The translations under genes and the position numbers were made by a program. Below, one piece after another: positions 1 through 64,000 of a stretch of DNA of 64,000 bases (within the stretch, counting starts at the first letter, position 1; the number at the start of each line of letters is the position of its first letter). Location of the stretch: the NCBI RefSeq assembly GCF_056746865.1, contig NZ_CM163382.1, one strand, 5' to 3'. The notes beneath the pieces were generated by a model. It did not search any database. It was not told the DNA's origin and saw only the letters and a list, made by a program, of their open reading frames with translations.

Positions 1-2
1 GG

Positions 3-1967
3 GCACAGAGTGAAGAAGAGGACGATTCGCCTGATACGCAAGAGGAAATCCAGACCTTACTGCTGCGTGCCACCCGCATGGATAACAGCGATACCCTGTG
101 GGATCACTTATTCGAAGATGAAAGCCAGCAAACTATATTACCCTCTGCACTGGCGCACTATTTTGCACAACTGCGGGGCGATTCCCCCGGAGATGCTCTC
201 AATCGTCAGCGCGAAGCCTTTATGGCCCGCTGGATTGGATGGGCGATGCAGCAAAATAATGGGGACGTGTTAGTCGTCTGCGGCGGCTGGCATGCTCCGG
301 CACTGGCAAAGATGTGGCGCGAATACACGCAGGAAATTAACACGCCGGAATTGCCCTCGCTGGCAGATGCCGTTACAGGTTGTTATCTCACCCCCTACAG
401 TGAAAAGCGCCTTGATGTGCTGGCAGGATACCTTTCCGGTATGCCTGCCCCGGTCTGGCAAAACTGGTGCTGGCGGTGGGGCTTGCAGCAGGCAGGTGAA
501 CAACTGCTGAAAACGGTTCTTACCCGTTTGCGCCAGCACAAATTGCCCGCTTCTACCGCTGATATGGCTGCCGCTCATCTGCATGCGATGGCGCTGGCAC
601 AGTTGCGCGGTCATACACTACCGTTACGCACTGACTGGCTGGATGCCATAGCAGGCTCGCTGATTAAAGAAGCCTTGAACGCGCCGTTGCCGTGGAGCTA
701 TCGCGGAGTTATTCATCCCGATACCGATCCGATTCTGCTAACGTTGATAGACACATTAGCGGGTGACGGATTCGGTAAACTTGCCCCCTCTACGCCACAG
801 CCGCCTCTGCCAAAAGATGTCACCTGCGAACTGGAACGTACAGGAATCTCTTTTCCGGCGGAGCTTACCTTAAATCGCTTTACCCCCGATGGACTGGCGC
901 AAAGCCAGGTGCTGCATCGGTTGGCAATACTGGAGATTCCCGGCATTGTGCGCCAGCACGGAAGTACACTGACGCTTGCGGGTAACGGTGAAGAACAGTG
1001 GAAATTAACCCAGCCGCTTAGCCAGCATGCGGCATTAATTGAGGCCGCATGCTTTGGCGCCACACTCCAGGAAGCCGCACGTAATAAATTAGAAGCCGAT
1101 ATGCTGGACGCGGGTGGAATCGGCAGTATCACCACATGTCTTAGCCAGGCGGCGTTAGCGGGTCTGGCGTCCTTCAGTCAACAATTACTGGAGCAACTTA
1201 CATTATTAATCGCCCAGGAAAATCAGTTTGCCGAAATGGGCCAGGCGCTGGAAGTGCTATATGCCTTATGGCGGTTGGATGAAATTAGCGGTATGCAAGG
1301 CGCGCAGATATTACAAACGACATTATGCGCGGCCATCGATCGCACACTCTGGCTGTGTGAATCCAACGGCAGACCGGAGGAAAAGGAGTTTCACGCTCAC
1401 CTGCATAGCTGGCAGGCGCTTTGCCATATCCTGCGCGATCTACATAGCGGCGTTAATTTACCCGGCGTTTCGCTTTCTGCGGCGGTGGCCTTACTGGAGC
1501 GCTGCAGTCAGGCGGTTCATGCCCCGGCACTGGATCGCGGCGCGGCTCTTGGCGCACTGATGCGTCTGGAACATCCCAACGCCAGTGCCGAAGCGGCGCT
1601 GACGATGCTGGCGCAATTATCCCCGGCACAATCCGGCGAGGCGCTGCACGGTTTGCTGGCGCTGGCCCGCCATCAACTGGCCTGTCAGCCGGCATTTATC
1701 GCCGGTTTCAGTAGTCATTTAAATCAACTGAGTGATGCCGATTTTATTAACGCCCTGCCCGATTTACGCGCGGCGATGGCCTGGCTACCGCCACGAGAAC
1801 GCGGGACGCTGGCGCATCAGGTGCTTGAGCATTACCAGCTCGCACAGCTTCCCGTTTCAGCGCTGCAAATGCCGTTGCATTGTCCACCGCAAGCCATTGC
1901 ACATCATCAACAACTCGAACAGCAGGCACTGGGATCGCTGCAACACTGGGGAGTTTTCCATGTCTGA
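3..1967 (+). CDS. yehM: YehM-like protein, 5' partial (reading frame is open from the window edge; the N-terminal portion lies upstream)
   Basis: Long ORF with no stop from position 3 to 1967; its stop overlaps the yehP start (ATGTCTGA at 1960-1967); synteny with yehP/yehQ. Confidence 0.75.
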   Translation, partial: AQSEEEDDSPDTQEEIQTLLLRATRMDNSDTLWDHLFEDESQQTILPSALAHYFAQLRGDSPGDALNRQREAFMARWIGWAMQQNNGDVLVVCGGWHAPALAKMWREYTQEINTPELPSLADAVTGCYLTPYSEKRLDVLAGYLSGMPAPVWQNWCWRWGLQQAGEQLLKTVLTRLRQHKLPASTADMAAAHLHAMALAQLRGHTLPLRTDWLDAIAGSLIKEALNAPLPWSYRGVIHPDTDPILLTLIDTLAGDGFGKLAPSTPQPPLPKDVTCELERTGISFPAELTLNRFTPDGLAQSQVLHRLAILEIPGIVRQHGSTLTLAGNGEEQWKLTQPLSQHAALIEAACFGATLQEAARNKLEADMLDAGGIGSITTCLSQAALAGLASFSQQLLEQLTLLIAQENQFAEMGQALEVLYALWRLDEISGMQGAQILQTTLCAAIDRTLWLCESNGRPEEKEFHAHLHSWQALCHILRDLHSGVNLPGVSLSAAVALLERCSQAVHAPALDRGAALGALMRLEHPNASAEAALTMLAQLSPAQSGEALHGLLALARHQLACQPAFIAGFSSHLNQLSDADFINALPDLRAAMAWLPPRERGTLAHQVLEHYQLAQLPVSALQMPLHCPPQAIAHHQQLEQQALGSLQHWGVFHV

Positions 1968-3096
1968 ACTGAACGATCTTCTGACCACCCGTGAGCTACA
2001 ACGCTGGCGATTAATTCTTGGCGAAGCGGCAGAAACGACGCTTTGTGGGCTGGATGGCAATGCCCGGCAAATAGATCACGCGCTGGAGTGGCTGTATGGG
2101 CGCGATCCTGAACGGCTCCAGCGTGGTGAACGCTCCGGTGGATTAGGTGGCTCAAATCTCACTACCCCTGAGTGGATCAACAGTATTCACACGCTGTTTC
2201 CGCAACAGGTGATTGAGCGGCTGGAAAGCGATGCCGTACTGCGCTACGGCATTGAAGATGTGGTGACGAATCTCGACGTGCTGGAACGTATGCAGCCTTC
2301 TGAAAGCCTGCTACGCGCCGTTTTGCACACCAAACATCTGATGAATCCCGAAGTGCTGGCTGCCGCCCGCCGGATAGTGCGCCAGGTTGTTGAAGAAATT
2401 ATGGCGCGACTGGCAAAGGAAGTTCGCCAGGCTTTTTCTGGTGTCCGCGATCGCCGCCGTCGCTCATTTATTCCACTGGCGCGTAATTTCGATTTCAAAA
2501 GTACGCTGCGTGCCAACCTGCAACACTGGCATCCGCAACACGGCAAGTTGTATATCGAATCCCCCCGCTTTAACAGCCGTATTAAGCGCCATAGCGATCA
2601 ATGGCAACTGGTCTTACTGGTTGATCAAAGCGGATCGATGGTTGACTCGGTGATCCACTCAGCGGTGATGGCGGCCTGTTTATGGCAGTTACCCGGCATT
2701 CGTACCCATCTGGTGGCGTTTGACACAAGCGTCGTTGATCTCACGGCAGACGTTGCTGATCCGGTAGAGTTATTAATGAAAGTACAACTGGGCGGCGGGA
2801 CCAATATCGCCAGTGCCGTGGAGTATGGTCGGCAACTTATTGAACAACCAGCGAAAAGTGTCATTATCCTCGTGAGCGATTTTTATGAAGGGGGTTCATC
2901 ATCCATGCTGACGCATCAGGTGAAAAAGTGTGTCCAGAGCGGCATCAAAGTGCTGGGACTGGCGGCGCTCGATAGCACCGCAACGCCTTGCTATGACCGC
3001 GATATGGCCCTGACGCTGGTTAATGTCGGCGCACAAATAGCCGCGATGACGCCGGGCGAACTCGCTACCTGGCTTGCGGAGAATTTGCAGTCATGA
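1960..3096 (+). CDS. yehP: von Willebrand factor A (VWA) domain protein with MIDAS motif
   Basis: 378-aa ORF starting at the internal ATG 1960 (MSELNDLLTT...); DxSxS MIDAS motif (LLVDQSGSM) visible in translation; coupled to flanking genes. Confidence 0.8.
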   Translation: MSELNDLLTTRELQRWRLILGEAAETTLCGLDGNARQIDHALEWLYGRDPERLQRGERSGGLGGSNLTTPEWINSIHTLFPQQVIERLESDAVLRYGIEDVVTNLDVLERMQPSESLLRAVLHTKHLMNPEVLAAARRIVRQVVEEIMARLAKEVRQAFSGVRDRRRRSFIPLARNFDFKSTLRANLQHWHPQHGKLYIESPRFNSRIKRHSDQWQLVLLVDQSGSMVDSVIHSAVMAACLWQLPGIRTHLVAFDTSVVDLTADVADPVELLMKVQLGGGTNIASAVEYGRQLIEQPAKSVIILVSDFYEGGSSSMLTHQVKKCVQSGIKVLGLAALDSTATPCYDRDMALTLVNVGAQIAAMTPGELATWLAENLQS

Positions 3097-5093
3097 ATTC
3101 ACTACGTCCGGAATTATTAGAACTCACGCCGCAGGCCCTGACGGCGTTAAGCAATGCCGGTTTTGTTAAGCGCAGTCTTAAGGAACTGGAAAATGGCAAC
3201 GTCCCGGAGATCAGCCATGAGAACGGCGCTTTAATCGCCACCTTCAGTGACGGTGTCCGCACCCAGCTGGCGAACGGTCAGGCACTGAAAGAGGCTCAGT
3301 GCAGCTGCGGGGCCAGCGGCATGTGCCGCCATCGCGTGATGCTGGTTTTAAGTTATCAGCGACTTTGCGCCACCACCCAGCCTACGGAAAAAGAAGAAGA
3401 GTGGGATCCGGCAATCTGGCTGGAAGAACTGGCTACCCTTCCCGATGCCACCCGCAAACGCGCACAGGCGCTGGTCGCTAAAGGCATCACCATTGAGTTG
3501 TTCTGTACGCCGGGCGAAATTCCCTCTGCCCGCTTACCGATGAGCGATGTGCGTTTTTATTCCCGCAGCAGTATTCGTTTCGCCCGTTGTGATTGTATTG
3601 ACGGCACACTTTGCGAACATGTCGTACTGGCTGTGCAGGCCTTCGTCGAGGCCAAAACTCAGCAAGCGGAATTTACTCATTTAATCTGGCAGATGCGCAG
3701 CGAACACGTCACACCATCTGACGATCCGTTTGCCAGCGAAGAGGGCAACGCGTGTCGTCAATATGTTCAGCAATTAAGTCAGGCATTATGGCTGGGCGGC
3801 ATCAGCCAGCCGCCAATCCATTACGAGGCCGCTTTCAGCCGCGCACAGCAGACGGCGGAACGCTGCAACTGGCGATGGGTGAGTGAATCGCTACGGCAAC
3901 TGCGCGCCAGCGTTGATGCCTTCCACGCCCGCGCCAGCCACTATCATGCCGGAGAATGCTTACGTCAGCTTGCGGCATTAAACAGTCGATTAAATTGCGC
4001 ACAAGAGATGGCCCGGCGCGACAGTATCGGTGAAGTTCCTCCTGTACCGTGGCGCACGGTCGTTGGCGCTGGCATTGCCGGAGAAGCAAAGCTTGATCAT
4101 CTGCGGCTGGTGTCTTTAGGTATGCGTTGCTGGCAGGATATTGAGCAGTATGGTTTACGCATCTGGTTCACCGATCCCGACACCGGCAGTATTTTGCATC
4201 TTTCGCGTAGTTGGCCGAGAAGCGAACAAGAAAACGCTCCCGCTGCAAAACGTCGGCTGTTTAGTTTTCAGGCTGGCGCACTGGCAGGTGGGCAAATTGT
4301 TTCACAAGCAGCAAAACGCAGTGCCGATGGCGAACTGCTATTAGCTACCCGCAACCGCTTGAGTAGTGTTGTTCCACTGTCGCCAGACGCCTGGCAAATG
4401 TTGAGTGCGCCGCTGCGCCAGCCAGGCATTGTGGCTTTGCGGGAATATTTACGCCAGCGTCCCCCCGCCTGCATACGACCACTCAACCAGGTCGATAACT
4501 TATTTATTCTGCCGGTCGCTGAGTGTATTTCGCTCGGTTGGGATAGCAGCCGCCAGACACTGGATGCGCAGGTCATTAGCGGCGAAGGGGAAGATAATGT
4601 GCTGACGTTATCCCTTCCGGCATCTGCCTGTTCTCCTTTTGCCGTTGAACGCATGGCGGCGCTTTTGCAACAAACAGACGACCCCGTGAGTCTGGTTTCT
4701 GGCTTTGTCAGCTTTGTAGAGGGGCAATTGACACTGGAACCACGGGTGATGATGACAAAAACCCGCGCCTGGGCGCTGGACGCAGAAACTGCGCCTGTGG
4801 CACCGCTACCTTCTGCCAGCGTTTTGCCTGTGCCGTCTACCGCTCATCAGTTGCTGATGCGCTGCCAGGCGTTACTTATTCAACTGCTCCATAACGGCTG
4901 GCGCTATCAGGAACAGAGTGCTATTGGTCAGGCAGAGTTGCTGGCGAATGACCTCACCGCGGTCGGTTTTTATCGGCTGGCACATGTGTTGGCACAATTT
5001 CGTAATACAGAAAGCGAGGCACGGGTAGAAGCAATGAATAACGGTGTTTTGATTTGCGAACAATTATTCCCCATGCTTCAGCAACAAGGATGA
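3093..5093 (+). CDS. yehQ: SWIM zinc-finger protein
   Basis: 666-aa ORF; two CxCx5CxH SWIM signatures (CSCGASGMCRH and CDCIDGTLCEH); ATGA overlap with yehP stop. Exact start not verified. Confidence 0.75.
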   Translation: MNSLRPELLELTPQALTALSNAGFVKRSLKELENGNVPEISHENGALIATFSDGVRTQLANGQALKEAQCSCGASGMCRHRVMLVLSYQRLCATTQPTEKEEEWDPAIWLEELATLPDATRKRAQALVAKGITIELFCTPGEIPSARLPMSDVRFYSRSSIRFARCDCIDGTLCEHVVLAVQAFVEAKTQQAEFTHLIWQMRSEHVTPSDDPFASEEGNACRQYVQQLSQALWLGGISQPPIHYEAAFSRAQQTAERCNWRWVSESLRQLRASVDAFHARASHYHAGECLRQLAALNSRLNCAQEMARRDSIGEVPPVPWRTVVGAGIAGEAKLDHLRLVSLGMRCWQDIEQYGLRIWFTDPDTGSILHLSRSWPRSEQENAPAAKRRLFSFQAGALAGGQIVSQAAKRSADGELLLATRNRLSSVVPLSPDAWQMLSAPLRQPGIVALREYLRQRPPACIRPLNQVDNLFILPVAECISLGWDSSRQTLDAQVISGEGEDNVLTLSLPASACSPFAVERMAALLQQTDDPVSLVSGFVSFVEGQLTLEPRVMMTKTRAWALDAETAPVAPLPSASVLPVPSTAHQLLMRCQALLIQLLHNGWRYQEQSAIGQAELLANDLTAVGFYRLAHVLAQFRNTESEARVEAMNNGVLICEQLFPMLQQQG

Positions 5094-5217
5094 AATAGTG
5101 CTTTTTACTAAGAGTTCCACTCCAGTTCCGGACTGCTCACGCCACGGTATTAGGCATATCCTATATAGCCCCTGGTGAGAGTCACCAGTTTCTTGATTAA
5201 ATAAAATGGAGTTTTAC

Positions 5218-5679
5218 ATGAAGGCTTTCAATAAGCTGTTTTCCCTCGTTGTTGCATCTGTTCTGGTTTTCTCTCTTGCTGGCTGCGGTGACAAAGAAGA
5301 ATCGAAAAAATTCAGCGCCAATCTGAACGGTACTGAAATTGCCATTACCTATGTCTACAAAGGTGACAAGGTGCTTAAGCAATCTTCTGAAACCAAAATT
5401 CAATTTGCCTCCATTGGTGCAACCACCAAAGAAGATGCTGCCAAGACACTTGAGCCGTTAAGCGCCAAATACAAAAACATCGCGGGTGTTGAAGAAAAAT
5501 TAACCTATACCGATACTTACGCGCAGGAAAACGTGACTATCGATATGGAAAAAGTGGATTTTAAAGCCCTGCAGGGTATTTCAGGAATCAACGTTTCTGC
5601 TGAAGATGCCAAAAAAGGTATCACTATGGCGCAAATGGAACTGGTGATGAAAGCCGCTGGTTTTAAAGAAGTGAAATAA
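5218..5679 (+). CDS. yehR: lipoprotein (DUF1307), lipobox LAGC
   Basis: ORF with signal peptide and LAGCGD lipobox; start chosen at MKAFNKLF. Confidence 0.75.
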   Translation: MKAFNKLFSLVVASVLVFSLAGCGDKEESKKFSANLNGTEIAITYVYKGDKVLKQSSETKIQFASIGATTKEDAAKTLEPLSAKYKNIAGVEEKLTYTDTYAQENVTIDMEKVDFKALQGISGINVSAEDAKKGITMAQMELVMKAAGFKEVK

Positions 5680-5720
5680 TCTGTCGGCGGCCATGTTTTT
5701 GCATGGCCGCCATACCCGTC

Positions 5721-6191
5721 TTAGCTTTTCTTCACATGCTGGCGCGCTGCCAGTCCACGCAGAAAATAACGTAAAAATTGATCGCCGCATTCGCGGAAGT
5801 TTTTATGATCCGGTGCACGCATCATCGCCGTAATTTCCGGCATCGAAACGCGGAACTGCTGTTCGGTAAGGATCGCCAGAATGTCATCGGTTTTCAGCGA
5901 AAACGCGATGCGTAATTTTTTCAGCACGATGTTGTTATTAATGCGACGTTCCGGCTCCAGTGCCGGAGCAGACTCATCCTTGCCGCGTTTTTCATAAATC
6001 AGGCCATTGAGGAATGACGACAAAACAATGTCCGGACAACGCTGAAAACCCTCTTCGTCTTCTTTACGTAGCCAGACGGCGATCTGTTCCGCGGTGGCTT
6101 CGACATTACCCAGCGCCAGAATACGCACCAGGTCATTATTATTGGCTTTCAAAATGTAGCGCACGCTGCGCAGAATATCGTTACTTAGCAT
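5721..6191 (-). CDS. yehS: DUF1456 family protein
   Basis: 156-aa ORF from internal Met MLSNDILRSV...; conserved position next to btsR. Confidence 0.7.
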   Translation of the reverse strand: MLSNDILRSVRYILKANNNDLVRILALGNVEATAEQIAVWLRKEDEEGFQRCPDIVLSSFLNGLIYEKRGKDESAPALEPERRINNNIVLKKLRIAFSLKTDDILAILTEQQFRVSMPEITAMMRAPDHKNFRECGDQFLRYFLRGLAARQHVKKS

Positions 6192-6237
6192 GAGGCCTTC
6201 AGGTGTTGATGAGGCAAAAAGCCATTTTAGCAGTCTT

Positions 6238-6957
6238 TTAAAGGCCAATCGCCTCTTTTAAGCTTTTCAGATAACGGCGGCTGACCGGCACGGTTAAGCC
6301 ATTACGCAAAATCAACTCGGCCTGGCCGTTATCTTCCAGACGAATCTCCTGTAAATGCGCGAGGTTAACCAGATACTGACGATGGCAGCGCAGTAGTGGT
6401 GTACGACTTTCCAGGGTACGTAATGTCAATTCGGTAAAGCCCTCTTTCCCTTCGTGGCTGGTAACGTAGACACCGCTCATCCGACTGCTGACAAATGCCA
6501 CATCTTTCATTTGCAGCAAATAAATCCGACTATGCCCCGTACAAGGGATAAACTTCAGCGCCTGTTGATTTTCCGGTAACAGCGAAACATCCTGCTTGCT
6601 GCGCTCCTGACGCAATCGCGCCAGCGTTTTTTCCAGTCGCGCTTCATCAATTGGCTTCAGCAGATAATCAAAGGCATGTTCTTCAAAGGCTTTAATAGCG
6701 TATTCGTCAAACGCGGTGAGAAAAACGATATACGGTCGATGTTCGGGGTCGAGCATCCCCACCATTTCCAGACCACTGATGCGCGGCATCTGGATATCGA
6801 GAAACAGCACATCCGGGCGCAGTTTATGCACCGCGCCGATCCCTTCTACGGCGTTTGAACACTCTCCAACGATTTCAATATCGCTCTGCTCCTGCAAAAA
6901 TACGCGCAGGTTCTCCCGTGCAAGCGGTTCATCATCGACAATTAAGACTTTAATCAT
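6238..6957 (-). CDS. btsR: LytTR-family response regulator (pyruvate-responsive two-component system)
   Basis: 239-aa [19 protein letters not shown]... with receiver domain and C-terminal LytTR domain; 4-nt overlap with the upstream kinase gene. Confidence 0.85.
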
Positions 6958-8639
6958 GCCTCGTCCCTCCATGGTAGTCGTAACGTTATTCGGGTGTAAC
7001 AATCAGGCTCACAGGCGACGCTTATCCCATAGTCATCGCCAAACCGTTCACGTAAACGCTTATCCACCAGATTCATCCCCAGCCCACTGGCATTGGTTAC
7101 CGGTTGATACAAACCGGCATTGTCTTCGATCTCCAGCATCAAATGTTGCCCCTCACGTCGGGCGCTGATCGCCACTCGCCCTGTATCCAGCAGTTGTGAT
7201 GTCCCATGTTTAATGGCGTTTTCCACTATCGGTTGCAGGGTAAACGCGGGCAATTGCTGCTGGGATAATTCTTGCGGAATAGCAATATTGACCTGCAACC
7301 GCGACTGGAAGCGCGCCTTTTCAATTTGCAGATAAGCGTTCACATGTTCAATTTCGTCGGCGAGAGTAACAAACTCCGAAGGCCGCTTTAAGTTTTTGCG
7401 GAAAAAAGTGGAAAGATACTGCACCAGCTGGCTGGCCTGTTCGCTGTCGCGGCGGATCACCGCTTTAATGGTGTTAAGCGCATTAAACAAAAAATGGGGG
7501 TTCACCTGGGCGTGAAGCAGTTTGATCTCTGACTGGGTGAGCATCGCTTTTTGCCGCTCATATTGCCCGGCGAGGATCTGCGCCGAAAGCAGTTGCGCAA
7601 TCCCCTCACCCAGCGTGCGATTGATTGAACTGAATAAACGGTTTTTGGCTTCATACAATTTGATGGTACCCATCACCCGCTGATTTTCACCACGCAACGG
7701 AATTACCAGCGTCGACCCCAGTTTGCATTGCGGATGCAAAGAGCAACGATAAGGTACTTCGTTGCCATCAGCGTAGACCACTTCACCGGTTTCAATCGCT
7801 TTTAAGGTGTAAGTCGAAGAAATCGGTTTGCCGGGTAAATGGTGATCGTCACCAATTCCGGTAAAGGCCAGCAATTTCTCTCGATCGGTAATCGCGACTG
7901 CACCAATATCCAGCTCCTGATACAGCACCTGTGCCACTTTCATGCTGTTCACTTCGTTAAACCCCTGGCGCAAAATGCCTTCCGTCGAGGCAGCCACTTT
8001 TAGCGCAGTGGCAGAAAAAGCCGAAGTGTATTTTTCAAACATCGCGCGTTTATCGAGCAATATACGCATAAACAGCGCCGCGCCGACGGTATTGGTGACC
8101 ATCATTGGCGCAGCAATATTACTCACCAGACGCACCGCATCTTCATAAGGTCGGGCGATTGCCAGGATGATCAACATTTGCACCATTTCAGCGACGAACG
8201 TGACGGCACCGGCGGTAATGGGGTTAAAGACTTTATCAGTGCGCCCGCGACGGATCAGGATGCTGTGTACCAGGCCGCCGAGCAACCCTTCAACGATGGT
8301 CGAGATCATGCAACTTAGCGCGGTCATGCCCCCCATCGAATATCGATGTAACCCGCCGGTCAGACCAACCAGCCCACCGACGACCGGACCGCCGAGTAAG
8401 CCGCCCATTACCGCGCCTATCGCACGGGTATTGGCAATAGAATCGTCAATGTGCAACCCAAACCAGGTGCCCATGATGCAGAAGATGGAAAAGACGATGT
8501 AGCAGAGAAATTTATGCGGCAGACGAACCGTGACCTGCATTAACGGTATGAATAATGGCGTTTTACTCATTAACCACGCAATGACTAAAAAAACGCACAT
8601 CTGCTGAAGCAGCAGCAACACCAGATTAAAATCGTACAT
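6954..8639 (-). CDS. btsS: LytS-type sensor histidine kinase
   Basis: 561-aa ORF with multi-TM N-terminus and H-box region ([10 protein letters not shown]); coupled to btsR. Confidence 0.85.
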
Positions 8640-8860
8640 ACCCGCAAACCACACTTCCCTTTAAAACGCGTAACATACATTGCCTGCGTTTAACTTTCTT
8701 TGAACTCTTGCAGAAAAATGAGAATTCGTGAGTACGATCACTCAAAATCGCCTGGCAAAAATAAAATCACCCTATAGATGCACAAAAAACGGGCAAAACT
8801 ACCTGGTTCGCAAAACTGCGTCTAAAGTTAAACCGGGACCTCGCGAGCAAGGGTGAGACG

Positions 8861-9592
8861 ATGGCGCTTTACACAATTGGTGAAGTGGCGTTGCTTTGTG
8901 ATATTAACCCTGTCACGTTACGCGCGTGGCAGAGGCGTTACGGATTGCTGAAACCGCAACGGACAGACGGCGGCCATCGGCTGTTCAACGATGCCGATAT
9001 TGACCGGATCCGCGAGATCAAACGCTGGATCGACAACGGCGTGCAGGTCAGCAAAGTTAAAATGCTGCTCAGTAATGAAAATGTTGATGTGCAGAACGGC
9101 TGGCGCGATCAGCAAGAAACATTACTGACTTACCTGCAAAGCGGCAATCTGCATAGCCTGCGAACGTGGATCAAAGAGCGCGGTCAGGATTACCCCGCCC
9201 AGACGCTCACCACACATCTGTTTATTCCTCTGCGCCGACGACTTCAGTGCCAACAACCGACTCTCCAGGCGCTGCTGGCGATCCTCGACGGCGTACTGAT
9301 CAACTACATCGCCATTTGCCTGGCTTCGGCACGTAAAAAACAGGGTAAAGATGCGCTGGTGGTTGGCTGGAATATTCACGATACCACCCGTCTGTGGCTG
9401 GAGGGCTGGATTGCCAGTCAACAAGGATGGCGCATTGATGTCCTCGCCCACTCGCTCAATCAACTACGCCCTGAACTGTTCGAAGGCCGTACATTGCTGG
9501 TGTGGTGCGGTGAAAATCGAACCTCCGCCCAACAGCAGCAACTCACCAGTTGGCAGGAACAAGGCCATGATATTTTCCCACTCGGCATTTAA
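8861..9592 (+). CDS. mlrA: MerR-family transcriptional regulator (curli/csgD activator)
   Basis: 243-aa ORF with N-terminal MerR HTH (YTIGEVALLCDINPVTLRAWQRRYGLL). Confidence 0.85.
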   Translation: MALYTIGEVALLCDINPVTLRAWQRRYGLLKPQRTDGGHRLFNDADIDRIREIKRWIDNGVQVSKVKMLLSNENVDVQNGWRDQQETLLTYLQSGNLHSLRTWIKERGQDYPAQTLTTHLFIPLRRRLQCQQPTLQALLAILDGVLINYIAICLASARKKQGKDALVVGWNIHDTTRLWLEGWIASQQGWRIDVLAHSLNQLRPELFEGRTLLVWCGENRTSAQQQQLTSWQEQGHDIFPLGI

Positions 9593-9651
9593 TCATTCGT
9601 TAACAAATGCGCTTTACTGTACAATCCTTTCGTTAACATAAGGAGTGCATC

Positions 9652-9759
9652 ATGCGCATAGCTAAAATTGGGGTCATCGCCCTGTTCCTGTTTATGGCGT
9701 TAGGCGGAATTGGTGGCGTCATGCTCGCAGGTTATACCTTTATTTTGCGTGCTGGCTAA
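9652..9759 (+). CDS. yohO: small hydrophobic membrane protein (35 aa)
   Basis: Short [38 protein letters not shown] preceded by AGGAG RBS; below the 60-aa cutoff of the ORF track. Confidence 0.6.
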
Positions 9760-10471
9760 GCGCCTGCACCAGCCTTTCAAACAGGCGGTCTGCAATGATC
9801 GCCGCCAGTGCCACCAGTAACGCCCCCTGGATCACATACGCGGTATTAAATCCGCTAAGCCCGATGATGATGGGCGTACCCAGCGTGCTGGCCCCTACCG
9901 TTGAGGCGATCGTCGCCGTACCAATGTTGATAATCACCGAAGTTCGCACGCCCGCCAGAATCACCGGAGCCGCCAGCGGTAGCTCGACCTTACGCAGTCG
10001 CTGACCACGGCTCATTCCCATACCTTTCGCAACTTCTGTCACGCTGACATCAATCGCTCCCAGCCCGGCAAGTGTCGCCTGCAGGACGGGCAGCACGCCG
10101 TAAAGGATCAAGGCGATAATCGCGGGTTGCAGACCAAAGCCGATCACCGGAACGGCAATCGCCAGCACCGCAACGGGCGGAAAAGTCTGCCCAACGGCGG
10201 CAATAGTTTCCACCAGTGGGCGAAATTCCGCGCCCCACGGGCGAGTAACAATAATTCCGGCACCAGTACCAATGATCACCGCAAACAAACTCGAAATTCC
10301 CACCAGCCAGAAATGAGCCAGTGCCAGAGCTGCAAAGCTTTCCTGCTGATAAACGGGTCGTGGCAGTTGTGGGAACAAGGCAGCAAACAGCGGCTGGCTG
10401 TAAGGCAGCCAGAAAAGCAGTGCCACAAACAAAGCAATGAGCCAGAACAGCGGATCGCGCAACATCTTCAT
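9740..10471 (-). CDS. yehW: ABC transporter permease (osmoprotectant uptake)
   Basis: 243-aa multi-TM ORF; last gene of the osmF-yehYXW operon arrangement. Confidence 0.85.
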
Positions 10472-10475
10472 ACGC

Positions 10476-11402
10476 TTACGCCTCCACCAGCAGATCCTGA
10501 AAATGCAGCGTGCCGCAAGGCTGGCCCTGCGTGTTCACCACCGGCAGCACCTCGCATCCCCGCGCGACAAACAGGGAGAGCGCATCGCGTAGCGTCATCT
10601 CTTCTGCCAGTGCCTCACCTTCTGCCCGTTCTTCGCGACGCACGTAATCCGCCACACTACGTAACGAAAGCAGGCGGACACCCAGTTCACTATGCCCAAA
10701 AAACTGGCGGACAAAATCATTCGCCGGACGAGTCAGCATCGTCAGCGGATTGCCCTGCTGCACCACTTCACCGTGATCCATCAACACCAGATGTTCTGCC
10801 AGTCGTAGCGCCTCATCAATATCATGAGTGACCAGCACAATGGTACGCCCCAGCAAACGGTGTATGCGCGTCATCTCTTGTTGCAACGCGCCGCGCGTTA
10901 CCGGGTCCAGCGCGCCAAAAGGTTCATCCATCAGTAAGACTTGCGGATCGGCAGCCAGTGCGCGCGCCACTCCCACACGTTGCTGCTGACCACCGGAAAG
11001 CTGATGCGGATAACGCTCACGCAAATTTGGCTCCAACCCCAGTAGCGCCATTAATTCGTCGATACGATCGTCGATCCGCGCCCGTGACCATTTTTGTAAT
11101 TGCGGCACGGTGGCAATATTTTGCGCCACGCTCCAGTGGGGAAACAGGCCAATAGATTGAATGGCATAGCCCATCCGGCGGCGCAACTCCAGCACTGGCA
11201 GCGAGCGAATTTCTTCTCCGGCAAAGCGGATCACGCCATTGTCATGCTCCACCAGGCGGTTAATCATTTTCAGAGTGGTGGATTTACCGGAGCCTGATGT
11301 ACCAATCAGCACCGAAAAACTCCCCTCCTGAAAATTGAGATTGAGATCGTTAACGGCTTTTTGTATGCCGAACAGTTTGCTGACATGGCTAAATTCAATC
11401 AT
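10476..11402 (-). CDS. yehX: ABC transporter ATP-binding protein
   Basis: 308-aa ORF with Walker A (GTSGSGKST), ABC signature (LSGGQQQRV) and C-terminal CBS-like region. Confidence 0.9.
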
Positions 11403-12552
11403 TACGTTTCACCTTCAGCAGTGCGATAAGCAAATCGAACAGCGCATCGATCAGCACCGCCAGAACAATTACCGGGATCACCCCCAGCAACACTAAATCA
11501 ATGGCACTGCTTAGCAGCCCCTGGAAAACCAGCGCACCAAAACCGCCTGCACCGATTAACGCCGCAATCACCGCCATACCTACAGTTTGCACCATCACCA
11601 CCCGCAGGCTGCGCAGAAATACCGGTAACGCCAGCGGTAACTGAACATGCAGGAAACGCTGCGCCCCGCTCATCCCCATCGCTCTGGCGCTCTCCAGCAC
11701 ATCGCGCGGGATCTGGTTCAAGCCGACTACCACGCCGCGCACCAGCGGCAGCAAGGCATAGAGCACCAGCGCAATCAGTGCGGGTGTCATTCCGGTTCCT
11801 GCTATGCCGAGCTTACCCAGCCACGGAAAGGCCGTAACCAGCGCGGCAAGCGGCGCAATCAACAGGCCAAAGAGCGCCACCGAAGGCACGGTCTGAATGA
11901 CATTGAGTAGCGAAAAAATCGCCCCCTGCCGCGCAGTGGAAAAGTAGCACCAGACGCCCAACGGCACACCAATCACTAACGCAGGCAGCACCGCACCAAA
12001 CAGCAACGTCAGATGTTGTGCCAGCGCGTCGTCAAACACATCCTGACGGTTGGCGTATTCTTTCATTAGCGAGAGATCGTTAAGCGCGCCGGAATACAGC
12101 AACCACAGCGGAATGATGGCAATCTGCATATGCAACAACCAGCGCCACAGCGGATGCGTGGAGATTCGGCGGATGGCATCGCTACAGGCCAGCAATGCCA
12201 GCGCCGCAGCCAGCCAGAAACCACTGCCGAGGCTGGTACGCGCCAGCGCACTGCCATTTTGTGCCAGTTGTGTCGCCGCCTTTCCTGCTCCCCACACCAG
12301 CAATACGAAGACGAATTGCGCCAGAATGAGTGCAAAAATGCTGCCTTTTTTAGCGGGAATAAAACAGGCTGTCATCCAGGCGCAACCAACGCCCACCAGC
12401 ATCCAGATCGTTTGCGGCCACAGCTGCCAGAGATGACGCCCCTCACCCGAAACTAAACGATTAGGCGCGTAACTGATAAACGGCAGCGCCGCTGCGATTG
12501 CCGTCAGCAACAGCAGCAGCGCCAGAACAGGATTAATACGGAAATAAGTCAC
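11395..12552 (-). CDS. yehY: ABC transporter permease
   Basis: 385-aa multi-TM ORF; overlaps yehX start by 8 nt. Confidence 0.85.
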
Positions 12553-12558
12553 GGGAAA

Positions 12559-13476
12559 TTACTTCGTCCACCCTTTTTGTTTCAGGTAGTCGGCAGCCAC
12601 TTTTTTGGCATCCAGTCCTTCCACAGCAATGCTGGCATTCAGTTGCTGCAATGTTTTTTCATCGAGGCTGGCGAAGACTGGCTGTAGCCACTGTGCCATT
12701 TGTGGATACTCTTTCAACACCGACTCACGCACCACTGGTGCAGGCGCGTAGATAGGTTGCACGCCTTGCGGATCGCTTAAGGTTTGCAGCCCCAGCGCCG
12801 CGACCGGGCCGTCAGTGCCGTAAGCCATCGCCGCATTAACGCCAGAGGTTTGCTGGGCAGCGGCTTTGATCGTCACCGCCGTGTCGCCACCAGCCAGTGA
12901 CAGCAACTGATCCTGACCGAGCTTAAAGCCATAGGCTTTTTCAAACGCGGGTAACGCATCGGCGCGTTCAATAAATTCTGCCGAGGCCGCCAGTTTGAAG
13001 GTGCCGCCCTCTTTCAGATAACGACTCAGGTCGGCAAGCGAAGTGAGTTTGTTTTTCTCTGCCACATCCTGACGCACGGCGATAGTCCAGGTGTTATTTG
13101 CAGGCGCGGGCGTCAGCCAGATTAACTTGTTTTGCTCTGCATCGAGTTTTTTGACTTTCTCGTAGCCTTGCCCGGCATTTTTCCATGCCGCATCGTTTTC
13201 ATCTTTAAAGAAAAACGCGCCATTGCCGGTATATTCCGGATAGATATCCAGTTCACCGGAAGTAATCGCCCCGCGCACCACGGGAGTCGTTCCCAGTTGC
13301 ACTTTATTTACCGTAGGAACACCGTGACTTTCCAGCACCTGCAAAATGATATTGCCGAGCAGCGCGCCTTCGGTATCGATTTTTGAACCGACCTTAACGG
13401 GGGAAGCCGCCTGTAGCGGCAGGCTCACGGCTGCCAACAAAACCAATGAACCTGCCCAGAGCTTTGAGAGTGGCAT
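12559..13476 (-). CDS. osmF: periplasmic glycine-betaine/osmoprotectant binding protein
   Basis: 305-aa ORF with signal peptide; first gene of the ABC operon. Confidence 0.85.
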   Translation of the reverse strand: MPLSKLWAGSLVLLAAVSLPLQAASPVKVGSKIDTEGALLGNIILQVLESHGVPTVNKVQLGTTPVVRGAITSGELDIYPEYTGNGAFFFKDENDAAWKNAGQGYEKVKKLDAEQNKLIWLTPAPANNTWTIAVRQDVAEKNKLTSLADLSRYLKEGGTFKLAASAEFIERADALPAFEKAYGFKLGQDQLLSLAGGDTAVTIKAAAQQTSGVNAAMAYGTDGPVAALGLQTLSDPQGVQPIYAPAPVVRESVLKEYPQMAQWLQPVFASLDEKTLQQLNASIAVEGLDAKKVAADYLKQKGWTK

Positions 13477-13594
13477 GATGCTTTCCTCATTCTTTTACTG
13501 TTGTTTTCAGCGAATTAAGAGAAAAGCATAGTTGATAATGACAGGGTTAGCCTGTCTGGGCAGATTCAGTTGCAGAATCAGATAAATACTTAAA

Positions 13595-13613
13595 GGGCGC
13601 AAACGTCGCGCCC
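13595..13613 (-). terminator. Putative intrinsic terminator downstream of bglX
   Basis: GGGCGC-AAACGTC-GCGCCC hairpin followed by a U-rich tract on the minus strand. Confidence 0.5.
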
Positions 13614-13624
13614 TTACTAAAGCA

Positions 13625-15922
13625 TTACAGCAACTCAAACTCGCCTTTCTTAACGCGTGCGGAATCAGTGCCGATGAAGACATTGAACTTGCCAGGCTCG
13701 GCGTCATATTTCATCTGTTGATTCCAGAACTTCAGCGCCTCGATATCAATCGGGAAGCTGACGGTCTGAGTTTCGCCCGGTTTCAGGGTGATTTTCTCAA
13801 AGCCTTTCAGCTGCTTCACCGGACGACTCATGGAAGCCGTCACATCCTGCAAGTACATCTGCACTACCGTCGCCCCTTCGCGCTTACCGGTGTTCGTCAC
13901 CTGCACACTGGCGGTCACTTTGCCGTCACGCTTCATGGTCGGCGCAGAAAGTTTCACATCAGAGACGGTGAAAGTGGTGTAGCTCAGACCATAACCGAAC
14001 GGATACAGCGCCCCGTTAGCTTCATCAAAATAACGCGAAGTGTATTTGTTCGGCTTGTCGGCATTATACGGACGCCCGGTATTCAGATGGCTGTAGTACA
14101 CAGGGATCTGCCCGACAGAACGCGGGAAGGACATCGGTAGCTTACCGGACGGGTTGTAATCGCCAAACAATACATCGGCAATCGCATTACCCCCTTCCGT
14201 ACCCGCAAACCAGGTTTCCAGAATCGCATCAGCCTGCTGATCTTCTTTCACCAGCGCCAGCGGACGCCCATTCATCAGCACCAGCACCAGCGGTTTACCA
14301 GTGGCTTTCAACGCCGCAATCAAGTCACGTTGGCTTTGCGGAATAGTAATATCGGTACGGCTGGAGGCCTCGTGCGCCATCCCCTGAGCTTCACCGACCA
14401 CAGCCACCACCACATCAGATTGTTTCGCGGTTTGCACCGCTTCATCAATCATCTCTTGCGGCGAACGCGGATCGACTTTGACCGCCTCTTCATACTGATT
14501 CAGGAAATCGATAATGCCTTTGTCACTGGTGACGTTCGCCCCTTTGGCGTACAGCACTTTACCGTTTTCACCGACGGCATTTTTAATCCCGGTCAGTACG
14601 GTCACGGATTGATCGGCAACACCGGCTGCGGACCAGCTGCCCATCACGTCACGTTTACTGTCCGCCAGTGGCCCAACCACCGCAATGGTGGCCGATTTTT
14701 TCAGCGGTAACGTTTCGAGACGGTTTTTCAGCAACACCAGGCTTTCACGCGCCACTTCACGCGCTTCTTTGCGGTGCAGGCGGCTTTCGGCATTGGTATC
14801 CACCGGGTCAGACTCTTTCGGCCCCAAATGGCTGTATGGGTCGTTAAACAACCCCATATCATATTTAACGTTCAGTACATGACGGGTAGCGTCATCCAGC
14901 TCTTCCATCGTCACTTTGCCGGATTTGATCAACCCAGGCAGATACTTCGAGTAGTACTCGTCGCTCATACTCATGTTGATGCCGGATTTCAGCGCCACGC
15001 GCACCGCATCTTCCGGGTCTGCCGCCGTGCCATGTTTAATCAGCTCTTTGATTGCGCCGTGATCGGAAACGGTGATGCCTTTAAAGCCCCACTGGTCGCG
15101 CAGAACATCTTTCAGCAGCCATGAATCGGAGGTGGCTGGCGTGCCGTTCAGCGAGTTCAGCGCCACCATCACCGCGCCGCTGCCTGCGTCCAGCCCCGCT
15201 TTGTACGGCGGCATATAATCATTAAACAGGCGCTGCGGACTCATATCGACGGTGTTGTACTCTTTACCGCCTTCTACCGCACCGTATGCGGCAAAGTGTT
15301 TGACGCTGGTCATCACCGAGTAGCGATCTGCCGGACTTTTACCCTGCATCGCTTCCACCATGGTTTTACCCATTGTTGAAGTGAGATACGTATCTTCGCC
15401 AAAACCTTCGGAAGCACGTCCCCAGCGCGGATCGCGCGAGACATCGACCATCGGTGCCCAGGTCATATTCAGGCCATCATCTGCCGCTTCATAAGCAGAG
15501 ACACGCCCGACTGTTTTCACCGCATCGAGGTTAAAAGACGAGGCCAGGCCGAGGCTAATCGGGAACACCGTGCGCTGACCGTGCAGCACGTCGTAAGCAA
15601 AGAAAAGAGGAATTTTCAGGCGGCTTAATTCCATCACCTGATCCTGCATGGCGCGGATATCCTGACGGGTTACGGTGTTGAAAATCGCCCCAACCTGACC
15701 GTCTTTGATCATCTCGCGGATCGCCTCTTTCGGATTATCCGGGCCGACGCTGATTAAGCGCAGCTGACCAATTTTCTCATCAACTGTCATTTTCTTAAGC
15801 AGTTCGGTGACGAACGCATCCCGCGCTTCGGGCGTTAATGGATGGTTGCCGAATAAATCATCTGCCAGTGCTGGCTGCAGGGCCAGACTCACCGCGATTC
15901 CTACTGAACATAGCCATTTCAT
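13625..15922 (-). CDS. bglX: periplasmic beta-glucosidase (GH3)
   Basis: 765-aa ORF from MKWLCSVGIAVSLAL (signal peptide); GH3 family features. Confidence 0.9.
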   Translation of the reverse strand: MKWLCSVGIAVSLALQPALADDLFGNHPLTPEARDAFVTELLKKMTVDEKIGQLRLISVGPDNPKEAIREMIKDGQVGAIFNTVTRQDIRAMQDQVMELSRLKIPLFFAYDVLHGQRTVFPISLGLASSFNLDAVKTVGRVSAYEAADDGLNMTWAPMVDVSRDPRWGRASEGFGEDTYLTSTMGKTMVEAMQGKSPADRYSVMTSVKHFAAYGAVEGGKEYNTVDMSPQRLFNDYMPPYKAGLDAGSGAVMVALNSLNGTPATSDSWLLKDVLRDQWGFKGITVSDHGAIKELIKHGTAADPEDAVRVALKSGINMSMSDEYYSKYLPGLIKSGKVTMEELDDATRHVLNVKYDMGLFNDPYSHLGPKESDPVDTNAESRLHRKEAREVARESLVLLKNRLETLPLKKSATIAVVGPLADSKRDVMGSWSAAGVADQSVTVLTGIKNAVGENGKVLYAKGANVTSDKGIIDFLNQYEEAVKVDPRSPQEMIDEAVQTAKQSDVVVAVVGEAQGMAHEASSRTDITIPQSQRDLIAALKATGKPLVLVLMNGRPLALVKEDQQADAILETWFAGTEGGNAIADVLFGDYNPSGKLPMSFPRSVGQIPVYYSHLNTGRPYNADKPNKYTSRYFDEANGALYPFGYGLSYTTFTVSDVKLSAPTMKRDGKVTASVQVTNTGKREGATVVQMYLQDVTASMSRPVKQLKGFEKITLKPGETQTVSFPIDIEALKFWNQQMKYDAEPGKFNVFIGTDSARVKKGEFELL

Positions 15923-16117
15923 ATGGATTTTTCTTCCTCTGTTGCCCGACGAGGCAGCGAAAATAGTGCAAAAACCGTAGTTTGCCATAAGCATGATAGA
16001 GAGAGAAAAAGAATGCTCAGTTTATTGTCTGAATTTTCAAAATATTCACTCGCTGAATTGTCATACAAGGCGCTATTCTAGTTTGTGATATTTTTTCGCC
16101 ACCACAAGGAGTGGAAA

Positions 16118-17833
16118 ATGTCTTCCATGACAACAACTGATAATAAAGCCTTTTTGAATGAACTTGCCCGACTGGTGGGTTCTTCACACCTGCTCACCGA
16201 TCCCGCAAAAACGGCCCGCTATCGCAAGGGCTTCCGTTCTGGTCAGGGCGATGCACTGGCTGTCGTTTTCCCTGGCTCACTACTGGAATTGTGGCGGGTG
16301 CTGAAAGCCTGCGTCACCGCCGACAAAATTATTCTGATGCAGGCAGCCAATACAGGTCTGACCGAAGGCTCGACGCCAAACGGTAACGACTATGATCGCG
16401 ATATCGTGATCATCAGCACCCTGCGTCTCGACAAGCTGCACGTTCTTGGCAAGGGCGAACAGGTGCTGGCCTATCCGGGCACCACGCTTTATTCGCTGGA
16501 AAAAGCCCTCAAACCGCTGGGACGCGAACCGCACTCGGTGATTGGCTCATCGTGTATAGGCGCATCGGTCATCGGCGGTATTTGTAACAACTCCGGCGGC
16601 TCGCTGGTGCAGCGTGGCCCGGCGTATACCGAAATGTCGTTATTCGCGCGTATAAATGAAGACGGCAAACTGACGCTGGTGAACCATCTGGGGATTGATC
16701 TGGGCGAAACGCCGGAGCAGATCCTTAGCAAGCTGGATGACGATCGCATCAAAGATGACGATGTGCGCCACGATGGTCGTCACGCCCACGATTATGACTA
16801 TGTCCACCGCGTTCGTGATATTGAAGCCGACACGCCCGCACGTTATAACGCCGATCCGGATCGGTTATTTGAATCTTCTGGTTGCGCCGGGAAGCTGGCC
16901 GTCTTTGCGGTACGTCTTGATACCTTCGAAGCGGAAAAAAATCAGCAGGTGTTTTATATCGGCACCAACCAGCCAGAAGTACTGACCGAAATCCGCCGTC
17001 ATATTCTGGCTAATTTCGAAAATCTGCCGGTTGCCGGGGAATATATGCACCGGGATATCTACGATATTGCGGAAAAATACGGCAAAGACACCTTCCTGAT
17101 GATTGATAAGTTAGGCAGCGACAAGATGCCGTTCTTCTTTAATCTCAAGGGGCGCACCGATGCGATGCTGGAGAAAGTGAAATTCTTCCGTCCGCATTTT
17201 ACCGACCGTGCGATGCAAAAATTCGGTCACCTGTTCCCCAGCCATTTACCGCCGCGCATGAAAAACTGGCGCGATAAATACGAGCATCATCTGCTGTTAA
17301 AAATGGCGGGCGATGGCGTCGGTGAAGCCAAATCGTGGCTGGTGGATTATTTCAAACAGGCCGAAGGCGATTTCTTTGTCTGTACGCCGGAGGAAGGTAG
17401 CAAAGCGTTTTTACACCGTTTCGCCGCTGCGGGCGCAGCAATTCGTTATCAGGCGGTGCATTCCGATGAAGTCGAAGACATTCTGGCACTGGATATCGCT
17501 CTGCGGCGTAACGACACCGAGTGGTATGAGCATTTACCGCCGGAAATCGACAGCCAGCTGGTGCACAAGCTCTATTACGGCCATTTTATGTGCTATGTCT
17601 TCCATCAGGATTACATCGTTAAAAAAGGCGTGGATGTGCATGCGTTGAAAGAACAGATGCTGGAACTGCTGCAGCAGCGTGGCGCGCAATATCCTGCCGA
17701 ACATAACGTCGGTCATTTGTATAAAGCACCGGAGACGTTGCAGAAGTTTTATCGCGAGAACGATCCGACCAACAGTATGAATCCGGGGATCGGTAAAACC
17801 AGTAAGCGGAAAAACTGGCAGGAAGTGGAGTAA
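16118..17833 (+). CDS. dld: FAD-dependent D-lactate dehydrogenase (quinone)
   Basis: 571-aa ORF from MSSMTTTDNKAF... Confidence 0.9.
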   Translation: MSSMTTTDNKAFLNELARLVGSSHLLTDPAKTARYRKGFRSGQGDALAVVFPGSLLELWRVLKACVTADKIILMQAANTGLTEGSTPNGNDYDRDIVIISTLRLDKLHVLGKGEQVLAYPGTTLYSLEKALKPLGREPHSVIGSSCIGASVIGGICNNSGGSLVQRGPAYTEMSLFARINEDGKLTLVNHLGIDLGETPEQILSKLDDDRIKDDDVRHDGRHAHDYDYVHRVRDIEADTPARYNADPDRLFESSGCAGKLAVFAVRLDTFEAEKNQQVFYIGTNQPEVLTEIRRHILANFENLPVAGEYMHRDIYDIAEKYGKDTFLMIDKLGSDKMPFFFNLKGRTDAMLEKVKFFRPHFTDRAMQKFGHLFPSHLPPRMKNWRDKYEHHLLLKMAGDGVGEAKSWLVDYFKQAEGDFFVCTPEEGSKAFLHRFAAAGAAIRYQAVHSDEVEDILALDIALRRNDTEWYEHLPPEIDSQLVHKLYYGHFMCYVFHQDYIVKKGVDVHALKEQMLELLQQRGAQYPAEHNVGHLYKAPETLQKFYRENDPTNSMNPGIGKTSKRKNWQEVE

Positions 17834-17840
17834 AAATTAC

Positions 17841-17862
17841 GGATGGCAGAGTATCGCCATCC
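17841..17862. terminator. Hairpin between convergent dld and pbpG (possible bidirectional terminator)
   Basis: GGATGGC-AGAGTATC-GCCATCC inverted repeat. Confidence 0.45.
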
Positions 17863-17870
17863 GAATTCAC

Positions 17871-18803
17871 TTAATCGTTCTGTGCCGTCTGCCCCGCCGC
17901 CGCCATTTGGGCGGCTTTTTGTTTTTTATAGCTCAACGCTGCTGCCGGAACAGGCATCACTTTACCGGTCTCAATCCAGGTACGCAGGCGGCTGGCATCG
18001 GCAAAATGGGTATATTTGCCAAACGCGTCCATCACTACCAGCGCCACCGGTTTATTATTGATAACCGTACGCATCACCAGACAATGGCCCGCCGCATTGG
18101 TAAAGCCGGTTTTGGTTAACTGAATATTCCAGTTATCGCGATACACCAGATGGTTAGTATTGCGGAACGGCAGCGTATACGTCGGGTTAGAGAAGGTTGC
18201 CATATCTTCCCGGGTGGTACTTAACTGCCCGATCAACGGATATTGTTTGCTGGCAATGAGCAGTTTGGTTAAGTCACGGGCGGTTGAAACGTTATGCACC
18301 GACAATCCGGTCGGTTCAACAAAGCGCGTGTTGTTCATTCCGAGCGATTTCGCTTTCGCATTCATCGCCTTAATAAAGGCTTTGTAACCACCGGGATAAT
18401 GGTGCGCAAGGCTTGCCGCCGCGCGGTTTTCTGAAGACATCAGCGCCAGCAACAGCATATCTTTACGGCTGATTTCGCTATTCAGTCGTACGCGCGAATA
18501 GACCCCTTTCATCTCCGGCGTCTGGCTGATATCCACTTTTAGTTTTTCATCCAGCGGCAGTCGCGCATCCAGCACGACCATCGCGGTCATTAATTTGCTG
18601 ATAGACGCAATCGGACGCACCAGATCCGGGTGGTTCGAATAGATCACTTTGTTGGTATTCAGATCAACAATCATCGCGCTACCGGAGGCAATTTCCGGCT
18701 GTGAAGCGGTGGTAGCGGCTGCCGTTTTCGCAACGGCCTGCGGTGCCAAAGGCACAGCCAGCATCAGGGCCAGGCTAAATAAAGAAACTCGAAATTTCGG
18801 CAT
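17871..18803 (-). CDS. pbpG: D-alanyl-D-alanine endopeptidase (PBP7)
   Basis: 310-aa ORF with signal peptide and SxxK active-site motif (SISKLMT). Confidence 0.9.
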
Positions 18804-18976
18804 GATGAGCATTCAGATAGTGGTTCACGCGCACGGGTTGCGCACCGCCGGAGTAAGGATTTACTGAGGCTAGCGACGCCATCATAACGAGCAAAAAGTG
18901 CGATCGTCAAAGGAGAATCGTGAGGAAATGCTGCATTGCTGACATTTACGCCAGCAATGCAACACAAAAGTACTTT

Positions 18977-19564
18977 CTAGAACAAACGATAACCGTAGCC
19001 CCATAGTATAACGGTAAGGGCGAGCAGCACTTCCAGCACCAGCACGCCAATCGCCAGCGTCGAACTGGAGAAGCTAAGGCCTTCCTCTTTGTTGATATTC
19101 AGGAAGCTCGGAATACCGAGATAAAGCAGGTAGCCGGTGTAAAACAGCGCCACCGTGCCGACCAGCGCACACAACCAGACCAGTGGATAAAGCGCCACCA
19201 GACCGCTTAAAAACAGCGGAGTTGCAACGTAGCCCGCGAAGACCATGCAGTGCGCAAGTGATGGACGTTGCGGATAATTGCGCGCCATCCACCAGATGAC
19301 CCGCCCCATCACCGCGACCCCAGCCAGCATAACGCCATAAAACAAGACAGCCAGCGCCAGTCCGGTAAACCAGGATAACTTCAGGATAGTGCCATCGCCA
19401 AAATTCCAGCCAATCTGTGTAGTGCCAATGAAGGCGCAAATCACCGGAATCGCCGCCATCAGCAAAACGTGGTGGGTGTAATGGTGAGAAATCGTTTCGT
19501 TTTCGCGATTAATCACCTGCATTTCACGATCGGGATGGGAAAACAGTCCCCAGACATGGCTCAT
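18977..19564 (-). CDS. yohC: Yip1-family inner membrane protein
   Basis: 195-aa multi-TM ORF. Confidence 0.7.
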   Translation of the reverse strand: MSHVWGLFSHPDREMQVINRENETISHHYTHHVLLMAAIPVICAFIGTTQIGWNFGDGTILKLSWFTGLALAVLFYGVMLAGVAVMGRVIWWMARNYPQRPSLAHCMVFAGYVATPLFLSGLVALYPLVWLCALVGTVALFYTGYLLYLGIPSFLNINKEEGLSFSSSTLAIGVLVLEVLLALTVILWGYGYRLF

Positions 19565-19733
19565 ACCGCCCCCTTGTTGTGAGTTCATGAACCTGACAGT
19601 TCAAGTATAAGTCAGCTTGTGATTATTTTTTGTTCGTTCATGTAATTTGCACCGTCTGATGTACGTCCTTTTTCAGCGTGAACTATTCACAGGGTGTATG
19701 CTTACAGGCAAGCAAAGGGAGACAGACTGGCCT

Positions 19734-20312
19734 ATGGATCTCAATACACTCATCTCACAATATGGTTATGCCGCGCTGGTGATCGGTAGCCTGGCGGAAG
19801 GTGAAACCGTGACTTTGCTGGGAGGCGTTGCGGCACATCAGGGGCTATTAAAGTTCCCGCTGGTGGTACTTTCTGTGGCGCTTGGCGGCATGATTGGCGA
19901 CCAGGTGCTTTATCTGTGCGGGCGGCGCTTTGGCGGCAAGCTATTACGCCGTTTCTCGAAACATCAGGATAAAATTGAGCGGGCGCAGAAACTTATCCAA
20001 CGCCATCCGTATCTGTTTGTCATTGGTACGCGTTTTATGTATGGCTTTAGGGTGATTGGCCCGACGCTGATTGGTGCCAGCCAGCTGCCGCCGAAAATCT
20101 TTCTGCCACTGAATATCCTTGGCGCATTTGCCTGGGCGTTGATTTTTACCACTATCGGTTACGCTGGTGGTCAGGTGATTGCGCCGTGGTTGCACAATCT
20201 CGACCAGCATTTGAAGCACTGGGTCTGGTTGATTCTGGTCGTGGTTCTGGTGGTAGGCGTGCGCTGGTGGCTGAAACGGCGCGGGAAGAAAAAGCCGGAT
20301 AATCAGGCATAA
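19734..20312 (+). CDS. yohD: DedA-family inner membrane protein
   Basis: 192-aa ORF from MDLNTLISQYGYAALVIGSLAEGE (typical DedA N-terminus). Confidence 0.75.
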   Translation: MDLNTLISQYGYAALVIGSLAEGETVTLLGGVAAHQGLLKFPLVVLSVALGGMIGDQVLYLCGRRFGGKLLRRFSKHQDKIERAQKLIQRHPYLFVIGTRFMYGFRVIGPTLIGASQLPPKIFLPLNILGAFAWALIFTTIGYAGGQVIAPWLHNLDQHLKHWVWLILVVVLVVGVRWWLKRRGKKKPDNQA

Positions 20313-20335
20313 AGCAGTTGCCACAGATAAGCATT

Positions 20336-20400
20336 CACGCCACATCCGGCACCGGATGTTCCATGCCTGATGCGACGCTGGCGTGTCTTATCTGGCCTAA
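20336..20400. repeat. REP (repetitive extragenic palindrome) cluster between convergent yohD and yohF
   Basis: GCCTGATGCGACGCTGGCGTGTCTTATCTGGCC plus a second CCGGATG-type palindrome. Confidence 0.7.
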
Positions 20401-20430
20401 CCCAATGAAATAACCACGCACCTCACTGCG

Positions 20431-21192
20431 CTATTCTGGGTTGAACTGCGGATTCGCCAACATAAAGCCGCCATCCACTATCAACGACTGCCCAGTGGTG
20501 TAATTTGCGCCCTCCGAACAAAGCCACACCACCAGGCTGGCAATCTCATGCGTTGCGCCAAAACGCCGCAAGGGAATCGAAGGCTCCGCGCCGGGCTTCA
20601 CGTCGCCATCATCCATGCCGTTCATTGGCGTGGCGATCGCCCAAGGTGCAACCGCATTCACCAAAATCTTATGCCTGACCAGCTCCAGCGCCATCGCTTT
20701 GGTTAACCCGCCGAGCGCATGTTTAGCGGCTGTGTAGGCGCTGGCATCCGGCAACGGCGTATGTTCATGCACCGACGTAATGTTGATGATGCGACCACCC
20801 TGCCCTTGTTTCACCATCTGGCGGGCAGCAATTTGCGAGCATAAAAATGCACCATCGACATCAACGGTAAAAATCTTGCGCCACTCATCGAAAGCCATAT
20901 CAAGAAACGGCGCTTTGGTCATTGCGCCCGCATTATTCACCAGCACATCAATACGCCCCAGCCGTTGAATGAGTTTCTCCAGCGCCAGTGCCCCTTCTGG
21001 TAGATTGCCGAGATCCAGCTGCACGATCTCCGCACGTACGCCGTGGCTAACCACCTCACGCGCGGTATCTTTTGCCCCTTCTTCATCAGAGTGCCAGGTA
21101 ATACCAATATCAAACCCCTGCTGCGCCAGTAATAACGCGCACTCTTTGCCGATCCCCGAATCGGAGGCGGTAATAATCGCAACCTGTGCCAT
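20431..21192 (-). CDS. yohF: short-chain dehydrogenase/reductase
   Basis: 253-aa ORF with SDR glycine motif (TASDSGIGKE) and NNAG. Confidence 0.8.
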   Translation of the reverse strand: MAQVAIITASDSGIGKECALLLAQQGFDIGITWHSDEEGAKDTAREVVSHGVRAEIVQLDLGNLPEGALALEKLIQRLGRIDVLVNNAGAMTKAPFLDMAFDEWRKIFTVDVDGAFLCSQIAARQMVKQGQGGRIINITSVHEHTPLPDASAYTAAKHALGGLTKAMALELVRHKILVNAVAPWAIATPMNGMDDGDVKPGAEPSIPLRRFGATHEIASLVVWLCSEGANYTTGQSLIVDGGFMLANPQFNPE

Positions 21193-21244
21193 CGAGTTCT
21201 CCACTTAACGCTGAATAAACGTTAAGTATAGAAGGCGCATATCA

Positions 21245-22681
21245 TCAGCGTTTGTAACCCCCGCCCAACGCACCAGTGAGTTGAATGGAGGCATCCAGCC
21301 ACTGCCCTTGCAATAACAGGCCATTGGCCCGCTCGCGAAGCGCCGGGATTCTGGCTTCGCTGACGCGGGAACCGGCAATGATGCCCGCGTTAAAGCGCGC
21401 CTGCGCAAGACCTACTACACGCAAGGCATCGCGCTCAATTTGCGCCTGATGCTGGTTTTTCTCCGCCAGTGTCTGAACCTGACTGGCTGCCCGCGCCACG
21501 TCATTCACCGCTTCAACCACCGCTTTGTTGTAGCTGGCGATAGACAAGTTGCTTTCGGCTTTTGCGATATCGAGGTTGGCGTTAAGACGACCACTATCGA
21601 AAATGGGTAGCGTCAGGCCTGCCGTAACGCCCATTTGCTGCGCGGAATGACGGAACAGATCGCTTAAGTGCAACGCATCCTGTTGCAGGAAGGCCATCAG
21701 GTTGATGTCAGGATAAAATGCCGCTTTTGCCGCATCAATGGTGCTTAGCGATGACTCAACGTACCAGTGCGCCGCCTGCAAATCTGCCCGCCGGGCCAGT
21801 AAGGAGTACCCCAGTTCATCAGGAAGCTGGCTTGCCACTTTCGGCAACGCGACCGGTTTAAGCTTCAGTGACTTTGTCTGGTGATTTGTGAGTGCATTTA
21901 ACCGTGCCTCAATAATTTTCATTTTCCCCGCGACATCGTTGAGCTGCTGCCGGGTTTTGCTGGCATTAATATCGGTTTCCACACCTTCAACTGAAGAAGT
22001 AATCCCGTTCTGATATAGCTGGCGATCGGTGGCGATAATGGTGTTCTGCTCTTTTTCGATTTGCTGTAAGACAGTGTTTAACGCCGCCTGGGTTTGCCAC
22101 TCCCAGTACAGACGGGCTACGCTGCCAGCCAGCAATTGGCGGGTTTGCTCGCGTTCCGCCGCCCGTGCTTTAACCGTACCCAGGCGAGCAGTAACCTCCG
22201 CCCGATTCTTTCCCCAGATATCGAGATGCCAGCCCGCCGTTAAGCCAAAAGTACCGTTGGTGTACCACGGACCGGTCGTACCTGCGGCAGGATCGTTCAG
22301 AGCAAACGGCCCCATTAACCCTTCTGCCGACATTTTTTGCCGCTCCATATCCGCAGAAAAGTCGATCTGCGGACCATCCTGAGTGGCAACTGCCTTCGCC
22401 TGGGCTTCAGCCAGCTGAATGCGCTGTTCAGCCACCTGCATATCCGGTGCGTTCTGTAGTGCATTGTTAATTAATGAAGTGAGTTGATTATCGTGATACT
22501 CCAGCCACCATTGGCTGTCTGGCCAACCATTTTTCAGCGCCGTGGGTAATGCGGTGTCAACTTGTGAAGCGGGCGTTTGCTGGCTTAACGCCTGGCGGGT
22601 TTCATGCATAGGCGCACACCCGGCCAGCATCAGTAACAGCGGAAAACAGGCGATGGCGGGATAAAAGGAATCACGATTCAT
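21245..22681 (-). CDS. mdtQ: outer-membrane efflux lipoprotein (OprM/NodT family); reading frame intact here
   Basis: 478-aa ORF from MNRDSFYPAIACFPLLLMLAGC (lipobox) with no internal stop or frameshift. Confidence 0.75.
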   Translation of the reverse strand: MNRDSFYPAIACFPLLLMLAGCAPMHETRQALSQQTPASQVDTALPTALKNGWPDSQWWLEYHDNQLTSLINNALQNAPDMQVAEQRIQLAEAQAKAVATQDGPQIDFSADMERQKMSAEGLMGPFALNDPAAGTTGPWYTNGTFGLTAGWHLDIWGKNRAEVTARLGTVKARAAEREQTRQLLAGSVARLYWEWQTQAALNTVLQQIEKEQNTIIATDRQLYQNGITSSVEGVETDINASKTRQQLNDVAGKMKIIEARLNALTNHQTKSLKLKPVALPKVASQLPDELGYSLLARRADLQAAHWYVESSLSTIDAAKAAFYPDINLMAFLQQDALHLSDLFRHSAQQMGVTAGLTLPIFDSGRLNANLDIAKAESNLSIASYNKAVVEAVNDVARAASQVQTLAEKNQHQAQIERDALRVVGLAQARFNAGIIAGSRVSEARIPALRERANGLLLQGQWLDASIQLTGALGGGYKR

Positions 22682-22904
22682 GGGGGAATAATCAGGTAAG
22701 AAAAGGTGCGCGGAGATTACCGTGTGTTGCGATATATTTTTTAGTTTCGCGTGGCAATACATCAGTAGCAATAAAACGACATATCCAGAAAAATATACAC
22801 TAAGTGAATGATATCTTCCGATTTATCTTAATCGTTTATGGATAACGGCAAAGGGCTTCGTTTTTTCCTATACTTATTCAGCACTCACAAATAAAGGAAC
22901 GCCA

Positions 22905-22988
22905 ATGAAAATTATACTCTGGGCTGTATTGATTATTTTCCTGATTGGGCTACTGGTGGTGACTGGCGTATTTAAGATGATATTTTAA
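22905..22988 (+). CDS. yohP: small membrane protein (27 aa)
   Basis: Short ORF MKIILWAVLIIFLIGLLVVTGVFKMIF with upstream AAGGAA RBS. Confidence 0.55.
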   Translation: MKIILWAVLIIFLIGLLVVTGVFKMIF

Positions 22989-23360
22989 AATTAATTAATG
23001 TCATCAGATCCGAAAATAACGAGAATATTTCAGTCTCTCATCCTGTTGCGCTCCTGTCATGTGCATTGCTTCATATAATCACTGGCGCAAGGAGCGCGCA
23101 GGGGGCGACCAATCGCCGCCGCCCCCTGCACCCCCGGGCTCTGGCGAACAAAATCGCCGCTGCGCGGTGCCCTCGGCTTATCCCTTACGGCTACCGGGTC
23201 GGGCGCGAGGTAACATCCCTGTAAAACGCGCCCTCAGCCCACATCCATGTGGGCTGCCCCGGCCTTCGGGGAACGCCTCGGCGATTTTGACGCCACCAAA
23301 CAACCGTGCGGCCTATTGATAAAGAGCTAACACATTGTCAAAAAACATCACTATGGTTTT

Positions 23361-24308
23361 TTAGAGTTTCTCGATATCAATTGCCTGAATAGCCCTTGCA
23401 ATATCAGGGGAATTATTCAACACCCGAACATGCTGAAATAATTCCGTTGCTTCATCGTATTCTTTACGCAAATAACTCAACCACTGTTTAATCCGCGCAA
23501 CGTGATATAACCCGGTATCGCCCTGCTTTTCCAGACGGGTATATTTTTGCAGCAAAGCAACTACCTCCGGCCACGGCATTCGCGGTTCGTTATATTTTAC
23601 CACCCGGCTCAGGTTGGGAATATTGAGCGCCCCGCGACCAATCATCACTGCGTCACAGCCGCTGATCGCCATGCATTGTTGCGCGCTCTGCCAGTCCCAG
23701 ATTTCACCGTTGGCAATCACCGGAATATTCAGCCGCTGGCGAATCTCGCCAATCGCCTGCCAGTCAATATGCTCCGCGCGGTAACCCTGCTCTTTCGTCC
23801 GCCCATGCACCACCAGCTCTGTAGCACCAGCCTGTTGAACCGCATCGGCGATTTCAAATTTCTTCTCACCGCTGTCCCAGCCCAGACGCACTTTTACGCT
23901 GACGGGCAAATGCGCCGGTACAACTTCACGCATCGCTTTTGCCCCCTGGTAGATGAGTTCAGGATCTTTGAGTAACGTCGCGCCGCCGCCGCTACCGTTA
24001 ACCGTTTTCGACGGGCAGCCGCAATTGAGATCCACACCCCAGGAACCTAACTCGACCGCACGGGCGGCATTCTCTGCCAGCCATTGTGGGAACTGACCTA
24101 ACAACTGCACGCGCACCAGCGTACCGGAAGGTGTCCGGCTGGCATTTTGTAGCTCAGGGCAAATGCGATGAAAGACTTTTATTGGCAGCAGTTGATCCAC
24201 CACGCGGACAAACTCGGTGATGCACAGATCGTAGTCGTTAACTTCGGTCAGCAATTCACGCACCAGAGAGTCGAGTACACCCTCCATCGGAGCCAGTAAC
24301 ACACGCAT
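23361..24308 (-). CDS. dusC: tRNA-dihydrouridine synthase C
   Basis: 315-aa ORF from [15 protein letters not shown]... (Dus TIM-barrel family). Confidence 0.9.
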
Positions 24309-24510
24309 ATCATCACCCGCAAAAAAATGAGGCGCTATGTTAGCGCCTATGGTCAACGGATTAAAGGTCTGCAAAGAGGGATTGCTGCAAACTGCATTCC
24401 CTCTCTATGCTTGATGTATGCCTGAGTTCGCTGCTCATTGCGTAATGCCCGGGAGCGAAAAAATAAGCGCTGATTTCTTAATGTGATCGGTAGCACGTTT
24501 TACGAATTAA

Positions 24511-25637
<1,127 letters not shown>

Positions 25638-25766
25638 AATTTGCGATGCGTCGCGCATTTTTGATGTAAGTTTCACGCGTTGCATAATTAATGAGATTCA
25701 GATCACATATAAAGCCATAACGGGTTCGTAAACTGTTATCCCATTACATGATTATGAGGCAACGCC

Positions 25767-27762
<1,996 letters not shown>

Positions 27763-27924
27763 TATTTTCTCTTTTCTGTTAATTATTGAGAATAATTATT
27801 ACTTCACTCAATAAGCTGCGGATATAACATTCTGAACCGCAGCTATTTGTGAATCCTTTCACAGTTTAAATTTCCCCACGCGCATAGCCTTAATATCAGC
27901 ACGCAATATTTATACTCTAAATAA

Positions 27925-28050
27925 TTCAAGTTGCAGGAAGGCGACAAGTGAGTGAGTCCCCAGGAGCTTACATAAGTAAGTGACTGGGGTGAGCGAACGC
28001 AGACGCAGCACATGCAACTTGAAGTATGACGAGTATATTTAGCGTTCGCC
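27925..28050. repeat. ERIC/IRU (enterobacterial repetitive intergenic consensus) element upstream of preT
   Basis: Contains GTGAGTCCCCAGGAGCTTACATAAGTAAGTGACTGGGGTGAGCG, which matches the ERIC core as I recall it. Confidence 0.8.
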
Positions 28051-28080
28051 TTAATTACTCATAGCATTAAGGAAGATCAC

Positions 28081-29319
28081 ATGCCGCAACAAAATTATCT
28101 GGATGAACTCACTCCGGCTTTTACACCGTTACTGGCGATTAAAGAAGCCTCTCGCTGCTTATTATGTCACGACGCTCCCTGTAGTCAGGCTTGCCCGGCA
28201 CAGACCGATCCGGGGAAATTTATTCGCTCAATCTACTTTCGTAATTTTAAAGGCGCTGCCGAGACAATTCGTGAAAATAATGCCCTCGGTGCCGTTTGTG
28301 CCAGAGTGTGCCCGACGGAGAAATTATGCCAAAGCGGTTGTACCCGTGCCGGTGTTGATACTCCCATTGATATCGGCCGCTTACAGCGTTTTGTTACTGA
28401 TTTTGAACAACAAACTGGGATGGAAATTTATCAGCCCGGTACTAAAACGCTCGGCAAAGTCGCCATTATTGGCGCAGGTCCTGCCGGATTGCAGGCCAGT
28501 GTGACGCTGACAAACCAGGGTTATGACGTCACGATCTATGAGAAAGAAGCACAACCCGGTGGCTGGTTGCGTAACGGCATTCCGCAATTCCGGTTACCGC
28601 AATCAGTACTGGATGCAGAAATCGCCCGTATTGAAAAAATGGGCGTGACCATTAAGTGCAATAACGAAATCGGTAAAACACTCACCCTGGAGCAGCTGAA
28701 AGCGGAAAACCGCGCGGTACTGGTCACCGTGGGGTTATCTAGCGGTTCCGGGCTACCACTGTTTGAGCATAGCGACGTTGAGATTGCCGTCGACTTCTTG
28801 CAACGTGCACGACAGGCGCAAGGCGATATCAGCATTCCACAAAGCGCATTAATTATCGGCGGCGGTGATGTCGCGATGGACGTAGCCAGCACGCTGAAAG
28901 TTCTCGGCTGTCAGGCGGTAACTTGCGTAGCGCGTGAAGAGTTAGATGAGTTTCCGGCAAGCGAAAAAGAGTTTGCCAGCGCTCGGGAGCTGGGCGTTTC
29001 GATCATCGATGGATTCACGCCAGTAGCCGTGGAAGGCAATAAAGTCACGTTTAAGCATGTACGGTTACCGGGCGAACTGACGATGGCGGCAGATAAAATT
29101 ATTCTCGCCGTCGGTCAGCATGCCAGACTGGATGCCTTTGCGGAGTTAGAGCCGCAGCGTAACACCATCAAAACACAAAATTATCAGACCCGCGATCCGC
29201 AAGTCTTTGCTGCTGGCGATATTGTTGAGGGTGACAAAACCGTGGTCTATGCAGTGAAAACCGGGAAAGAAGCCGCCGGGGCGATTCATCACTATTTAGA
29301 GGGAGCTTGCTCATGTTAA
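28081..29319 (+). CDS. preT: NAD-dependent dihydropyrimidine dehydrogenase subunit PreT
   Basis: 412-aa ORF with Fe-S Cys cluster and GAGPAG dinucleotide motif. Confidence 0.9.
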
Positions 29320-30548
29320 CGAAAGATCTTTCGATTACTTTTTGCGGCGTGAAGTTTCCCAACCCGTTCTGCCTCTCTTCTTCGCCGGTAGGCAACTGCT
29401 ATGAGATGTGTGCCAAAGCCTACGACACAGGCTGGGGTGGCGTGGTGTTTAAAACGATCGGTTTTTTTATCGCCAACGAAGTCTCGCCGCGTTTTGATCA
29501 TCTGGTGAAAGAAGATACCGGTTTTATCGGCTTCAAAAATATGGAGCAGATTGCTGAACATCCGTTGGAAGAGAATCTGGCCGCCCTGCGTCGGCTGAAG
29601 GAAGATTACCCGGACAAAGTATTGATCGCTTCGATCATGGGGGAAAATGAGCAGCAATGGGAGGAGCTGGCGCGCCTGGTGCAAGAAGCTGGCGCGGATA
29701 TGATCGAGTGTAACTTCTCCTGTCCGCAAATGACTTCTCATGCGATGGGTAGCGATGTCGGGCAAAGCCCGGAGCTGGTAGAAAAATATTGTCGGGCAGT
29801 AAAACGTGGTTCCACGCTGCCAATGCTGGCGAAGATGACGCCGAATATCGGTGATATGTGCGAAGTGGCGCTGGCGGCGAAGCGCGGCGGCGCAGATGGC
29901 ATTGCGGCGATTAACACCGTTAAATCAATCACCAATATCGATCTTAATCAGAAAATTGGTATGCCGATCGTTAACGGTAAATCGAGTATTTCCGGTTATT
30001 CCGGTAAAGCAGTGAAACCGATCGCCCTGCGCTTTATTCAGCAAATGCGCACCCATCCAGAACTGCGCGATTTCCCGATCAGCGGTATCGGCGGCATTGA
30101 AACCTGGGAGGATGCGGCGGAGTTTTTATTGCTCGGCGCAGCAACGTTACAGGTGACCACCGGCATTATGCAGTACGGGTATCGGATAGTGGAAGATATG
30201 GCGAGCGGGTTGTCGCATTATCTCGCCGATCAGGGATTTGATTCGTTGCAGGAGATGGTAGGTCTGGCGAATAACAATATTGTTCCGGCGGAAGATTTAG
30301 ACCGCAGTTATATTGTCTATCCCCGTATCAATCTCGATAAATGTGTTGGCTGTGGACGCTGTTATATTTCCTGTTACGACGGCGGTCACCAGGCGATGGA
30401 ATGGAGCGAGAAAACACGCACGCCGCATTGTAATACCGAGAAATGCGTGGGTTGTCTGCTTTGTGGTCACGTCTGCCCGGTGGGTTGTATTGAGCTTGGG
30501 GAAGTGAAGTTTAAGAAGGGAGAGAAAGAACACTCTGTAACGTTGTAA
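29313..30548 (+). CDS. preA: NAD-dependent dihydropyrimidine dehydrogenase subunit PreA
   Basis: 411-aa ORF overlapping preT by 7 nt; C-terminal 4Fe-4S ferredoxin motifs ([23 protein letters not shown]). Confidence 0.9.
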
Positions 30549-30552
30549 AACC

Positions 30553-30606
30553 AGCGACGCATCCGGCATTTGGCACCGATTGCCGGATGCGACGCATCCG
30601 GCAATA
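30553..30606. repeat. REP pair (BIME-like) between convergent preA and mglC
   Basis: GCGACGCATCCGGCA ... TGCCGGATGCGACGCATCCGGCA. Confidence 0.75.
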
Positions 30607-30618
30607 CCCACAATCACA

Positions 30619-31629
30619 TCACTTCTTACGCGCGTATTTCAGTGAATCCAGCGCCACGGCGAAGATAATAATCGCCCCTTTGATGATGTACTGCCAGTAC
30701 GGGTTTACACCGATGTACGTCAGGCCATAGTTGATGACGGTAAAAATAATTACCCCGGTCACCACGCCAATCACCGTCCCCACACCGCCGCTGAACGATA
30801 CGCCGCCTACCACGCACGCCGCGATAGCATCCAGCTCATACATAAAGCCGAGGTTGTTGGTGGCAGAGCCGATACGTCCGGCTTCTAACATCCCGCCGAA
30901 GGCATAGAACACACCAGACAACGCGTAGATCATCAGCAGGTTCAGGCCGACGTTGACACCAGAAACTTTCGCCGCTTCCGGGTTACCGCCGATAGCAAAA
31001 ATGTTCTTGCCGAAGCGGGTTTTGTTCCACAACACCCAGACGAACGCCACCGCAATCAGCGCGTAGAAGGTGATGTAAGAGAGACGGAAACTCCCCAGCG
31101 CGACAAAGCCCTGAGCAAAGGTAGAGAAGCCACTGTCAAAACCAGAAATTGGCGACGCCCCGACAAAGTCGTAATAGAGCGAGTTGATGCCATAGACGAT
31201 GATCATCGTGCCGAGCGTGGTAATGAACGGCGTCACGTTGAGATAAGCGATAATCAGGCCGTTGATCAAACCGATCACCGCACCAATGGCACAGACAATC
31301 AGAATAACCAGCGCAATCGGCATCGTCGCCATTTCCGGGAACACTTTGTTGGCGTTATCCATGGACTGCAATAACGTCGCCGCTACTACTGCCGCCAGCC
31401 CCACCTGGCGACCTGCAGAAAGGTCGGTCCCCTGGGTGACAATTAACCCTGCCACACCGAGCGCGATAATAATACGCACCGATGACTGGGTGAGAATATT
31501 ACTTAAGTTCAACAGACTTAAAAATGTTGGGTCCTGGAAAATAATAATTGCCAGCAAAACTAAAAGAACGACGTAAATACCGCCCTCTTTCAGGTAAGTA
31601 AGAAAACTTTTCTTATTTAACGCACTCAT
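30619..31629 (-). CDS. mglC: galactose/methyl-galactoside ABC permease
   Basis: 336-aa multi-TM ORF in the mglBAC arrangement. Confidence 0.9.
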   Translation of the reverse strand: MSALNKKSFLTYLKEGGIYVVLLVLLAIIIFQDPTFLSLLNLSNILTQSSVRIIIALGVAGLIVTQGTDLSAGRQVGLAAVVAATLLQSMDNANKVFPEMATMPIALVILIVCAIGAVIGLINGLIIAYLNVTPFITTLGTMIIVYGINSLYYDFVGASPISGFDSGFSTFAQGFVALGSFRLSYITFYALIAVAFVWVLWNKTRFGKNIFAIGGNPEAAKVSGVNVGLNLLMIYALSGVFYAFGGMLEAGRIGSATNNLGFMYELDAIAACVVGGVSFSGGVGTVIGVVTGVIIFTVINYGLTYIGVNPYWQYIIKGAIIIFAVALDSLKYARKK

Positions 31630-31644
31630 GGGAAGCCCCTAATC

Positions 31645-33165
31645 TTAAAGGTGCAAAGACGCAAGACGCAGAATTTCGTTTTGCGTTGTTGTTTTTGTAT
31701 CGACAATTCCAGAAACGAGACCATTGCTCATGACCAGAATACGGTCTGTTATCCCTAACAACTCTGGCATTTCGGAGGAGATAATAATAATCCCCTTGCC
31801 TTTCTTCGCCAGCTCGGCAATTAACTGATAAATCTCAAACTTCGCCCCGACATCAATACCGCGCGTCGGTTCATCGAGCATTAATATTTCTGGTTGCGTT
31901 AACAGCCAGCGACCAATAATCACCTTTTGCTGATTACCACCTGAGAGCGAACCAATTTGCGTCCGATGCCCCGGTGTTTTTACCCGCATCGAATCAATCA
32001 CCCACTGGGTATCGCTTTTCATCCGCGAGTTATCCAGTAAACCAACTTTATTTTTGTAGTTGCGAATATTGGAAATTAACGAGTTAAAACCGATATCCAG
32101 ATAGGCATAAATTCCCGTTGAGCGGCGCTCTTCAGTTACCAGTGCAAATCCGTGGTTTATGGCTTCGTTGGCATTATGGTTATTGATCTTTTTGCCGTGC
32201 AACGTAATGGTGCCAGCCGATTTCTCGCGAATACCAAATAACGTCTCAACAATATCGGTACGTTTCGCCCCCACCAGACCGGCAATACCGAGGATCTCCC
32301 CTTTATGCAGATCAAACGAGACATCGCGAATCGACGGCTGGCGCAGTGACGTCAGGTTACGCACTTCCAGAATCACTTCGCCCGGCTTGTTTTCTTTGTC
32401 AGGGAAACGTTGGTTAAGAGAACGCCCAACCATCATGGCGATGATCTTGTCCATCGTCAGCCCTGCCAGCGGTTCGGTAGCGATCCACTGACCGTCGCGC
32501 AATACGGTAACTTCATCACATAACTGGAAGATTTCTTCCATTTTATGCGAGATATAAACAATACCGCAGCCGCGCTCTTTTAATTTACGAATAATAGTGA
32601 ACAGATGATTGACCTCTTTTTCGGTCAACGAAGAAGTCGGTTCATCCATAATCACAATTTTCGCGTTATAGGAAAACGCTTTGGCGATTTCGATCATCTG
32701 CATTTGCGAAACGGATAATGTGCCGACGCGCGCACGCGGATCGATATCAATATCCAGTTCATCAAAAATCGCTTTGGTTTCACGGTACATTTTGTCCTGA
32801 TCGACAAACATACCTTTGGTGGGATATCGCCCCAGCCACATGTTGTCCATCACCGAACGTTGTAATACCAGGTTTAACTCCTGGTGTACCATCGAAATAC
32901 CATTTTCCAGTGCTTCTTTGGCAGAATGGAAATCGATCTCTTTACCCTGGAATAAAATGGTGCCGGAGTCTTTTTGATAAATACCAAACAGGCATTTTAA
33001 TAATGTCGATTTTCCTGCACCGTTTTCCCCCATTAATGCATGGATAGAATGTGGCCGGACTTTTAAATTAACGTTATCAAGTGCCTTAACACCAGGAAAG
33101 GACTTGTTGATACCGCTCATTTCCAACAAGTATTCCCCGGAGGACGGAGTCGTTGAGCTGACCAT
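31645..33165 (-). CDS. mglA: galactose/methyl-galactoside ABC ATPase (duplicated ABC domains)
   Basis: 506-aa ORF with Walker [10 protein letters not shown] and a second ABC domain. Confidence 0.95.
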
Positions 33166-33225
33166 ATAATTTTACCTTGTTGGTCATACAATAAGGGCGC
33201 AGTAATAGACTGCGCCCAATCAGTC

Positions 33226-34224
33226 TTATTTCTTGCTGAATTCAGCCAGGTTGTCTTTATCTACGCCAACATAAGGTACGCGGACCACTTTGTTGTCGAT
33301 TTTCCAGTTGGTGCCATCAGCCGCACCTTTGCCATCGGCCAGGTTTTTCGCCAAATCAAAGGTCGCTTTCGCCTGGTTGTTAGCATCGTTCAGTACGGTG
33401 CCCGCCAGTGCACCGGATTTCACCAGCGCCAGCGCTTCTGGCAGCGCATCGACGCCAAACACCGGAATGCTGGACTTGTTGTGTGCTTTAAGTGCTTCTA
33501 CCGCGCCCATTGCCATCGCATCGTTGTTGGCGATAACCACTTCGATTTTGTTGGCGTTCGGGCCAGACAGCCAGGCGTCCATCTTATCTTTCGCCTGAGC
33601 GGTATCCCACATAGCGGTATCTAACTGTAACTGTTCAGTTTTGATGCCTTTGTCGTTCAATTCTTTAATCACGTAAGTGGTACGTGCTTCTGCATCCGGA
33701 TGGCCCGGCTCACCTTTCAGCAGTACGAACTGAATCTGACCGTCTTTGTTCAGATCCCACCCCTGATTCGCCGCCCAGTGTTTAGCAATCAAATCGCCCT
33801 GAATAATGCCGGACTCTTTGGAGTCAGTGCCAACGTAGTAGGCTTTGTCGTAGCTATCCAGCGCCTTACGAGACGGTTCTTTGTTGAAGAAAACCACCGG
33901 CACGTTTTGCCCACGCGCTTTCTCAATCACCGTACCCGCAGCTGCCGGGTCAACCAGGTTGATTGCCAGTGCCTTCACCCCTTTCGCCAGCAATACGTCG
34001 ATCTGATCGTTCTGCTTGGACTGGTCATTCTGAGAATCATTCATCAGCAGCTGAACATCTGGCGCGGCTTTCGCATCTTGCTCAATAGCCTTGCGCACCA
34101 CAGACATAAAGTTATCGTCGTACTTGTAGATTGTTACACCAATGCGAGTATCAGCAGCGTGTGCAGCGGCACCGAATAACATGCTGGCCATCACAGCAGA
34201 CAGGGTTAACACCTTCTTATTCAT
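33226..34224 (-). CDS. mglB: periplasmic D-galactose/D-glucose binding protein
   Basis: 332-aa ORF with signal peptide. Confidence 0.95.
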
Positions 34225-34503
34225 GGTATCTCCGGTTTTTCTTATGCAGGGTAGTGCTTGAGATAAATGCTCGGCGGGGCAGTAGAGTTAATGAAGTGTT
34301 ACTGAACGCCGAAGCTCACTTTTTAAAATTCGTTCTTCCATGCCCGGTAACGCTCCAGAAAACGGCTTTAATTGTTGTTATGACGCTATTACCTCGGTGA
34401 AAGTGATTATTCACTGTTACATACGGGTTACAACGTTAAAACGGTGCAATCATAGCTATCGCATTGTTAAGATACTGTGAAATCACTCACAGATTGAAAG
34501 CGG

Positions 34504-35544
34504 TTACATCGCCAGATTTGTTGAGTTAGTGATCGCCGCCGCATTCTGGCGTGTTGCGACAGAATGGCGACGCACTAACGTCGGCATAAAACAGTGGCTG
34601 GCACGAGGATCAATATTGCCTGCTGCCCCCTGCAAGGCCAGTTCGGTGGCTAATTTCGCCATTGAAGCAATGGGATAACGTACGGTCGTTAATTGCGGGT
34701 CGGTGTAACGGGCGATGGGAATATCATCGAAACCGATGATTGAGAGATGTAACGGAATCGCAATGCCATTATCTTTTAATGCTGTCAGTGCGCCAGCAGC
34801 CATATTGTCGTTATAAGCAAATACAGCGGTAAGTTGTAGATTGCGCCCCAGCAGTTCAACCATCGCCGCCTCACCGCCCGGCATGTCCGGCGTACCAGTG
34901 CCAATCCAGCTTTCCGGCGGAATAATATCCTGCTCTTTCAACGCACTCATCCAGCCTGCTTTACGCATGGCGTCATCTTCAATGCCGTGGCTGGAAGAAA
35001 GATAACCAATACGTTGATGACCGTTATTCAGCAACATGCGCGTCGCCATTCGGGCACCGCTGAGATTATCCAGGCAAACGCAACGATGGGCGTACCCCGG
35101 CACAACGCGGTTGATTAACACCATACCGGGAATGTTATCCATAAATTGCGCCAGTTCATCGTCACTCAATGCTTTTGAGTGAACAATCAATGCATTACAA
35201 CGCTGGCGAATTAACACCTCAATGGCGTGACGCTCTTTTTCCGCTTCATGATAGCTATTGCCGATTAGCACGTATTTCTGATGCTGCTGGGCGACCAGAT
35301 CCACCGCTTTTACCAGCGCGCCGAAAAACGCATCAGAAACGTCCATCACCACCACGCCAATGGTGTCGCTAACCTGAGTTGCCAGCGCCTGGGCATTGGC
35401 GTTTGGTCGATAATCCAGCTCACTCACGGCTTTCATTACTGCTTCACGCGTGTCGGCACTGACCAGCGTGCTGTTATTGAGCACTCGGGAAACCGTTGCC
35501 ACAGAGACGCCAGCCTGACGCGCTACATCACGAATGGTGATCAT
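34504..35544 (-). CDS. galS: LacI/GalR-family repressor GalS
   Basis: 346-aa ORF from [23 protein letters not shown] (LacI HTH). Confidence 0.9.
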
Positions 35545-35685
35545 ATTCACTACCTGTTATGAGATTGCAGTAAATGACTGCTTGCTGGCGGCTATTTTGT
35601 CAGCACTGAATACAGGACTTCGTGAATCGAGTCACAGCAATGGAAACGGTTACAGCCATTTTGTTAACGAATGTGATCCAGATCG

Positions 35686-36843
35686 TTATCTTGATGTTTT
35701 AGATATTGCCGGTCCGGCAGCACGCAAAGTTAACTGACGCCAGAGCCATTCCACCGGCCCCTGGCGGAAGTAACGCAGCCAGATAACAGAGAAGAGGATA
35801 TTCGCCAGCCATACCGGAATAACAAACGCCAGCAGCTCCAGACGGTCAAAATGCATAAACAAACCGAGGTGGTAAAAAAGCGTGGTACAAATCAGCGTTT
35901 GCAATAGATAGTTGGTCAGCGCCATCCGTCCGACGCAGGCGATCGCAAGCACCAGCTTAAAGCGGCTTAATTGCGGCCAGAAGCCATAAAACAGCGACGC
36001 ATAGCCAATCGCCTGAAACGGCGCACTCAGTTCCCGCGGCATTTGAAGTAAGAAGGCGCACCAGCGATACGCCCAGTCCAGCCGCCATTGCAGGGCGATA
36101 GCAGGAAGGTTAATGATCACCCCAATCGCCACCAGCACAAAACCAGTACGACGATAGTGACGTAAGCTGAACTGCCCTTTCAGCCAGCCGCTGCGCATCA
36201 GCGCCGCACCAATGAGCATCATCCCTGCCAGTTGCCAGCCATACTGTGCGCCCAGTGCCAGTAAACTGTTGCCAACACCATCGGCACGATTACCGATCGC
36301 TTCAACGCCGCCGTGAAGCTTCCAGTATTTTTCATACAAAATAGCCGATGCATCAGGTGTCCAGGCGCGGCTGGTCTGGCTATCGGAAATCAACCCCAAT
36401 AACAGCAAAACGCCAAGCCCCACCAGATAAAGCATGACGCCTGTATTAAACAGGCTTTTTACCGATGGCGCATCGCGCACCAGCCGCCAGCAGATTAAGC
36501 CCACCAGCCCGTAAGCCAGCAGAATATCGCCGTCCCAGAACAATAAACCGTGAATAAAGCCCAACAAGACTAACAGCGTTAACCGCGACTGGATCCAGCG
36601 TCTGCCACGGGGCAGCAACATTTGCAGGCCAGCACCAAACAGCAGCGCAAAAAGCGTGAGGAATTTCACCTGGCCGATGAGATCGAGAAATGCCCAGGTC
36701 CATGCATCCTGCGGCGTAATAGCACCGTACCAGGCGGGATTGAGATAAGCCGCCTTTGGTAGCCCAAAGGCGCTGATGTTTAATAGCAGGATCCCCAGAA
36801 TGGCGACGCCGCGAACAAAATCGAGCGTGACGTTGCGCTCCAT
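35686..36843 (-). CDS. yeiB: DUF418 family inner membrane protein
   Basis: 385-aa multi-TM ORF. Confidence 0.75.
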   Translation of the reverse strand: MERNVTLDFVRGVAILGILLLNISAFGLPKAAYLNPAWYGAITPQDAWTWAFLDLIGQVKFLTLFALLFGAGLQMLLPRGRRWIQSRLTLLVLLGFIHGLLFWDGDILLAYGLVGLICWRLVRDAPSVKSLFNTGVMLYLVGLGVLLLLGLISDSQTSRAWTPDASAILYEKYWKLHGGVEAIGNRADGVGNSLLALGAQYGWQLAGMMLIGAALMRSGWLKGQFSLRHYRRTGFVLVAIGVIINLPAIALQWRLDWAYRWCAFLLQMPRELSAPFQAIGYASLFYGFWPQLSRFKLVLAIACVGRMALTNYLLQTLICTTLFYHLGLFMHFDRLELLAFVIPVWLANILFSVIWLRYFRQGPVEWLWRQLTLRAAGPAISKTSR

Positions 36844-36859
36844 GGTTCCTGCCTTTTAA

Positions 36860-37528
36860 TCAGTTGTGATGACGCACAGCGCGCAGAAACTCGTGGCGCG
36901 TATTCTGACTGGATTTGAACAATCCACCAAGAGAGGTCGTTGTCGTGGCACTGGTTGCATCGCGGATGCCACGCGCCTTCACGCAGTAATGCACCGCGTC
37001 GATAGAAACAGCCACGTTATTGGTGCCCAACAGCGTTTGTAGCGCAATGAGAATTTGCTGCGTCAGACGTTCCTGCACCTGCGGACGCTGGGCAAAGAAC
37101 TGCACGATACGGTTAATTTTTGACAGACCGATCACCGAATCTTTCGGGATATAAGCCACCGTCGCTTTGCCATCGATGGTAACAAAATGGTGTTCACAGG
37201 TACTGGTCAGAGTGATATCGCGCACGGTGACCATTTCATCGACCTTCATTTTGTTTTCAATGAGGGTGATTTTCGGGAAATTGGCGTAATCCAGACCGGA
37301 GAAAATTTCATCGACATACATTTTAGCGATGCGATGCGGCGTTTCCATCAAACTGTCATCAGCCAGGTCGAGATTCAGCAGCTGCATGATTTCGGTCATA
37401 TGACCAGCAATAAGGCTTTTGCGCGTTTCGTTATCCATTTCATGCACGGGCGGGCGCAGCGGTGTTTCCAGTCCTCGCGCAACTAACGCTTCATGAACCA
37501 GGGCCGCTTCTTTACTGAGTGATGGCAT
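36860..37528 (-). CDS. folE: GTP cyclohydrolase I
   Basis: 222-aa ORF; conserved TSTCEHHF region. Confidence 0.95.
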
Positions 37529-37752
37529 TTATGATTTCTCCTGCAGGTGTGACGCCTCCGCCCTGCGTGGGGGCAAAGTTATTAAGCTGATTTACAGCCT
37601 GATTATTGTGCGTGAGGCGGCGCACATAATCCAGTATTCACAGCGATAATTATTGTAATTGCCGCTGCCTTTCATCAGCAGATGTTAAAACATCGTTATG
37701 CAAATACGGAAGTGAAAGTTACTCACAGCACATTGAATAAACGGTATGATGA

Positions 37753-38622
<870 letters not shown>

Positions 38623-38628
38623 AAGTCC

Positions 38629-38644
38629 GCCCGGTTCGCCGGGC
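38629..38644. terminator. Hairpin between convergent yeiG and cirA
   Basis: GCCCGG-TTCG-CCGGGC stem-loop. Confidence 0.45.
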
Positions 38645-38653
38645 ATCTTCTCA

Positions 38654-40633
38654 TCAGAAGCGATAATCCACTGCCATAAAGTAACGACGTCCGTCTTCGT
38701 TATAGCTGTAGTCGTCACGACTGAGATCCTTGTCGCCAAGGTTCAGCACGCCTGCGCGCAGTTTGACGTCTTTAGTCACCTGCCAGGCCGCGCCGGTATT
38801 CCAGATGGTATAACCGCCAGGTGTTTTAGCCGTCGCGCTGTCGGCTCGTTTCTGCCCGGTATAGTGACCAGAAACATAGAATGACCAGTCTTCCAGCGCC
38901 AGCGGTTTCCAGTCCAGCGTACCGTTAGCGGTATGGAACGGCAGATCGGATAGCGGTTTGTTTTCGCCGTTGCTGACATCACGACCATCGTTGTAGGTGT
39001 AGTTGAGTGACAGTTTCCATTCATCGTTGAACGGAATTTTCAGTTCGGTTTCCACGCCCTGAATACGAGCTTTGTTAACGTTGTAGTAGCTAAATACCGG
39101 CACACCGTTCGCTGTAAAACCAACAAAGTTTTGGTAGCCCGGTGCAGCATTGACGTCAGACGTACGGCTGATGCTGATACGATCTTTCACATCGTTACGG
39201 AAAACGGTAACGCTGGATTCAACCCCTTCCAGCCAGCCTTCTTCACCCATGTAGTAAAGCCCCAGCTCCCAACTTTCGCTGGTTTCTGGTTTCAGATCCG
39301 GGCTACCCACAATCTTACATGCGCCACGGCAGGAATTGCTCGTCCAGTCAGGGCTAAGTTGCAACAGAGAAGGTGCTTTAAATGCCGTCGCCCAGCCCCC
39401 TTTCACCGTTACGGTGTCGGTGGCGTTATAAACCAGGTAGGCACGCGGACTCCAGTGTTCACCGTAGGTTTCGTGATCGTCCATACGCACGCCGGTCGTC
39501 AGCGCCAGCGGCTCGAAGATCCGCCATTCATCTTCCACAAACAGCGCGTACTGGCTGGCAGACGTTTTGGAGCTGGTTCCCCCGGTCAGGTTCACCGCAT
39601 CGCTAAGTTTGTCGTGACGCCATTCACCGCCAACCGTGAGAAACTGATTAATCGCCGTCAGCGGCAACGTGTATTTGCCGTCGACCGTATTGCTTTCGGA
39701 AGTTATCGGGCTGCTGTTGCCAGGGTTTTTGTTCTCGACTTTCTCACCGTAGTATTTCAGTTCGCTGGTGCCGTAATCCCAACGCCCATTATGGCTGACG
39801 GAGTAGTTCTAGCGTTCCAGGCGGTTTTTGTCCAGCGAGTCGGAATCACGATCCTGACGGTCGAAACCGTATCCGGCAGTAAAATCGTGATTTTGATTCG
39901 GTGTCCAGGCAAATTCGACATTGCCGTCGCGGCTGGAGAATCCTTCAATACGCGGCGTATCTCCGGTATCGGTGGTCGTTGAGTTTTGCGGGTCATCCTT
40001 TTCACGTTTTGCCAGGCTGCCGTAAGCTTTCATTCCCAGCACACCATCAATTAATGGTCCACTGGTAAAGAACTGACCGTTATAGGTATCACCGCGATCG
40101 CGATGTTCCTGAATGGTGGTATCGACGGTAACGGTACCCGACCATTTCTGACCGATTTTTTTGGTGATGATATTCACTACACCGCCGAGCGCATCGGAAC
40201 CGTACAGCGACGACATCGGGCCACGGACCACTTCAATACGTTCGATGGAATCGACCGGGATCCAGTTCAGATCGAAATCATTGTGGCGGAAGACGGCATT
40301 GCGGGAGTTAACGCGTTTACCGTCGACAAGAATCAGGGTGTAGCTGCTGTCCAGACCACGAATACTAACGCCCTTACGGTTATCCCCTTCGTTCGTCAGT
40401 TGTACGCCAGGCACTTCTTTGAGGACATCCTTCAGATTCTGTACCGGTTTTCGCTGCAGGTCTTCCTGGGTAATGACGCTGATACTGGCGGGTGCATCTT
40501 TAAGGTTTTGTTCAACGGAAGATGCAGTGACAACCATCGTTTCGCCATCATCATCGACCGCTAACACAGGCCATGCACAAGAAATAGCGGACAAACACAG
40601 CCCGACCCGTACGAAAGGGTTCAACCTAAACAT
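38654..40633 (-). pseudogene. cirA: TonB-dependent catecholate siderophore / colicin I receptor, interrupted by an in-frame TAG (minus-strand codon at 39809-39811)
   Basis: Two ORFs (39809..40633 and 38654..39667) lie in one frame across 1980 nt; translation reads ...[17 protein letters not shown]...; N-terminus [25 protein letters not shown] and C-terminal ...YFMAVDYRF are typical of a TonB-dependent receptor. Confidence 0.8.
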
Positions 40634-40799
40634 TCCATATCTCCATGAGGTAACTACGAAAATAAAATGGGTTATCGCTCACATCTTCTTCACGTCCCCT
40701 TGCGTACGGCAGCATCGCGGTGGACTTATTTGTATGCAGGTGATCATCCCAGAAAGCCGGAACAGCCTCTGATTTGTCAGCCTTTTTTGATTGCGGCGT

Positions 40800-40845
40800 A
40801 ACGATAATGCAAACGATAACAATTATCAATCCAAATGATAAATTT
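40800..40845 (-). promoter_or_regulatory. Putative Fur box(es) in the cirA promoter region
   Basis: GATAATGCAAACGATAACAATTATCAATCC resembles the GATAATGATAATCATTATC Fur consensus; about 170-200 bp upstream of the cirA start. Confidence 0.55.
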
Positions 40846-40880
40846 TATATCCGCATGATTTGTCAGGGAAATGGAATTGA

Positions 40881-40904
40881 AAAAGCCCTCTCGGTTGAGA
40901 GGGC
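40881..40904 (-). terminator. Putative intrinsic terminator of lysP
   Basis: GCCCTCTC-GGTT-GAGAGGGC hairpin followed by UUUUU on the minus strand, about 20 bp after the lysP stop. Confidence 0.65.
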
Positions 40905-40925
40905 TTAGCAAGGAAGGGAGGAAAC

Positions 40926-42395
40926 TTATTTCTTATCGTTCTGCGGGAACTTCATTTCGCTGTAACGTACGAAGTGTGTTCCTTTAATCAGCTTGTAGCC
41001 GAACCAAATAATCAGGAACAGCGGGATACCAATATACGTTGCCGCTACGCCGCCCCAGTCAATGGTATCTTTCAGGAACGCTTCGTAGTTCTGGCCTAAA
41101 GTGATAATCAGACACAGAATGAATGCGAAGATCGGCCCCAGTGGGAAGAAACCTGAACGGTACGGCAGATCGTTAATGTCGTGTCCCTGCAATACGTAAC
41201 CGCGACGGAAGCGATAGTGGCTAATGGCAATCCCCAGCCAGGCGATAAAACCGGTCATCCCGGAGGTGTTCAGCAGCCACAGGTATACCGTCTGGTTGCC
41301 AAACATGGAGGTCAGGAAGCACAGACCGGCAATCACCGTCGTCGCATACAGCGCATTACGCGGCACGCCACCACGCGACAGTTTAGCGAAAATGCGCGGC
41401 GCTTTACCGTCACACGCCAGGGTGTACAGCATACGAGTAGACGCATACATACCGGAGTTACCCGCTGACAGCACCGCCGTCAGAATAACTGCATTCATCA
41501 CCGCCGCCGCAGAGAGCAGACCCGCGTGCTGGAACACCAGGGTGAACGGACTAACGCTGATGTCTTTAACATCGTTACGCAGCAGGCTCGGATCGGTGTA
41601 CGGAATAATCAGGCTGATAATCAGGATCGCGAACACATAGAACAACAGGATTCGCCAGAACACCTGACGTACCGCGCGTGGAATGTTTTTCGCCGGATCT
41701 TCGGACTCGCCTGCAGCAATACCGATCAGCTCGGTTCCCTGGAAAGAGAAGCCGACAATCATAGCTACGCCGATCATCGCCGCAAAACCACCAGCAAACG
41801 GCGCTTCGCCGATTGTCCAGTTGCTCCAGCCCGCAGGCTGCGCGCCTTTGAAGATACCGATAATCATCAGCACGCCAACGATGATAAAGACAATAACTGT
41901 CGTGACTTTGATCAGTGAGAACCAGTATTCCGCTTCACCAAAGCCGCGAACTGAGATGTAGTTCAGCAGGAAGATAACGCCGAGGAACAGCGCACTCCAG
42001 ATCCAGCCCGGTGTATCCGGGAACCACCAGCTCATGACCAGCTGAGCTGCAACCAGGTCAACGGCGATAGTCACCGCCCAGTTGTACCAGTAGTTCCAGC
42101 CCAGCGCGAAGCCAAAGCCTTCTTCAACATAGTTCTGACCGTAAGTGGCAAACGAACCGGAAACCGGCATATATGCAGCCAGTTCACCGAGACTGGTCAT
42201 CAGGAAGTAAACCATCAGGCCAATCAACATATACGAGAGCAATGCCCCGCCCGGACCTGCCTGAGAAATCGTTGCGCCAGAGGCAACAAAAAGACCTGTA
42301 CCGATGGAACCGCCAATGGCAATCATCGTCAGGTGACGCGCCTTTAATTCACGGCGTAAGCCCGGCGCTTCTGTAGTTTTAGTTTCGGAACCCAT
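40926..42395 (-). CDS. lysP: lysine-specific permease (APC family)
   Basis: 489-aa 12-TM ORF. Confidence 0.9.
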   Translation of the reverse strand: MGSETKTTEAPGLRRELKARHLTMIAIGGSIGTGLFVASGATISQAGPGGALLSYMLIGLMVYFLMTSLGELAAYMPVSGSFATYGQNYVEEGFGFALGWNYWYNWAVTIAVDLVAAQLVMSWWFPDTPGWIWSALFLGVIFLLNYISVRGFGEAEYWFSLIKVTTVIVFIIVGVLMIIGIFKGAQPAGWSNWTIGEAPFAGGFAAMIGVAMIVGFSFQGTELIGIAAGESEDPAKNIPRAVRQVFWRILLFYVFAILIISLIIPYTDPSLLRNDVKDISVSPFTLVFQHAGLLSAAAVMNAVILTAVLSAGNSGMYASTRMLYTLACDGKAPRIFAKLSRGGVPRNALYATTVIAGLCFLTSMFGNQTVYLWLLNTSGMTGFIAWLGIAISHYRFRRGYVLQGHDINDLPYRSGFFPLGPIFAFILCLIITLGQNYEAFLKDTIDWGGVAATYIGIPLFLIIWFGYKLIKGTHFVRYSEMKFPQNDKK

Positions 42396-42599
42396 ACAAA
42401 AATGCTATCCATCTTAAAAATGAGGCGCGATTGTAGCAGACGATTGGCAATCCTTCCGGCAGAAATACACGGTTATAAGACACCTTCATGATCGCCCAGG
42501 GATTATAAGTAAAGCAGCCAATCTCTTTTCTGGCGAATGCATGCTGAGGGCGCTGCGTCACGAAATCGACACAGCACCAGCATGTTCTTGTACAGCAAC

Positions 42600-43481
42600 T
42601 TAACGCGGTACATTCGCGGGATCGCAATAGTCCAGAAAGCGCCGTAGCGCGTTGGAAAGGTGTTTTTGCCGATGATGTATACGCCACAACGTACGCATCA
42701 GGCGCGGCAGAGGGACCGCAACTTCACTTAATGTGCCTGCCTGCAATTGATCTTCAATCACCCGCCGCGACAGGCAACTAATTCCCAACCCATGACGCAC
42801 CGCATGTTTGATTGCCTCGGAGTTACCTAATTCCATCGCCATCTCAAACTTCGGTAAATGTGACAGCAACAGATAATCGACAATCTCCCGCGTGCCGGAG
42901 CCGCGTTCACGCAGGATCCACGGCGCAGCGGCCAGCTGTTCTAAGGTGACAGGTCCACGAGCCAATGGCGAAGTCGGCGCGGCGAAAACCACCAGCTCGT
43001 CTTCCAGCCACGGTTCAGAAATGATTTCAGTGCTGTGGCACGGTCCTTCAATAAAGCCAATATCAACGCGGAAATCCAGCACCGCTTGCATCACGTCCTG
43101 GCTGTTCCCAACGCTAAGTTCAATCGGCAACTGCGGATAATCATGGCGATAACGGGCGATAACTGCAGGCAGAATGTAGTTACCGATGGTACTACTGGCA
43201 TAGATACGAATCGCACCGTTGTCTTCGCGAAACAGTTGTTCGATTTCGATCGCCTGTTCAAGCAGTGCCAACGCACGCGGATAGAGCAGTCGCCCGTGTT
43301 CATTAACTACCAGTCTTTTCCCCACGCGATCAAACAGTTGCACGCCAAGCTGCCCTTCCAGGTCGGTCAAGGCTGCGCTCACTGCTGATTGCGACAACGC
43401 CAGCATCACCGACGCCTGGGTGGTTGATCCACTTTTCAATACTTCTGCAAAAACTTCCAACTGCCGGAGGGTGATGTGCAT
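42600..43481 (-). CDS. yeiE: LysR-family transcriptional regulator
   Basis: 293-aa ORF with N-terminal HTH, divergent from yeiH. Confidence 0.85.
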
Positions 43482-43579
43482 AGTCGCTTACCACTTATAA
43501 AGATTAATTATAAATATATAATCAATTTTATTTTTAAACCAGTTAGTCGTAACCTTATGCCCGGTTAAAGGAGAGGGTT

Positions 43580-44629
43580 ATGACGAATATCACCTTACAG
43601 AAACAACATCGTACACTGTGGCATTTTATTCCGGGGTTAGCCCTGAGTGCAGTTATCACCGGGGTCGCCCTGTGGGGTGGTTCCATTCCCGCGGTTGCGG
43701 GTGCCGGGTTTAGTGCCCTCACCCTCGCAATCTTGTTGGGGATGGTTTTAGGCAACACCATCTATCCGCACATCTGGAAAAGCTGTGACGGTGGTGTGCT
43801 GTTTGCCAAGCAATATTTATTACGTCTGGGTATCATTCTTTATGGCTTCCGTCTGACGTTCTCGCAAATTGCCGATGTCGGTATCAGTGGGATCATCATT
43901 GACGTGTTGACGCTGTCCAGTACCTTCCTGCTGGCTTGCTTCCTGGGGCAGAAAGTGTTTGGTCTGGATAAGCACACCAGCTGGTTGATCGGTGCCGGTA
44001 GCAGTATCTGTGGTGCTGCCGCGGTACTGGCGACTGAGCCGGTAGTGAAAGCGGAAGCCAGTAAAGTAACCGTGGCTGTTGCAACCGTTGTTATCTTCGG
44101 GACCGTCGCGATTTTCCTCTACCCGGCGATATATCCGCTGATGTCTCAATGGTTTAGTCCGGAAACTTTCGGTATCTACATTGGTTCTACTGTGCACGAA
44201 GTGGCGCAGGTGGTGGCGGCAGGTCATGCCATCAGCCCGGATGCAGAAAACGCAGCAGTTATTTCCAAAATGCTGCGCGTGATGATGCTGGCTCCGTTCC
44301 TCATCCTGCTGGCGGCGCGTGTTAAACAGCTGTCTGGGGCGAACAGCGGCGAGAAAAGCAAAATCACTATTCCGTGGTTTGCCATCTTGTTCATCGTAGT
44401 TGCCATCTTTAACTCGTTCCACCTGTTACCGCAGAGCGTGGTGAACATGCTGGTAACGCTGGATACCTTCCTGCTGGCAATGGCGATGGCGGCGCTGGGT
44501 CTGACCACTCACGTCAGCGCACTGAAAAAAGCCGGGGCGAAACCTCTGCTGATGGCACTGGTACTGTTTGCCTGGCTGATTGTTGGTGGTGGTGCGATTA
44601 ACTATGTGATTCAAAGCGTCATCGCATAA
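43580..44629 (+). CDS. yeiH: PSE/YeiH-family inner membrane protein
   Basis: 349-aa multi-TM ORF. Confidence 0.8.
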
Positions 44630-44702
44630 ACCACTACATCTTGCTCCTGTTAACCCGCTATCATTACCGTTTTCCTCCAGCGGGTTTAACAGGAGTCCTC
44701 GC

Positions 44703-45560
44703 ATGAAATACATTGGAGCGCACGTTAGTGCTGCTGGCGGTCTGGCAAATGCCGCAATTCGCGCCGCCGAAATCGACGCAACCGCGTTTGCCTTGTTCAC
44801 CAAAAACCAACGTCAGTGGCGTGCCGCACCGCTCACGACGCAAACCATCGATGAATTCAAAGCCGCCTGTGAAAAATATCACTACACATCGGCGCAAATT
44901 CTTCCCCACGACAGTTATCTGATTAACCTCGGACATCCGGTCGCTGAAGCTCTGGAAAAATCGCGCGATGCGTTTATAGATGAAATGCAGCGTTGCGAAC
45001 AGCTGGGGCTTTCTTTGCTCAACTTCCACCCTGGCAGCCATCTGATGCAGATTTCAGAAGAGGATTGCCTTGCGCGTATTGCCGAATCCATCAACATTGC
45101 GCTGGATAAAACTCAAGGTGTGACAGCGGTGATTGAAAACACCGCCGGTCAGGGCAGTAACTTAGGGTTTAAATTCGAACATCTCGCGGCGATTATCGAC
45201 GGCGTGGAAGATAAATCCCGCGTCGGCGTCTGCATTGATACCTGCCATGCTTTTGCTGCCGGGTATGATTTGCGTACTCCAGCCGAATGCGAGAAAACGT
45301 TCGCGGATTTTGCCCGTATTGTCGGCTTTAAGTATCTGCGCGGGATGCACCTTAACGATGCGAAAAGCACCTTTGGCAGCCGCGTTGACCGCCATCATAG
45401 CCTCGGTGAAGGCAATATCGGTCATGATGCGTTCCGCTGGATCATGCAGGACGACCGTTTCGACGGCATTCCGCTGATCCTTGAAACCATCAACCCGGAT
45501 ATCTGGGCAGAAGAGATCGCCTGGCTGAAAGCGCAACAAACTGAAAAAGCGGTAGCCTGA
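44703..45560 (+). CDS. nfo: endonuclease IV
   Basis: 285-aa [20 protein letters not shown]... Confidence 0.95.
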
Positions 45561-45562
45561 AG

Positions 45563-46651
45563 ATGAACAACCGGGAGAAGGAGATCCTTGCAATTTTACG
45601 GCGTAACCCGCTGATTCAGCAGAACGAAATTGCTGATATGCTGCAAATCAGCCGTTCGCGCGTTGCGGCGCATATTATGGATTTAATGCGCAAAGGTCGA
45701 ATTAAAGGCAAAGGTTACATTCTCACCGAGCAGGAATACTGCGTAGTGGTGGGGACAATCAATATGGATATTCGCGGGATGGCGGATATCCGTTACCCGC
45801 AAGCGGCTTCTCATCCCGGTACCATTAATTGCTCGGCAGGCGGCGTTGGACGCAATATCGCCCACAATCTGGCGCTGTTAGGCCGCGACGTCCATTTGCT
45901 TTCAGTGATTGGCGATGACTTTTATGGCGAAATGCTCCTGGAAGAAACGCGCCGCGCCGGCGTGAATGTCTCCGGCTGCGTTCGTTTACATGGTCAAAGC
46001 ACATCGACGTATCTGGCAATTGCCAATCGAGACGATCAAACCGTGCTGGCGATTAACGATACCCATCTGCTGGATCAGTTGACACCGCAACTACTGAACG
46101 GGTCGCGCGATTTACTTCGTCATGCGGGCGTGGTACTGGCTGATTGCAACCTGACAGCCGAGGCGCTGGAGTGGGTCTTTACCCTCGCTGATGAGATCCC
46201 GGTGTTTGTCGATACCGTTTCAGAATTCAAAGCGGGCAAAATCAAACACTGGCTGGCGCATATTCACACCCTGAAACCCACTTTACCGGAGCTGGAAATT
46301 TTATGGGGACAGGCGATCACCAGCGATGCTGACCGTAATGCCGCAGTGAATGCGTTGCATCAGCAAGGCGTTCAGCAACTGTTTGTTTATTTGCCCGATG
46401 AGTCAGTTTATTGCAGCGAAAAGGATGGAGAGCAATTTTTGCTGACCGCGCCAGCGCATACGACAGTAGACAGTTTTGGTGCTGACGATGGTTTTATGGC
46501 GGGCCTGGTATATAGCTTTCTGGAGGGAAACAATTTCCGTGACAGCGCCCGTTTTGCGATGGCCTGCGCGGCAATTTCACGCGCCAGCGGCAGCTTAAAC
46601 AACCCTACCCTGTCTGCCGATAACGCGCTGTCATTAGTGCCAATGGTGTAA
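45563..46651 (+). CDS. yeiI: PfkB-family carbohydrate/nucleoside kinase with N-terminal HTH domain
   Basis: 362-aa ORF 2 bp after nfo; N-terminal HTH (ILRRNPLIQQNEIADMLQISRSRVAAHI) followed by a PfkB kinase fold; paralogous to psuK. Confidence 0.8.
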   Translation: MNNREKEILAILRRNPLIQQNEIADMLQISRSRVAAHIMDLMRKGRIKGKGYILTEQEYCVVVGTINMDIRGMADIRYPQAASHPGTINCSAGGVGRNIAHNLALLGRDVHLLSVIGDDFYGEMLLEETRRAGVNVSGCVRLHGQSTSTYLAIANRDDQTVLAINDTHLLDQLTPQLLNGSRDLLRHAGVVLADCNLTAEALEWVFTLADEIPVFVDTVSEFKAGKIKHWLAHIHTLKPTLPELEILWGQAITSDADRNAAVNALHQQGVQQLFVYLPDESVYCSEKDGEQFLLTAPAHTTVDSFGADDGFMAGLVYSFLEGNNFRDSARFAMACAAISRASGSLNNPTLSADNALSLVPMV

Positions 46652-46654
46652 CAA

Positions 46655-46752
46655 TGTTGCCGGATGCGACGCTTAACGCGTCTTATCCGGCCTACAAATC
46701 AGGCAATTTCAGCAAGTAAATGTAGGCCTGATAAGCTTGCGCATCAGGCAAT
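46655..46752. repeat. REP pair (BIME-like) between convergent yeiI and nupX
   Basis: TTGCCGGATGCGACGCTTAACGCGTCTTATCCGGCCTAC and GTAGGCCTGATAAGCTTGCGCATCAGGCA. Confidence 0.8.
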
Positions 46753-46757
46753 GACAC

Positions 46758-48008
46758 TCAAGCTAAACCAATAAAGAACCCGGCAATGGTCGCACTCATC
46801 AAGTTGGAAAGCGTCGCCGCCGCCAGCGCGCGTAAACCAAGCTGGGCGATTTCCGGCGCACGGTGTGGCGCAACCGCAGAAAATGCGCCAACCACCACCC
46901 CGATAGAACCAAAGTTAGCGAAACCGCACAACGCGAAAGAAATAATCGCCACGGTTTTAGCATCCAGAGTGCCAGCTGTTTGCAGATAAGGTGAGAAATT
47001 GAGGTAAGCGACAAATTCATTTATTGCCAGCTTCTGTCCAATCAAACTCCCGGCAAGATTCGCATCACTCCAGTCAACCCCCATCACCCATGCCAGTGGA
47101 GCCAACAGGTAACCTAAAATGGACTCCAGCGAGGCATGTTCAAAACCAAACCAGCCGCCAACGCCGCCGATAATACCGTTAATCAACGCAATTATTGCAA
47201 CAAATGCCATCACCACTGTCGCCACACCTGCGGCGATTTTCAGCCCGGTCATTGCCCCTGTAGCGGCGGCTTCAATAATGCTTTTTGGCGGTGTTTCGGT
47301 GAAAGAGAGGTTATTAAAGGAAACCTGCGAAGATTCCGTAGCCGGGCTTAACAGGCGGGCAAACAAGATCCCGCCGGGGATCGCCATTAACGATGCCGCT
47401 AGCAGATATTCCACAGGCACGCCCAGTGCGGCGTAACCAATCATTGTCGAACCAGCAATCGAGGCCATGCCACTACAAATAGCCGTAAATAATTCATTGC
47501 GATTCAGACGATCGATAAAGGGTTTGACGATTGCCGGAATTTCGTTTTGCCCGAGGAAAATGGTAGTGACCGCGACGAATGACTCAATCTTGCTGATATT
47601 CAATGCTTTCTGGAATATACCGCCGAGAATGCGAATTAAGATCCCCATCACACCGATGTAGTAGAGAATACTCACCAGTGCTGTAACGAAGATAATTGCC
47701 GGTAATACCCTGAAACCAAAGATAAATCCAGCGCCATCAAATAAGGTGTCCATTTTCGGTCCGACCAGAGAACCAAAGATAAATGCGCTACCCGCGTCGC
47801 TGTACGCCATCACTTTATGCACGCCAAAAGCGACTTTTTCAGCGACCCAACGCCCTGGCGGTAACCAAAGCATAATGCCGCCAATCACGACCTGTAACAC
47901 TAACGCCGCGCCAACGGTACGCAGGCTGATCTTCTTCTTGTTTACTGACAGCAAAAACGCAATTGCCAGCAATACCACCATTCCCAGAACACTTCTCATG
48001 ACATCCAT
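46758..48008 (-). CDS. nupX: NupC-family nucleoside permease
   Basis: 416-aa multi-TM ORF; paralog of the ORF at 51258..52508. Confidence 0.85.
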   Translation of the reverse strand: MDVMRSVLGMVVLLAIAFLLSVNKKKISLRTVGAALVLQVVIGGIMLWLPPGRWVAEKVAFGVHKVMAYSDAGSAFIFGSLVGPKMDTLFDGAGFIFGFRVLPAIIFVTALVSILYYIGVMGILIRILGGIFQKALNISKIESFVAVTTIFLGQNEIPAIVKPFIDRLNRNELFTAICSGMASIAGSTMIGYAALGVPVEYLLAASLMAIPGGILFARLLSPATESSQVSFNNLSFTETPPKSIIEAAATGAMTGLKIAAGVATVVMAFVAIIALINGIIGGVGGWFGFEHASLESILGYLLAPLAWVMGVDWSDANLAGSLIGQKLAINEFVAYLNFSPYLQTAGTLDAKTVAIISFALCGFANFGSIGVVVGAFSAVAPHRAPEIAQLGLRALAAATLSNLMSATIAGFFIGLA

Positions 48009-48107
48009 AGTTATTATCTCTTCATGTCATTTTGGGCGACGGCTTTCTGCCCATCAGAAATAGCCGGGCCTGCATCTTGCGATACTGACCCGGCTTGTTA
48101 TCAACAC

Positions 48108-48252
48108 TTAATGGGTTTTGATGTAGCCGCGCACGCACTCTTCGACTAATCCCCAGAACCAGTCGGTATCAATAGTGATGCCGACTTTGGTATTAGCGGG
48201 CTTGCCAAGAACGCCCAGCTCGTCGCAGACAGTACGCCCATAGCAAGGGCCA
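48108..48252 (-). pseudogene. rihB: 3' fragment of pyrimidine-specific ribonucleoside hydrolase gene, separated from its 5' part by an IS insertion
   Basis: Minus-strand translation ...[47 protein letters not shown] continues exactly from the ...MYVEVDVNS end of the 5' fragment across the IS. Confidence 0.85.
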
Positions 48253-48307
48253 CTGAACCGCCCCGGAAATCCTGGAGACTAAACTCCCTGAGAAAGAGGT
48301 AAACAGG

Positions 48308-48634
48308 ATGACTAAAAATACTCGTTTTTCCCCCGAAGTCCGTCAGCGGGCGATTCGTATGGTTCTGGAAAGTCAGGATGAATATGACTCACAGTGGGCG
48401 GCAATTTGTTCCATTGCCCCAAAGATTGGCTGTACGCCGGAGACTCTGCGTGTCTGGGTTCGCCAGCATGAGCGGGATACCGGGGGCGGTGATGGTGGGC
48501 TCACCAGCGCTGAACGTCAGCGTCTGAAAGAGCTGGAACGTGAAAATCGTGAACTGCGCCGCAGTAACGATATCCTTCGCCAGGCTTCCGCTTATTTTGC
48601 GAAGGCGGAGTTCGACCGCCTCTGGAAAAAATGA
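48308..48634 (+). CDS. IS3-family transposase OrfA (HTH DNA-binding)
   Basis: 108-aa [26 protein letters not shown]... with leucine-zipper-like C-terminus; A6 run at its 3' end. Confidence 0.9.
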
Positions 48635-49521
48635 TGCCACTGCTGGATAAGCTGCGTGAGCAGTACGGGGTCGGACCGGTATGCAGCGAACTGCATATTG
48701 CCCCGTCAACGTATTACCATTGTCAGCAACAGCGACATCATCCGGATAAACGCAGTGCCCGTGCGCAGCACGACGACTGGCTGAAGAGAGAGATACAGCG
48801 CGTATACGATGAAAATCATCAGGTGTACGGTGTGCGTAAAGTCTGGCGTCAGTTGTTACGGGAAGGAATCAGGGTGGCCAGATGTACAGTGGCACGTCTC
48901 ATGGCGGTTATGGGACTTGCCGGTGTTCTCCGGGGTAAAAAGGTCCGTACGACCATCAGCCGGAAAGCCGTTGCCGCAGGCGACCGCGTAAACCGTCAGT
49001 TCGTGGCAGAACGACCTGACCAGCTGTGGGTGGCTGATTTTACTTACGTCAGCACATGGCAGGGCTTCGTCTATGTGGCGTTTATCATTGATGTGTTTGC
49101 CGGATACATCGTGGGGTGGCGGGTCTCATCGTCTATGGAAACGACATTCGTGCTGGATGCGCTGGAGCAGGCGTTGTGGGCCCGTCGTCCGTCTGGCACC
49201 ATCCATCACAGCGATAAAGGCTCTCAGTATGTGTCACTGGCCTATACGGAGCGACTAAAAGAAGCCGGATTACTGGCATCAACAGGGAGTACAGGCGACT
49301 CGTATGACAACGCGATGGCTGAGAGCATCAATGGTCTTTACAAAGCGGAGGTAATACACCGTAAGAGCTGGAAAAACCGTGCAGAAGTGGAACTGGCCAC
49401 ACTAACGTGGGTGGACTGGTATAACAATCGACGATTGCTGGGAAGGCTGGGCCATACTCCTCCGGCAGAAGCAGAAAAAGCTTATTATGCTTCCATCGGA
49501 AACGATGATCTGGCAGCCTGA
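48631..49521 (+). CDS. IS3-family transposase OrfB (DDE integrase catalytic domain)
   Basis: 296-aa ORF in the -1 frame relative to orfA, overlapping at AAAAAATGATG; DDE-type core; probably expressed as an OrfAB fusion by -1 frameshifting. Confidence 0.9.
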
Positions 49522-49563
49522 GTTCACAGATAAAACACTCTCCAGGAAACCCGGGGCGGTTCA

Positions 49564-50362
49564 CACTGTTGACGTCCACTTCGACGTACATCTCCTGGGT
49601 TTTAATGCCATCAGGGTTAATCAGATAACCGATGCAGGTGGCGTCATGCACCGGGCCGCCAGCCAGGCCGTAGTTTTCGAACTGCGTTTTTAGAGTGAAA
49701 TTCATGATGTCGCTGAACAGCTCTCCGGCGGGGCCGCCTACCCTTTCCATCCGGGCAATCACGTCCGGGGTGCAAACAGTCTGGTTGGTGAGATCGAGGC
49801 CCATCATCACCAACGGAACGCCGGAGGTGAACACCACGCGTGCGGCTTCCGGGTCGGCAAAGATGTTGAACTCGGCAGATGGGGTGAAGTTGCCTGTACC
49901 GTAAGCGCCGCCCATTAGCACAATTTCACGGATTTTCGGCAGGATCGCGGGTTGCATACGCATTGCCACCGCGATATTTGAAAGCGGACCAACCGGCACC
50001 AGAGTGATATCACCATCGCTTGCCATCAGGGTATCAATGATATATTTCACCGCATGAGTGCTTTCTGCCTGGCGGGTCAGCGGCCCGAATACCGGGCCAT
50101 CAAGTCCGGTTTCACCGTGAATATTATCGGCAACGATTTGTTGACGCATAATGGGCTGTGGCATCCCCGCATAAACCGGAACATTAATCTCCAGTTTCTG
50201 GCAAACATTCAGGCCATTAATTAATGTTTTATCAAGCGTCTGATTACCCGCCACAATGGTGATGCCTAATAAATCAATCACCGGATGTTTCGCGGCCATC
50301 ATTATGGCAATAGCATCATCATGACCCGGATCACAATCCAGAATAATTTTTCTCTTTTCCAT
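49564..50362 (-). pseudogene. rihB: 5' part of pyrimidine-specific ribonucleoside hydrolase gene (N-terminal DCDPGHDD motif), truncated by the IS; the ORF runs on into IS sequence
   Basis: ORF 49328..50362 begins [22 protein letters not shown]... (nucleoside hydrolase signature) and switches to unrelated IS-derived residues after ...VDVNS. Confidence 0.85.
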
Positions 50363-50530
50363 TGTTTATTTCCTCTGTTTCCAGTTGCGTTATTTTTTCT
50401 ACAGCAAAGAAAATTCGACCGGGCCGATGATTGAATCTTAACAACAGCGTAAGTATGCTAAATATGAGAAATCTCATAGCGGATAAACATCGTGAAAGAA
50501 ATCCACAATAATGATCTTAAGCAGCAATTG

Positions 50531-51190
50531 ATGAGTGAATCCGCGTTTAAGGATTGCTTTTCAACGGATGTTTCAGCCGATACGCGGCTGTTTCATTTTT
50601 TAGCGCGTGACTACATAGTGCAGGAAGGGCAACAGCCGTCCTGGCTGTTTTATCTGACGCGAGGCCGCGCCAGGCTTTACGCCACGCTTGCTAATGGTCG
50701 CGTGTCGCTGATCGATTTCTTTGCCGCTCCCTGTTTTATTGGCGAGATTGAGTTAATCGACAAAGACCATGAACCGCGTGCGGTGCAGGCTATTGAAGAG
50801 TGTTGGTGCCTTGCGCTCCCTATGAAACATTACCGTCCACTGTTATTAAACGACACCCTATTTTTACGAAAACTTTGCGTCACCTTAAGTCATAAAAATT
50901 ATCGTAATATTGTTTCTTTAACTCAGAATCAATCATTTCCGTTAGTGAATCGCCTGGCAGCTTTTATATTACTCTCACAAGAAGGTGATCTTTATCACGA
51001 AAAGCATACGCAAGCGGCAGAGTATTTAGGCGTTTCTTATCGACATCTTTTATATGTTCTCGCGCAATTCATTCACGACGGTTTATTAATTAAAAGCAAG
51101 AAAGGATATCTAATTAAAAACAGAAAGCAGTTGTCAGGACTGGCGCTGGAGATGGACCCGGAGAATAAATTCTCCGGGATGATGCAGTAA
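50531..51190 (+). CDS. yeiL: Crp/Fnr-family transcriptional regulator
   Basis: ORF with cNMP-binding-like domain and C-terminal HTH; start assigned at [10 protein letters not shown] (an upstream in-frame ATG at 50492 is also possible). Confidence 0.75.
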
Positions 51191-51204
51191 AAAATAATCT
51201 GCAA

Positions 51205-51252
51205 TAGCGCGATTGCCGGATGCAACGCTTAATAAGGCGTACATCCGGCAAT
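51205..51252. repeat. REP element between convergent yeiL and psuT
   Basis: GATTGCCGGATGCAACGCTTAATAAGGCGTACATCCGGCAATG. Confidence 0.75.
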
Positions 51253-51257
51253 GAAAC

Positions 51258-52508
51258 TCAAGCTAAACCAATAAAGAACCCGGCAATGGTCGCGCTCATC
51301 AGGTTGGAAAGCGTTGCTGCTGCCAGCGCCCGTAAACCAAGCTGGGCGATTTCCGGCGCGCGTTTTGGCGAAATAGCCGAAAATGCGCCAACGACAACAC
51401 CGATAGAACCAAAGTTCGCAAAACCACAAAGCGCAAAGGAGATAATCGCCACGGTTTTCACTTCCAGCGTGCCGCCCGTTTGCAGGTATGGGGAGAAACT
51501 CAGGTAAGCGACAAATTCGTTAATCGCCAGTTTCTGCCCAATCAGGCTACCCGCAAGGTTGGCATCACTCCAGTCCACACCCATGATCCACGCCAGCGGT
51601 GCCAGCACATAGCCAAAAATACTTTCCAGAGAGGCATTGGCGAAACCAAACCAGCCGCCAATTCCGCCGATAATGCCGTTGATCAGCGCAATAATTGCGA
51701 CAAACGCCATTACCACCGTCGCTACACCAGCGGCGATTTTCAGCCCGGTCATCGCACCGCTCGCCGCTGCTTCGATAAAGCTTTTTGGCGGCGTTTCGCT
51801 GAACGACAGATTTTCAAATGTGACCTGCGAAGGCTCGGTTGCCGGGCTAAGAATACGTGCAAACAAAATACCGCCAGGGATCGCCATCAGCGATGCCGCT
51901 AACAGGTAGTCAATTGGTACGCCCATTCCGGCATAACCAATCATCATCGAACCAGCAATGGACGCCATCCCGCTACAAATAGCCGTAAACAACTCGTTGC
52001 GATTCATGCGATCGATAAACGGTTTAACGATCGCCGGGATCTCATTTTGCCCGAGGAAAATAGTAGTAACCGCAACAAAAGATTCGATTTTGCTGATGTT
52101 GAGGGCTTTCTGGAAAATGCTGCCAAGGATGCGAATCAGCAGCCCCATCACGCCAATGTAGTACAGCAGACTGATGAGCGCAGTAACGAAGATAATCGCC
52201 GGAAGTACGCGAAAGGCGAAGATAAAGCCCGCGCCATCAAACAGGACATCCATTTTCGGCCCGACCAATGAACCAAAAATAAAGGCGCTACCGGCATCAC
52301 TGTAAGACATCACTTTATGAACGCCTAATGCCGCCTGTTCTACTGCCCATTTTCCCGGTGGGAAGTAGAGCATGATGCCACCAATAGCGATTTGCAGCAG
52401 CAGTGCGGCTCCAACCGTGCGCAAACTGATGCCCTTTTTATTCACTGACAACAGAAATGCTATTGCCAGTAACACCACCATCCCCACAACACTTCTCATT
52501 ATATCCAT
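51258..52508 (-). CDS. psuT: NupC-family nucleoside (pseudouridine) transporter
   Basis: 416-aa ORF, paralog of nupX; upstream of psuG/psuK on the same strand. Confidence 0.85.
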   Translation of the reverse strand: MDIMRSVVGMVVLLAIAFLLSVNKKGISLRTVGAALLLQIAIGGIMLYFPPGKWAVEQAALGVHKVMSYSDAGSAFIFGSLVGPKMDVLFDGAGFIFAFRVLPAIIFVTALISLLYYIGVMGLLIRILGSIFQKALNISKIESFVAVTTIFLGQNEIPAIVKPFIDRMNRNELFTAICSGMASIAGSMMIGYAGMGVPIDYLLAASLMAIPGGILFARILSPATEPSQVTFENLSFSETPPKSFIEAAASGAMTGLKIAAGVATVVMAFVAIIALINGIIGGIGGWFGFANASLESIFGYVLAPLAWIMGVDWSDANLAGSLIGQKLAINEFVAYLSFSPYLQTGGTLEVKTVAIISFALCGFANFGSIGVVVGAFSAISPKRAPEIAQLGLRALAAATLSNLMSATIAGFFIGLA

Positions 52509-52601
52509 AATGATTTTCCCTTCATGCCAGTAAACCCGGCGTCAGCGCCAGGTTTTGGTATGCTTGATGAGTACGGGCGACGGCTTTCTGCCCGTCAGAA
52601 A

Positions 52602-53540
52602 TTAACCCGCGAGACGCTGGTATTCTTTGGCAATTTCGCTCGCCAGAATGGCGTTGTTGAACACCAGTTGGATGTTGGATTTCAGGCTGTCACCGCCAGT
52701 CAGTTCAGCAACACGAGCCAGCAGGAACGGTGTGCTTTCTTTACCAATAACGCCCTGCTCTTCGGCTTCGGCGACGGCTTGATCTATGGCTGCATTGATA
52801 GATTCCTCCGGCATCGCAAACTGTTCCGGGATCGGATTCGCCACCACCAGGCCACCGTTCAGACCGCTTTGCCATTTCACCGCCATTGCACGAGCGATTT
52901 CCGTGGCACTATCAAGGCGAATACTGACTTCAAACGGGCTGGTGCGGCAGAAAAACGCAGGCAGCGCTTTGGTCTGATAGCCAATTAACGGCACACCGAA
53001 GGTTTCTAAATACTCAGTGGTTAATCCTAAATCGAGAATAGATTTCGCCCCGGCACAAACAACGGTGACATTAGTATTTGCCAGTTCTTGCAAATCGGCA
53101 GAAATATCGAAGGTATGTTCCGCCCCGCGATGCACACCACCAATTCCCCCTGTGGCAAATACTTTAATTCCGGCAAGCGCCGCAATAATCATCGTTGAAG
53201 CAACGGTAGTTGCGCCATTTTTTCCGGCGGCAACAACAAAAGGTAAATCGCGACGACTAACTTTGGTCACGTTATGCCCTTCACTACCCAGCAATTCAAT
53301 TTCTTCTTTGCTTAAACCCACTTTCATCACGCCGCCAATAATGGCGATAGTGGCAGGTACAGCGCCCTGTTTACGAATAGTTTCTTCAACTTCAATTGCG
53401 GTCTGGGCATTTTGTGGGAACGGCATCCCGTGAGAAATAATGGTCGATTCCAGCGCCACAACCGGTTTTTTGTTTTTTAAAGCGTCCTGCACTTCCGGGG
53501 AAATTTGTAATAATTCAGGGGAAATTTTTAATTCAGACAT
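52602..53540 (-). CDS. psuG: pseudouridine-5'-phosphate glycosidase
   Basis: 312-aa ORF; overlaps psuK by 13 nt. Confidence 0.85.
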   Translation of the reverse strand: MSELKISPELLQISPEVQDALKNKKPVVALESTIISHGMPFPQNAQTAIEVEETIRKQGAVPATIAIIGGVMKVGLSKEEIELLGSEGHNVTKVSRRDLPFVVAAGKNGATTVASTMIIAALAGIKVFATGGIGGVHRGAEHTFDISADLQELANTNVTVVCAGAKSILDLGLTTEYLETFGVPLIGYQTKALPAFFCRTSPFEVSIRLDSATEIARAMAVKWQSGLNGGLVVANPIPEQFAMPEESINAAIDQAVAEAEEQGVIGKESTPFLLARVAELTGGDSLKSNIQLVFNNAILASEIAKEYQRLAG

Positions 53541-54469
53541 TCTGCGTTCTCCACTAACGATATAACGTTGGCAATCGATAAATCGGGGTTATTGGTGTAT
53601 TCACAGGAGAGCGCCATTGACGAACATCCCTGTGCGAAACGAACAGATTCGGCAAACGGCATTCCGTCTACCCAACACGAAGCAAGTCCCGCCATCATGG
53701 CATCGCCCGCTCCGGTAACATTAATGACATTGGTTTTGATCGGCGCAGACCAACCACTTTCACCGCTGATATCACTGTAATAAACGCCGTCGCCGCCCAT
53801 GCTCATTACCAGTCGGTTCAGGCCATGTTGATGGAACCAGGCAGCAACTTTTGCCACATCTTCACGCCCTGACAAAGCAATCCCACTCAAGGTTTCCGCT
53901 TCAAGGCGGTTTGGCTTCAGGGTGTGGATCTGATTTAGACGGTCACGCACTTTGACACATTTCCATGCCGAAACCGGATCGACAAATACAGGTACATTGG
54001 CGGCATTATCCAGAATCCATGCCAGTGCCTCTTCACTGATATTACAGTCCGCGACAATGACCTTTGCCCTTTGAATAAATTCACGGTGCTGTGCGAGATA
54101 TTCAGCTGTAATAGCGTTGCTAATATTCATGTCATTTATAGCAACCAGCATTTCACCGGTATTATCGAGTAATGATAAATAGCTCGACGTGTTTTCTCCC
54201 GGCACAATCAGGCATTTATCGACATAAACACCAGATTGATTGGTTTGCGTTAGCAACGATTGACCATAAAAATCACTGCCTACTGCGCTCAGTAGCCAGG
54301 ATTTATTCCCCAGCAACGCCAGGTTTTGTGCAATATTGCGCCCGACTCCACCAGGCGTAAATTTTATTTTACCTGGATTTGAATCCGCATAATTTAATGA
54401 TTCATGTGAATATCCGGCGACATCAATATTCGCCGAACCTATAATTACGACATAATCCTTTTCGCGCAT
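53528..54469 (-). CDS. psuK: pseudouridine kinase (PfkB family)
   Basis: 313-aa ORF with PfkB motifs (GGVGRN, ...GAGDAMMAG). Confidence 0.85.
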   Translation of the reverse strand: MREKDYVVIIGSANIDVAGYSHESLNYADSNPGKIKFTPGGVGRNIAQNLALLGNKSWLLSAVGSDFYGQSLLTQTNQSGVYVDKCLIVPGENTSSYLSLLDNTGEMLVAINDMNISNAITAEYLAQHREFIQRAKVIVADCNISEEALAWILDNAANVPVFVDPVSAWKCVKVRDRLNQIHTLKPNRLEAETLSGIALSGREDVAKVAAWFHQHGLNRLVMSMGGDGVYYSDISGESGWSAPIKTNVINVTGAGDAMMAGLASCWVDGMPFAESVRFAQGCSSMALSCEYTNNPDLSIANVISLVENAECLN

Positions 54470-54715
54470 AGCACGTCCTCTGGTAAAAAATTACCAACCC
54501 TGTCAATCCACAAGAATATTGATACTGCAAAGACGGTTTAAACATGTGTTCATATTTAAACATGTGCTCATAGTATGCATGTTTTACGTAAAGTAAATTA
54601 CCGCCAGAGAGGCAAAATGGGCAGATTTGAGCAGGCTCACAAAACGCGATTAAATGCCTGAATTATAAAAACGGGGAATTTGTGACGGGATGCACAGAAC
54701 AGGAACAATAAAAAA

Positions 54716-54735
54716 GGGCAGAAATTAATCTGCCC
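54716..54735 (-). terminator. Putative intrinsic terminator downstream of the fruBKA operon
   Basis: GGGCAG-AAATTAAT-CTGCCC hairpin followed by a U6 tract on the minus strand. Confidence 0.55.
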
Positions 54736-54892
54736 TTGAGGAAATAACCTTAGTGTTTGATGAAGGTTTCAGGTTTCTACTAAAAGATAAAACCATTTAA
54801 ATTCATAAAATTACATTCACAAACCGGTCATTCTCTTTGCGCGCATCAAATGTTACAGGGCAGGAAATTTCTGCCCTGTAACACACCTTTTA

Positions 54893-56584
54893 TTACGCTG
54901 CTTTCGCTACTGCGTCCACTTCCGGACGTTTCAGGAAGGCATAGGCCAGACCCGCCACCAGCGTACCGGCAATAATGGCTACCAGGTAACCCAGTACCGG
55001 CGTAATAGCGCCAGGGATCAGCAGAACAAACAGACCACCGTGCGGTGCCATCAGTTTCGCACCAATCGCCATTGAGATTGCGCCAGTCAGCGCCCCACCC
55101 ACGATACAGCACGGCAGCACACGCATCGGATCACGAGCAGCAAACGGAATTGCACCTTCCGAAATGAAGCACAGTCCCAATACCAGAGCGGCTTTGCCAC
55201 CTTCCTGCTGCGCTTTGTCGAATTTGCGACGCGCCACCATTGTTGCCAGGCCCATTGCCAGCGGTGGCACCATACCTGCCGCCATAATCGCCGCCATCGG
55301 GCCATAGGTTTGAGTACTCAGCAGACCCACACCGAATGCGTACGCTGCTTTGTTTACCGGACCGCCCATGTCAGTACACATCATGCCACCGAGGATCGCC
55401 CCCAGCAGAACCGCATTCGCAGTCCCCATGGTCTGCAGCCAGTGAGTCAACCCTTCGAGAATGCCAGCAACCGGTTTACCGATCAGGTAGATCATCGCCA
55501 GACCGACCACCAGACTGGAAATTAGCGGAATGATCAGAATCGGTTTCAGCGCCTCCATACTCTGTGGCAGTTTCAATTGCGTACTGATTAACTTCGCAAT
55601 GTAACCAGCCAGGAAGCCCGCAATAATACCGCCAATGAAGCCAGAACCAGTGCTGACCGCCAGCATACCGCCAATCAGACCCGGCGTGAGACCCGGACGA
55701 TCGGCAATGGAAAAGGCAATATAACCTGCCAGTACCGGCACCATCAACGCAAAGGCTGAACCACCACCAATCTGCATCAGCGCCGCAGCCAACGTACCCG
55801 GCTCTTTAAACGCTTCGATACCAAAAGCAAAAGAAAGCGCGATACACAGACCACCTGCAACGACCATCGGCAGCATGTAAGAGACGCCAGTCAGCAAGTG
55901 ACGGTAAGCGCCTGCACTCTCTTTCTTACCTTCAGTGGTCGCTGTTTGAGTTTTGCCCGCCGGTTCATACGGCGTTGCTTCAGCAACCGCATTATCCAGT
56001 TCCTGCGCGGTTTTCTTCAGCGCCAGACCGGTAGAGGTACGATACATCGGTTTACCAGCAAATTTCGCCAGATCCACTTCGATATCTGCCGCCACAATCA
56101 CCAGATCCGCTGCTGCGACTTCTTCGGGAGTGATTGCATTACCCGCGCCAACAGAACCACGGGTTTCAACTTTCACCCACCAGCCACGTTTTTTCGCTTC
56201 GGTTTCAATGGCTTCAGCCGCCATAAAGGTGTGTGCTACGCCAGTCGGGCAAGCAGTCACCGCAACTACGCGTTTCGGACCGCTGGCGGCAACCGGTGCT
56301 GTCGCAGCGACCGGCGCAGTGTAAGGTTTCGCATGGCCTTTGGCTTCACTCAGGAACAGCTCAGGGTGCGCAACTGCCCGGGAAATATCGCCCAGCCAGA
56401 CATTTTTACCGTTCAGCGCGCTGTCGTTCGGGATGGAATCACCGAGAACAATCGCCATTTCAGCGTCGTTCGGATTGTCGATGATTTCCAGTTTTGCTTT
56501 TCGCGCCGCCGCGCCCAGCAGGGTCTTCGCCATATAGGCGCGTGCCTGACCGAGATTAGCGTCAATAATCAGCAGCGTTTTCAT
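54893..56584 (-). CDS. fruA: fructose PTS EIIB'BC component
   Basis: 563-aa ORF, large membrane EIIC domain; fruBKA order. Confidence 0.95.
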   Translation of the reverse strand: MKTLLIIDANLGQARAYMAKTLLGAAARKAKLEIIDNPNDAEMAIVLGDSIPNDSALNGKNVWLGDISRAVAHPELFLSEAKGHAKPYTAPVAATAPVAASGPKRVVAVTACPTGVAHTFMAAEAIETEAKKRGWWVKVETRGSVGAGNAITPEEVAAADLVIVAADIEVDLAKFAGKPMYRTSTGLALKKTAQELDNAVAEATPYEPAGKTQTATTEGKKESAGAYRHLLTGVSYMLPMVVAGGLCIALSFAFGIEAFKEPGTLAAALMQIGGGSAFALMVPVLAGYIAFSIADRPGLTPGLIGGMLAVSTGSGFIGGIIAGFLAGYIAKLISTQLKLPQSMEALKPILIIPLISSLVVGLAMIYLIGKPVAGILEGLTHWLQTMGTANAVLLGAILGGMMCTDMGGPVNKAAYAFGVGLLSTQTYGPMAAIMAAGMVPPLAMGLATMVARRKFDKAQQEGGKAALVLGLCFISEGAIPFAARDPMRVLPCCIVGGALTGAISMAIGAKLMAPHGGLFVLLIPGAITPVLGYLVAIIAGTLVAGLAYAFLKRPEVDAVAKAA

Positions 56585-56600
56585 TATGCCTCTCCTGCTG

Positions 56601-57539
56601 TCAGTTAAAAGGTTGTAAGTCGACGCGCGCCATCATTGCGGCCAACTGCGGACGATCGGTAATACCCACATTGCTTTGACTTACCGCCAGGGCTGCAACA
56701 GCTGTCGCCAGACGCAGTGTGTGTTCACTGGATTCACGCATCAGCAAGCCATAAATCAGGCCGCCAACCATAGAATCCCCTGCGCCAACGGTGCTTACGA
56801 CATCGACTGACGGTGGTTTGGCGATCCATTCGCCGGAGGCATTAACCCAAAGCGCGCCTTCGGCACCCAGTGAAATAACGACATGCGCGATACCTTGTTC
56901 ACGTAGCGCATGTGCAGCTTCAATCACATCTTTCATTTCAGGCAGTTTACGGCCTGCCCAGATTTCCAGCTCGCGGCGGTTAGGTTTCACCAGCCACGGT
57001 GCCGCTTTCAAACCTGCTACTAACGCTTCGCGGCTACTATCAAAGATAATGCAAGGACACTGACTACGCAGGCGAGTCATCCAGTCGGTGAACGCTTCCG
57101 GGCTGACGCCTGACGGTAAGCTTCCGCTGACACAGACCATATCGAACTGACCGAGCCAGCTCAGAGAATCAGTCACAAAGCGTTCCCAGTCGGCGGGGGT
57201 GACTTCAAAACCCGAGAAGTTGAAGTCGGTCACTTCGCCGTCTTTTTCCGTCAGCTTAACGTTAATTCGGGTGCGCCCCTGTACAACCTGGAAACGGTTG
57301 GCAATGCCCAGCTCGCTGAACAGTTGCTGAAAACCATCCTGATTGTCTTTACCGAGGAAGCCGCCAACGGTGACATCAATTCCCAGGTCTTTTAATACTT
57401 TGGCCACGTTGATGCCTTTACCCGCCGCATGCAGACCGGTGGTTTTCACCAGGTTCACTTCGCCGCGTTCAATTTCCGGGCAGAAACCAACAAGGTCATA
57501 AGCCGGATTAAGGGTGATAGTAGCAACACGTCTGCTCAT
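56601..57539 (-). CDS. fruK: 1-phosphofructokinase
   Basis: 312-aa PfkB-family ORF; 1-nt overlap with fruB stop. Confidence 0.95.
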   Translation of the reverse strand: MSRRVATITLNPAYDLVGFCPEIERGEVNLVKTTGLHAAGKGINVAKVLKDLGIDVTVGGFLGKDNQDGFQQLFSELGIANRFQVVQGRTRINVKLTEKDGEVTDFNFSGFEVTPADWERFVTDSLSWLGQFDMVCVSGSLPSGVSPEAFTDWMTRLRSQCPCIIFDSSREALVAGLKAAPWLVKPNRRELEIWAGRKLPEMKDVIEAAHALREQGIAHVVISLGAEGALWVNASGEWIAKPPSVDVVSTVGAGDSMVGGLIYGLLMRESSEHTLRLATAVAALAVSQSNVGITDRPQLAAMMARVDLQPFN

Positions 57540-58669
57540 TATGCGCCCTCCCCAAGACCAGCAGCGATAGCGTCGCCAATGGCTTTCAGCGCCTGTTCAG
57601 CATCTGCACCCTGGGCGGTAAAGCGTAGGCGATGACCTTTCTTAACGCCAAGTGCCACAACTTTCATCAGACTACGTCCGTTTGCCGGTTTGCCGGTGCC
57701 ATCAAGGTTTGTCACGGTAATATCACTGTTAAATTGTTTAATGGTATTGACCAGCATGGTACCTGGACGAGCATGCAGGCCGTGTTCATTGCGCACCACA
57801 AACTCCGCGCTTAACACGTCGTCGGTCGGCGCATCATCGCTGGTCAGCAACGCCAGCAACGTTGCCGCATCCGCTTTCAGCAAGCGGTCAGCTTTATTGT
57901 CGAGTAACAAATCAGCGAGACGCTTAAGAACCGCAATGGGCTGATCGTCATTCATCGCCACACTCACCAGCATGGCTGCCGTTTCGCCGTCCACATCAAA
58001 AGCATTTGCCGCACGGCTTACCGCAATCGCGCTACGCAGATTGCCTTCGGCGCTATCGCTCAGCCAGATACCCTGTCCGAGGTTCAGCGGTTGTTCATTG
58101 ATGGCTTTGGTGACGAAAGTGGCGTCAACTGCCCCCGCCTCTTTCAGACGAGCAGCGTTCAGCGCCTGAAGAGTCAGCAGATCGCTGGCGACGATATCCA
58201 GCGTCAGCATTTCGTTGTCGAGCTTCAGCTGCTCACTCTGCTTTTCGCCCATCAGCAATGCGCGAAGTTCTTCTGCTGTTGTTGCTGACTTCAGTTGTTC
58301 AGCAACGGAATCATCGCTCAGTACGTGGGTCAGCTGGCGTAGCAGGCCCAAATGTTCATCCGAGCTGGCAGCAATACCGATCGCCACGTACGCTACCTGG
58401 CCGTCACCCCAGGTGACGCCTTCCGGGAACTGAAATACCTGAACGCCGGTTTTCAGCACCTGATCGCGGGTGTCGGTAGTGCCGTGTGGAATAGCAATAC
58501 CATTGCCGAGGAACGTAGAGGTTTGCTGTTCGCGCGCCAGCATGCCATTGACGTAGCCTTCAGCTACATTACCGGCCTGCACCAGCGCCGCAGCGACCTG
58601 GCGAATCGCCTCTTCTTTGTCTCCGGCCTTTTCGCCCGGATGGATGTCCTGTACGGATAACTGGAACAT
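57539..58669 (-). CDS. fruB: fructose PTS EIIA-FPr (diphosphoryl transfer protein)
   Basis: 376-aa ORF with EIIA and C-terminal HPr-like domain (EHGLHARP). Confidence 0.95.
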
Positions 58670-58755
58670 AGTTCTCCTCTCTTGCTGAATTGAAACGATT
58701 CAGCTTCTATGAGAAAAAAAGCGCCAACCTGGCTTAGGGTTAAAGACAAGATCGC

Positions 58756-58769
58756 GCTGAAACGTTTCA
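58756..58769. promoter_or_regulatory. Putative Cra (FruR) operator upstream of fruB
   Basis: GCTGAAACGTTTCA palindrome about 87 bp upstream of the fruB start; matches the Cra consensus. Confidence 0.6.
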
Positions 58770-59036
58770 AGAAAGCATAATACTTCTGTTTCAGCACGCA
58801 AGGAAAGCCGTAAAGTTATGAGCAAAAGTTTGATGTGCTGCACAATTTTTTGTCATTTTTCCTAATTGCTGATGGGAAAATCCGTTATCAGCAATTTCAT
58901 TTCAGCAGCGTCAGCAGCCAATCAGCAACAGTGAAATGGCATTTTGATTATTCGTGGCGCTTTTGATTTCGCTGTCTGTTTATTTTCTGACAAGCAGCGT
59001 AAACTCCGCGTCTTCCTCTTCCAGTGATCGACCAGC

Positions 59037-60218
59037 ATGCATAACTCCCCCGCAGTCTCCAGCGCGAAATCGTTTGACCTGACCTCGACGGCGTTTTTAA
59101 TCGTTGCTTTTCTCACCGGTATTGCGGGCGCTCTGCAAACCCCGACACTCAGTATTTTTCTTACTGATGAAGTACATGCCCGCCCGGCGATGGTGGGATT
59201 CTTCTTTACCGGCAGCGCTGTCATTGGGATTCTGGTAAGTCAGTTTCTCGCCGGGCGCTCTGATAAGCGCGGCGATCGCAAATCGCTGATTGTCTTTTGC
59301 TGCCTGTTAGGCGTGCTGGCCTGCACTCTTTTTGCCTGGAATCGCAACTACTTTGTTTTGCTATTCGTTGGCGTCTTTCTTAGCAGCTTTGGCTCGACTG
59401 CTAACCCGCAAATGTTTGCCCTCGCCCGTGAACATGCTGACAAAACCGGACGTGAAGCGGTGATGTTCAGCTCTTTTTTACGCGCTCAGGTTTCACTGGC
59501 ATGGGTCATTGGCCCGCCGCTGGCTTATGCCTTAGCGATGGGTTTCAGCTTTACGGTAATGTATCTGAGCGCAGCGGTAGCGTTTATTGTTTGCGGCGTG
59601 ATGGTGTGGCTGTTTTTACCGTCGATGCAAAAAGAACTTCCACTGGCGACCGGCACGGTTGAAGCGCCGCGCCGTAACCGTCGCGATACGCTGCTGCTGT
59701 TTGTCATTTGTACATTGATGTGGGGCTCGAACAGCCTGTACATCATCAACATGCCGCTATTTATTATCAACGAACTGCATCTTCCCGAGAAACTGGCCGG
59801 TGTGATGATGGGGACCGCCGCCGGGCTGGAAATCCCGACCATGTTGATTGCCGGATATTTCGCCAAACGTCTGGGTAAGCGTTTCTTAATGCGCGTTGCT
59901 GCCGTGGGTGGCGTCTGTTTTTACGCAGGAATGCTGATGGCGCATTCACCTGTCATTCTGTTGGGCTTGCAGCTGCTAAATGCTATTTTTATTGGCATTC
60001 TGGGTGGCATCGGGATGCTCTATTTTCAGGATTTGATGCCCGGTCAGGCAGGTTCAGCCACCACGCTCTATACCAACACTTCGCGCGTGGGCTGGATCAT
60101 CGCAGGATCAGTGGCGGGCATCGTCGCCGAGATCTGGAATTATCACGCTGTGTTCTGGTTTGCGATGGTGATGATTATCGCCACTCTGTTTTGCTTACTA
60201 CGGATTAAAGATGTTTAA
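59037..60218 (+). CDS. setB: MFS sugar efflux transporter
   Basis: 393-aa 12-TM ORF. Confidence 0.85.
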
Positions 60219-60469
60219 GGCGCGGTCAGGATTTCCAGATCGATAAGCCAGGTCATCGCCTGCTGACGCGAGTTACCGCACATTTCAGCGCTGGCTTGTA
60301 AGCCTGCACAGACTTTCGGTCGCAGTGGCGAGGTGAAAATTTTACAGCGTTGCTGTTCATCAAGCTGAATGCAGGGCGTATTGGCGGGCTTGCCATCTGG
60401 CATACCGGGAATAGGGCTGGAAATTGAAGGGGCAGTGCAACACGCCCCGCAACCCGGACGGCATTCCAT
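60215..60469 (-). CDS. yeiW: small cysteine-rich protein (84 aa)
   Basis: ORF from [18 protein letters not shown]...; 10 Cys residues; 3' end overlaps setB stop by 4 nt (convergent). Confidence 0.65.
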
Positions 60470-60623
60470 ACGTTGTTCTCTTAAGGTTAACCACCGGATT
60501 GATGAGCGCGCACAGTACCACCTTTTTTGCACCAGCAAAAGTGCGAATACCACTTGCCCGAAAGGCCCGTCGCGAGTACTTTGTCGCGATATTTTTGACA
60601 TTTTCGACTACAGGAATTTTTCG

Positions 60624-61196
60624 ATGCCAAGAGCGAACGAAATTAAAAAAGGTATGGTACTGAATTACAACGGCAAACTGCTGCTGGTTAAGGATATTGA
60701 TATTCAGTCGCCCACTGCCCGCGGTGCCGCTACGCTGTACAAAATGCGTTTTTCTGATGTCCGTACCGGGCTGAAAGTAGAAGAGCGTTTCAAAGGAGAT
60801 GATATCGTTGACACCGTGACGCTGACCCGCCGTTACGTTGACTTCTCCTATGTCGATGGCAACGAATATGTCTTTATGGATAAAGAAGACTATACCCCGT
60901 ATACCTTCACCAAAGATCAGATTGAAGAAGAGTTGCTGTTTATGCCAGAGGGCGGCATGCCGGACATGCAGGTGCTGACCTGGGACGGTCAACTGCTGGC
61001 GCTTGAGCTGCCGCAGACCGTTGATCTGGAAATCGTTGAAACCGCACCTGGCATCAAAGGGGCATCTGCCAGCGCCCGTAACAAACCGGCGACATTGAGC
61101 ACTGGTCTGGTGATTCAGGTACCAGAATACTTAAGCCCGGGCGAAAAAATTCGTATCCATATCGAAGAACGCCGTTATATGGGTCGTGCTGACTAA
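60624..61196 (+). CDS. yeiP: elongation factor P-like protein
   Basis: 190-aa ORF from [30 protein letters not shown] (EF-P fold N-terminus). Confidence 0.85.
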
Positions 61197-61418
61197 CTTC
61201 AGCCGCATGCAGAAAAGGGATAGCTCAGGCTGTCCCTTTTTTAATTTATTATACCAATCTTCTATTTTGCGCTTCCTGAACACCTTACGTCCTCAATTTT
61301 CACTCGTTGATTGATCGCCCTCACACTTCATCGCATTAACAATCCAGACCAATTTCAATTGCTGTCATATAACTTTACACTGTCATTGTTAATTAATCGT
61401 TACTAAGACGTGACTCCT

Positions 61419-62885
61419 ATGAATACAATCGCCTCCGTTACGCTCCCGCATCATGTACACGCTCCACGCTACGATCGCCAGCAGTTGCAATCACGTATCG
61501 TTCATTTTGGCTTTGGAGCCTTTCACCGCGCACATCAGGCGTTACTGACCGATCGTGTGCTGAATGCCCAGGGCGGTGACTGGGGGATCTGTGAAATCAG
61601 CTTGTTCAGCGGTGATCAACTGATGAGCCAGCTCCGCGCACAGAACCATTTATATACCGTGCTGGAGAAAGGGGCGGACGGCAATCAGGCGATAATTGTC
61701 GGTGCCGTTCACGAATGCCTTAATGCAAAACTGGATTCCTTAGCGGCAATTATTGAGAAATTTTGCGAGCCACAGGTGGCAATTGTTTCCCTGACGATTA
61801 CCGAAAAAGGCTATTGTATTGACCCGGCCACCGGTGCACTCGACACCAGCAATCCGCGGATTATTCACGATCTACAAAACCCTGAAGAACCTCACTCCGC
61901 GCCGGGTATTCTCGTCGAAGCACTGAAACGACGCCGTGAACGCGGCCTTGCACCGTTTACCGTACTCTCCTGCGACAATATTCCCGACAATGGCCATGTG
62001 GTGAAAAACGCGGTGCTGGGGATGGCGGAAAAACGTTCACCAGAACTCGCCGGGTGGATAAAAGAACACGTCAGTTTTCCGGGAACCATGGTCGACCGTA
62101 TTGTTCCGGCAGCAACCGACGAATCACTGGCGGAAATCAGCCAGCATCTGGGGGTGAATGATCCCTGCGCGATTAGCTGCGAACCGTTTATCCAGTGGGT
62201 GGTGGAAGATAACTTCGTCGCTGGGCGTCCTGCCTGGGAAGTCGCAGGTGTACAAATGGTGAATGATGTCCTGCCATGGGAAGAGATGAAACTGCGTATG
62301 CTTAATGGCAGCCACTCTTTTCTCGCTTATCTGGGTTACCTCTCAGGATTCGCCCATATCAGTGATTGCATGCAGGATCGCGCATTTCGCCATGCCTCCA
62401 GAACATTAATGCTGGATGAGCAAGCGCCAACATTGCGAATTAAAGATGTCGATTTAACACAATATGCGGATAAGTTAATTGCACGTTTTGCTAATCCGGC
62501 GCTGAAACATAAGACCTGGCAAATCGCGATGGATGGCAGCCAGAAATTACCGCAACGTATGCTGGCAGGTATTCGCATACATCTGGGGCGCGAAACGGAC
62601 TGGTCGTTGCTGGCATTAGGCGTTGCAGGCTGGATGCGTTACGTCAGCGGCGTTGATGATGCCGGAAATGCCATTGATGTTCGCGATCCGCTTAGCGATA
62701 AAATTCGCGAACTTGTTGCGGGCAGTAGCAGTGAACAACGCGTAACCGCCCTGCTTTCCCTGCGTGAAGTTTTCGGTGATGATCTGCCAGATAACCCGCA
62801 TTTTGTGCAGGCTATCGAACAAGCCTGGCAACAAATCGCACAATTCGGCGCGCATCAGGCGCTATTAAACACCCTCAAAATTTAA
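61419..62885 (+). CDS. yeiQ: mannitol/fructuronate dehydrogenase-family oxidoreductase
   Basis: 488-aa ORF with N-terminal Rossmann motif (HFGFGAFHRAHQ). Confidence 0.8.
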   Translation: MNTIASVTLPHHVHAPRYDRQQLQSRIVHFGFGAFHRAHQALLTDRVLNAQGGDWGICEISLFSGDQLMSQLRAQNHLYTVLEKGADGNQAIIVGAVHECLNAKLDSLAAIIEKFCEPQVAIVSLTITEKGYCIDPATGALDTSNPRIIHDLQNPEEPHSAPGILVEALKRRRERGLAPFTVLSCDNIPDNGHVVKNAVLGMAEKRSPELAGWIKEHVSFPGTMVDRIVPAATDESLAEISQHLGVNDPCAISCEPFIQWVVEDNFVAGRPAWEVAGVQMVNDVLPWEEMKLRMLNGSHSFLAYLGYLSGFAHISDCMQDRAFRHASRTLMLDEQAPTLRIKDVDLTQYADKLIARFANPALKHKTWQIAMDGSQKLPQRMLAGIRIHLGRETDWSLLALGVAGWMRYVSGVDDAGNAIDVRDPLSDKIRELVAGSSSEQRVTALLSLREVFGDDLPDNPHFVQAIEQAWQQIAQFGAHQALLNTLKI

Positions 62886-63002
62886 CGATTTCTGCGGTTA
62901 AAGCGGATGAAGCTCGCCTTCGTCCGCTCCCCCCTTCTCTTTTCTGCCTTTTTTAGCCAGGATTAACGCTCAGTTAACTTACCAGAGTATTGCGGAGCCG
63001 TT

Positions 63003-63989
63003 GTGACCAGGACCAACCTCATCACCGGTTTTCTCGGCAGCGGGAAAACCACGTCGATTCTTCATCTGTTAGCCCATAAAGATCCCAACGAAAAATGGGC
63101 GGTACTGGTTAATGAATTTGGGGAAGTCGGAATTGATGGTGCTTTGCTCGCCGATAGCGGCGCATTGTTGAAAGAGATCCCCGGCGGCTGCATGTGCTGC
63201 GTTAATGGTTTACCCATGCAGGTAGGATTGAATACCTTACTGCGTCAGGGAAAACCAGACCGCTTGTTGATAGAGCCGACCGGACTGGGTCATCCGAAAC
63301 AGATCCTAGATCTCTTAACCGCGCCCGTGTATGAACCGTGGATAGATCTGCGCGCCACGTTGTGCATTCTCGATCCACGCCTGCTGCTGGACGAAAAAAG
63401 CGCCAGCAATGAAAACTTCCGTGACCAGCTGGCTGCCGCAGACATTATTGTCGCCAATAAATCCGACCGTGCGACGCCCGAAAGTGAGCAAGCGCTACAG
63501 CGCTGGTGGCAGCAAAATGGTGGCGATCGGCAATTAATTCACAGCGAGCATGGGAAAGTTGACGGTCATCTTCTGGATTTGCCGCGTCGCAATTTAGCCG
63601 AGTTGCCCGCCAGCGCCGCACATTCTCATCATCATAGCGTGAAAAAAGGGTTAGCAGCGTTAAGCCTGCCAGAGCATCAACGCTGGCGTCGCAGTCTGAA
63701 CAGCGGACAAGGGCATCAGGCCTGTGGCTGGATATTCGACGCTGATACGGTATTCGACACCATTGGCATTCTGGAATGGGCGCGACTTGCACCGGTGGAA
63801 CGCGTCAAAGGCGTGATGCGTATTCCCGAAGGGCTGGTGCGAATCAACCGTCAGGGCGATGACCTGCACATTGAAACGCAAAACGTTGCGCCACCGGACA
63901 GTCGTATTGAGCTGATTTCCAGCAGCGAAGCTGACTGGAATGCCTTGCAGAGCGCGCTGTTGAAGCTTCGTTTAGCGACTACCGCGTAA
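63003..63989 (+). CDS. yeiR: CobW/COG0523-family zinc-associated GTPase (GTG start)
   Basis: 328-aa ORF with P-loop GFLGSGKTT, CxCC motif (GGCMCC) and His-rich stretch (HSHHHS). Confidence 0.85.
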   Translation: MTRTNLITGFLGSGKTTSILHLLAHKDPNEKWAVLVNEFGEVGIDGALLADSGALLKEIPGGCMCCVNGLPMQVGLNTLLRQGKPDRLLIEPTGLGHPKQILDLLTAPVYEPWIDLRATLCILDPRLLLDEKSASNENFRDQLAAADIIVANKSDRATPESEQALQRWWQQNGGDRQLIHSEHGKVDGHLLDLPRRNLAELPASAAHSHHHSVKKGLAALSLPEHQRWRRSLNSGQGHQACGWIFDADTVFDTIGILEWARLAPVERVKGVMRIPEGLVRINRQGDDLHIETQNVAPPDSRIELISSSEADWNALQSALLKLRLATTA

Positions 63990-64000
63990 GGTTGCCTGCG

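What the first reader, a model, noticed from the sequence alone, without database searches (positions are those of the whole stretch)
1..5093. Conserved but functionally unassigned VWA/MIDAS + double-SWIM module (yehM-yehP-yehQ), translationally coupled
Three consecutive genes with overlapping stop/start codons (ATGTCTGA at 1960-1967; ATGA at 3093-3096) imply one functional unit. YehP carries a clear MIDAS motif (DQSGS). YehQ carries two CxCx5CxH SWIM zinc-finger signatures. From established knowledge of MoxR-VWA systems, VWA proteins usually work with MoxR-type AAA+ ATPases (here presumably yehL, upstream of the window) as remodelling modules, and SWIM domains bind DNA or protein. I know of no experimentally assigned function for this module, so it is the best candidate for an undescribed system in the window. 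The function is inference.
Basis: partly seen in the sequence, partly recalled or inferred. Interest (0 to 1): 0.55.

Follow-up and report, generated by a model that had tools for sequence, protein, structure and literature searches.

The report
Uncharacterised five-gene MoxR-VWA-SWIM cassette
The E. coli genes yehM-yehP-yehQ are real and tightly coupled, and they are the 3' part of a widespread five-gene ATPase machine of unknown function whose parts look built to recognise DNA; it is a known but unsolved operon rather than a new discovery.

Summary
The window is E. coli chromosome. It holds yehM (5' end cut off), yehP and yehQ with the stated ATGTCTGA and ATGA overlaps, a DQSGS MIDAS motif and two CxCx5CxH SWIM motifs.

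The unit is larger than described. Across Proteobacteria, Myxococcota, Actinomycetota and Acidobacteriota, yehQ homologues sit in a self-contained cassette of AAA_5, DUF5682, VWA_CoxE, YehQ and one to three DUF4132 giants, most with an N-terminal WGR domain. Gene order permutes, YehM-YehP fusions occur, and the flanking genes are not conserved.

A confident AlphaFold model shows YehQ as two SWIM modules, a helical bundle, a tandem OB fold resembling RPA70, HIN and Teb1, and a further helical bundle. Catalytic and metal-binding residues in YehL, YehP and YehM are invariant.

No defence-system, NCBIfam, PDB or literature assignment exists. E. coli molR, the first DUF4132 gene, is a listed SOS gene.

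My best reading, as inference, is a DNA-structure-sensing MoxR-VWA remodelling complex. In K-12, molR and yehQ are pseudogenes, which may explain the lack of phenotypes.

This is a new variant of a known kind, of moderate interest.

The parts
1..1967 (+). yehM, 3' 655 codons (the full gene is 759 aa; the first ~104 codons lie upstream of the window). DUF5682 protein with an N-terminal alpha/beta domain carrying invariant His/Glu/Asp/Cys residues and a C-terminal alpha-solenoid.
   Evidence: RefSeq annotation. Pfam DUF5682 E = 8e-98. AF2 model pLDDT 87.7. Invariant G8 R10 H11 H12 C16 E35 H51 D101 E143 G199 G200 H202 in 31-38 homologues. Foldseek finds only TPR/HEAT-like solenoids.
1960..3096 (+). 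yehP, 378 aa. N-terminal helical region followed by a VWA_CoxE domain with a complete MIDAS site.
   Evidence: Pfam VWA_CoxE E = 1.8e-70. D222, S224, S226, T281 and D307 are invariant in 80 homologues. Its start overlaps the yehM stop by 8 nt.
2623..2637 (+). MIDAS motif DQSGS (YehP residues 222-226).
   Evidence: Read from the sequence; conservation.
3093..5093 (+). yehQ, 666 aa and full length in this strain. Domain order: SWIM module 1, SWIM module 2, four-helix bundle, tandem OB fold, C-terminal helical bundle.
3300..3332 (+). SWIM1 zinc-ligand motif C70-x-C72-x5-C78-x-H80.
3588..3620 (+). SWIM2 motif C166-x-C168-x5-C174-x-H176.
   Evidence: Pfam SWIM E = 0.12. Intact in 51/59 homologues and lost in some actinobacterial homologues.
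4065..4775 (+). Predicted tandem OB-fold region of YehQ (residues ~325-561).
5172..5198 (+). Terminator-like hairpin plus T-tract 79 nt after the yehQ stop; the likely end of the yehLMPQ transcription unit.
   Evidence: Consensus scan; pattern match only.

Best explanation
yehM-yehP-yehQ are three subunits of a self-contained five-component machine. The other two components are YehL, a MoxR/AAA_5 ATPase, and one or more giant DUF4132 proteins, usually WGR-DUF4132 (in E. coli, molR and its paralogues, including yehI).

Proposed mechanism:
- Shown: YehL is predicted to be an active AAA+ ATPase. YehP carries a complete MIDAS site. YehM and YehP are fused in some lineages, so they act together.
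- Inferred: YehP bridges the YehL ring to a partner through its MIDAS site, as in other MoxR-VWA pairs and in midasin. YehM acts as scaffold, and its invariant His/Glu/Asp/Cys N-domain may be a metal-dependent enzyme.
- Inferred: YehQ (zinc SWIM modules plus an RPA-like tandem OB fold) and the WGR domain of the DUF4132 proteins recognise a nucleic-acid structure such as ssDNA, nicks or ends. ATP hydrolysis then remodels, loads or removes the bound complex.
- Inferred biological role: stress-linked genome maintenance or surveillance of aberrant or foreign DNA.
For: Composition and linkage:
- Of 77 loci that carry all of L, M, P and Q, 72 also carry DUF4132 within 10 kb. They span Gamma-, Beta- and Alphaproteobacteria, Myxococcota, Geobacterales, Actinomycetota and Acidobacteriota.
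- Gene order permutes while the gene content stays the same. DUF4132 comes first in E. coli and Streptomyces, second in L003, third in Agrobacterium vitis, and last in Burkholderia. Start/stop overlaps are kept.
- A DUF5682+VWA_CoxE fusion protein occurs in L003-L005.

Active sites:
- YehL Walker A GEPGTAKS, E156/E157, N203 and R218/R219 are invariant in 77 homologues. The YehP MIDAS residues are invariant in 80.
- YehM N-domain residues are invariant.
- dN/dS is 0.05-0.11 between E. coli alleles.

Pointers to nucleic acid:
- The YehQ tandem OB fold.
- WGR is present in 24/38 linked DUF4132 proteins, and the WGR profile hits the PARP3 WGR domain.
- A LigA-like adenylation+OB+BRCT+WGR gene lies directly upstream of the cassette in L003.
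- molR is on the LexA-regulon list (PMC6590174), and its LexA-like box is present at L092 4440-4459.
- DUF4132 and WGR genes are DdrO-regulated in Deinococcus radiodurans (bioRxiv 10.1101/2021.07.07.451423).

Self-contained nature: no flanking gene family is conserved beyond closely related genera, at most within one family or order.
Against: - No experiment links any of these proteins to DNA.
- The OB-fold matches are weak by E-value (best 2e-3), and the fold is known only from a prediction. OB, SWIM and WGR domains can all bind proteins instead of nucleic acid.
- The LexA-like box appears only upstream of E. coli molR and in Intestinirhabdus. It is absent upstream of cassettes in other genera and upstream of yehL.
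- yehL is separated from molR-yehI-yehK by a terminator-like hairpin, so co-induction with SOS is not shown.
- No nuclease, helicase or other recognised DNA-processing domain was found.
- Whether the Deinococcus genes belong to such a cassette was not checked.
- The LigA-WGR neighbour is seen in only one metagenomic lineage.
Confidence: 0.35

Rival explanations
1. Anti-phage or anti-mobile-element defence system. The paralogous DUF4132 giants act as sensors of invader molecules, and the MoxR-VWA engine activates an unidentified effector, possibly the YehM N-domain.
For: - The cassette is self-contained, its phyletic distribution is sporadic, and its genomic context varies.
- The number of DUF4132 paralogues varies from one to three, and their N-terminal domains vary (WGR or ankyrin).
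- H-NS silences yehL and yehM, as for horizontally acquired genes (PMC3686432).
- It is occasionally carried on megaplasmids.
- It is repeatedly lost or pseudogenised: K-12 molR and yehQ, Shigella sonnei lineages (PMC12795559), and ST131 L1a (PMC9334617).
- A type I toxin-antitoxin locus (zor-orz) sits next to it.
Against: - PADLOC gives 0 hits for all six proteins.
- The cassette is present at one fixed chromosomal site in 5361 of 5426 complete E. coli genomes, unlike typical patchy defence islands.
- The 30 flanking genes sampled from 11 genera are housekeeping or regulatory genes, not defence genes.
- It is under purifying, not diversifying, selection.
- No recognisable effector domain was found.
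- It is absent from phage genomes.
Confidence: 0.2
2. Dedicated protein-maturation chaperone of the classical MoxR-VWA type, like RavA-ViaA, CbbQO or NorQD. Its client is a protein, perhaps the DUF4132 giants themselves. SWIM, OB and WGR serve as protein-binding modules.
For: - All characterised MoxR-VWA pairs remodel or mature protein complexes (PMC3893208).
- YehP is a full-length VWA_CoxE match.
- The large alpha-solenoids in YehM and the DUF4132 proteins are typical protein-interaction scaffolds.
Against: - No conserved client gene lies outside the cassette.
- This reading does not explain the combination of WGR, tandem OB fold, the ligase fusion and the DNA-damage regulon membership of the partner genes.
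Confidence: 0.2
3. Metal- or cofactor-centre insertion system related to CoxD-CoxE, tied to molybdenum metabolism as the historical name molR ('molybdate metabolism regulator') implies.
For: - YehP belongs to the Pfam family named after CoxE. YehL is an AAA_5 ATPase, and from memory, not checked here, CoxD is of the same type.
- The molR name is still in use (PMC3950696).
- The invariant His/Cys/Glu/Asp cluster in the YehM N-domain could bind a metal.
Against: - No molybdoenzyme, cox, nor or cbb genes flank the cassette in any sampled taxon.
- The Deinococcus study saw no co-regulation with molybdenum-cofactor genes.
- molR is a pseudogene in K-12, although K-12 makes functional molybdoenzymes (the molybdoenzyme point is established knowledge).
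Confidence: 0.08

Closest known systems
MoxR AAA+ / VWA chaperone pairs (RavA-ViaA, CoxD-CoxE, NorQ-NorD, CbbQ-CbbO); YehL is a named MoxR subfamily
   Same: An AAA_5/MoxR ATPase is encoded next to a VWA protein with an intact MIDAS site. YehP matches the CoxE-type VWA family over its full length.
   Different: There is no adjacent client enzyme. Three further obligatory partners are unknown from other MoxR systems: DUF5682, SWIM-OB YehQ and WGR-DUF4132.
Midasin/Rea1 (eukaryotic ribosome-assembly AAA+ with a MIDAS domain)
   Same: The best PDB sequence hits for YehL are midasin AAA_5 modules (E = 3e-10). The logic is the same: an AAA_5 motor plus a MIDAS domain that grips a partner.
   Different: Midasin is a single 5000-aa chain with six fused AAA modules. 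Here the motor and the MIDAS domain are separate proteins, and the partners differ.
MoxR-vWA-beta-propeller / VMAP ternary conflict systems (Pfam bpMoxR)
   Same: A MoxR plus vWA core embedded in a multi-gene cassette with large accessory proteins. YehL gives a weak bpMoxR hit (E = 0.002).
   Different: No beta-propeller or VMAP protein is present. The bpMoxR match is far weaker than the AAA_5 match, and the accessory proteins are unrelated.
RPA70 / Teb1 / POT1 / HIN-domain tandem OB folds
   Same: YehQ residues ~325-561 are predicted to form two consecutive OB folds that superpose on these DNA-binding modules.
   Different: Sequence identity is only 8-13% and E-values are weak. No DNA binding has been shown, and the region is embedded between SWIM modules and helical bundles.
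SWIM-domain proteins (ZSWIM8 substrate receptor; from memory, also Shu2/SWS1 recombination mediators and MuDR/FAR1)
   Different: YehQ has two SWIM modules in tandem and a bacterial MoxR-VWA context. The second module is dispensable in some lineages.
PARP-type WGR domains (partner proteins molR and its paralogues)
   Same: An N-terminal WGR domain is present in 24/38 cassette-linked DUF4132 proteins, and the profile hits the PARP3 WGR domain.
   Different: There is no PARP catalytic domain. WGR is fused to a >1000-aa helical protein ending in DUF4132, and these genes lie outside the window.

Membership tests
MoxR-VWA system (YehL subfamily) | MoxR-type AAA+ (AAA_5) ATPase gene adjacent to the VWA gene | tested here: met
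   yehL ends 10 bp before yehM in the identical genome. Pfam AAA_5 E = 2.6e-34. Adjacent in 77 of 90 loci, with most exceptions being truncated contigs.
MoxR-VWA system (YehL subfamily) | VWA protein with an intact MIDAS site (DxSxS...T...D) | tested here: met
   D222, S224, S226, T281 and D307 are invariant in 80 homologues. VWA_CoxE E = 1.8e-70.
MoxR-VWA system (YehL subfamily) | Intact ATPase motifs (Walker A, Walker B, sensor, Arg finger) | tested here: met
   GEPGTAKS, E156/E157, N203 and R218/R219 are invariant in 77 homologues. Assigning these residues to the motifs is my own reading.
MoxR-VWA system (YehL subfamily) | Physical ATPase-VWA interaction and stimulation of the ATPase | not testable with these tools
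   Needs biochemistry or multimer modelling.
SWIM zinc-finger proteins | CxCxnCxH zinc-ligand signature within a SWIM fold | tested here: met
CoxD/CoxE-like metallocentre maturation systems | Encoded beside the client metalloenzyme genes | tested here: not met
   No cox, nor, cbb or molybdoenzyme genes appear in the flanks of any sampled locus, and the flanks are not conserved.
Known or candidate anti-phage defence systems (PADLOC-DB 2.0) | Protein matches a defence-system HMM | tested here: not met
   0 hits for YehL, YehM, YehP, YehQ, YehI and YehK at E <= 0.01.
Known or candidate anti-phage defence systems (PADLOC-DB 2.0) | Enrichment next to known defence genes (defence islands) | tested here: inconclusive
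   Only 30 flanking proteins from 11 genera were annotated, with NCBIfam rather than PADLOC. None was a defence gene. No statistical enrichment test was done.
MoxR-vWA-beta-propeller / VMAP ternary systems | bpMoxR-type ATPase plus a beta-propeller or VMAP third component | tested here: not met
   bpMoxR is only a weak hit (E = 0.002 against AAA_5 at 2.6e-34). No propeller or VMAP gene is in the cassette.
TIKI/TraB/PrgY/ChaN/erythromycin-esterase superfamily (YehM N-domain) | Profile-level similarity including the paired GxxH...E motifs | tested here: inconclusive
   The motifs look alike by eye (G-x-R-H-H...L-I-E-G-P and C-G-G-x-H). However, hhalign against E. coli YbaP and a YbaP-family profile gives probability below 1%. 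Only 1 of 31 members hits Erythro_esteras, at E = 0.06. The reference profile was shallow (identity >= 65%). No fold search was made on the isolated domain.
RPA-like tandem OB-fold nucleic-acid binders (YehQ 325-561) | Two consecutive OB folds that superpose on DBD-A/B-type modules | tested here: met
RPA-like tandem OB-fold nucleic-acid binders (YehQ 325-561) | Binds ssDNA or dsDNA | not testable with these tools
   Needs EMSA or a structure with DNA.

The most novel reading that the evidence does not exclude
The cassette (WGR-DUF4132, YehL, YehM, YehP, YehQ) is a previously unrecognised class of DNA-structure-sensing AAA+/MIDAS machine, a bacterial 'midasin for DNA'. On this reading, WGR and the SWIM-OB modules detect breaks, ssDNA or invading DNA. 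The MoxR-VWA engine then loads, activates or strips a complex, possibly using a new metal-dependent enzyme in the YehM N-domain. It would act in DNA repair or in immunity. The function has been missed because E. coli K-12 carries pseudogenes in two of the components.
Probability: 0.3. Interest if true: 0.75.

Novelty: new variant of a known kind. Interest (0 to 1): 0.5.

Why it matters
YehL is one of only two MoxR ATPases in E. coli and defines one of the seven MoxR subfamilies, yet no function is known for it.

This analysis shows that its operon is part of a conserved five-protein cassette spanning several phyla. The accessory proteins carry DNA-recognition hallmarks: WGR, SWIM and a tandem OB fold. 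That turns a vague 'unknown operon' into a testable hypothesis.

It also gives a practical reason for the lack of phenotypes. The standard K-12 background has molR frameshifted and yehQ truncated. Natural isolates such as the source of this window carry the whole set intact, and the window allele of yehQ is full length.

If the DNA-directed reading is right, it would add a new type of client to the MoxR-VWA family and possibly a new repair or immunity pathway.

Tried and rejected
1. YehM N-domain as a TIKI/TraB-like metalloprotease. The motif resemblance was not backed by hhalign, Pfam or NCBIfam. I keep it only as a lead.
2. Conserved SOS regulation. A LexA-box scan upstream of DUF4132 and yehL genes in all loci found a box only in E. 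coli and Intestinirhabdus, so I rejected this as a general feature.
3. Defence-system membership. PADLOC gave no hits, the cassette is not phage-borne, and the sampled flanks are not defence genes.
4. A conserved client gene in the flanks. Clustering 452 flanking ORFs found nothing shared beyond closely related genera, at most within one family or order.
5. Diversifying selection. yehMPQ is more diverged among E. coli genomes than btsSR-mlrA, but dN/dS is 0.05-0.11 and dS resembles that of yehX and osmF. This is an ordinary recombination mosaic, not positive selection.
6. PDB sequence and profile searches for YehM, YehP, YehQ and DUF4132. Only the WGR domain matched.
7. The whole-chain Foldseek search of YehM was swamped by the alpha-solenoid and said nothing about the N-domain.
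It succeeded with 13 sequences.
9. Whether the Deinococcus DUF4132 gene sits in such a cassette could not be checked. There was no Deinococcus hit in the plasmid collection.


Full report
**What is there**

The first 5093 bases of the window are 100% identical to E. coli strain 118UI. They match 5361 of 5426 complete E. coli genomes, almost always once and on the chromosome. RefSeq annotates them as yehM (DUF5682 family), yehP (VWA domain) and yehQ (SWIM zinc-finger family).

Reading the sequence confirms each stated detail.
- The yehM stop (TGA, 1965-1967) and the yehP start (ATG, 1960) form ATGTCTGA.
- The yehP stop and the yehQ start form ATGA at 3093-3096.
- Both starts are preceded by Shine-Dalgarno-like GGAG.
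- YehP has DQSGS at residues 222-226.
- YehQ has C70xC72x5C78xH80 and C166xC168x5C174xH176.

Pfam supports the assignments: VWA_CoxE for YehP (E = 1.8e-70 over the full model), SWIM for YehQ (E ~ 1e-3 and 0.12) and DUF5682 for YehM (E = 8e-98). The window begins about 104 codons inside yehM.

**The unit is larger than the finding**

Upstream of yehL, strain 118UI has three large DUF4132 genes (molR-like paralogues and yehI) and the small gene yehK.

YehQ defines a full-length family of ~650 aa. It has 573 representative clusters at E <= 1e-10 among 1.84 billion representative proteins. I examined gene neighbourhoods of divergent members, 80 loci from a scan of species-representative genomes, and my own jackhmmer mapping of those loci.

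The same five families travel together: DUF4132, AAA_5, DUF5682, VWA_CoxE and YehQ. All of L, M, P and Q are present in 77 of 90 loci; most of the others are truncated contigs or fusions. DUF4132 is present in 72 of those 77.

The taxa include Enterobacterales, Xanthomonadales, Burkholderiales, Neisseriales, Hyphomicrobiales, Geobacterales, Myxococcota, Mycobacterium, Glycomyces, Streptomyces and Thermoanaerobaculia.

Gene order changes while gene content stays the same.
- DUF4132 comes first in E. coli and on a Streptomyces linear plasmid.
- It lies between the AAA gene and the DUF5682-VWA fusion in metagenomic locus L003.
- It lies between DUF5682 and VWA in Agrobacterium vitis, with overlapping stop and start codons.
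- It comes last in Burkholderia.

In L003-L005, DUF5682 and VWA_CoxE are fused into one 1107-1148-aa protein. Of 38 cassette-linked DUF4132 proteins, 24 start with a WGR domain and one has ankyrin repeats instead. The WGR profile matches the PARP3 WGR domain in the PDB.

Flanking genes are not conserved beyond closely related genera, at most within one family or order. Where I could annotate them, they are ordinary regulators and housekeeping enzymes. The cassette is therefore self-contained.

**Anatomy of the proteins**

YehL keeps GEPGTAKS, E156/E157, N203 and R218/R219 in 77 homologues. YehP keeps the complete MIDAS set (D222, S224, S226, T281, D307) in 80.

The AlphaFold2 model of YehQ, built on a 59-sequence alignment, is confident (pLDDT 92.4, pTM 0.90). 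It shows:
- an N-terminal helix/sheet module ending in SWIM1;
- a second sheet ending in SWIM2;
- a four-helix bundle (residues 216-311);
- a beta-rich region (325-561) whose strand and helix order reads as two OB folds;
- a C-terminal helical bundle (583-665).

SWIM1 is invariant in 59/59 homologues. SWIM2 is intact in 51/59 and has lost its ligands in some actinobacterial homologues.

The YehM model (pLDDT 87.7) has an N-terminal alpha/beta domain and a long alpha-solenoid. Foldseek sees only TPR/HEAT-like repeats. The N-domain carries an unusually invariant set of polar residues: G8, R10, H11, H12, C16, E35, H51, D101, E143, G199, G200 and H202. This suggests a metal or catalytic site.

By eye, these motifs resemble the paired GxxH...E motifs of the TraB/TIKI superfamily. 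Profile-profile comparison with E. coli YbaP and its relatives gave probabilities below 1%, and Pfam gave only one marginal erythromycin-esterase hit among 31 members. I therefore record this idea as untested in structure and unsupported in sequence.

**What is known**

The Houry laboratory lists YehL as one of seven MoxR subfamilies and as one of the two MoxR proteins of E. coli K-12. It attaches no function (PMC3893208).
- PADLOC has no model matching any of the six proteins.
- NCBIfam (June 2026) has no family for YehM, YehP, YehQ or YehI.
- The PDB holds no sequence relative of YehM or YehQ and only non-significant matches for YehP.
- Eight full-text searches found no functional study.

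Scattered facts do exist.
- H-NS binds upstream of yehL, and yehL and yehM rise in an hns stpA mutant (PMC3686432).
- molR is activated by BglJ-RcsB (PMC3950696).
- molR is listed among LexA-regulated genes (PMC6590174). The LexA-like box AACTGGATAAAATTACAGGG lies just before its start codon in K-12.
- In Deinococcus radiodurans, a DUF4132 gene and a WGR gene are strongly derepressed when DdrO is depleted.
- yehP contains a reporter-validated +1 frameshift-prone site (PMC2790909), which is present in this window at 2818-2833.

**Population genetics in E. coli**

Most genomes match this window's yehMPQ at only 90-95% identity, whereas the adjacent btsSR-mlrA region matches at 95-99%. Against K-12, however, dN/dS is 0.05 for yehL, 0.10 for yehM, 0.07 for yehP and 0.11 for yehQ. 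dS is about 0.16, similar to yehX and osmF further downstream. These are functional genes in a recombination mosaic, not fast-evolving or decaying ones.

K-12 is an exception. molR is frameshifted, and yehQ has a stop at codon 615 that removes the last helices. Shigella sonnei lineages have deleted yehL and yehM, and an ST131 sublineage carries a resistance transposon in the DUF4132 region. The largest YehQ sequence clusters are full length, at 666-667 aa.

**Interpretation**

Shown:
- a conserved, co-inherited, translationally coupled five-protein set;
- a predicted-active AAA+ motor and an intact MIDAS site;
- a YehM-YehP fusion in some lineages.

Inferred from established knowledge of MoxR-VWA pairs and of midasin: YehP links the YehL ring to a partner through its MIDAS site, and ATP hydrolysis remodels that partner.

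Inferred from domain content: the partner or target involves nucleic acid. The pointers are WGR, SWIM, the tandem OB fold, the ligase-WGR neighbour in one lineage, and the damage-regulon membership of the DUF4132/WGR genes in two distant bacteria. I put this at about 0.35.

Its weak points are these.
- The OB-fold evidence is marginal.
- All three domain types can bind proteins.
- The LexA box is not conserved outside Escherichia and Intestinirhabdus.
- yehLMPQ appears to be a separate transcription unit behind a terminator-like hairpin.
- No DNA-processing enzyme domain was recognised.

The rival readings, in order of likelihood:
- a defence system (0.2). This fits the self-contained, sporadically distributed, H-NS-silenced, frequently lost cassette. 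It does not fit the near-universal fixed location in E. coli, the lack of PADLOC hits or the ordinary flanks.
- a classical protein-client chaperone (0.2).
- a molybdenum or other metal-centre insertion system, as the name molR implies (0.08). No client genes are ever adjacent.

**Verdict**

The operon itself is long known as an uncharacterised MoxR-VWA cluster.

This analysis adds the five-component definition, the predicted SWIM-SWIM-OB-OB architecture of YehQ, the invariant putative active site in YehM, and the point that K-12 is a natural double mutant. The system is a new variant of a known kind (MoxR-VWA systems), of moderate interest (0.5).

Noticed in passing
window 2818-2833 (yehP codons 287-291 plus the first base of codon 292): [quoted passage not shown] Frameshifting there would give a 303-aa product lacking the end of the VWA domain, including MIDAS residue D307.
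   Followed up: partly
L001 9405-10589 (upstream of the window, yehK-yehL intergenic region of strain 118UI): About 880 bp are inserted here relative to K-12. The insert consists of two tandem ~610-bp copies. Each has a minus-strand 29-codon ORF, MDTLTQKLTVLIAVLELLVALLRLIDLLK, which I recognise as the ZorO/ZorP type I toxin. A Shigella paper lists zorO next to yehL. K-12 keeps only a remnant.
   Followed up: partly
L092 (E. coli K-12) 4467-8262 and 17093-19093: In K-12, molR (the first DUF4132 gene) is frameshifted. yehQ has an internal stop at codon 615. The window's yehQ is full length at 666 aa. K-12-based screens therefore test an already crippled cassette.
   Followed up: yes
window 1-5093 compared with 5721-10800: yehMPQ matches most E. 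coli genomes at only 90-95% identity (3948 of 5363 records), while no record falls in that band for the neighbouring yehS-btsRS-mlrA-yehW stretch. dS is about twice that of yehR-mlrA but similar to yehX and osmF, and dN/dS is ~0.1, so this looks like a recombination mosaic.
   Followed up: yes
window 5172-5198: A terminator-like hairpin (CTGGTGAGAGTCACCAG followed by a T-rich tail) lies between yehQ and yehR.
   Followed up: no
L003 1-10001 (JGI metagenome 3300044952): A variant cassette has DUF5682 and VWA_CoxE fused in one protein and an ankyrin-DUF4132 protein. Directly upstream is a gene combining NAD-ligase adenylation, OB, BRCT and WGR domains.
   Followed up: partly
L082 9575-19148 and L067 1-12634: Two loci (a Deltaproteobacteria MAG and a Betaproteobacteria genome) have YehQ and DUF4132 but no recognisable YehL and YehM in the expected place. 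L067 still has YehP. They may be divergent or rearranged variants.
   Followed up: no
P0147 (857-aa YehQ homologue, likely actinobacterial): The N-terminal SWIM1 module is present three times in tandem, and the second SWIM site lacks its Cys and His ligands. This could be a genuine repeat expansion or an assembly artefact.
   Followed up: no
window 8861-9592 (mlrA/yehV); phage record AP000400.1: The VT1-Sakai prophage record contains yehP, yehQ and yehV at its end, apparently host flank deposited with the prophage. From memory, Stx1 prophage Sp15 integrates at yehV/mlrA. mlrA is an uninterrupted ORF in this window.
   Followed up: no
Literature: metG/DUF4132/yeh region of E. coli ST131: A large ST131 papGII+ sublineage (L1a, 184 isolates) carries the blaCTX-M-15 transposon TnMB1860 inserted in the DUF4132 region just upstream of this cassette (PMC9334617).
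   Followed up: no

Follow-up and report, generated by a model that had tools for sequence, protein, structure and literature searches.

An intact wild-type mdtQ allele in an Escherichia coli genome and the single-base deletion that distinguishes the K-12 pseudogene

MdtQ, MdtP, and CusC of Escherichia coli are named as acylated OMFs, and TolC is not (bioRxiv 10.1101/2025.03.19.644130). The function of MdtQ is 'not elucidated' according to a 2025 review of TolC, which describes mdtQ as core-conserved despite its pseudogene label (PMC11762307). No experiment on the intact E. coli MdtQ was found in the literature. The Klebsiella pneumoniae ortholog, YohG (479 aa), is identified in the outer-membrane proteome (PMC4404324). 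In E. coli K-12 MG1655 (NC_000913.3), mdtQ (b2139; formerly yohG/yohH) is annotated as a pseudogene of 1436 bp at 2227323-2228758, as the original prediction had stated. A PGAP-annotated MG1655 record calls the gene 'frameshifted'.

The closest paralogous family is MdtP (YjcP), which is encoded in the ytcA-mdtNOP operon and represented by the model NF007390. MdtP is a NodT-type lipoprotein of similar length, and the same drug phenotypes are cited for MdtP and MdtQ (PMC11762307). MdtP-like genes lie within YtcA-MFP-FUSC-OMF operons. By contrast, mdtQ is an orphan, and the gene that comes after it encodes an SDR. The best homolog with a solved structure is VceC of Vibrio cholerae (PDB 1yc9), which belongs to the MFS-type VceCAB pump. 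From this similarity a trimeric alpha/beta-barrel fold is expected for MdtQ, although identity is low and alignment accuracy is moderate (0.84). Unlike mdtQ, vceC is found together with the genes of its pump. Against the TolC-family model, MdtQ scores 54 bits, below the cut-off of 225. MdtQ has a lipobox, whereas TolC is no lipoprotein; the identity between the two is about 12% (PMC11762307).

The window analyzed here is a 64-kb stretch of E. coli DNA that contains mdtQ on the minus strand (Table 1). The region very probably carries an ordinary wild-type mdtQ allele. Its product would be a NodT-subfamily OMF lipoprotein of the TolC/OprM superfamily with a partner encoded elsewhere, and the loss in K-12 would be specific to that lineage. 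The finding of an intact mdtQ is correct but ordinary, and it is already documented. RefSeq annotates mdtQ as intact in thousands of genomes, and the intact gene represents no new gene, system, or mechanism.

Reading frame, family membership and lipoprotein signal

In the ORF listing and in the raw sequence, mdtQ (formerly yohG) is a single unbroken frame of 478 codons plus TGA (1437 nt). The mechanical ORF is longer, reaching upstream as far as a TTG at 22771 (508 aa), with its stop side at 21245. The protein scores 1025.5 bits against the NCBIfam MdtQ equivalog NF008524 (PRK11459), for which the cut-off is 650. Residues 1-478 align end to end with positions 1-478 of the 478-position profile, which places the protein within the MdtQ equivalog. 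In strain 118UI, RefSeq annotates mdtQ at identical coordinates with the product WP_001078160.1. This product is present in E. coli 118UI, GMM076, and many clinical and poultry isolates, and both the mdtQ DNA and the protein are identical to those of the window. The N-terminus, MNR..., is common to the mdtQ orthologs of E. albertii, Salmonella, and Citrobacter. By the profile alignment from residue 1, the 118UI coordinates, and this common N-terminus, the ATG at 22681 is the real mdtQ start. A chance ORF is far out of the question because the frame spans 478 codons and matches a curated family over its full length. The single intact 478-codon frame of the original prediction, at 21245-22681, thus agrees with the ORF, the equivalog model, and the 118UI annotation.

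The protein also belongs to the NodT subfamily, with 274.3 bits against TIGR01845 (cut-off 210.05). The Pfam family OEP (PF02321) matches with 107 bits in two stretches, of which residues 69-266 are the best, and the protein has the tandem OEP repeat. Residues 51-477 align with the solved OMF VceC (E = 3e-39), and weaker structural-homolog alignments are found with OprM, SilC, CmeC, CusC, MtrE, OprN, and OprJ. The window protein does not belong to the MdtP family. It scores 356.7 bits against NF007390, below the cut-off of 597, and its gene has no adjacent YtcA, MFP, or FUSC genes. The gene order pbpG-yohC-yohD-yohF-mdtQ-yohP-dusC is the same in the window, MG1655, 118UI, and Salmonella, so that mdtQ occupies the orthologous position.

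The MdtQ sequence has a NodT-type N-terminal lipoprotein signal with a lipobox cysteine. By regular expression and hydropathy, the lipobox L19-A20-G21-C22 fits the pattern [LVI][ASTVI][GAS]C, follows a hydrophobic core, and is succeeded by Ala at +2. The lipobox cysteine is aligned in all ten of the orthologs and paralogs compared. The motif LLMLAGC, pointed out in the original prediction, is present at residues 16-22; the lipobox proper is LAGC with Cys22.

By homology, the MdtQ precursor would be exported by Sec and then acylated at Cys22, its predicted lipidation site, after cleavage by signal peptidase II. The lipoprotein would be sorted by Lol to the outer membrane, since the +2 residue is Ala and not Asp. 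Homologous proteins suggest a trimer with a 12-stranded beta-barrel and a long periplasmic alpha-helical tunnel. Such a trimer would dock an adaptor in the periplasm and a pump in the inner membrane and would be their exit duct. The present data show directly that the ORF is intact, which family the protein belongs to, where the K-12 lesion lies, how frequent the alleles are, and that purifying selection and synteny hold; the lipidation, the trimeric channel, the efflux role, and the type of partner are inferred.

Table 1. Features of the mdtQ region, in window coordinates
Feature	Position	Strand	Evidence
mdtQ (yohG) CDS, intact, 478 codons + TGA	21245..22681	-	ORF, NF008524, PF02321, 118UI annotation
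Predicted lipoprotein signal peptide, residues 1-22: n-region MNRDS, hydrophobic core, LAGC, Cys22	22616..22681	-	Regular expression/hydropathy, aligned Cys
A5 run (T5 on + strand), codons K50-N51; A4 in K-12	22530..22534	-	Alignment with NC_000913.3 b2139; A re-insertion
First OEP repeat, residues 69-266; second OEP stretch toward C-terminus	21884..22477	-	PF02321; VceC 1yc9 alignment
mdtQ-yohF spacer, 52 nt: weak A/T-rich hairpin, no U-tract, then GGAG and yohF ATG	21193..21244	-	Sequence; terminator scan
yohF, SDR-family oxidoreductase, directly downstream	20431..21192	-	118UI annotation; ORF
yohP, 27-aa small membrane protein, divergent, upstream of mdtQ	22905..22988	+	118UI/MG1655 annotation; Pfam YohP in Salmonella locus

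Local context and expression signals

In the terminator scan, no terminator-like site is found in the spacer between mdtQ and yohF. The arrangement of mdtQ with a co-directional SDR gene after it is kept in Salmonella (L013/L014) and at the locus of a 60%-identical ortholog (L015). Because the spacer has no terminator-like feature and the adjacency is conserved, co-transcription of mdtQ and yohF is plausible and is considered likely. The conserved adjacency hints at an operon and a functional link, which have not been described before.

Upstream of mdtQ, the 25 nt before the ATG (22682-22706; …CTGATTATTCCCCC-ATG) contain no Shine-Dalgarno-like motif, whereas the downstream yohF has GGAG. The missing motif suggests that translation initiation of mdtQ may be weak or unusual. 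In the promoter and terminator scan of positions 20300-23400, nothing rises above the shuffled expectation, with two promoter-like matches found and 2.8 expected. The mdtQ promoter lacks experimental confirmation (PMC11762307). In the Rfam scan of positions 20000-24600, no RNA element is tied to mdtQ.

Two repeat-like features are present in the neighboring intergenic regions. Between yohD and yohF, at 20293-20397 (+), there is a sub-threshold Rfam match to naRNA4, a REP-derived nucleoid-associated RNA (44.6 bits, gathering threshold 59.5, E = 8e-6). This match is probably a REP element. The mdtQ-dusC intergenic region contains, at about 23045-23317, the TRIP1c repeat of PMC10888264, which lies 363 bp upstream of the mdtQ start and 43 bp past the dusC stop; the 679-nt spacing is the same as in K-12. 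TRIP1 repeats are reported to be recombination sites for chromosomal rearrangements (PMC10888264). A GC-rich 86-aa ORF at 23059-23319 is probably an artefact of TRIP1c.

The K-12 lesion, allele frequencies and strain background

In a global alignment, the window copy and b2139 differ by 26 substitutions and one indel (98.2% nucleotide identity). The indel is one A lost in K-12: the AAAAA run of the window, at gene nt 148-152 (codons K50-N51), is only AAAA there. The pairwise alignment proposed with the original prediction therefore locates the K-12 lesion as a 1-bp deletion in the A5 run. The deletion causes a -1 frameshift in K-12 mdtQ; 19 aberrant residues follow, and codon 70 is a stop. This stop falls just ahead of WP..WW.Y.D.QL, the conserved motif with which the mature domain opens. 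When one A is added to the K-12 sequence, a clean 478-codon ORF results, and the protein differs from that of the window only by S39A, N262S, and H267N. Because the re-inserted A restores the full frame, the K-12 pseudogene reads as a single, recent, lineage-specific lesion that truncates the protein before the folded domain.

The MG1655 gene is at the same locus, in the same synteny (yohF-mdtQ-yohP-dusC), and once repaired has three amino-acid differences from the window protein. It differs in that it carries A4 and its translation ends at codon 70, whereas the window copy carries A5 and is uninterrupted. The window copy is not the K-12-type pseudogene allele, as its frame is open. Ribosomal or transcriptional slippage that restores the K-12 frame was considered and is rejected as unlikely. 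The wild-type sequence would result from a -1 slip after AAA, yet this would require the tRNA to pair anew on GAA; for transcriptional slippage, a run of A4 is too short.

Of 5426 complete E. coli genomes, 5423 have the mdtQ locus, and in 5407 the match covers 80% or more of the query; the matches carry the annotation mdtQ. Of 5411 complete E. coli genomes, 4556 match a 72-mer with the A5 allele exactly. The corresponding 71-mer with the K-12 A4 allele has an exact match in 355 of the 5411. The A4 matches listed (60 records) are K-12 laboratory lines or genomes with K-12-like coordinates. These listed matches include MG1655, C600, J53, DH5alpha, DH1, RR1, NCM3722, and AG100, and also WCHEC035053S1G0. 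DSM 498 likewise shows the 71-nt span. In the remaining genomes (approximately 500), another base differs; the three such genomes among the 40 rows sampled have a span of 72 nt, equal to that of A5.

All seven of the divergent non-K-12 alleles compared (ST131, APEC O1:K1:H7, 13081, Sanji, LWY24, 20AR0192, and the window) have an mdtQ of 478 codons. Across eight alleles, the mean mdtQ dN/dS is approximately 0.06 by the Nei-Gojobori method, with a pairwise range of 0.03-0.12 and dS up to 0.12. Orthologs of 478-479 aa are found in E. albertii (94% identity), Salmonella (82%), and Citrobacter (81%). A metagenomic protein that is 59-60% identical still scores above the MdtQ cut-off with 712 bits, and the orthologs overall are 478-481 aa long. 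In all other E. coli lineages sampled, mdtQ is intact and under strong purifying selection. Given the prevalence of A5, the low dN/dS, and the orthologs across genera, the intact gene is the ancestral, selected, and normal state in E. coli, with K-12 as an outlier.

Despite the overall purifying selection, mdtQ is lost or damaged again and again in particular lineages. Variants with in-frame internal deletions are present in E. coli, one of 435 aa that lacks 43 residues (P0014; 43 contigs) and one of 454 aa that lacks 24 residues (P0004). The possibility that clusters of 435-aa 'MdtQ [E. coli]' are gene calls on the downstream frame of K-12 is rejected, as they are internal in-frame deletions instead. 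The gene is independently truncated in Salmonella Typhi and Paratyphi A (PMC9241588), and K-12 grows without an intact copy. From these deletion variants, the truncations, and the growth of K-12, mdtQ is dispensable in some settings.

The fifth A could in principle be an assembly or homopolymer error, in which case the true gene would be frameshifted as in K-12. The difference does sit in a homopolymer, a classic place for indel errors on some platforms, but the run is only 5 nt long and the same 72-mer is found in the 4556 complete genomes described above. Over the 24 kb around mdtQ, more than 20 independent complete assemblies show 100% identity to the window. The allele also differs from K-12 at 26 other positions and is therefore not in a K-12 background, and an error of this kind is extremely unlikely. 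It is very unlikely that the ORF is intact but cryptic, with little or no expression and too little time for decay. A cryptic gene would be in keeping with the lack of a Shine-Dalgarno-like motif 5' of the ATG, a promoter signal not above chance, and a promoter that awaits experimental confirmation in the review (PMC11762307). It would also fit dispensability in K-12 and sporadic loss in other lineages. A silent gene would not, however, keep a dN/dS near 0.06 with dS up to 0.12. The length, start, and lipobox are kept across genera down to 59-60% identity, and the Klebsiella ortholog is found in the outer-membrane proteome, both of which argue against a cryptic gene. An ordinary wild-type allele is the preferred reading. 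Because the copy is intact and purifying selection is strong, a functional mdtQ product is likely in this strain, in line with the functional channel component suggested in the original prediction.

Two parts of the window, 1-48255 and 49564-64000, are collinear with 118UI (NZ_CP032515.1; a urine isolate from Mexico) with only two SNPs. Outside mdtQ, the window and 118UI differ by an amber codon in cirA, one SNP in yeiH, and an IS in rihB. The cirA gene is at 38654-40633 (-), and the SNP at 39811 (A in the window, G in 118UI) changes codon 275 from CAG to TAG (Q275amber). CirA is intact in 118UI. The amber codon should inactivate this receptor for catecholate siderophores and colicins Ia and Ib. 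CirA is also an uptake route for siderophore-conjugated drugs. The second SNP, at 44228, affects yeiH codon 217, which is Thr in 118UI and Ala in the window and MG1655. It is private to 118UI, and the window is ancestral at this codon since Ala is common to the window and MG1655.

The rihB gene is broken by a 1310-bp IS3-family element at 48254-49563, with an orfA of 108 aa and an orfB of 296 aa. The terminal inverted repeats of the element are TGAACCGCCCCGG, and the target duplication is CAC (3 bp). It matches regions annotated as 'IS3-like element IS1203 family transposase' and is IS1203/IS629-like. In a search with the cirA-to-rihB segment including the IS, no complete E. coli genome of the collection has the IS at this rihB site. 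Both cirA and rihB are intact in MG1655. The amber codon in cirA and the IS insertion had each been reported in the original prediction and are found here at the positions given; with the 26 mdtQ substitutions, they bear out its view that the source is not MG1655. By its sequence, the window DNA comes from a close relative of a lineage that is widespread in humans and poultry.

Candidate pump partners and implications for K-12 efflux biology

No adaptor or pump gene is found near mdtQ within the 64-kb window, and the gene is therefore an orphan whose partner would be encoded elsewhere. A clue to this partner comes from the genomic context of the nearest clusters in a 50%-identity representative library, all of which resemble the MdtP model more closely than the MdtQ model. 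In P0127, P0128, and P0129 (41%, 35%, and 37% identity to MdtQ, respectively), the OMF gene is the last gene of a YtcA / AaeA-type MFP / FUSC / OMF operon. In P0125 (41%), it is directly 3' of a FUSC gene, and in P0132 (39%) it is flanked by genes for an MFS transporter and an EmrA-like adaptor. None of these five sampled relatives has an adjoining RND gene. A 2021 review tabulates AaeAB with an undefined OMF, as 'AaeAB-?' (PMC8277102). These paralog contexts (as distinct from MdtQ's own context), the MFS-type pump of VceC, and the undefined OMF of AaeAB together suggest, tentatively, that the partner of MdtQ may be a pump of the FUSC or MFS type whose adaptor is of the AaeA/EmrA type (for example AaeAB, EmrAB, or EmrKY) and not an RND pump.

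MdtQ could alternatively be a back-up exit duct for RND pumps (AcrAB, AcrEF, MdtABC, and others) and an alternative to TolC in wild E. coli, which is unlikely. The NodT subfamily does include the RND partners OprM, OprN, OprJ, CusC, and AdeK. In the 2025 review, K-12 mdtQ 'null mutants' are cited as more susceptible to puromycin, acriflavine, and tetraphenylarsonium (PMC11762307). The RND-partner models score far lower, however, with 126 bits for AdeK and 99 for the CusC-type model compared with 357 for MdtP, and no RND genes are beside the nearest relatives sampled. The phenotype comes from K-12, which is already frameshifted, and is therefore not cleanly attributable to MdtQ. The same review traces the mdtQ/yohG drug-susceptibility phenotype to Sulavik 2001 (PMC11762307). 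If that study used K-12, the phenotype cannot stem from loss of the MdtQ protein, and the K-12 'mdtQ null' might instead reflect polarity on yohF, or noise.

Within the tentative FUSC- or MFS-type reading, a specific form is distinctly unlikely as it stands. Intact MdtQ would be the missing exit duct for a pump that has an AaeA/EmrA-type adaptor and either no known OMF or an assumed TolC, for example AaeAB. Such a role would have escaped notice because K-12, in which mdtQ is frameshifted, has been the strain for almost all genetic work on efflux. If it were true, the conserved pairing of mdtQ with yohF (SDR) would point to a small unit by which a compound is modified and exported.

To a gene that is already documented, the present analysis adds the exact K-12 lesion, allele counts in 5411 genomes, dN/dS values, the conserved mdtQ-yohF pair, and the tie of the sister clade (MdtP-like) to FUSC operons. 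The intact mdtQ, the cirA amber codon, and the IS in rihB together are a simple marker of non-K-12 sequence. Owing to a single-base deletion, K-12 is without one of the four outer-membrane efflux channels of E. coli. Nearly all clinical isolates carry an intact mdtQ under purifying selection, and conclusions on TolC dependence and OMF redundancy drawn in K-12 may therefore not transfer fully to these isolates. The K-12 lesion may have hidden the partner and the substrates of a conserved fourth OMF.

Follow-up and report, generated by a model that had tools for sequence, protein, structure and literature searches.

What occupies the spacer between the convergent genes yohP (plus strand, ending at 22988) and dusC (minus strand, stop codon at 23361-23363), which lie 372 bp apart in the 64-kb stretch of DNA analysed here (the window), and what does it do? 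An initial annotation of the window had remarked on a GC-rich sequence with strong inverted repeats in this gap, and had offered a Box C/RIP-type repeat, an unannotated structured small RNA or a long terminator region as candidate explanations. In this study, the element was identified from published repeats, its copies were counted in complete genomes, and its fold was compared among copies and with known structural families.

Extent, composition and coding potential

The GC fraction, counted in 100-bp windows, is 0.63-0.71 over 23050-23300 as against 0.33-0.39 in the flanks, and the GC-rich inverted-repeat sequence reported for the 372-bp gap was found just where it had been placed, with the limits of the unit now refined to 23045-23317 (Table 1). 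Alignment of the repeat copies, which match end to end across about 270 bp, delimits the unit to about 23044-23317, with a weaker common extension on either side. Over 301 bp, the element region is 100% identical to that of E. coli strain 118UI, with no annotation beneath the match, and it can also be observed that no RefSeq annotation underlies the matches of the element in the complete E. coli genomes. The earlier view that the gap has no credible coding frame stands only in part: frames of 80-94 codons are present, often on both strands, and can be attributed to the GC-rich sequence, but none of them is conserved among the copies because these differ by 1-nt indels. A coding role was rejected on these grounds and on the lack of any feature annotated there by RefSeq. 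It is confirmed that 23045-23317 is a real, non-coding, GC-rich and strongly self-complementary element.

Table 1. Coordinates of the features of the yohP-dusC spacer and its flanking genes in the window, with the evidence for each.
Feature	Position	Strand	Evidence
yohP, 27 aa, flanking gene	22905-22988	+	
TRIP1c repeat, full unit, 273 bp	23045-23317		99% identity over 310 bp to K-12 and published TRIP1c coordinates
Left hairpin GCGCTCCT/AGGAGCGC (helix 13), with variable AT-rich loop containing TATAAT	23048-23097		Inverted-repeat search; conservation across the element is lowest in the loop
RRS-dusC core, about 222 bp, near-identical to the lysO copy (TRIP1a)	23080-23301	- (G-rich strand)	Pairwise alignment of K-12 TRIP1c and TRIP1a
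Predicted hairpin of 10-12 bp holding the G4 tract (helix 11)	23098-23129		Arms 100% complementary; four pairs with compensatory double changes, E. coli and Klebsiella
Published RRS G-quadruplex-forming motif GGGGGTGCAGGGGGCGGCGG	23116-23135	-	Exact match, the sole one in 64 kb; 0 expected by chance
TwoAYGGAY-like core: P1, multi-stem junction and two ANGGAY-loop hairpins	23132-23302	-	RF01731, 28.5 bits; reciprocal matches of model R1
Predicted closing stem P1, first arm	23142-23165		About 20 pairs, 99-100% of cells paired, three pairs compensated
Predicted second hairpin GGGCGCG...CGCGCCC, minus-strand loop AGGGAU	23201-23233	-	Loop A(G/A/C)GGA(U/C) in other copies
Predicted hairpin, minus-strand loop AUGGAU (helix 7)	23235-23256	-	Loop invariant in 24 of 24 copies; three compensated stem pairs
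Predicted closing stem P1, second arm	23273-23295		Same evidence as the first arm
dusC, convergent flanking gene	23361-24308	-	

Identity with TRIP1c and RRS-dusC

Judged by its sequence, the element in the yohP-dusC spacer is already known: it is TRIP1c, a repeat also called RRS-dusC. The repeat received the name TRIP1 from Rudd (1999), and Li et al. (2024, PMC10888264) gave TRIP1c as 2229122-2229394 of NC_000913.3; with the offset taken from the K-12 alignment (window position = K-12 coordinate minus 2,206,077), those coordinates place TRIP1c exactly at 23045-23317. The element and its flanks are 99% identical over 310 bp to K-12 TRIP1c (K-12 locus L005, 5109-5418), and the element is 93.75% identical over 272 bp to K-12 TRIP1a. 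Li et al. (2024, PMC10888264) assign to the TRIP1 family any sequence with a BLAST match of at least 80% of length to K-12 TRIP1a, 1b or 1c, and on this measure the window element belongs to the family, and also to the TRIP1c location type, which extends from yohG/yohP to yohI (= dusC). Compared with the described TRIP1 repeats, it is the same thing at the same locus and in the K-12-type (forward) orientation, with no substantial difference.

A 222-bp core of this repeat was named the replication risk sequence, RRS-dusC, by Pham et al. (2023, PMC10287960; 2024, PMC11194060), who stated that it equals Rudd's TRIP1, and it is one of the two replication risk sequences of E. coli K-12 (PMC10287960, PMC11194060; preprint of Kusi-Appauh et al. 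2026, PMC13308219). In our alignment, K-12 TRIP1c and TRIP1a share near-perfect identity from window position 23080 to about 23301, which corresponds to the 222-bp RRS block, and this core, the exact G-quadruplex (G4) motif and the presumed use of the G4 strand as template of the lagging strand are all shared with the window element. The RRS lies about 650 kb from dif, with a second copy paired on the other side (PMC10287960, PMC11194060, PMC13308219); no dif site was detected within the 64-kb window.

The initial annotation had recognised neither REP nor ERIC in this sequence, rightly so, as the element belongs to the separately named TRIP1 family. For the same reason its suggestion of a Box C/RIP-type repeat was abandoned, since a Box C unit measures about 56 bp and RIP is an IHF site flanked by REPs, whereas the present unit measures about 270 bp and has no REPs inside. 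With REP/BIME elements it has in common that it is GC-rich, palindromic, intergenic, multi-copy and often situated at gene 3' ends, but REP units are about 35 bp and none lies within TRIP1c; the REP-derived model RF02564 (naRNA4) gave no match in 23030-23335 at E up to 10, and does match REPs in loci L063, L007, L109 and L111.

Proposed action in replication

We consider, with a probability of about 0.85, that this is a DNA element acting in replication and not a gene, and that the copy in the window would behave like that of K-12. The gene order of the window is that of K-12 at 2.229 Mb, and the plus-strand GC skew is negative in seven of its eight 8-kb bins, from which we infer that the minus strand is the lagging-strand template, in the native orientation. 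The same assignment would follow from the position of the locus on the left replichore, where forks are expected to head towards lower coordinates. The G-rich minus strand carrying the G4 motif would thus serve as the lagging-strand template and, during its brief single-stranded state in the Okazaki cycle, may fold into a compact set of hairpins together with a G-quadruplex. The lagging-strand polymerase would be blocked there and then restart downstream, leaving a short-lived gap, at most about 2 kb long, that would be loaded with SSB and RecA; the RRS authors have proposed that this gap serves as a topological swivel close to the border of the Ter macrodomain.

Most of the steps of this scheme have been studied experimentally with the published RRS copies. 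RecA and SSB peaks are found on the lagging-strand template beside each RRS and are gone on RRS deletion (Pham et al., PMC10287960, PMC11194060). The RRS papers (PMC10287960, PMC11194060, PMC13308219) further report that, in vitro, Pol I, II and IV are blocked by the G4 strand, which also slows Pol III in living cells; that an RRS inserted elsewhere produces a new peak and works at any insertion site; that copies engineered in inverted orientation raise no peak in vivo and yet can substitute for viability; and that deletion of both copies needs a large compensating amplification, their loss altering genome-wide supercoiling. In a reconstituted replisome without transcription, a gap arose at nearly every passage with the G4 strand as the lagging-strand template, and in about two thirds of passages with the C strand in that place (PMC10287960, PMC11194060, PMC13308219). 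According to the RRS authors, the pilE G-quadruplex of Neisseria gonorrhoeae is the only other bacterial sequence known for programmed gap formation; as far as the two can be compared by description, the pilE G4 is short, single and employed for pilin antigenic variation, whereas the RRS is a 270-bp multi-hairpin repeat.

Copies, orientation and taxonomic spread

A megablast search with 23040-23340 against 5,426 complete E. coli genomes detected the element in 5,425 of them, at 15,527 places (median 3, range 1-8 per genome), and one chromosome-sized E. coli record in PLSDB harbors it at 10 places. This bears out the idea of a repeat element, for which BLASTN within the same genome had been put forward as the check, as the copies are multiple and dispersed, an outcome that the initial annotation had listed among those that would refute its proposal. 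Copies were located in the yohP-dusC spacer (TRIP1c; the window, L001 and K-12 L005), the aqpZ-lysO spacer (TRIP1a; L002 and L003), the sstT-alx spacer (TRIP1d; L004) and the putP-efeU spacer (TRIP1b; L007). In K-12, the genes on either side of the lysO copy run in one direction; the copy is situated 158 bp upstream of lysO, with its G strand antisense to both neighbours, and in alx-sstT of K-12 another repeat stands where TRIP1d would be.

The orientation of the copies was counted with junction-specific 136-bp queries against the same 5,426 genomes. At the dusC locus, the K-12-type orientation was recorded in 3,419 genomes (63%) and the reversed one in 2,002 (37%), and at the lysO locus the corresponding numbers were 4,116 (76%) and 1,294 (24%). 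In strains such as SK1144 and 4/1-1, the lysO copy is forward and the dusC copy reversed, with both on one strand of the record, which makes the two copies direct repeats. Variable TRIP1 orientation was already reported by Li et al. (2024, PMC10888264); the counts and the direct-repeat configuration are new in the present analysis. In the reversed dusC alleles, the spacer sequence is unrelated on both sides of the element and the 3' end of dusC is different.

Outside E. coli, the element was absent from the dusC-yohP spacer of E. fergusonii (43 bp), which holds only a hairpin-type terminator of 43 bp, and from that of Citrobacter (103 bp, REP-like). Homologues 82-87% identical were obtained by BLAST against PLSDB from K. 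pneumoniae, K. aerogenes and K. variicola; in K. pneumoniae, a single record of chromosome size carries 13-14 places, convergent genes flank the element at all six annotated Klebsiella loci examined, and at locus L109 two copies stand in tandem. A scan for the exact 18-mer GGCGAACAAAATCGCCGC in one genome per species (100,044 species) matched in Escherichia only, but a restriction to this genus was rejected as an artefact of the pattern, because the Klebsiella copies differ within the 18-mer. Kluyvera copies have been published as nearly 100% identical (PMC10287960, PMC11194060), which the exact 18-mer scan did not reproduce. The RRS papers describe the position as highly conserved across enterobacteria, and this is qualified here by the empty sites, by the 37% reversal and by the Klebsiella copies at other places. 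The reversed copies at dusC (2,002 of 5,426) and lysO (1,294), the strains with direct repeats, the empty E. fergusonii and Citrobacter spacers and the 13-14 Klebsiella copies are observations that count against the reading as a replication element.

With such a distribution, it could be asked whether the element is primarily a dispersed, possibly mobile REP/MITE-like repeat with a self-serving fold, the gaps being a side effect that K-12 came to need. We judge this rather unlikely, though it would account for the number of places per genome (1-8 in complete E. coli genomes, 10 in the PLSDB record, 13-14 in K. pneumoniae), for the occupation of at least five different E. coli loci, for the two orientations at one locus and the empty site in E. 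fergusonii and Citrobacter, and for the tandem pair of Klebsiella L109. The location of all six annotated Klebsiella copies between convergent genes, like that of the window copy, points the same way, as do the TwoAYGGAY-like relatives described below, which are often found at contig ends or doubled in one contig. Against mobility, no inverted repeat joins the ends of the element and no target-site duplication occurs in the flanks of 23 copies, on which account a MITE was rejected, and no associated transposase was seen. A clean pair of filled and empty sites was also not found: where the element is absent (K-12 alx-sstT, E. fergusonii, Citrobacter), the whole spacer differs and is unrelated in sequence.

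Fold and compensatory changes

All three inverted repeats named in the initial annotation were found in the gap: GCAGGGGGCG/CGCCCCCTGC at 23098-23107 and 23120-23129, CAGCCCACAT/ATGTGGGCTG at 23235-23244 and 23247-23256, and CCCCGG-CCTT-CGGGG at 23257-23271. A further long-range pair of 16 nt joins 23149-23164 with 23274-23289. Folded as single-stranded DNA, the minus strand of 23045-23317 reaches a predicted -80 kcal/mol (z = -6.4) and the plus strand -75.7 kcal/mol (z = -5.4), and for neither strand was any of 200 shuffled sequences as stable.

The description of the element as structured, for which folding and covariation had been named as the check, is likewise upheld, as compensatory changes among the E. 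coli and Klebsiella copies back the fold. Among 19 distinct Escherichia copies, 76 pairs were predicted on the G strand, with 99.2% of cells paired and seven pairs compensated; when eight Klebsiella copies were added to the set, the resulting 24 E. coli and Klebsiella copies gave 77 pairs with 99.1% of cells paired, 15 of which show compensatory double changes. None of 500 shuffles reached this value, and slid controls gave 0-3. A comparison of 58 pairs common to the predictions for both strands counted 8 wobble and 5 mismatched cells for the G strand against 4 wobble and 9 mismatched cells for the C strand, which is not decisive for either strand.

The G5 runs are both broken in two copies from K. 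aerogenes, and the opposite arm is changed to match. This supports the view that selection has kept a Watson-Crick hairpin around the G tract, while the preservation of a quadruplex appears less well evidenced among these copies. That the compensation favours hairpin over quadruplex, and that the core resembles a motif filed in Rfam as RNA, are two further observations that count against the reading as a replication element.

Possible relationship to TwoAYGGAY

TwoAYGGAY (RF01731; Weinberg et al. 2010, PMC2864571) has been filed in Rfam since 2010 with no function assigned, and occurs in Clostridia of the gut, in gamma-proteobacteria and in numerous bacteria of the environment; its status as an RNA is a prediction, 'probably' in the words of its authors. 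It was the sole Rfam family near significance for the element, and always on the G strand. Against the window it scored 28.5 bits (gathering score 43) with E = 0.014 for a 306-bp search and with the full length of the model matched; the other E. coli copies scored 26.1-30.6 bits, again below the gathering score of 43, and the Klebsiella copies gave no match at E up to 10. Other weak Rfam matches, namely AgvB at 23011-23071 and RyhB at 24547-24629, had E of 0.4-0.8, far below gathering scores, and were set aside as chance.

The search was also made in the opposite direction. TwoAYGGAY loci were collected from metagenomes by a pattern for the two loops, and 14 of the sites were confirmed at the Rfam gathering level. 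A covariance model of the TRIP1 core, named R1 (24 sequences, 170 positions, 57 pairs), which was searched with filters off, matched all 14 of these sites with identical coordinates and strand, at 21.5-42.5 bits and E from 2.6e-7 to 6e-3, and the next best match in those loci was 12.9 bits. One locus, L125, obtained 42.9 bits with Rfam and 46.5 bits with R1 over full length, while pattern-only loci without Rfam support did not exceed 12.6 bits with R1 at the pattern; as a background, the best R1 score anywhere was 16.4 bits and the best non-self score in the 64-kb window was 15.5 bits. In a joint alignment, 93.5% of cells were paired, compared with 61.5% after shuffling and at most 41% after sliding, and 52 of the 57 pairs were compensated. 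These figures are to be read with the provisos that the loci were picked by a pattern that includes both loops, that the alignment was fitted to the model and that the calibration is rough.

In both elements, P1 is a long closing stem, several stems meet at a junction, and two neighbouring hairpins carry ANGGAY loops. Unpaired motifs are common to them as well: GCCGA following P1, GAG separating the hairpins, AGAG as a bulge within P1, and GAGGGnACC ahead of a small hairpin. The two elements match each other reciprocally, and both are multi-copy and dispersed: the alignment of Weinberg et al. (PMC2864571) holds at least five dispersed copies from Psychromonas ingrahamii, in which the hairpins GCACAUGGAUGUGC and GUACAGGGACGUA are nearly the same as their TRIP1 counterparts. 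TwoAYGGAY-like relatives were often seen at contig ends or twice per contig. The differences are that the second loop of TRIP1 is A(G/A/C)GGAY and not AYGGAY, that TRIP1 is far richer in GC and bears, on the 3' side of the core, a G-rich hairpin missing from the environmental elements, and that TwoAYGGAY is filed as an RNA with no assigned function. Loop 1 is AUGGAU in 24 of 24 copies, and loop 2 is AGGGAU, AGGGAC, AAGGAC or ACGGAC where the motif has AYGGAY; AGGGAC and AGGGAU loops also occur in Weinberg's own TwoAYGGAY alignment (PMC2864571). No G4-like tracts were found beside the environmental TwoAYGGAY-like elements. On this evidence we see an even chance that the TRIP1/RRS core and TwoAYGGAY form one structural class, of which TRIP1 would be the GC-rich enterobacterial member. 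A literature search found no published mention of a connection between the two.

Transcription-based alternatives

The likeness to a motif filed as RNA raises the alternative that a structured non-coding RNA of the TwoAYGGAY class is made from the G-rich minus strand, for instance as a 3' extension of the dusC mRNA, and acts as RNA or RNA-protein complex, alone or in addition to a role in replication. The G strand would suit such an extension in the window, lying about 59 nt downstream of dusC in sense orientation, and Li et al. (2024, PMC10888264) also suggested that transcription of TRIP1 is possible. In its favour are again the near-significant, full-length match to a single Rfam family (E = 0.014 when 306 bp are searched), which falls on the G strand in every case, the recovery of every Rfam-confirmed TwoAYGGAY site tested by the model built on TRIP1, and the constancy of the ANGGAY loops while the stems covary. 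We nevertheless regard this alternative as improbable, since the gap harbors no sigma-70 promoter or intrinsic terminator that we could find, the G strand of the K-12 lysO copy is antisense to both its neighbours, and a purified replisome forms gaps in vitro with no transcription. The wobble-pair comparison of the strands (8 against 4) is indecisive, and TwoAYGGAY is itself only predicted to be an RNA.

An independent small-RNA gene, with its own promoter and intrinsic terminator, was not detected. The TATAAT hexamer pointed out upstream of the structured part is present at 23074-23079, but a promoter at this place was rejected, as the hexamer has no -35 partner, lies in the variable AT-rich loop of the left hairpin and shows no conservation in TRIP1a, TRIP1d or Klebsiella. 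Of the structured small RNA that had been envisaged, the structure thus holds and the small RNA is unsupported, and nothing relevant on transcripts in the yohP-dusC spacer was found in the literature.

More doubtful still, and in our view very improbable, is a role in which the element would be a barrier to transcription from both directions or would stabilise the 3' ends of the convergent yohP and dusC mRNAs. The neighbours are convergent here and at the six annotated Klebsiella loci, the gap has no canonical intrinsic terminator, the equivalent spacer of E. fergusonii consists only of the 43-bp hairpin-type terminator, and the hairpins are very stable on both strands. These hairpins, however, are not followed by T-runs, the K-12 lysO copy is placed between same-direction genes, 158 bp upstream of lysO, and a barrier would leave the conserved loops and the multi-stem junction unexplained.

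Significance

The reading as a DNA element acting in replication places the yohP-dusC spacer in a small company, as, besides the RRS, only one other bacterial sequence has been described as programming single-strand gaps in replication, and the RRS affects chromosome topology. Since the RRS is already published, finding it again in this window adds nothing new on E. coli itself. The reversals (37% at dusC, 24% at lysO), the empty sites of sister taxa and the many Klebsiella copies set limits to the view of the two copies as symmetric, paired relief valves. Our comparison of copies suggests that the conserved feature is a base-paired fold with two ANGGAY loops, beyond the G-quadruplex alone. 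If the link with TwoAYGGAY is true, TwoAYGGAY elements would be widespread devices at the DNA level, whose single-stranded fold leads to replication gaps; alternatively, the conserved ANGGAY-loop fold of the RRS would have a further function, exerted by an RNA or by a protein bound to it, outside the G-quadruplex model. The connection between the RRS and an orphan Rfam motif is testable, and it would either carry gap-triggering elements far past the enterobacteria or indicate an RNA or protein partner.

Orientation and location of TRIP1 in Escherichia

The orientation of TRIP1 is naturally polymorphic in E. coli. Among 5,426 complete genomes, a reversed orientation with respect to the neighbouring genes was seen for the copy beside dusC in 2,002 and for the copy beside lysO in 1,294, with the spacer sequences surrounding the reversed alleles being unrelated to those around the forward (K-12-type) alleles. 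The leading-strand template of genomes with reversed alleles carries the published G-quadruplex (G4) strand. In NZ_AP018784.2, NZ_CP022730.1, NZ_CP023844.1 and NZ_CP023826.1 (BLAST hits H36-H39 and H41-H44), the copies at the lysO and dusC loci share one record strand, so that they form direct, not inverted, repeats in these strains. This runs against the claim that at least one inverted pair is always present, unless additional copies compensate.

The alx-sstT spacer of K-12 harbors a different GC-rich repeat, GGGAGAGGGTCGGGGTGAGGG...CCCTCACCCTAACCCTCTCCC, at the place that TRIP1d takes in the same spacer of some strains. We take this repeat to resemble Box C. In the sequences compared, the spacer behaves as an exchangeable cassette and not as a simple insertion site. 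TRIP1 was absent from the dusC-yohP spacers of E. fergusonii (43 bp), which holds a terminator-like hairpin, and of Citrobacter (103 bp), which is REP-like.

Internally deleted copies were also detected. The 42-kb plasmid pZ1323HEC0475-2 holds a chromosomal hcp-lysO-aqpZ-ybjD segment, in which the TRIP1a copy displays an internal deletion between direct repeats CCCCGG(G)C, and two Escherichia sp. copies (L102 and L101) have lost the AUGGAU hairpin in one case and part of the left hairpin in the other. All 34 PLSDB records matching TRIP1 were typed as non-mobilizable. PLSDB lists chromosome-sized records as plasmids, namely CP125156.1 (5.37 Mb), NZ_CP141089.1 (4.94 Mb), NZ_CP134663.1 (4.90 Mb) and NZ_OL790696.1 (4.80 Mb), which indicates that most of the plasmid matches to TRIP1 are chromosomal DNA.

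With reference to the strain of the window, the 301 bp around the dusC copy showed 100% identity to strain 118UI. The open frame of mdtQ is intact in both, unlike the pseudogene of K-12 MG1655, and the window is thus not K-12 itself. E. coli TRIP1 sequences were noticed within the assemblies of two other organisms: a MAG labelled 'Proteobacteria bacterium' (L023) and a Bacillus sp., in the latter on a 583-bp contig with a coverage of 0.7 (L068). Each has a left flank from one E. coli locus and a right flank from another; contamination, an assembly made chimeric across the repeat, or both seem to account for this.

Positions of the elements and spacers compared (L-numbers, fetched loci in their own coordinates)
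Feature	Locus	Position
Orientation polymorphism, example	window	23045-23317
Orientation polymorphism, example	L006/L008	2001-2265
Orientation polymorphism, example	L003	2501-2766
alx-sstT spacer, K-12	L106	3047-3444
alx-sstT spacer with TRIP1d	L004	2246-2860
dusC-yohP spacer, E. fergusonii	L112/L113	2440-2482
dusC-yohP spacer, Citrobacter	L114/L115	2446-2548
TRIP1a copy of pZ1323HEC0475-2	L009	2923-3054
mdtQ	window	21245-22681
Identity to strain 118UI	window	23040-23340
Klebsiella tandem pair	L109	2050-2218; 2487-2655
Broken G5 runs, K. aerogenes	L116, L117	aligned to window 23098-23136
TwoAYGGAY-type, contig-end or paired	L138	9-46
TwoAYGGAY-type, contig-end or paired	L147	4-41
TwoAYGGAY-type, contig-end or paired	L159	5-42
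TwoAYGGAY-type, contig-end or paired	L126	
TwoAYGGAY-type, contig-end or paired	L151	
TwoAYGGAY-type, contig-end or paired	L197	
TwoAYGGAY-type, contig-end or paired	L200	
3' flank with two extra hairpins	L125	200-326
3' flank with two extra hairpins	L154	579-640
3' flank with two extra hairpins	L190	2350-2417
3' flank with two extra hairpins	L197	1990-2074

Related elements in other genera and in metagenomes

Full-length TRIP1 homologues were found in Klebsiella (L109, L110, L111 and L116-L120), sharing 82-87% identity with the E. coli copies and 92-97% with each other. One K. pneumoniae chromosome harbors 13-14 TRIP1 places, a tandem pair about 440 bp apart was seen at L109, and convergent genes flank every annotated locus among these. 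In the two K. aerogenes copies, each G5 run of the G4 motif is broken (GGGAG...GAGGG), and the opposite hairpin arm carries compensating C-to-T changes; the quadruplex tract is weakened there while the hairpin is kept.

The Kluyvera RRS was described as nearly 100% identical to that of E. coli (Pham et al. 2023, PMC10287960). However, a scan of species-representative genomes with an 18-mer invariant in 23 of 23 Escherichia copies gave no Kluyvera match, a discrepancy which may reflect absence of the element from the representative genomes or mislabelled database records.

In metagenomes (L121-L200), elements of the TwoAYGGAY type (Rfam RF01731) often lie less than 70 nt from a contig end or occur twice per contig, some of the pairs being in inverted orientation. 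A dispersed repeat at which assemblies break behaves in this way. Two more conserved hairpins follow 3' of the environmental TwoAYGGAY-like cores, for example GGTTACTTTTGG...CCAAAAGTGACC, then CCGTCAGGGCGG, and are shared by the Psychromonas copies in Weinberg's alignment (PMC2864571). TRIP1 also has two hairpins at the same place, but of different sequence. Given the conserved hairpins beyond the environmental cores, the Rfam TwoAYGGAY motif may represent just the 5' portion of a larger element.

Follow-up and report, generated by a model that had tools for sequence, protein, structure and literature searches.

The leader of the preTA operon of Escherichia coli is the site of an insertion polymorphism, in which a complete ERIC element entered with duplication of a TA dinucleotide. 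The element belongs to the ERIC/IRU family by every criterion that can be tested, and, judging from the arrangement of regulatory motifs upstream of it, it is very probably part of the 5' leader of preT. Its occupancy varies between strains, a property that was not visible in the single DNA sequence on which the original prediction was made. The reading favoured here, with somewhat better than even confidence, is that E. coli tolerates this ERIC as a passenger that affects the level of preTA mRNA modestly or not at all. An influence of the element on preTA expression is an unproven hypothesis, and we do not think that it acts as a dedicated regulator of the operon.

The ERIC element of the yeiS-preT spacer

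The analysis concerned a stretch of 64,000 nucleotides of the E. coli chromosome (contig NZ_CM163382.1 of assembly GCF_056746865.1), referred to here as the window. The genes cdd, sanA, yeiS, preT and preA follow one another in it, and mglC is convergent with them on the opposite strand. The entire intergenic region between yeiS and preT comprises 318 bp (27763-28080) and holds one full ERIC copy; the features of this region are listed in Table 1. It had been described beforehand as AT-rich, which is borne out by a GC content of 39%, or 34.6% with the ERIC left out, against 51.7% across the window. A hairpin behind the yeiS stop codon, with a GCTGCGG/CCGCAGC stem and a 15-nt loop (-15.7 kcal/mol, z = -4.2), may, according to its predicted fold, serve as the terminator of sanA-yeiS. 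Another palindrome, GC-rich and REP-like, lies between cdd and sanA (26652-26689); its match to naRNA4 (RF02564) is partial and, at 31.4 bits, falls short of the threshold of 59.5.

Table 1. Features of the yeiS-preT region, in window coordinates
Feature	Position	Strand	Evidence
yeiS coding sequence (DUF2542), upstream neighbour	27523-27762	+	ORF list; RefSeq annotation of identical or near-identical loci
Hairpin just 3' of the yeiS stop, adjoining the CRP site; candidate yeiS terminator	27809-27849	+	Inverted repeat; fold
CRP site core TGTGAatccttTCACA, centre 27855.5	27848-27863	+	Perfect TGTGA-N6-TCACA match
Putative -10 hexamer TAGCCT of a CRP-dependent preT promoter	27885-27890	+	Conservation
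Predicted preT start; CRP centre at -41.5/-42.5, class II geometry	27897-27898	+	Geometry and conservation
ERIC (IRU) element, 127 bp including the flanking TA duplications	27911-28037	+ (consensus-orientation strand is the preT sense strand)	Repeats, core, copies, filled/empty comparison
Left terminal inverted repeat, including the left TA (27911-27912)	27911-27935	+	Inverted repeat; TA from the EDL933 and K-12 empty sites
Conserved central core and apical hairpin with the ERIC1R and ERIC2 primer sites	27952-27995	+	Core count, primer match, inverted repeat
Right terminal inverted repeat, including the right TA (28036-28037); followed by TTTAGCGTT	28013-28037	+	
Palindrome CCTTAAT...ATTAAGG overlapping the preT Shine-Dalgarno sequence AAGGAAG (28069-28075)	28049-28075	+	Cross-genus invariance
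preT coding sequence (NAD-dependent dihydropyrimidine dehydrogenase subunit), followed by preA	28081-29319	+	

ERIC elements, also designated IRU (RU-1), are repeats of the Enterobacteriaceae (Sharples & Lloyd 1990; Hulton, Higgins & Sharp 1991; Wilson & Sharp 2006). The presence of a full copy upstream of preT, as claimed in the original prediction, is confirmed by its size, terminal inverted repeats, core, multi-copy identity and TA duplication. The element is an imperfect palindrome whose 25-nt terminal inverted repeats are 84% complementary; without the flanking TA duplications, the ERIC proper covers 123 bp (27913-28035). Its 32-nt core, CCCCAGGAGCTTACATAAGTAAGTGACTGGGG (27958-27989), lies in the apical hairpin and is unique in the window, with a chance expectation of 0.00 matches in shuffled sequences. 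Of the two primer sequences, ERIC2 is present without mismatch at 27974-27995 and ERIC1R with 1 mismatch at 27952-27973. The earlier placement of the core at about 27948-27995 was thus accurate.

Per genome, the 127-bp element has 11 BLAST places in the median and 20 at most, and it is found in 5425 of the 5426 complete E. coli genomes. The preT copy matches those in the intergenic regions pgk-fbaA and ybhJ-ybhI at 121-124 of 127 positions (95-98%). It resembles the other members of the family in being a 127-bp imperfect palindrome with the same conserved core, in its intergenic position, TA duplication, copy number and strain-variable occupancy, and also in having size variants at the preT locus of other strains, either enlarged by an internal insert of about 70-78 bp or shortened by a deletion inside the element. 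Nothing structural sets it apart; the difference is that it is absent from K-12, O157:H7 and ST131. As to the family's location in transcribed intergenic regions, the intergenic position is observed directly, and transcription is suggested by the class II geometry of a CRP-dependent promoter together with a weak start in K-12. Strain-specific ERIC sites have a precedent, since PMC10969869 credits 14 sites beyond K-12 to Wilson & Sharp (2006). A full-text literature search on yeiT (preT) found no paper tying this gene to ERIC.

The sense-strand RNA of the element is predicted to fold into one long hairpin (-53 kcal/mol, z = -8.1), and the antisense strand also folds into a single long hairpin, of -43.1 kcal/mol. 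An Rfam scan of positions 26500-29500 at a permissive threshold returned no ERIC family. The only Rfam family matching the element was RF02818 V_AS5 (Vibrio RNA AS5), aligned in full length to 27910-28033 with 47.9 bits (E = 1e-8). This Vibrio RNA is evidently ERIC-like, and membership of the preT element in V_AS5 was rejected, the score being half of the gathering threshold of 96. The PGAP annotation of E. coli genomes contains nothing at the element.

Two observations on coding potential can be added. A 56-codon ATG open reading frame runs across the ERIC on the minus strand (27843-28013). Open reading frames occur inside ERICs (PMC2229807), and this one, full of repeat-derived sequence and with no support found for it, was treated as spurious, probably a by-product of the repeat. 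In-frame read-through of the ERIC as the source of N-terminally extended PreT entries was also ruled out by several in-frame stops; the long entries stem from other start-codon choices or from rearrangements.

A presence/absence polymorphism and its older history

Both states of the site are defined by an alignment of the window with K-12, EDL933, O8:H8 and A30. The empty site reads ATATT-TA-TTTAGCG and the filled one ATATT-TA[TACTC..GAGTA]TA-TTTAGCG, a net gain of 125 bp. In K-12 MG1655, the yeiS-preT spacer is 193 bp long and contains no ERIC, and the site is likewise empty in O157:H7 EDL933, O8:H8, strain A30 and ST131 isolates. The flanks of the empty EDL933 site are identical to those of the window at 156 of 156 positions, so that the two alleles differ by a single insertion event. 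In BL21(DE3), ATCC 8739 and strain 042 the best ERIC match sits at another locus, which implies that they do not carry the preT copy.

The frequency of the insertion was estimated with a left-junction probe, scored at a coverage of at least 80%. The probe was covered in 2190 of the 5426 complete genomes (40%), and an independent 1-kb survey, in which about 12 of 29 evenly spaced sampled ranks were filled, agrees with this value. Both alleles are common, with about 60% of E. coli genomes having an empty site, about 36% the canonical ERIC and about 4% a form that is 78 bp longer. Carriers include O26, O111:H8, O91:H21 and O18ac:H14 strains. The junction of the long form occurs in 232 genomes, which are counted within the 2190. 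In this allele, a hairpin-rich 78-bp segment is nested in the ERIC after GAGCGA (positions 798-875 of the locus in E. coli AR_0151, equivalent to an insertion after window position 27996); it contains three or four small GC-rich hairpins, and the predicted fold of the long form reaches -91 kcal/mol. The longer allele represents the known 'long ERIC' class. Similar long ERICs were seen at other loci in about 400 further genomes. A different insertion was noted in E. coli S1-ZIM-01-A, in which an IS1 lies inside the 5' end of preT, just after the equivalent of window position 28081, and the annotated preT is shortened; apart from the IS1, this strain is 100% identical to the window across 1 kb.

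Beyond these E. coli strains, four Escherichia loci came to light when species-representative genomes were scanned with a DNA pattern. In E. albertii, the identical spot is occupied by an ERIC (locus positions 7937-8063), with 98 of 127 positions identical to the window copy and 135 of 156 in the flanks. A divergent lineage labelled E. coli E69 retains about 73 bp of an internally deleted ERIC (locus positions 1784-1860, minus strand), which is still hairpin-forming. In Escherichia sp. E1V33 and E. whittamii the site is empty and has a K-12-type flank. The E. albertii ERIC, at 23% divergence (77% identity), keeps its hairpin (-55.9 kcal/mol). Across all copies, 98.8% of pair cells are paired, and 4 compensatory pairs are present, all from the E. 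albertii copy. This compensation extends to the outermost stem, where TATACTC/GAGTATA is replaced by TTTACCC/GGGTAAA. Such retention of the hairpin could reflect selection on structure at the preT locus, and it could equally reflect a different palindromic source copy.

Two histories of the site are conceivable: an ancient insertion followed by repeated clean loss, and recurrent insertion of different source copies into a favoured TA. Because the preT ERIC of E. coli hardly differs from the ERICs elsewhere in this species, a separate insertion of more recent date is favoured. Single-nucleotide differences in the flanks, over 491 aligned columns, are too few to place the EDL933-type empty alleles within the filled ones. 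The spacer itself falls into two haplotypes in E. coli, with deep divergence between them. The K-12 type, which agrees with the window type at 133 of 156 positions, is about as distant from it as E. albertii is, and it also occurs in E. whittamii and Escherichia sp. E1V33. The spacer of strain A30 looks recombinant.

The predicted preT promoter and the probable place of the ERIC in the leader

The preT promoter was approached by aligning syntenic upstream regions from Escherichia, Citrobacter freundii, C. amalonaticus, Pluralibacter lignolyticus and one further enterobacterium. The CRP site is perfect in Citrobacter, Pluralibacter and the other Escherichia. The hexamer TAGCCT is invariant and stands exactly 21 nt past the CRP core in all 7 aligned taxa, with the intervening 21 nt not conserved. 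It retains the three critical -10 positions (TAnnnT), and an invariant AG follows at 27898-27899, 8-9 nt past the hexamer. These features point to a class II CRP-activated promoter with a preT start at about 27897/8, which would sit 7-8 nt past the putative -10 hexamer. A scan for sigma-70 and terminator consensus sequences called no plus-strand promoter or terminator in the intergenic region, so it is by conservation, and not by consensus, that the -10 hexamer is assigned. A missing sigma-70 consensus match is what is expected of an activator-dependent promoter. Salmonella enterica has a PreT/PreA pair that is 77% identical to that of E. coli and lies beside a pertactin-type autotransporter gene, with no yeiS. 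The Salmonella PreT-like protein was dropped from the assessment of promoter conservation because of this non-syntenic context.

In published data from K-12, the same CRP site is listed for preTA, preT rises about 4.7-fold with cAMP, and its relative quantity in a cyaA mutant was 7.1 and 2.3 with 1 mM cAMP (PMC5772556). Additionally, yeiT is listed among the CRP targets and was recovered by genomic SELEX as well (PMC3105977). For yeiT, a single published start was found in K-12, a site with 2 reads located inside yeiS, at position 2231827 of NC_000913.2 (Kim 2012, PMC3415461). It corresponds to window position ~27728 and lies 228 nt upstream of the K-12 preT ATG, upstream of the ERIC position. 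This start suggests read-through or an internal promoter that feeds the preT leader. The Cappable-seq supplements gave no coordinates near the predicted preT start, and the remaining literature found on yeiT, which reports a weak SELEX peak for sigma-28 within the gene and lists it among differentially expressed genes, is uninformative for the leader.

Between the CRP core and the ERIC there are 47 nt (27863 to 27911), and 43 nt separate the end of the element from the ATG. With a start at about 27897/8, the target TA would be +14/+15, and the element would be co-transcribed from about +14 to about +141; the leader, otherwise about 59 nt long, would reach about 184 nt. The element entered the only leader stretch that varies in sequence and length across genera, one rich in indels, and the sequences of the CRP site, the putative promoter and the palindrome at the ribosome binding site are untouched. 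The claim that the ERIC lies within the preT leader thus agrees with the best promoter assignment that the sequence allows, namely the CRP core followed after 21 nt by the invariant TAGCCT. Under every plausible promoter the element would be transcribed. A start downstream of 28050, which the original prediction had named as the outcome against it, has no sequence support and is unlikely, the predicted start and the 2-read K-12 start both lying upstream of the ERIC.

Downstream of the element, the palindrome overlapping the Shine-Dalgarno sequence is invariant from Escherichia to Citrobacter and Pluralibacter, whereas the surrounding leader varies. It is weak as a hairpin (-4.8 kcal/mol, z = -1.1) and could be a translational operator, or a target of a protein or an sRNA. 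The fold of the leader was modelled over 27897-28120 in the filled form and with the 125 bp removed. The ERIC takes on the same fold there as it does in isolation, as an autonomous domain, and the predicted unpaired probability with and without it is 0.365 and 0.364 for the Shine-Dalgarno sequence and 0.767 and 0.764 for the AUG.

Possible effects on preTA expression

The view of the ERIC as a tolerated passenger follows from three observations: about 60% of genomes do without it, K-12 has an empty site and yet CRP-dependent expression, and the insertion occupies a permissive part of the leader. Its absence from so many E. coli, together with cAMP-CRP activation of preT in K-12, means that it is dispensable for expression of the operon. 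The ERIC inserted with TA duplication into a short preTA leader and is a presence/absence polymorphism. In the scenario proposed here, the whole element would be co-transcribed from the class II CRP-activated promoter, and its RNA would form a self-contained hairpin of about -53 kcal/mol, leaving CRP control and the palindrome at the ribosome binding site unchanged. Any effect would lean towards a mild reduction of the preTA mRNA level, either through partial termination at the hairpin and the UAUUUAG behind it or through processing of the long stem by RNase III or RNase E.

Mechanisms known from related systems provide a measure for such effects. In Yersinia, ribosomes finishing the upstream gene prevent the ERIC from folding and unmask an RNase E site in its right terminal inverted repeat; the ERICs concerned abut or overlap the upstream stop codon, and it is the upstream cistron that is destabilised (De Gregorio 2005, J Bacteriol 187:7945, as related in PMC2229807, PMC3184786 and PMC10969869). 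By these accounts, it is the only experimentally supported ERIC mechanism. The preT copy is a member of the same family, with a TA duplication, a long predicted RNA hairpin and, if the promoter assignment holds, co-transcription with a flanking gene. In contrast to the Yersinia elements, it begins 148 nt past the yeiS stop codon (27762 to 27911), behind a hairpin and a separate putative promoter, in an untranslated 5' leader. It abuts no stop codon, so the Yersinia mechanism does not transfer directly, and a role as a destabiliser of the upstream mRNA was rejected on the same ground. By analogy, the closest counterpart of a MITE in a 5' UTR is the Correia/NEMIS family, found in 5' leaders of Neisseria, whose members also lie between promoter and coding sequence with a TA duplication and give hairpin RNA. 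They belong to an unrelated sequence family, however, and their hairpins are cut by RNase III, which is only conjectural for ERIC RNA. They can also carry promoters and IHF sites, whereas ERIC has no known motifs of such a kind.

A stronger effect than that of a passenger, the chief competing view, would arise if the insertion were a cis-regulatory polymorphism that changes preTA mRNA abundance several-fold, which we consider rather doubtful. RNase III could act on the stem of the terminal inverted repeats, RNase E at the A/U-rich right end, or partial intrinsic termination could occur at the hairpin with its U-rich tail, and the activity of dihydropyrimidine dehydrogenase would not be the same in E. 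coli with and without the ERIC. The position of the element at +14 of the predicted leader speaks for such a role, as do the very stable sense hairpin (-53 kcal/mol, z = -8.1, and -91 kcal/mol in the long form), the sequence UAUUUAGCGUU directly 3' of the stem, and the compensatory changes that preserve pairing in the diverged E. albertii copy. The effect of a stable 125-nt hairpin at +14, with U-rich sequence behind it, could exceed what is assumed here. There are also precedents in that Yersinia ERICs change the levels of co-transcribed mRNAs, according to PMC2229807, PMC3184786 and PMC10969869, and that RNase III acts on Correia elements located in leaders of Neisseria (PMC10969869). However, the Yersinia mechanism needs translating ribosomes that enter the ERIC, which is impossible in a 5' leader, and the predicted accessibility of the Shine-Dalgarno sequence and the AUG is the same with and without the element. 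An A-U rich stem base and a short U-tract make a poor intrinsic terminator, and the scan called none. Both alleles, moreover, persist at high frequency, neither being visibly disfavoured.

Other readings would remove the ERIC from the leader or from the sense RNA altogether. A functional preT promoter downstream of the insertion point, or spanning it, would place the element outside the mRNA; the CRP site would be pushed 125 bp upstream, and catabolite control would be weakened or abolished in carriers. The start at 27897/8 is a predicted one, and in K-12 a -10-like TATTAT just before the insertion point fits class I spacing (-61.5), with a start at the edge of the element. We nevertheless hold this arrangement to be very improbable. 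Conservation of the TATTAT/AATATT stretch does not extend beyond Escherichia, in contrast to the invariant TAGCCT with its class II spacing; a class I start would fall within the first ~7 nt of the ERIC, so that the element would still be transcribed; and the 43 nt between the ERIC and the ATG contain no plausible promoter and are occupied by the conserved palindrome at the ribosome binding site. An action other than through sense leader RNA was also considered, by way of a junction or outward promoter, an antisense transcript, the 56-codon minus-strand open reading frame (27843-28013), or a role at the DNA level as a cruciform, a recombination hot spot or a binding site for nucleoid proteins. 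The left junction does create TATACT, a 5/6 match to TATAAT, but no acceptable -35 sequence lies 16-18 nt from it, and the scan gives no plus-strand promoter. The open reading frame that crosses the ERIC is unsupported and probably a by-product of the repeat. With ERICs at the same spot in E. albertii and E69 and an IS1 in the region of one strain, the site may be prone to insertion; ERIC elements, for their part, have no reported DNA motif function (PMC2229807). Taken as a whole, this group of explanations appears extremely improbable, and the passenger reading is retained.

Beyond its place in the leader, the element may bear on a drug-related function of the operon. The dihydropyrimidine dehydrogenase encoded by preTA is the bacterial enzyme by which 5-fluorouracil is inactivated in the gut, and the work on this activity was carried out in K-12, that is, with the empty allele (bioRxiv 10.1101/820084; PMC11185696). 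Neither of these two reports mentions the promoter or the upstream sequence. In about 40% of sequenced E. coli, a further 125 bp of structured leader (203 bp in the long form) lies between the CRP promoter and the start codon. ERIC is a textbook element whose strain-specific sites are already documented, and the added value of the present finding is local to preTA.

A bolder proposition, which we regard as unlikely, is that the ERIC and its 78-bp-longer variant form a common natural cis-regulatory allele of preTA, in which a structured module of 125-203 nt at +14 would shift dihydropyrimidine dehydrogenase expression, and that its occupancy of the site in E. albertii and the divergent lineage would reflect long-term maintenance of the structure and not chance re-insertion. 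If such an allele existed, there would be a heritable difference between its carriers, ~40% of strains, and K-12-like strains in the reduction of uracil and thymine and in the inactivation of 5-fluorouracil. If the insertion affects expression, the presence of the genes alone would mispredict the 5-fluorouracil-inactivating capacity of a patient's E. coli, and a simple PCR length polymorphism would be informative. If it has no effect, the preT ERIC would provide a clean natural case of a MITE accommodated by the single permissive segment of a leader in which promoter and ribosome binding site are conserved.

Follow-up and report, generated by a model that had tools for sequence, protein, structure and literature searches.

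The window, that is, the whole 64-kb stretch of DNA that was analysed, carries on its minus strand a copy of cirA, the gene for the colicin I / catecholate siderophore receptor. The gene lies in the order lysP-cirA-yeiG, as in annotated genomes, with yeiG in convergent orientation. Its reading frame runs from an ATG at 40633 to a TGA at 38654 and comprises 660 codons with one internal stop, a TAG at 39811-39809 on the minus strand, which is codon 275. In a comparison with 5426 complete E. coli genomes, the 1980 nt found a match in the annotated cirA of 5425, the best matches being identical at 1979 of 1980 positions. The features of the locus are listed below, with the evidence for each in brackets.

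38654..40633, minus strand: cirA (colicin I / catecholate siderophore receptor) pseudogene (translation; 1979/1980 identity to the annotated cirA of 118UI and many others; Pfam; PDB)
39809..39811, minus strand: premature amber TAG at codon 275, Q275* (translation; comparison with 118UI and 2017C-4173W12; same T in assemblies L027 and L028)
39812..40633, minus strand: N-terminal fragment of 274 aa, still translatable, comprising the signal peptide, the region of the TonB box, the entire plug and the first part of the barrel (ORF listing; Pfam limits)
38654..39808, minus strand: untranslated C-terminal remnant, which encodes the greater part of the beta-barrel along with the extracellular loops (translation; Pfam)
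40801..40833, minus strand: promoter-like site of cirA, TTGATA and TATCGT with 17 nt between them, with overlapping repeats that resemble a Fur box (sequence match; identical to 118UI and 2017C-4173W12)

When codon 275 is restored to Gln, Pfam recognises a Plug domain (PF07715) at residues 44-152 (E=2.8e-33), wholly before the stop, and a TonB-dependent barrel (PF00593, TonB_dep_Rec_b-barrel) at residues 217-632 (E=1.3e-63). In the PDB, residues 26-659 align with the solved colicin I receptor, 2HDF/2HDI, and also with 9NN6 (E=0). The marks of a TonB-dependent transporter are thus present, namely a Plug domain, a barrel domain in the same frame, and an orthologous position with a Fur-box-like promoter. 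What is missing is an uninterrupted frame from which all 22 strands of the barrel could be made, as TAG stands at codon 275. The cirA of the window is a pseudogene of the CirA family and no working member of it. A chance stop in a random frame was ruled out by the 1979/1980 identity to intact cirA and by the end-to-end alignment with 2HDF.

The first-pass annotation had described a 1980-nt cirA frame that is open except for one TAG at 39809-39811, and translation shows both the coordinates and the description to be exact. Its naming of the gene agrees with the synteny, with the two Pfam domains and with 2HDF. It had also taken the native codon to be CAG, changed by one C-to-T step, and this is what comparison with 118UI reveals: a single CAG>TAG transition, in which the base at 39811 on the plus strand is A in the window and G in wild type. 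Because of this change, the ORF listing cuts cirA in two, a 274-aa N-terminal ORF (39809-40633) and a 337-aa remnant (38654-39667) that starts at a TTG at 39667 and lacks a signal peptide. In public assemblies, gene callers likewise report the Q275* product as a Plug-only protein (PF07715) and the remnant as a separate barrel-only ORF.

Upstream of the gene, the promoter-like site TTGATA/TATCGT occupies 40829-40801. The best Fur-box-like match, at 40809-40827, agrees with GATAATGATAATCATTATC at 14 of 19 positions and is a putative site; a search with the 19-bp Fur consensus at no more than three mismatches gave no match. The integrity of the promoter was judged by base-for-base identity to wild-type relatives. 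By this measure the region is unaltered, as the earlier description of an intact promoter with a Fur box had it, the box itself being putative.

With its 1980 nt (659 aa), the cirA of the window falls into a minority class of alleles; about 553 of the 5425 genomes show at least 99% identity to it. Members of this class have an extracellular loop, encoded at 39101-39115 on the minus strand (cirA nucleotides ~1519-1533), that differs from the K-12 sequence, GFETGANGRRIPVF, with the loss of R513/R514; the main contacts R116, R436 and R490 are kept. R513 has been predicted to be a minor contact of microcin V (PMC12511343). Judged on sequence comparison, the change is natural variation in a toxin-facing loop.

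Nearest relatives and inheritance of the stop codon

The window was aligned in full by local BLAST with the complete E. coli genomes of 118UI, an isolate from human urine, and of 2017C-4173W12; over 62.7 kb, two substitutions separate it from each. Those against 118UI lie at 39811 and 44228, the latter (yeiH A217T) being private to 118UI; those against 2017C-4173W12 lie at 39811 and 18752, the latter in pbpG and private to that genome. With respect to these two genomes, G>A at plus-strand position 39811 is the sole substitution private to the window over the 62.7 kb. Within cirA and about 1.5 kb on each side (5.1 kb), exactly one base separates the window from 118UI, a C>T on the coding strand. 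A weak hint at an ST69-like lineage comes from a report in which contigs of an ST69 isolate had 118UI and NMBU-W13E19 as their closest matches (PMC7952442).

A joined-pieces summary had presented the window as a more distant relative, at 99.4% identity and 95% coverage. This was rejected when local BLAST gave near-identity plus one IS. In the same window, nupX and psuT (46742-48026 and 51242-52526) are paralogues about 80% identical in BLAST and some 3 kb apart, and such paralogous pieces probably explain the lower figures of the summary.

The exact 274-aa product of the window (P0003, 3 contigs) was looked up in a public assembly collection. An ENA assembly (L027, ERZ21879008), represented by a 286.6-kb contig whose record name gives a coverage of ~67x, is 100% identical to the window over 20.8 kb and carries the TAG. 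A second contig (L028), from Logan run ERR11476726, is 100% identical over 15.7 kb and carries it as well. The relation between the window and the ENA assembly can be specified further from a second lesion of the window.

48108-50362, minus strand: rihB (ribosylpyrimidine nucleosidase) with an IS inside (BLAST against relatives)

The interruption of rihB is a 1310-bp copy of IS1203/IS629 at 48254-49563, private to the window with respect to 118UI, 2017C-4173W12 and the ENA assembly. It is 100% identical to O157:H7 copies, with terminal repeats TGAACCGCCCCGG and a 3-bp CAC target duplication. The ENA contig runs uninterrupted through the rihB site, and since it lacks the IS, it must come from a different sample than the window. 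In addition, because it has the TAG and no IS, the TAG is the older of the two lesions within the clone. To judge from these alignments, Q275* is inherited within a small clone.

Recurrence of Q275* and frequency of other cirA nonsense alleles

Among 5426 complete E. coli genomes, the exact 61-mer with T is found in only four, SCU-106, 537-20, A1.S1.18 and GN4143. In all four, PGAP annotates cirA as a pseudogene with an internal stop at codon 275. Their alleles are of the K-12-like 1992-nt (663-aa) type, on four different flanking haplotypes. More generally, T at cirA nucleotide 823 occurs on 11 distinct cirA haplotypes, at least ten of them besides that of the window. The K-12-like 274-aa product (P0001) was present in 109 contigs and 160 database blocks; ten loci with this product (L006-L015), all of the K-12-like 'DTGETP' variant, show 35-554 SNPs per 19 kb in comparisons among themselves and with the window. 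Across cirA nucleotides 718-945, all 16 of 16 aligned sequences are identical except at position 823. Short-patch recombination, as opposed to recurrent mutation, could in principle have spread the allele, but would have required about ten separate transfers.

The wild-type context of the mutated base is ACGC[C]AGAA, that is, CCAGA rather than the Dcm site CCWGG, the mutated C being the inner one. By eye, the change disrupts a CTGG...CCAG palindrome, and no inverted or direct repeat that could template C>T was seen near codon 275. For comparison, 19 other hypothetical single-transition nonsense products, at codons 56-285, were looked up in the public assembly collection. Eighteen of the 19 were present, at comparable raw counts that include partial genes at contig ends and are a rough scale only. 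The following are raw contig counts of this kind, with contig-end partials included.

Q56*: at least 1000 (true CCAGG site)
Q60*: 228; R61*: 238; Q65*: 210; Q78*: 318
W124*: 191; Q162*: 226; W164*: 195; Q175*: 129; Q187*: 108
Q216*: 151; W243*: at least 1000; Q260*: 67
Q275*: 121 in total; W285*: 54

The CAG at codon 56 (40466-40468, minus strand) lies in a true Dcm site, CCCAGGA, and the contigs with its 55-aa amber product, at least 1000, are far above those of most other cirA nonsense products. This abundance could be due to a classical 5-methylcytosine hotspot, to clonal expansion or to contig-end noise.

Raw counts of this type have to be read with care, as an exact-protein look-up of a truncated product also returns genes that are cut by the end of a contig, and counts from short contigs are meaningless. 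For instance, two contigs recovered in this way (L029 and L030) end inside cirA codon 275 and have the wild-type C. The extent of the effect is seen with matched Gln>stop products of mglB, mglC, yeiH and the essential gene folE, control genes chosen because their proteins do not vary among the ten backgrounds retrieved. These gave 78-310 blocks, nearly all of them with contigs below 5 kb, and 'truncations' of essential folE alone appeared in 94 blocks, which sets a noise floor of about 80-300 'hits'. Because contig-end partial genes inflate raw look-ups, only long-contig counts were used further. The unit is a database block with a longest contig of 50 kb or more, an approximate measure that mixes clonal spread with independent origins.

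cirA, blocks with longest contig of at least 50 kb: Q275*, 23; Q162*, 48; Q187*, 18
Control genes, same measure: mglB Q142*, 0; mglB Q163*, 1; mglC Q173*, 1; yeiH Q124*, 1; folE Q143*, 0

By this crude long-contig comparison, cirA nonsense alleles are over-represented about 20-50x relative to matched changes in neighbouring genes. The enrichment fits recurrent selection for loss of CirA in natural E. coli, and Q275* is probably adaptive. Inferred as it is from database enrichment, selection by agents that target CirA is the best explanation of the recurrent nulls. That such loss alleles are selected had been proposed in the first-pass annotation, and the proposal is supported both by the excess of nulls over matched controls in public assemblies and by their documented role as a cause of resistance to cefiderocol, colicins and microcins (PMC9241927, PMC3879352, PMC12511343).

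Several other explanations have to be weighed against this one. The TAG might be a base-call or assembly error in a strain that really has CAG, and a single-base difference from otherwise identical relatives is what such an error would look like. The same T, however, is present in two independent assemblies identical to the window over 15.7-20.8 kb, one of them without the window's IS, which makes an error very unlikely; in addition, four finished RefSeq genomes have the identical change, and substitution errors are not the typical failure of polished assemblies. The earlier view that a homopolymer sequencing error is unlikely thus holds. Hardly more credible is that cirA is still functional through suppression of the amber codon (supE/glnV-type) or efficient read-through. 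The TAG is followed by an A, which, according to the context effects reportedly described by Bossi and by Miller and Albertini, is relatively favourable for suppression, and a suppressor that inserts Gln would bring back the wild-type residue. On the other hand, stable amber suppressors are generally regarded as typical of laboratory strains, and the nearest relative, 118UI, was isolated from human urine; the record of 2017C-4173W12 gives no source. The 64-kb window contains no tRNA gene and so lends the idea no support; glnV lies in another part of the chromosome, outside the window. Moreover, the allele recurs in many unrelated wild backgrounds beside every other kind of cirA truncation, which fits a null. 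Suppression is thus unlikely, and low-level natural read-through of UAG may take place.

Mutation bias is another matter. If codon 275 were a mutational hotspot, for instance for deamination of 5-methylcytosine, the allele would reflect that bias and say nothing about CirA function. In line with this, the same C>T lies on 11 haplotypes, the C that mutated is the inner one of CCAGA, which agrees with the Dcm site at four of five positions, and the Q275* 61-mer occurs in four complete genomes as against 1, 0 and 0 for matched controls in which Gln260, Gln330 or Gln361 is changed to amber, a small excess on numbers too low for significance. Nevertheless, the site is not CCWGG. The raw count of 121 is within the range of the 15 other nonsense sites tested (35-318 or more, contig-end partials included), and in long-contig blocks Q275* falls between Q187* and Q162* (18 < 23 < 48). 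With 18 of 19 other truncations at similar counts, the hotspot was set aside as quite improbable. The classical Dcm amber hotspots, reportedly found in the lacI work of Coulondre and Miller, are CAG codons within CCAGG. They resemble Q275* in that a CAG preceded by C becomes amber when its first base changes from C to T, but the Q275* site, CCAGA, is without the methylation site that defines them. Two further readings, that codon 275 is a mild hotspot and that truncations which keep the exported plug and TonB box are favoured through titration of TonB, are supported by small numbers at most and are, taken as a pair, very doubtful. If the second were true, titration of TonB by the periplasmic fragment would bring partial cross-tolerance to other TonB-dependent toxins.

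More weight is due to the possibility that the null is real and became fixed in a small clone by drift or hitchhiking, and not through colicins, microcins, phage or siderophore-antibiotics. The clone represents one event, which drift could explain equally well, and is seen in a handful of assemblies; the window has a second private disruption, IS1203 in rihB, as if neutral or mildly deleterious lesions accumulate here; and the sequence points to no selective agent. Against this, the change is the sole private substitution in 62.7 kb, where a stop in cirA would result from 209 of the ~188,000 single-base changes that are possible, a proportion to be read with the ascertainment that the site was flagged as a stop. 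Likewise, the ~20-50x excess of cirA nonsense in long contigs is measured against matched changes in neighbouring invariant genes, and drift is considered unlikely. The preferred reading, to which we assign a probability of about 0.86, is that Q275* is a genuine and recently arisen cirA loss-of-function allele, due to G>A at 39811 and inherited in a clone, and that it is one of very many independent nulls, a pattern best explained by recurrent selection.

Truncated product and expected phenotype

The translated product stops at residue 274 and retains the signal peptide and the whole plug but only 58 of the 416 residues of the barrel-model match, about the first seventh. With a stop after the plug, the 22-stranded barrel should be unable to form and, judging by domain content, no CirA receptor would be expected at the outer membrane; the allele is regarded as a receptor null because most of the barrel is lost. 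As the promoter is untouched, cirA is probably still transcribed under iron limitation and would give only a dead fragment. The 337-aa remnant ORF is likely inert because it has no signal peptide, and, with yeiG following cirA in convergent orientation, a polar effect is not expected.

Colicins Ia/Ib and microcin V all use CirA as their receptor and bind it in a common pocket flanked by R116, R436 and R490 (PMC12511343). In the inflamed gut, colicin Ib kills E. coli via CirA (PMC3879352), and natural resistance to microcins often goes together with mutations in genes for uptake, cirA among them (PMC10926693). The strain and its small clone, predicted to be without CirA, would be expected to withstand colicins Ia/Ib and microcin V. 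The loss of one catecholate siderophore route is also predicted, together with lower uptake of catechol-conjugated beta-lactams such as cefiderocol.

Comparison with known systems

Nonsense mutations that abolish cirA are a common and well-documented means by which E. coli evades colicins, microcins and siderophore-linked antibiotics, and the exact Q275* change is already a RefSeq-annotated pseudogene. The allele is real and clinically relevant, and it is also ordinary and already known. A by-product of more general use is the rough estimate of a ~20-50x over-representation of cirA nonsense alleles, obtained from long contigs against neighbouring genes. The closest known cases are the pseudogenes of SCU-106, 537-20, A1.S1.18 and GN4143, which have the same codon, the same base change and the same locus order as the window. 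They differ in belonging to the 1992-nt class and to separate flanking haplotypes, and none of them is in the window's lineage.

A further parallel is W243* (codon 243 at ~39905-39907), also a single-transition nonsense change in cirA with a plug-only product. This 242-aa protein of a K-12-like variant (P0066) is present in at least 1000 contigs, and its source records are Shigella flexneri and E. coli MS 69-1, which suggests a lineage-fixed cirA pseudogene. Besides the codon, the difference is that W243* is apparently fixed in a large lineage, whereas the window's Q275* is found in a small clone.

In Klebsiella pneumoniae, incomplete CirA is given for 1.27% of public genomes (PMC12054181); the receptor family, the class of lesion and the relevance to cefiderocol are the same, in a different species. 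No equivalent species-wide census of incomplete CirA in E. coli was found in the literature. For E. coli, the most informative comparison is with cefiderocol-resistant NDM-5 strains of ST167, ST405 and ST617, in which premature stops in cirA contribute to resistance and complementation with wild-type cirA lowers the cefiderocol MIC 8- to 16-fold (PMC9241927). As with Q275*, CirA is truncated and the receptor lost, although the truncated proteins have 109, 389 and 621 aa as against the 274 aa of the window. High-level resistance in those strains also needed NDM-5 and a YRIN/YRIK insertion in PBP3 (PMC9241927). Of this genotype, the window holds the cirA truncation in the form of Q275*, and ftsI and plasmid sequence lie outside its 64 kb. 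One uptake route for cefiderocol-type drugs would thus be missing from the strain, and this matters if a metallo-beta-lactamase or a PBP3 insertion is also present.

Follow-up and report, generated by a model that had tools for sequence, protein, structure and literature searches.

Gene content of the locus

The window, by which we mean the whole 64-kb stretch of DNA analysed here, contains a nucleoside-salvage locus that is known from E. coli K-12 as psuKGT (yeiC-yeiN-yeiM) with rihB (yeiK), yeiL and nupX (yeiJ). The locus, the gene order and the annotations are the same in both, and all of the genes named in a first-pass annotation of the window were found where it had placed them. Two of these, nupX (46758-48008, minus strand) and psuT (51258-52508, minus strand), encode permeases of the CNT/NupC family. 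Each protein matches 3/3 Pfam families (Nucleos_tra2_N, Gate and Nucleos_tra2_C), with E-values from 1e-15 to 1e-72. The genes psuG (52602-53540, minus strand; Pfam Indigoidine_A) and psuK (53528-54469, minus strand; Pfam PfkB) are annotated likewise in E. coli RM14516. On the plus strand, yeiL (50492-51190) encodes a CRP/FNR-type regulator with cNMP_binding and HTH_Crp_2 domains, and yeiI (45563-46651) a winged-HTH protein with a PfkB kinase domain. In YeiI, HTH_24 covers residues 1-48 (E = 1e-10) and PfkB residues 58-348 (E = 7e-68), a fusion that agrees with its earlier description as a PsuK-like kinase with an added HTH.

The gene rihB had been described as disrupted by an insertion sequence, and this is the case. 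A 1310-bp IS3-family element of the IS629/IS1203 type (48254-49563, plus strand) splits it into a 3′ fragment (48108-48253, minus strand) and a 5′ fragment (49564-50362, minus strand), and when the element is excised in silico an intact rihB of 313 amino acids results. Membership of the IS629/IS1203 group of the IS3 family is indicated by orfA (Pfam HTH_Tnp_1) and orfB (rve), by an ALIL frameshift pseudoknot (121.5 bits; a -1 frameshift signal), by terminal inverted repeats (TGAACCGCCCCGG) and by a 3-bp target duplication (CAC, at 48251-48253 and 49564-49566). The matching element in E. coli records is annotated as 'IS3-like element IS1203 family'. The exact 4500-bp offset between nupX and psuT is a coincidence brought about by this insertion; in IS-free genomes the offset is 3187 bp.

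The haplotype of the window is a mosaic. It matches that of E. coli 118UI and is the same as that of RM14516 from position 50063 on (0 differences in 5 kb), while a replaced patch at 46.5-47.0 kb sets it apart from the latter strain.

Age of the nupX-psuT paralogy

The two permeases are each 416 amino acids long and align without gaps, with 998 of 1251 nucleotides (79.8%) and 369 of 416 amino acids (88.7%) identical. Identity at the three codon positions is 88, 96 and 55%, and over the last 45 codons the two proteins have the same residues. A dot-plot had been proposed to see whether the similarity reaches beyond a short 3′ segment. It does: BLAST gives a single colinear match (46742-48029 against 51242-52529) that passes both ends of the coding sequences. 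This homology spans only about 1.3 kb, i.e. the gene and its short flanks, and the intervening 3.2 kb is unrelated sequence.

The idea that an old duplication gave rise to true paralogues is supported by the substitution rates. In the window dS between nupX and psuT is 1.23 (1.23-1.39 in E. coli), and dN/dS is 0.06 (range 0.05-0.07). This dS is about equal to that of psuT between E. coli and C. freundii (1.21) and exceeds that between E. coli and E. albertii (0.75). PsuT has 94-98% amino-acid identity to the sole transporter of E. albertii and Citrobacter, and NupX clusters with the rihB-linked transporters of other genera. Neighbour-joining trees with bootstraps were built from codon positions 1 and 2 of nucleotides 1-700, and a protein tree was made as well. 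These trees are weak, with short internal branches and only 50% support for monophyly of all NupX-type transporters; in the tree of nucleotides 1-700 the PsuT sequences of Escherichia and Citrobacter form a clade with 92% bootstrap, and E. coli NupX was paired with E. coli PsuT in 0 of 200 bootstraps.

We conclude that nupX and psuT are anciently diverged paralogues, whose split is older than the divergence of Escherichia and Citrobacter. A simple local tandem or segmental duplication, as first proposed, does not describe them: the homology is confined to about 1.3 kb, 3.2 kb of unrelated genes separate the copies, the split is too old, and the modules described below occur separately in other genera.

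Two modules and their distribution

The first of these modules, M1, consists of psuK-psuG-psuT with yeiI and is concerned with pseudouridine. The second, M2, is yeiL-rihB-nupX, with YeiL as its regulator, and serves to take up and hydrolyse pyrimidine ribonucleosides. E. coli, C. freundii and Kluyvera have both modules next to each other in the interval from fruA to nfo, always in the E. coli order, and in two-module genomes the permease genes are direct repeats about 3.2 kb apart. M1 occurs alone in E. albertii, three Citrobacter species, Leclercia UBA3338 and K. michiganensis. M2 occurs alone at the same fruA/nfo site in Leclercia adecarboxylata, Salmonella, Buttiauxella and one Logan contig, and at other genome positions in Superficieibacter, K. 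spallanzanii and Dryocola. Outside E. coli, yeiL adjoins rihB-nupX in all loci that have a nupX-type transporter; within E. coli, rihB-yeiL is present in 5418 of 5426 genomes.

NupX and PsuT share their three Pfam domains with NupC and vcCNT of the CNT family, and published trees place them in the branch that contains vcCNT, apart from NupC (PMC11241209). Substrate assays had been proposed for NupX. A partial assignment already exists, as NupX imports uridine and cytidine, though inefficiently (PMC11241209). Compared with the CNT family this uptake is weak, and for PsuT no uptake of uridine, cytidine or xanthosine was detected (PMC11241209). Operon context points to a role for PsuT with pseudouridine, and the substrates of the two paralogues are probably distinct.

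YeiI was uncharacterised, with an unknown substrate, as of 2022 and 2025 (PMC9061257, PMC12506659). Its gene accompanies psuKGT in all M1-bearing loci examined and is absent from all loci with yeiL-rihB-nupX only; going by this distribution, YeiI belongs to the pseudouridine module and not to rihB-nupX. YeiI and PsuK are about 40% identical in amino acids, and their relationship is, as judged from the sequences, much older than that of nupX and psuT and a separate event. We also observed a deep split of yeiI into two alleles, of which the window carries class 1.

The shared 3′ terminus

The near-identity of the two 3′ ends reported in the first-pass annotation is real, although the coordinates given there (46753 and 51253) are wrong by 4 nt. 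An exact 37-mer across the stop codon occurs in two copies only, at 46757 and 51257, and shuffles yielded 0 matches. Past the stop codon the identity runs on for 16 nt (14/16). The resulting terminus, which we call alpha, comprises the last 36 nt of the coding sequence and 16 nt of flank; the copies at nupX (46742-46793, minus strand) and psuT (51242-51293, minus strand) are identical at 50 of 52 positions. Taken alone, the 36-nt identical run within the coding sequence is marginal (codon-shuffle P = 0.037 in the window and 0.02 in K-12), and its significance comes from the comparison with other strains.

Three types of terminus, alpha, beta and gamma, are found in E. coli, and 4/4 tested combinations exist. 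In BLAST counts with 52-nt probes, which are not typed alignments, alpha was found at 4219 places in 4093 of 5426 complete genomes, hence in two copies in 126 of them; only these 126 genomes (2.3%) have alpha at both genes. Most E. coli carry it at psuT only, and K-12 at nupX only. By the same probe counts, gamma is found at psuT in 2443 genomes and one beta subtype at nupX in 1069; a base-by-base reading covers about 10 haplotypes. The beta and gamma alleles, both common, encode the same residues as alpha, but with other codons, stop codons and flanks. K-12 thus differs from the window in having a gamma end at psuT, and also in its intact rihB, which is interrupted by the IS629-type element in the window.

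Of the 32 differences between the nupX alleles of the window and RM14516, 10 fall within the last 55 nt and 22 within the remaining 1196 nt. At 9 of the 10 terminal sites the window allele equals psuT, which serves here as an outgroup to the nupX alleles, so that at scattered sites a match to psuT can simply mean the ancestral state. The gamma terminus (CTGGCGTAA) is like the psuT orthologues of other genera, whereas alpha (TTAGCTTGA) is like beta (TTAGCGTAG) at the yeiI-side position. These few informative bases suggest that alpha was most likely transferred from nupX to psuT.

REP elements in the flanks

Strict REP patterns match at only three places in the window. A Y-type REP palindrome (46659-46691; inverted repeat GCCGGATGCGACGC/GCGTCTTATCCGGC) adjoins the yeiI stop codon, a Z-type REP (46721-46749) directly follows the nupX stop codon and forms a BIME-like pair with the Y-type unit, and a 41-nt REP-type palindrome (51212-51252) follows psuT. 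The distal arm of the last is common to the gamma-type psuT flank of K-12 and matches the Y-type REP at 19 of 20 positions. The Y-type unit is the older, yeiI-side REP, and E. albertii and Citrobacter have it at this position too. A weak, sub-threshold match to Rfam naRNA4, a family that we take to derive from a REP, was found at this unit. The Z-type REP lies within a 51-bp stretch that is exclusive to alpha-type nupX alleles; it is absent from E. coli RM14516, NIPH17_0020, O157 and 2015C-3905 and from cryptic Escherichia SCPM-O-B-8794.

The proposal that each gene is followed by a REP that was carried along with the duplication is only partly borne out. There is a REP after both genes, but the units next to the two stop codons differ in type (Z against Y). 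In C. freundii and Kluyvera there is no REP after psuT, and a GC hairpin is found there instead. That a REP was copied between the 3′ flanks of the paralogues at some point is, on the other hand, upheld: besides the 19/20 match of the distal arms in the window, other E. coli show about 82% similarity between the flanks on the yeiI and psuT sides over 50 nt, a value inflated by similarity to the REP consensus, and directly after the stop codon 9 of 10 non-REP bases match. From these alignments, an older event probably copied a REP-bearing flank from one paralogue to the other.

The elements resemble the REP/BIME sequences of enterobacteria, which are imperfect palindromes some 35 nt long, with arms that read GCC[G/T]GATG...CATC[C/A]GGC, located after the stop codons of convergent genes. 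They differ from the usual case in that one arm lies inside a converted tract, in that a REP-bearing flank was apparently copied between paralogues, and in that the REP content on the nupX side varies between strains through the 51-bp insertion/deletion.

Leader hairpins

A hairpin precedes the start codon of both permease genes, at 48034-48061 (minus strand) for nupX and at 52575-52602 (minus strand), abutting the psuG stop codon, for psuT. The two are identical at 27 of 28 positions and form a separate BLAST match. The nupX hairpin has the stem (A)UGGGC/GCCCA(A) and the 11-nt loop AGAAAGCCGUC; in general the GGGC/GCCC stem has 5-7 bp, and within the 11-nt loop A, G, G, G and U are near-invariant. 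The hairpin is conserved among 23 distinct sequences that include compensatory changes; it is confined to the NupX/PsuT subfamily and has no Rfam match. A second hairpin (52535-52552, minus strand; CCUGGCG-CUGA-CGCCGGG, then UUU) occurs in psuT leaders; nupX leaders lack it in E. coli, Citrobacter and Salmonella. A GC-rich inverted repeat (48062-48095; AGCCGGGCCTGCATC/GATACTGACCCGGCT) lies between the rihB stop codon and the nupX leader hairpin.

We tentatively raise the possibility that the leader hairpin is an undescribed cis-acting RNA element that sets transporter expression in both operons. It may, for example, govern processing or stability, or be bound by a general factor or a ligand. 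YeiI and YeiL are not obligatory partners, since the hairpin is present in genomes without YeiI and in genomes without YeiL.

Origin of the shared terminus

Longer shared tracts are found in other lineages. In cryptic Escherichia SCPM-O-B-8794 nupX and psuT share a perfect run of 137 nt (codon-shuffle P < 2e-4), and in C. freundii there are runs of 83 nt (codon-shuffle P < 2e-4) and 54 nt. Over the 3′ 40% of the C. freundii genes (nucleotides 721-1251) identity is 93-98%, and across nucleotides 701-1245 the tree signal is scrambled, with C. freundii nupX falling among the psuT genes of Citrobacter. Over-long identity tracts, coexisting alleles with clustered differences and a tree signal that conflicts along the gene are the marks of gene conversion. 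We consider it likely that the shared 3′ end arose through repeated ectopic gene conversion and subsequent allelic recombination, and not through the original duplication.

The near-identical end was first read as the survivor of an old local tandem duplication that took the transporter together with its REP. Equal-length true paralogues and colinear homology beyond both coding ends would fit this, as would beta and gamma flanks that, Y-type REP included, are about as alike (about 82%) as the genes themselves (80%). However, a relic free of constraint would have diverged to the level of the remaining gene (55% identity at third positions), which does not fit with identity at 50 of 52 sites. 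Alpha is moreover polymorphic and missing from K-12 psuT, and strains that lack it have background-level synonymous identity at the 3′ end (third-position identity over the last 40 codons is 0.57 in beta/alpha strains, against 0.51). C. freundii and Kluyvera have the same layout without the REP after psuT and with flank homology of at most 6 nt, the sequence between the copies is unrelated, and the split is older than outgroups with one module only. As an account of the alpha tract this explanation is quite improbable and largely refuted. Alternatively, the repeat could be a scar left at both ends of a 3.2-kb insert when yeiL-rihB-nupX entered or left by a single crossover in the transporter 3′ end, as in the Campbell-type integration of a circle or its reverse. 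The alpha copies are indeed in direct orientation at both ends of a module-length unit, module content differs between genera at one fruA/nfo site, and the nupX flank of two-module species has its positional orthologue in the psuT 3′ end and flank of the M1-only E. albertii and C. youngae. We still regard this as unlikely: the near-universal presence of rihB-yeiL in E. coli means that modules are not being gained or lost within the species, the two-module layout is common to the cryptic clade, C. freundii and Kluyvera and is thus much older than the alpha tract, and 98% of genomes lack alpha at one or both ends and keep the module nonetheless.

REPs can stabilise upstream mRNA, and selection at the nucleotide level, e.g. 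for an mRNA 3′-end structure that aids stability or termination, might hold the last 50 nt or so and the proximal REP arm identical. A REP ends both genes, and their last 45 codons agree in every residue. But the allele survey already contradicts this very improbable reading, as the common beta and gamma alleles encode these residues by other codons and have their own stop codons and flanks, and in strains with such alleles the third positions of the 3′ end match at background level. Nor is there much room for chance, by which a run of 36-38 nt would be the tail of the distribution for two 80%-identical genes with a highly conserved C-terminus. The codon-shuffle probabilities are modest, yet the identity extends into the non-coding flank, the differences between nupX alleles within the species are clustered 10-fold at exactly the alpha site, and far longer tracts occur in other lineages. 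Chance is in practice refuted and merits hardly any credence.

Under recurrent gene conversion, homologous recombination would have repeatedly pasted stretches of nupX and psuT over one another, because the copies are close together and 80-95% alike in their most constrained parts. The 3′ end and the leader would receive most of the tracts, leaving the middle of each gene with its ancient divergence. The 52-nt alpha would be one such tract, after which recombination between strains shuffled the alleles, and the strain of the window would carry a rare haplotype with alpha at both genes. An older conversion in the Escherichia lineage probably copied the yeiI-side flank, including its REP, to the psuT side. 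The observations comprise the paralogy and how old it is, the distribution of the modules, a polymorphism with measured frequencies, identity tracts that are specific to lineages, and a mosaic haplotype; from these we infer the direction of transfer, the recombination mechanism and the reason for the 3′ bias. The preference for the 3′ end may reflect identical C-terminal residues, which give long homology and allow conversion without a change in the protein. The same tracts may have arisen by double crossover, involving either a transient duplicate or foreign DNA, a process not distinguishable here from gene conversion.

Implications

The classic cases of ectopic gene conversion between duplicated bacterial genes are tufA/tufB of Salmonella and E. 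coli and the rRNA operons. As in these, paralogues of the same genome are copied onto each other, with lineage-specific identity tracts and tree conflict along the gene. While tufA and tufB are far apart and homogenised over nearly their whole length, the tracts in nupX and psuT are about 50-500 nt long, biased towards the 3′ end and leader and polymorphic within the species, and the copies are about 3.2 kb apart. Their central regions stay distinct, as do their activities according to one transport study.

This is an ordinary kind of process at an already known locus, and it leaves the current understanding of nucleoside salvage unchanged. It does have practical consequences. The 3′ 40% of nupX and psuT is unsuited to orthology or phylogeny, K-12 is not representative of E. 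coli at this locus, and a 'shared flank' found in a single genome can be an accident of that strain. The tie between YeiI and the pseudouridine module narrows the search space for its substrate or operator, and the leader provides a candidate regulatory hairpin for experiment. The genes nupX and psuT offer a compact and well-sampled example of partial concerted evolution, in which the cores stay distinct and the ends are repeatedly overwritten.

The nupX-psuT locus

The region corresponds to the E. coli yeiH-nfo-yeiI / nupX-rihB / yeiL / psuT-psuG-psuK / fruA locus, and the genes named in the first-pass annotation lie where it had placed them, each family being confirmed by Pfam. The two permease genes, nupX at 46758-48008 and psuT at 51258-52508, lie on the minus strand, and each codes for a protein of 416 amino acids. 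They align without gaps, with identity at 998 of 1251 nucleotides (79.8%) and 88.7% of residues, or 88, 96 and 55% at codon positions 1, 2 and 3. A BLAST comparison of the two neighbourhoods gives a single colinear match (46742-48029 with 51242-52529), running from 16 nt past the stop codon to 21 nt 5′ of the ATG. The 37-mer first quoted for the shared 3′ ends occurs exactly twice, at 46757 and 51257, 4 nt from the positions originally reported. REP-type palindromes do follow both genes, with a Y-type (46659-46691) and a Z-type (46721-46749) 3′ of nupX and one of 41 nt (51212-51252) 3′ of psuT. By BLAST the yeiI-side REP (46657-46676) and the psuT-side REP (51213-51232) agree at 19 of 20 positions, at an offset that differs from that of the gene match. 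The earlier observation of paired transporters with shared ends is real.

The disruption of rihB is likewise borne out. An IS629/IS1203-type element of 1310 bp (48254-49563) interrupts the gene, and taking it out restores an intact 313-aa reading frame. The insertion is probably recent, because a 3-bp CAC target duplication, intact orfA/orfB and the ALIL frameshift pseudoknot are all present. E. coli 118UI has no IS in rihB, and the remainder of its region is identical to the window. The spacing between nupX and psuT is exactly 4500 bp in the window and 3187 bp in IS-free genomes; the round figure is an accident of the IS insertion.

Origin of the paralogs

The synonymous distance between nupX and psuT is large (dS 1.23-1.39, dN/dS about 0.06). 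It is on a par with that of psuT itself between E. coli and C. freundii (1.21) and exceeds that between E. coli and E. albertii (0.75). A tree of nt 1-700, restricted to codon positions 1+2, unites the Escherichia and Citrobacter PsuT sequences in a clade with 92% bootstrap, and E. coli NupX and E. coli PsuT were never grouped; a protein tree served as a second phylogeny of the transporters.

Locus contexts, assembled from protein homologs and contig look-ups, show two modules that can occur apart. The pseudouridine module (psuK-psuG-psuT with yeiI, here M1) is found alone in E. albertii, Citrobacter sp. FP75, C. youngae, C. werkmanii, Leclercia UBA3338 and K. michiganensis. Each has one transporter, located between psuG and yeiI, which is 92.8-98% identical to PsuT (88% in Leclercia UBA3338), and rihB and yeiL are absent. 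The module yeiL-rihB-nupX (M2) is found without psuKGT and yeiI at the same fruA/nfo site in Buttiauxella, Leclercia adecarboxylata, a Logan contig and one lineage of Salmonella enterica. In Superficieibacter, K. spallanzanii and Dryocola, M2 lies at other genome sites. Both modules occur in the E. coli order in C. freundii and Kluyvera sp. STS39-E. Among genomes labelled Leclercia adecarboxylata, the fruA/nfo site carries either psuKGT with yeiI or yeiL-rihB-nupX (loci L003 vs L091/L092); provided that the taxonomic labels can be relied on, M1 and M2 look like alternative cassettes.

These distances, trees and contexts indicate that nupX and psuT are anciently diverged transporters of two modules, M2 and M1. 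The first-pass annotation had proposed an old tandem or segmental duplication: the paralogs are indeed old, but a simple local tandem event does not account for the two modules. The E. albertii psuT takes on the nupX-type (beta) terminus only in its last ~10 nt, which is compatible with a single-module state that is either ancestral or the result of deletion. As for function, NupX takes up uridine and cytidine at low efficiency; for PsuT no uptake of uridine, cytidine or xanthosine was seen, and a role in pseudouridine metabolism is deduced from its operon (PMC11241209).

Polymorphism of the shared 3′ end

Base-by-base reading of about ten E. coli haplotypes defined three terminus types: alpha, GGTTTAGCTTGA followed by GT[G/T]TCATTGCC[T/G]GATG; beta, GGTTTAGCGTAG followed by TGCGCGATTTATGAGCCGGATAAG; and gamma, GGTCTGGCGTAA followed by TGCTCGATTTGTAGACCGGATAAAACG. 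All four nupX/psuT combinations were found among the haplotypes read: alpha/alpha in the window and 118UI, alpha/gamma in K-12, whose nupX and psuT ends are therefore not shared, beta/alpha in RM14516, O157:H7 and NIPH17_0020, and beta/gamma in 2015C-3905. With 52-nt queries against 5426 complete E. coli genomes, alpha was found at 4219 places in 4093 genomes, so only 126 genomes (2.3%) carry two copies. Gamma is at psuT in 2443 genomes, one subtype of beta is at nupX in 1069, and about a quarter have the nupX flank of the window and K-12. The gamma terminus of psuT and the rihB-yeiL segment also turn up in six plasmid records, presumably through capture of chromosomal DNA by F-prime-like plasmids.

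The closest IS-free genome, RM14516, has the same psuT as the window. The two nupX genes differ at 32 sites, 10 of which fall within the last 55 nt, and at nine of these ten the window allele equals the psuT base. RM14516 is without a 51-bp stretch bearing the Z-type REP. The window haplotype, practically identical to 118UI and identical to RM14516 from 50063 on, is a mosaic in which the replaced patch takes in the 3′ ends of yeiI and nupX as well as the REPs. Agreement of nupX alleles with the psuT base was also tried gene-wide as a sign of conversion, and is uninformative beyond clustered tracts, psuT there acting as an outgroup.

Probable recurrent conversion and its alternatives

Tracts of identity on the diverged background differ by lineage. 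The window genes share an identical run of 36 nt within the CDS (P = 0.037, codon shuffle), and those of the cryptic Escherichia SCPM-O-B-8794 a perfect run of 137 nt (nt 1078-1214, P < 2e-4, codon shuffle). C. freundii has runs of 83 and 54 nt, the latter spanning the stop codon, and 93-98% identity over nt 721-1251 (P < 2e-4 for the runs, codon shuffle). In 2015C-3905 identity is raised near nt 711-790 and 931-990. A tree from the 3′ half of the gene is scrambled. We infer recurrent conversion from this pattern. At an earlier time in the Escherichia lineage, a conversion probably carried a REP from one gene copy to the other, since the beta flank on the yeiI side and the gamma flank on the psuT side share ~82% of their bases over 50 nt and the REP 3′ of psuT is absent in C. 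freundii and Kluyvera. Directly 3′ of the stop codon, 9 of 10 non-REP bases are alike in these flanks. E. albertii shares the beta flank, and Citrobacter shares at least the REP within it. For alpha, transfer from nupX to psuT is favoured on the basis of few sites: gamma is similar to psuT termini in other genera, whereas alpha is similar to the beta form at the yeiI-side position.

It had been suggested that the near-identical ends are a remnant of the original duplication, with the REP copied along with the gene. A REP transfer probably did take place, but the remnant reading fails: the termini are polymorphic, and synonymous identity in non-alpha strains is at background level. The same two observations tell against a nucleotide-level constraint; third-position identity in beta/alpha strains is 0.57 over the last 40 codons against a background of 0.51, which leaves no intrinsic force holding the 3′ nucleotides alike. 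Chance is excluded, as the allelic differences are clustered and the identity carries on into the flank.

A junction scar from module insertion or excision would agree with the positional orthology of the flanks in single-module species. Such an event may perhaps explain differences between genera; it is too old for alpha, and all but 8 of the 5426 E. coli genomes (5418) have rihB-yeiL. This count also rules out the idea that nupX x psuT recombination still flips the rihB module in and out within E. coli. Ectopic gene conversion between nupX and psuT, followed by allelic recombination at a modular locus, best accounts for near-identical ends that are recent and strain-limited.

Leader hairpins

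A hairpin with a GGGC/GCCC core as its stem and an 11-nt loop (AGAAAGCCGUC) precedes nupX (48034-48061, minus strand) and psuT (52575-52602, minus strand), and the two copies match by BLAST at 27 of 28 positions. Its conservation extends over 23 distinct sequences and about ten enterobacterial genera, including genomes without yeiI and genomes without yeiL. In the alignment, 84% of cells are paired, against at most 55% in shifted registers. One pair varies (CG 12, UA 5, UG 4), and Leclercia shows a compensatory GC-to-AU change. The covariation score of 0.213 exceeds that of shuffles (0.155) and was reached by 2 of 500. An Rfam scan of 45500-55000 (E <= 1) gave no match to the hairpin and nothing beyond the ALIL pseudoknot of the IS3 element and two weak naRNA4 hits below threshold. 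The motif was not found 5′ of remoter CNT homologs (L008, L010-L081), which limits it to the NupX/PsuT group. While the Escherichia leaders are closely alike, the C. freundii and Kluyvera pairs diverge in the hairpin loop, which indicates that the Escherichia leaders have been homogenised too.

A second hairpin, CCUGGCG-CUGA-CGCCGGG then UUU, lies between psuG and psuT (52535-52552, minus strand). Escherichia, Citrobacter, Kluyvera and Leclercia keep it in the psuT leader, and in E. coli, Citrobacter and Salmonella the nupX leader is without it. It could be an intra-operon attenuator. A promoter and terminator consensus scan gave nothing informative close to the transporter ends or leaders.

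YeiI dimorphism and decay of nupX

Two deeply divergent yeiI allele classes, ~80% identical in nucleotides, are found in E. coli (window 45563-46651; L085:7002-8090; L083:4825-5913). Class 1 includes K-12 and the window (~3295 genomes) and class 2 includes 2015C-3905 and ZLWT (~2058 genomes), with few intermediates. Class 2 is closer to the yeiI of E. albertii (91% identity) than to class 1. The divergent block starts exactly at the nfo/yeiI boundary and tapers within the nupX 3′ end. The gene is present in all psuK-psuG-psuT loci and in none with yeiL-rihB-nupX alone (L003-L007, L090-L100); this co-occurrence places YeiI with pseudouridine catabolism rather than with RihB/NupX. Papers from 2022 and 2025 still treat YeiI as uncharacterised, and a machine-learning label of 'pseudouridine kinase' has been criticised because PsuK already does that reaction (PMC9061257, PMC12506659).

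The nupX alleles of E. coli have an unusually high dS, 0.10-0.21 from strain to strain; the single psuT pair compared, window vs K-12, gave 0.08. In ~1000 of the 5426 complete genomes, about a fifth, nupX has shrunk to a 66-nt remnant (L083:6016-6081, L084:6016-6081). This usual loss is a deletion internal to nupX with TAA(C) microhomology at its junction, not an excision of the rihB module. The nupX of O157:H7 TR01 (L088:8148-9398) has an internal stop. Together with its module, nupX appears dispensable in several lineages.

Literature searches found no paper treating nupX and rihB jointly and none on gene conversion at this locus. Ectopic gene conversion is a well-known kind of process; its nupX/psuT case, the leader hairpin and the two-class split of yeiI appear to be undescribed so far.
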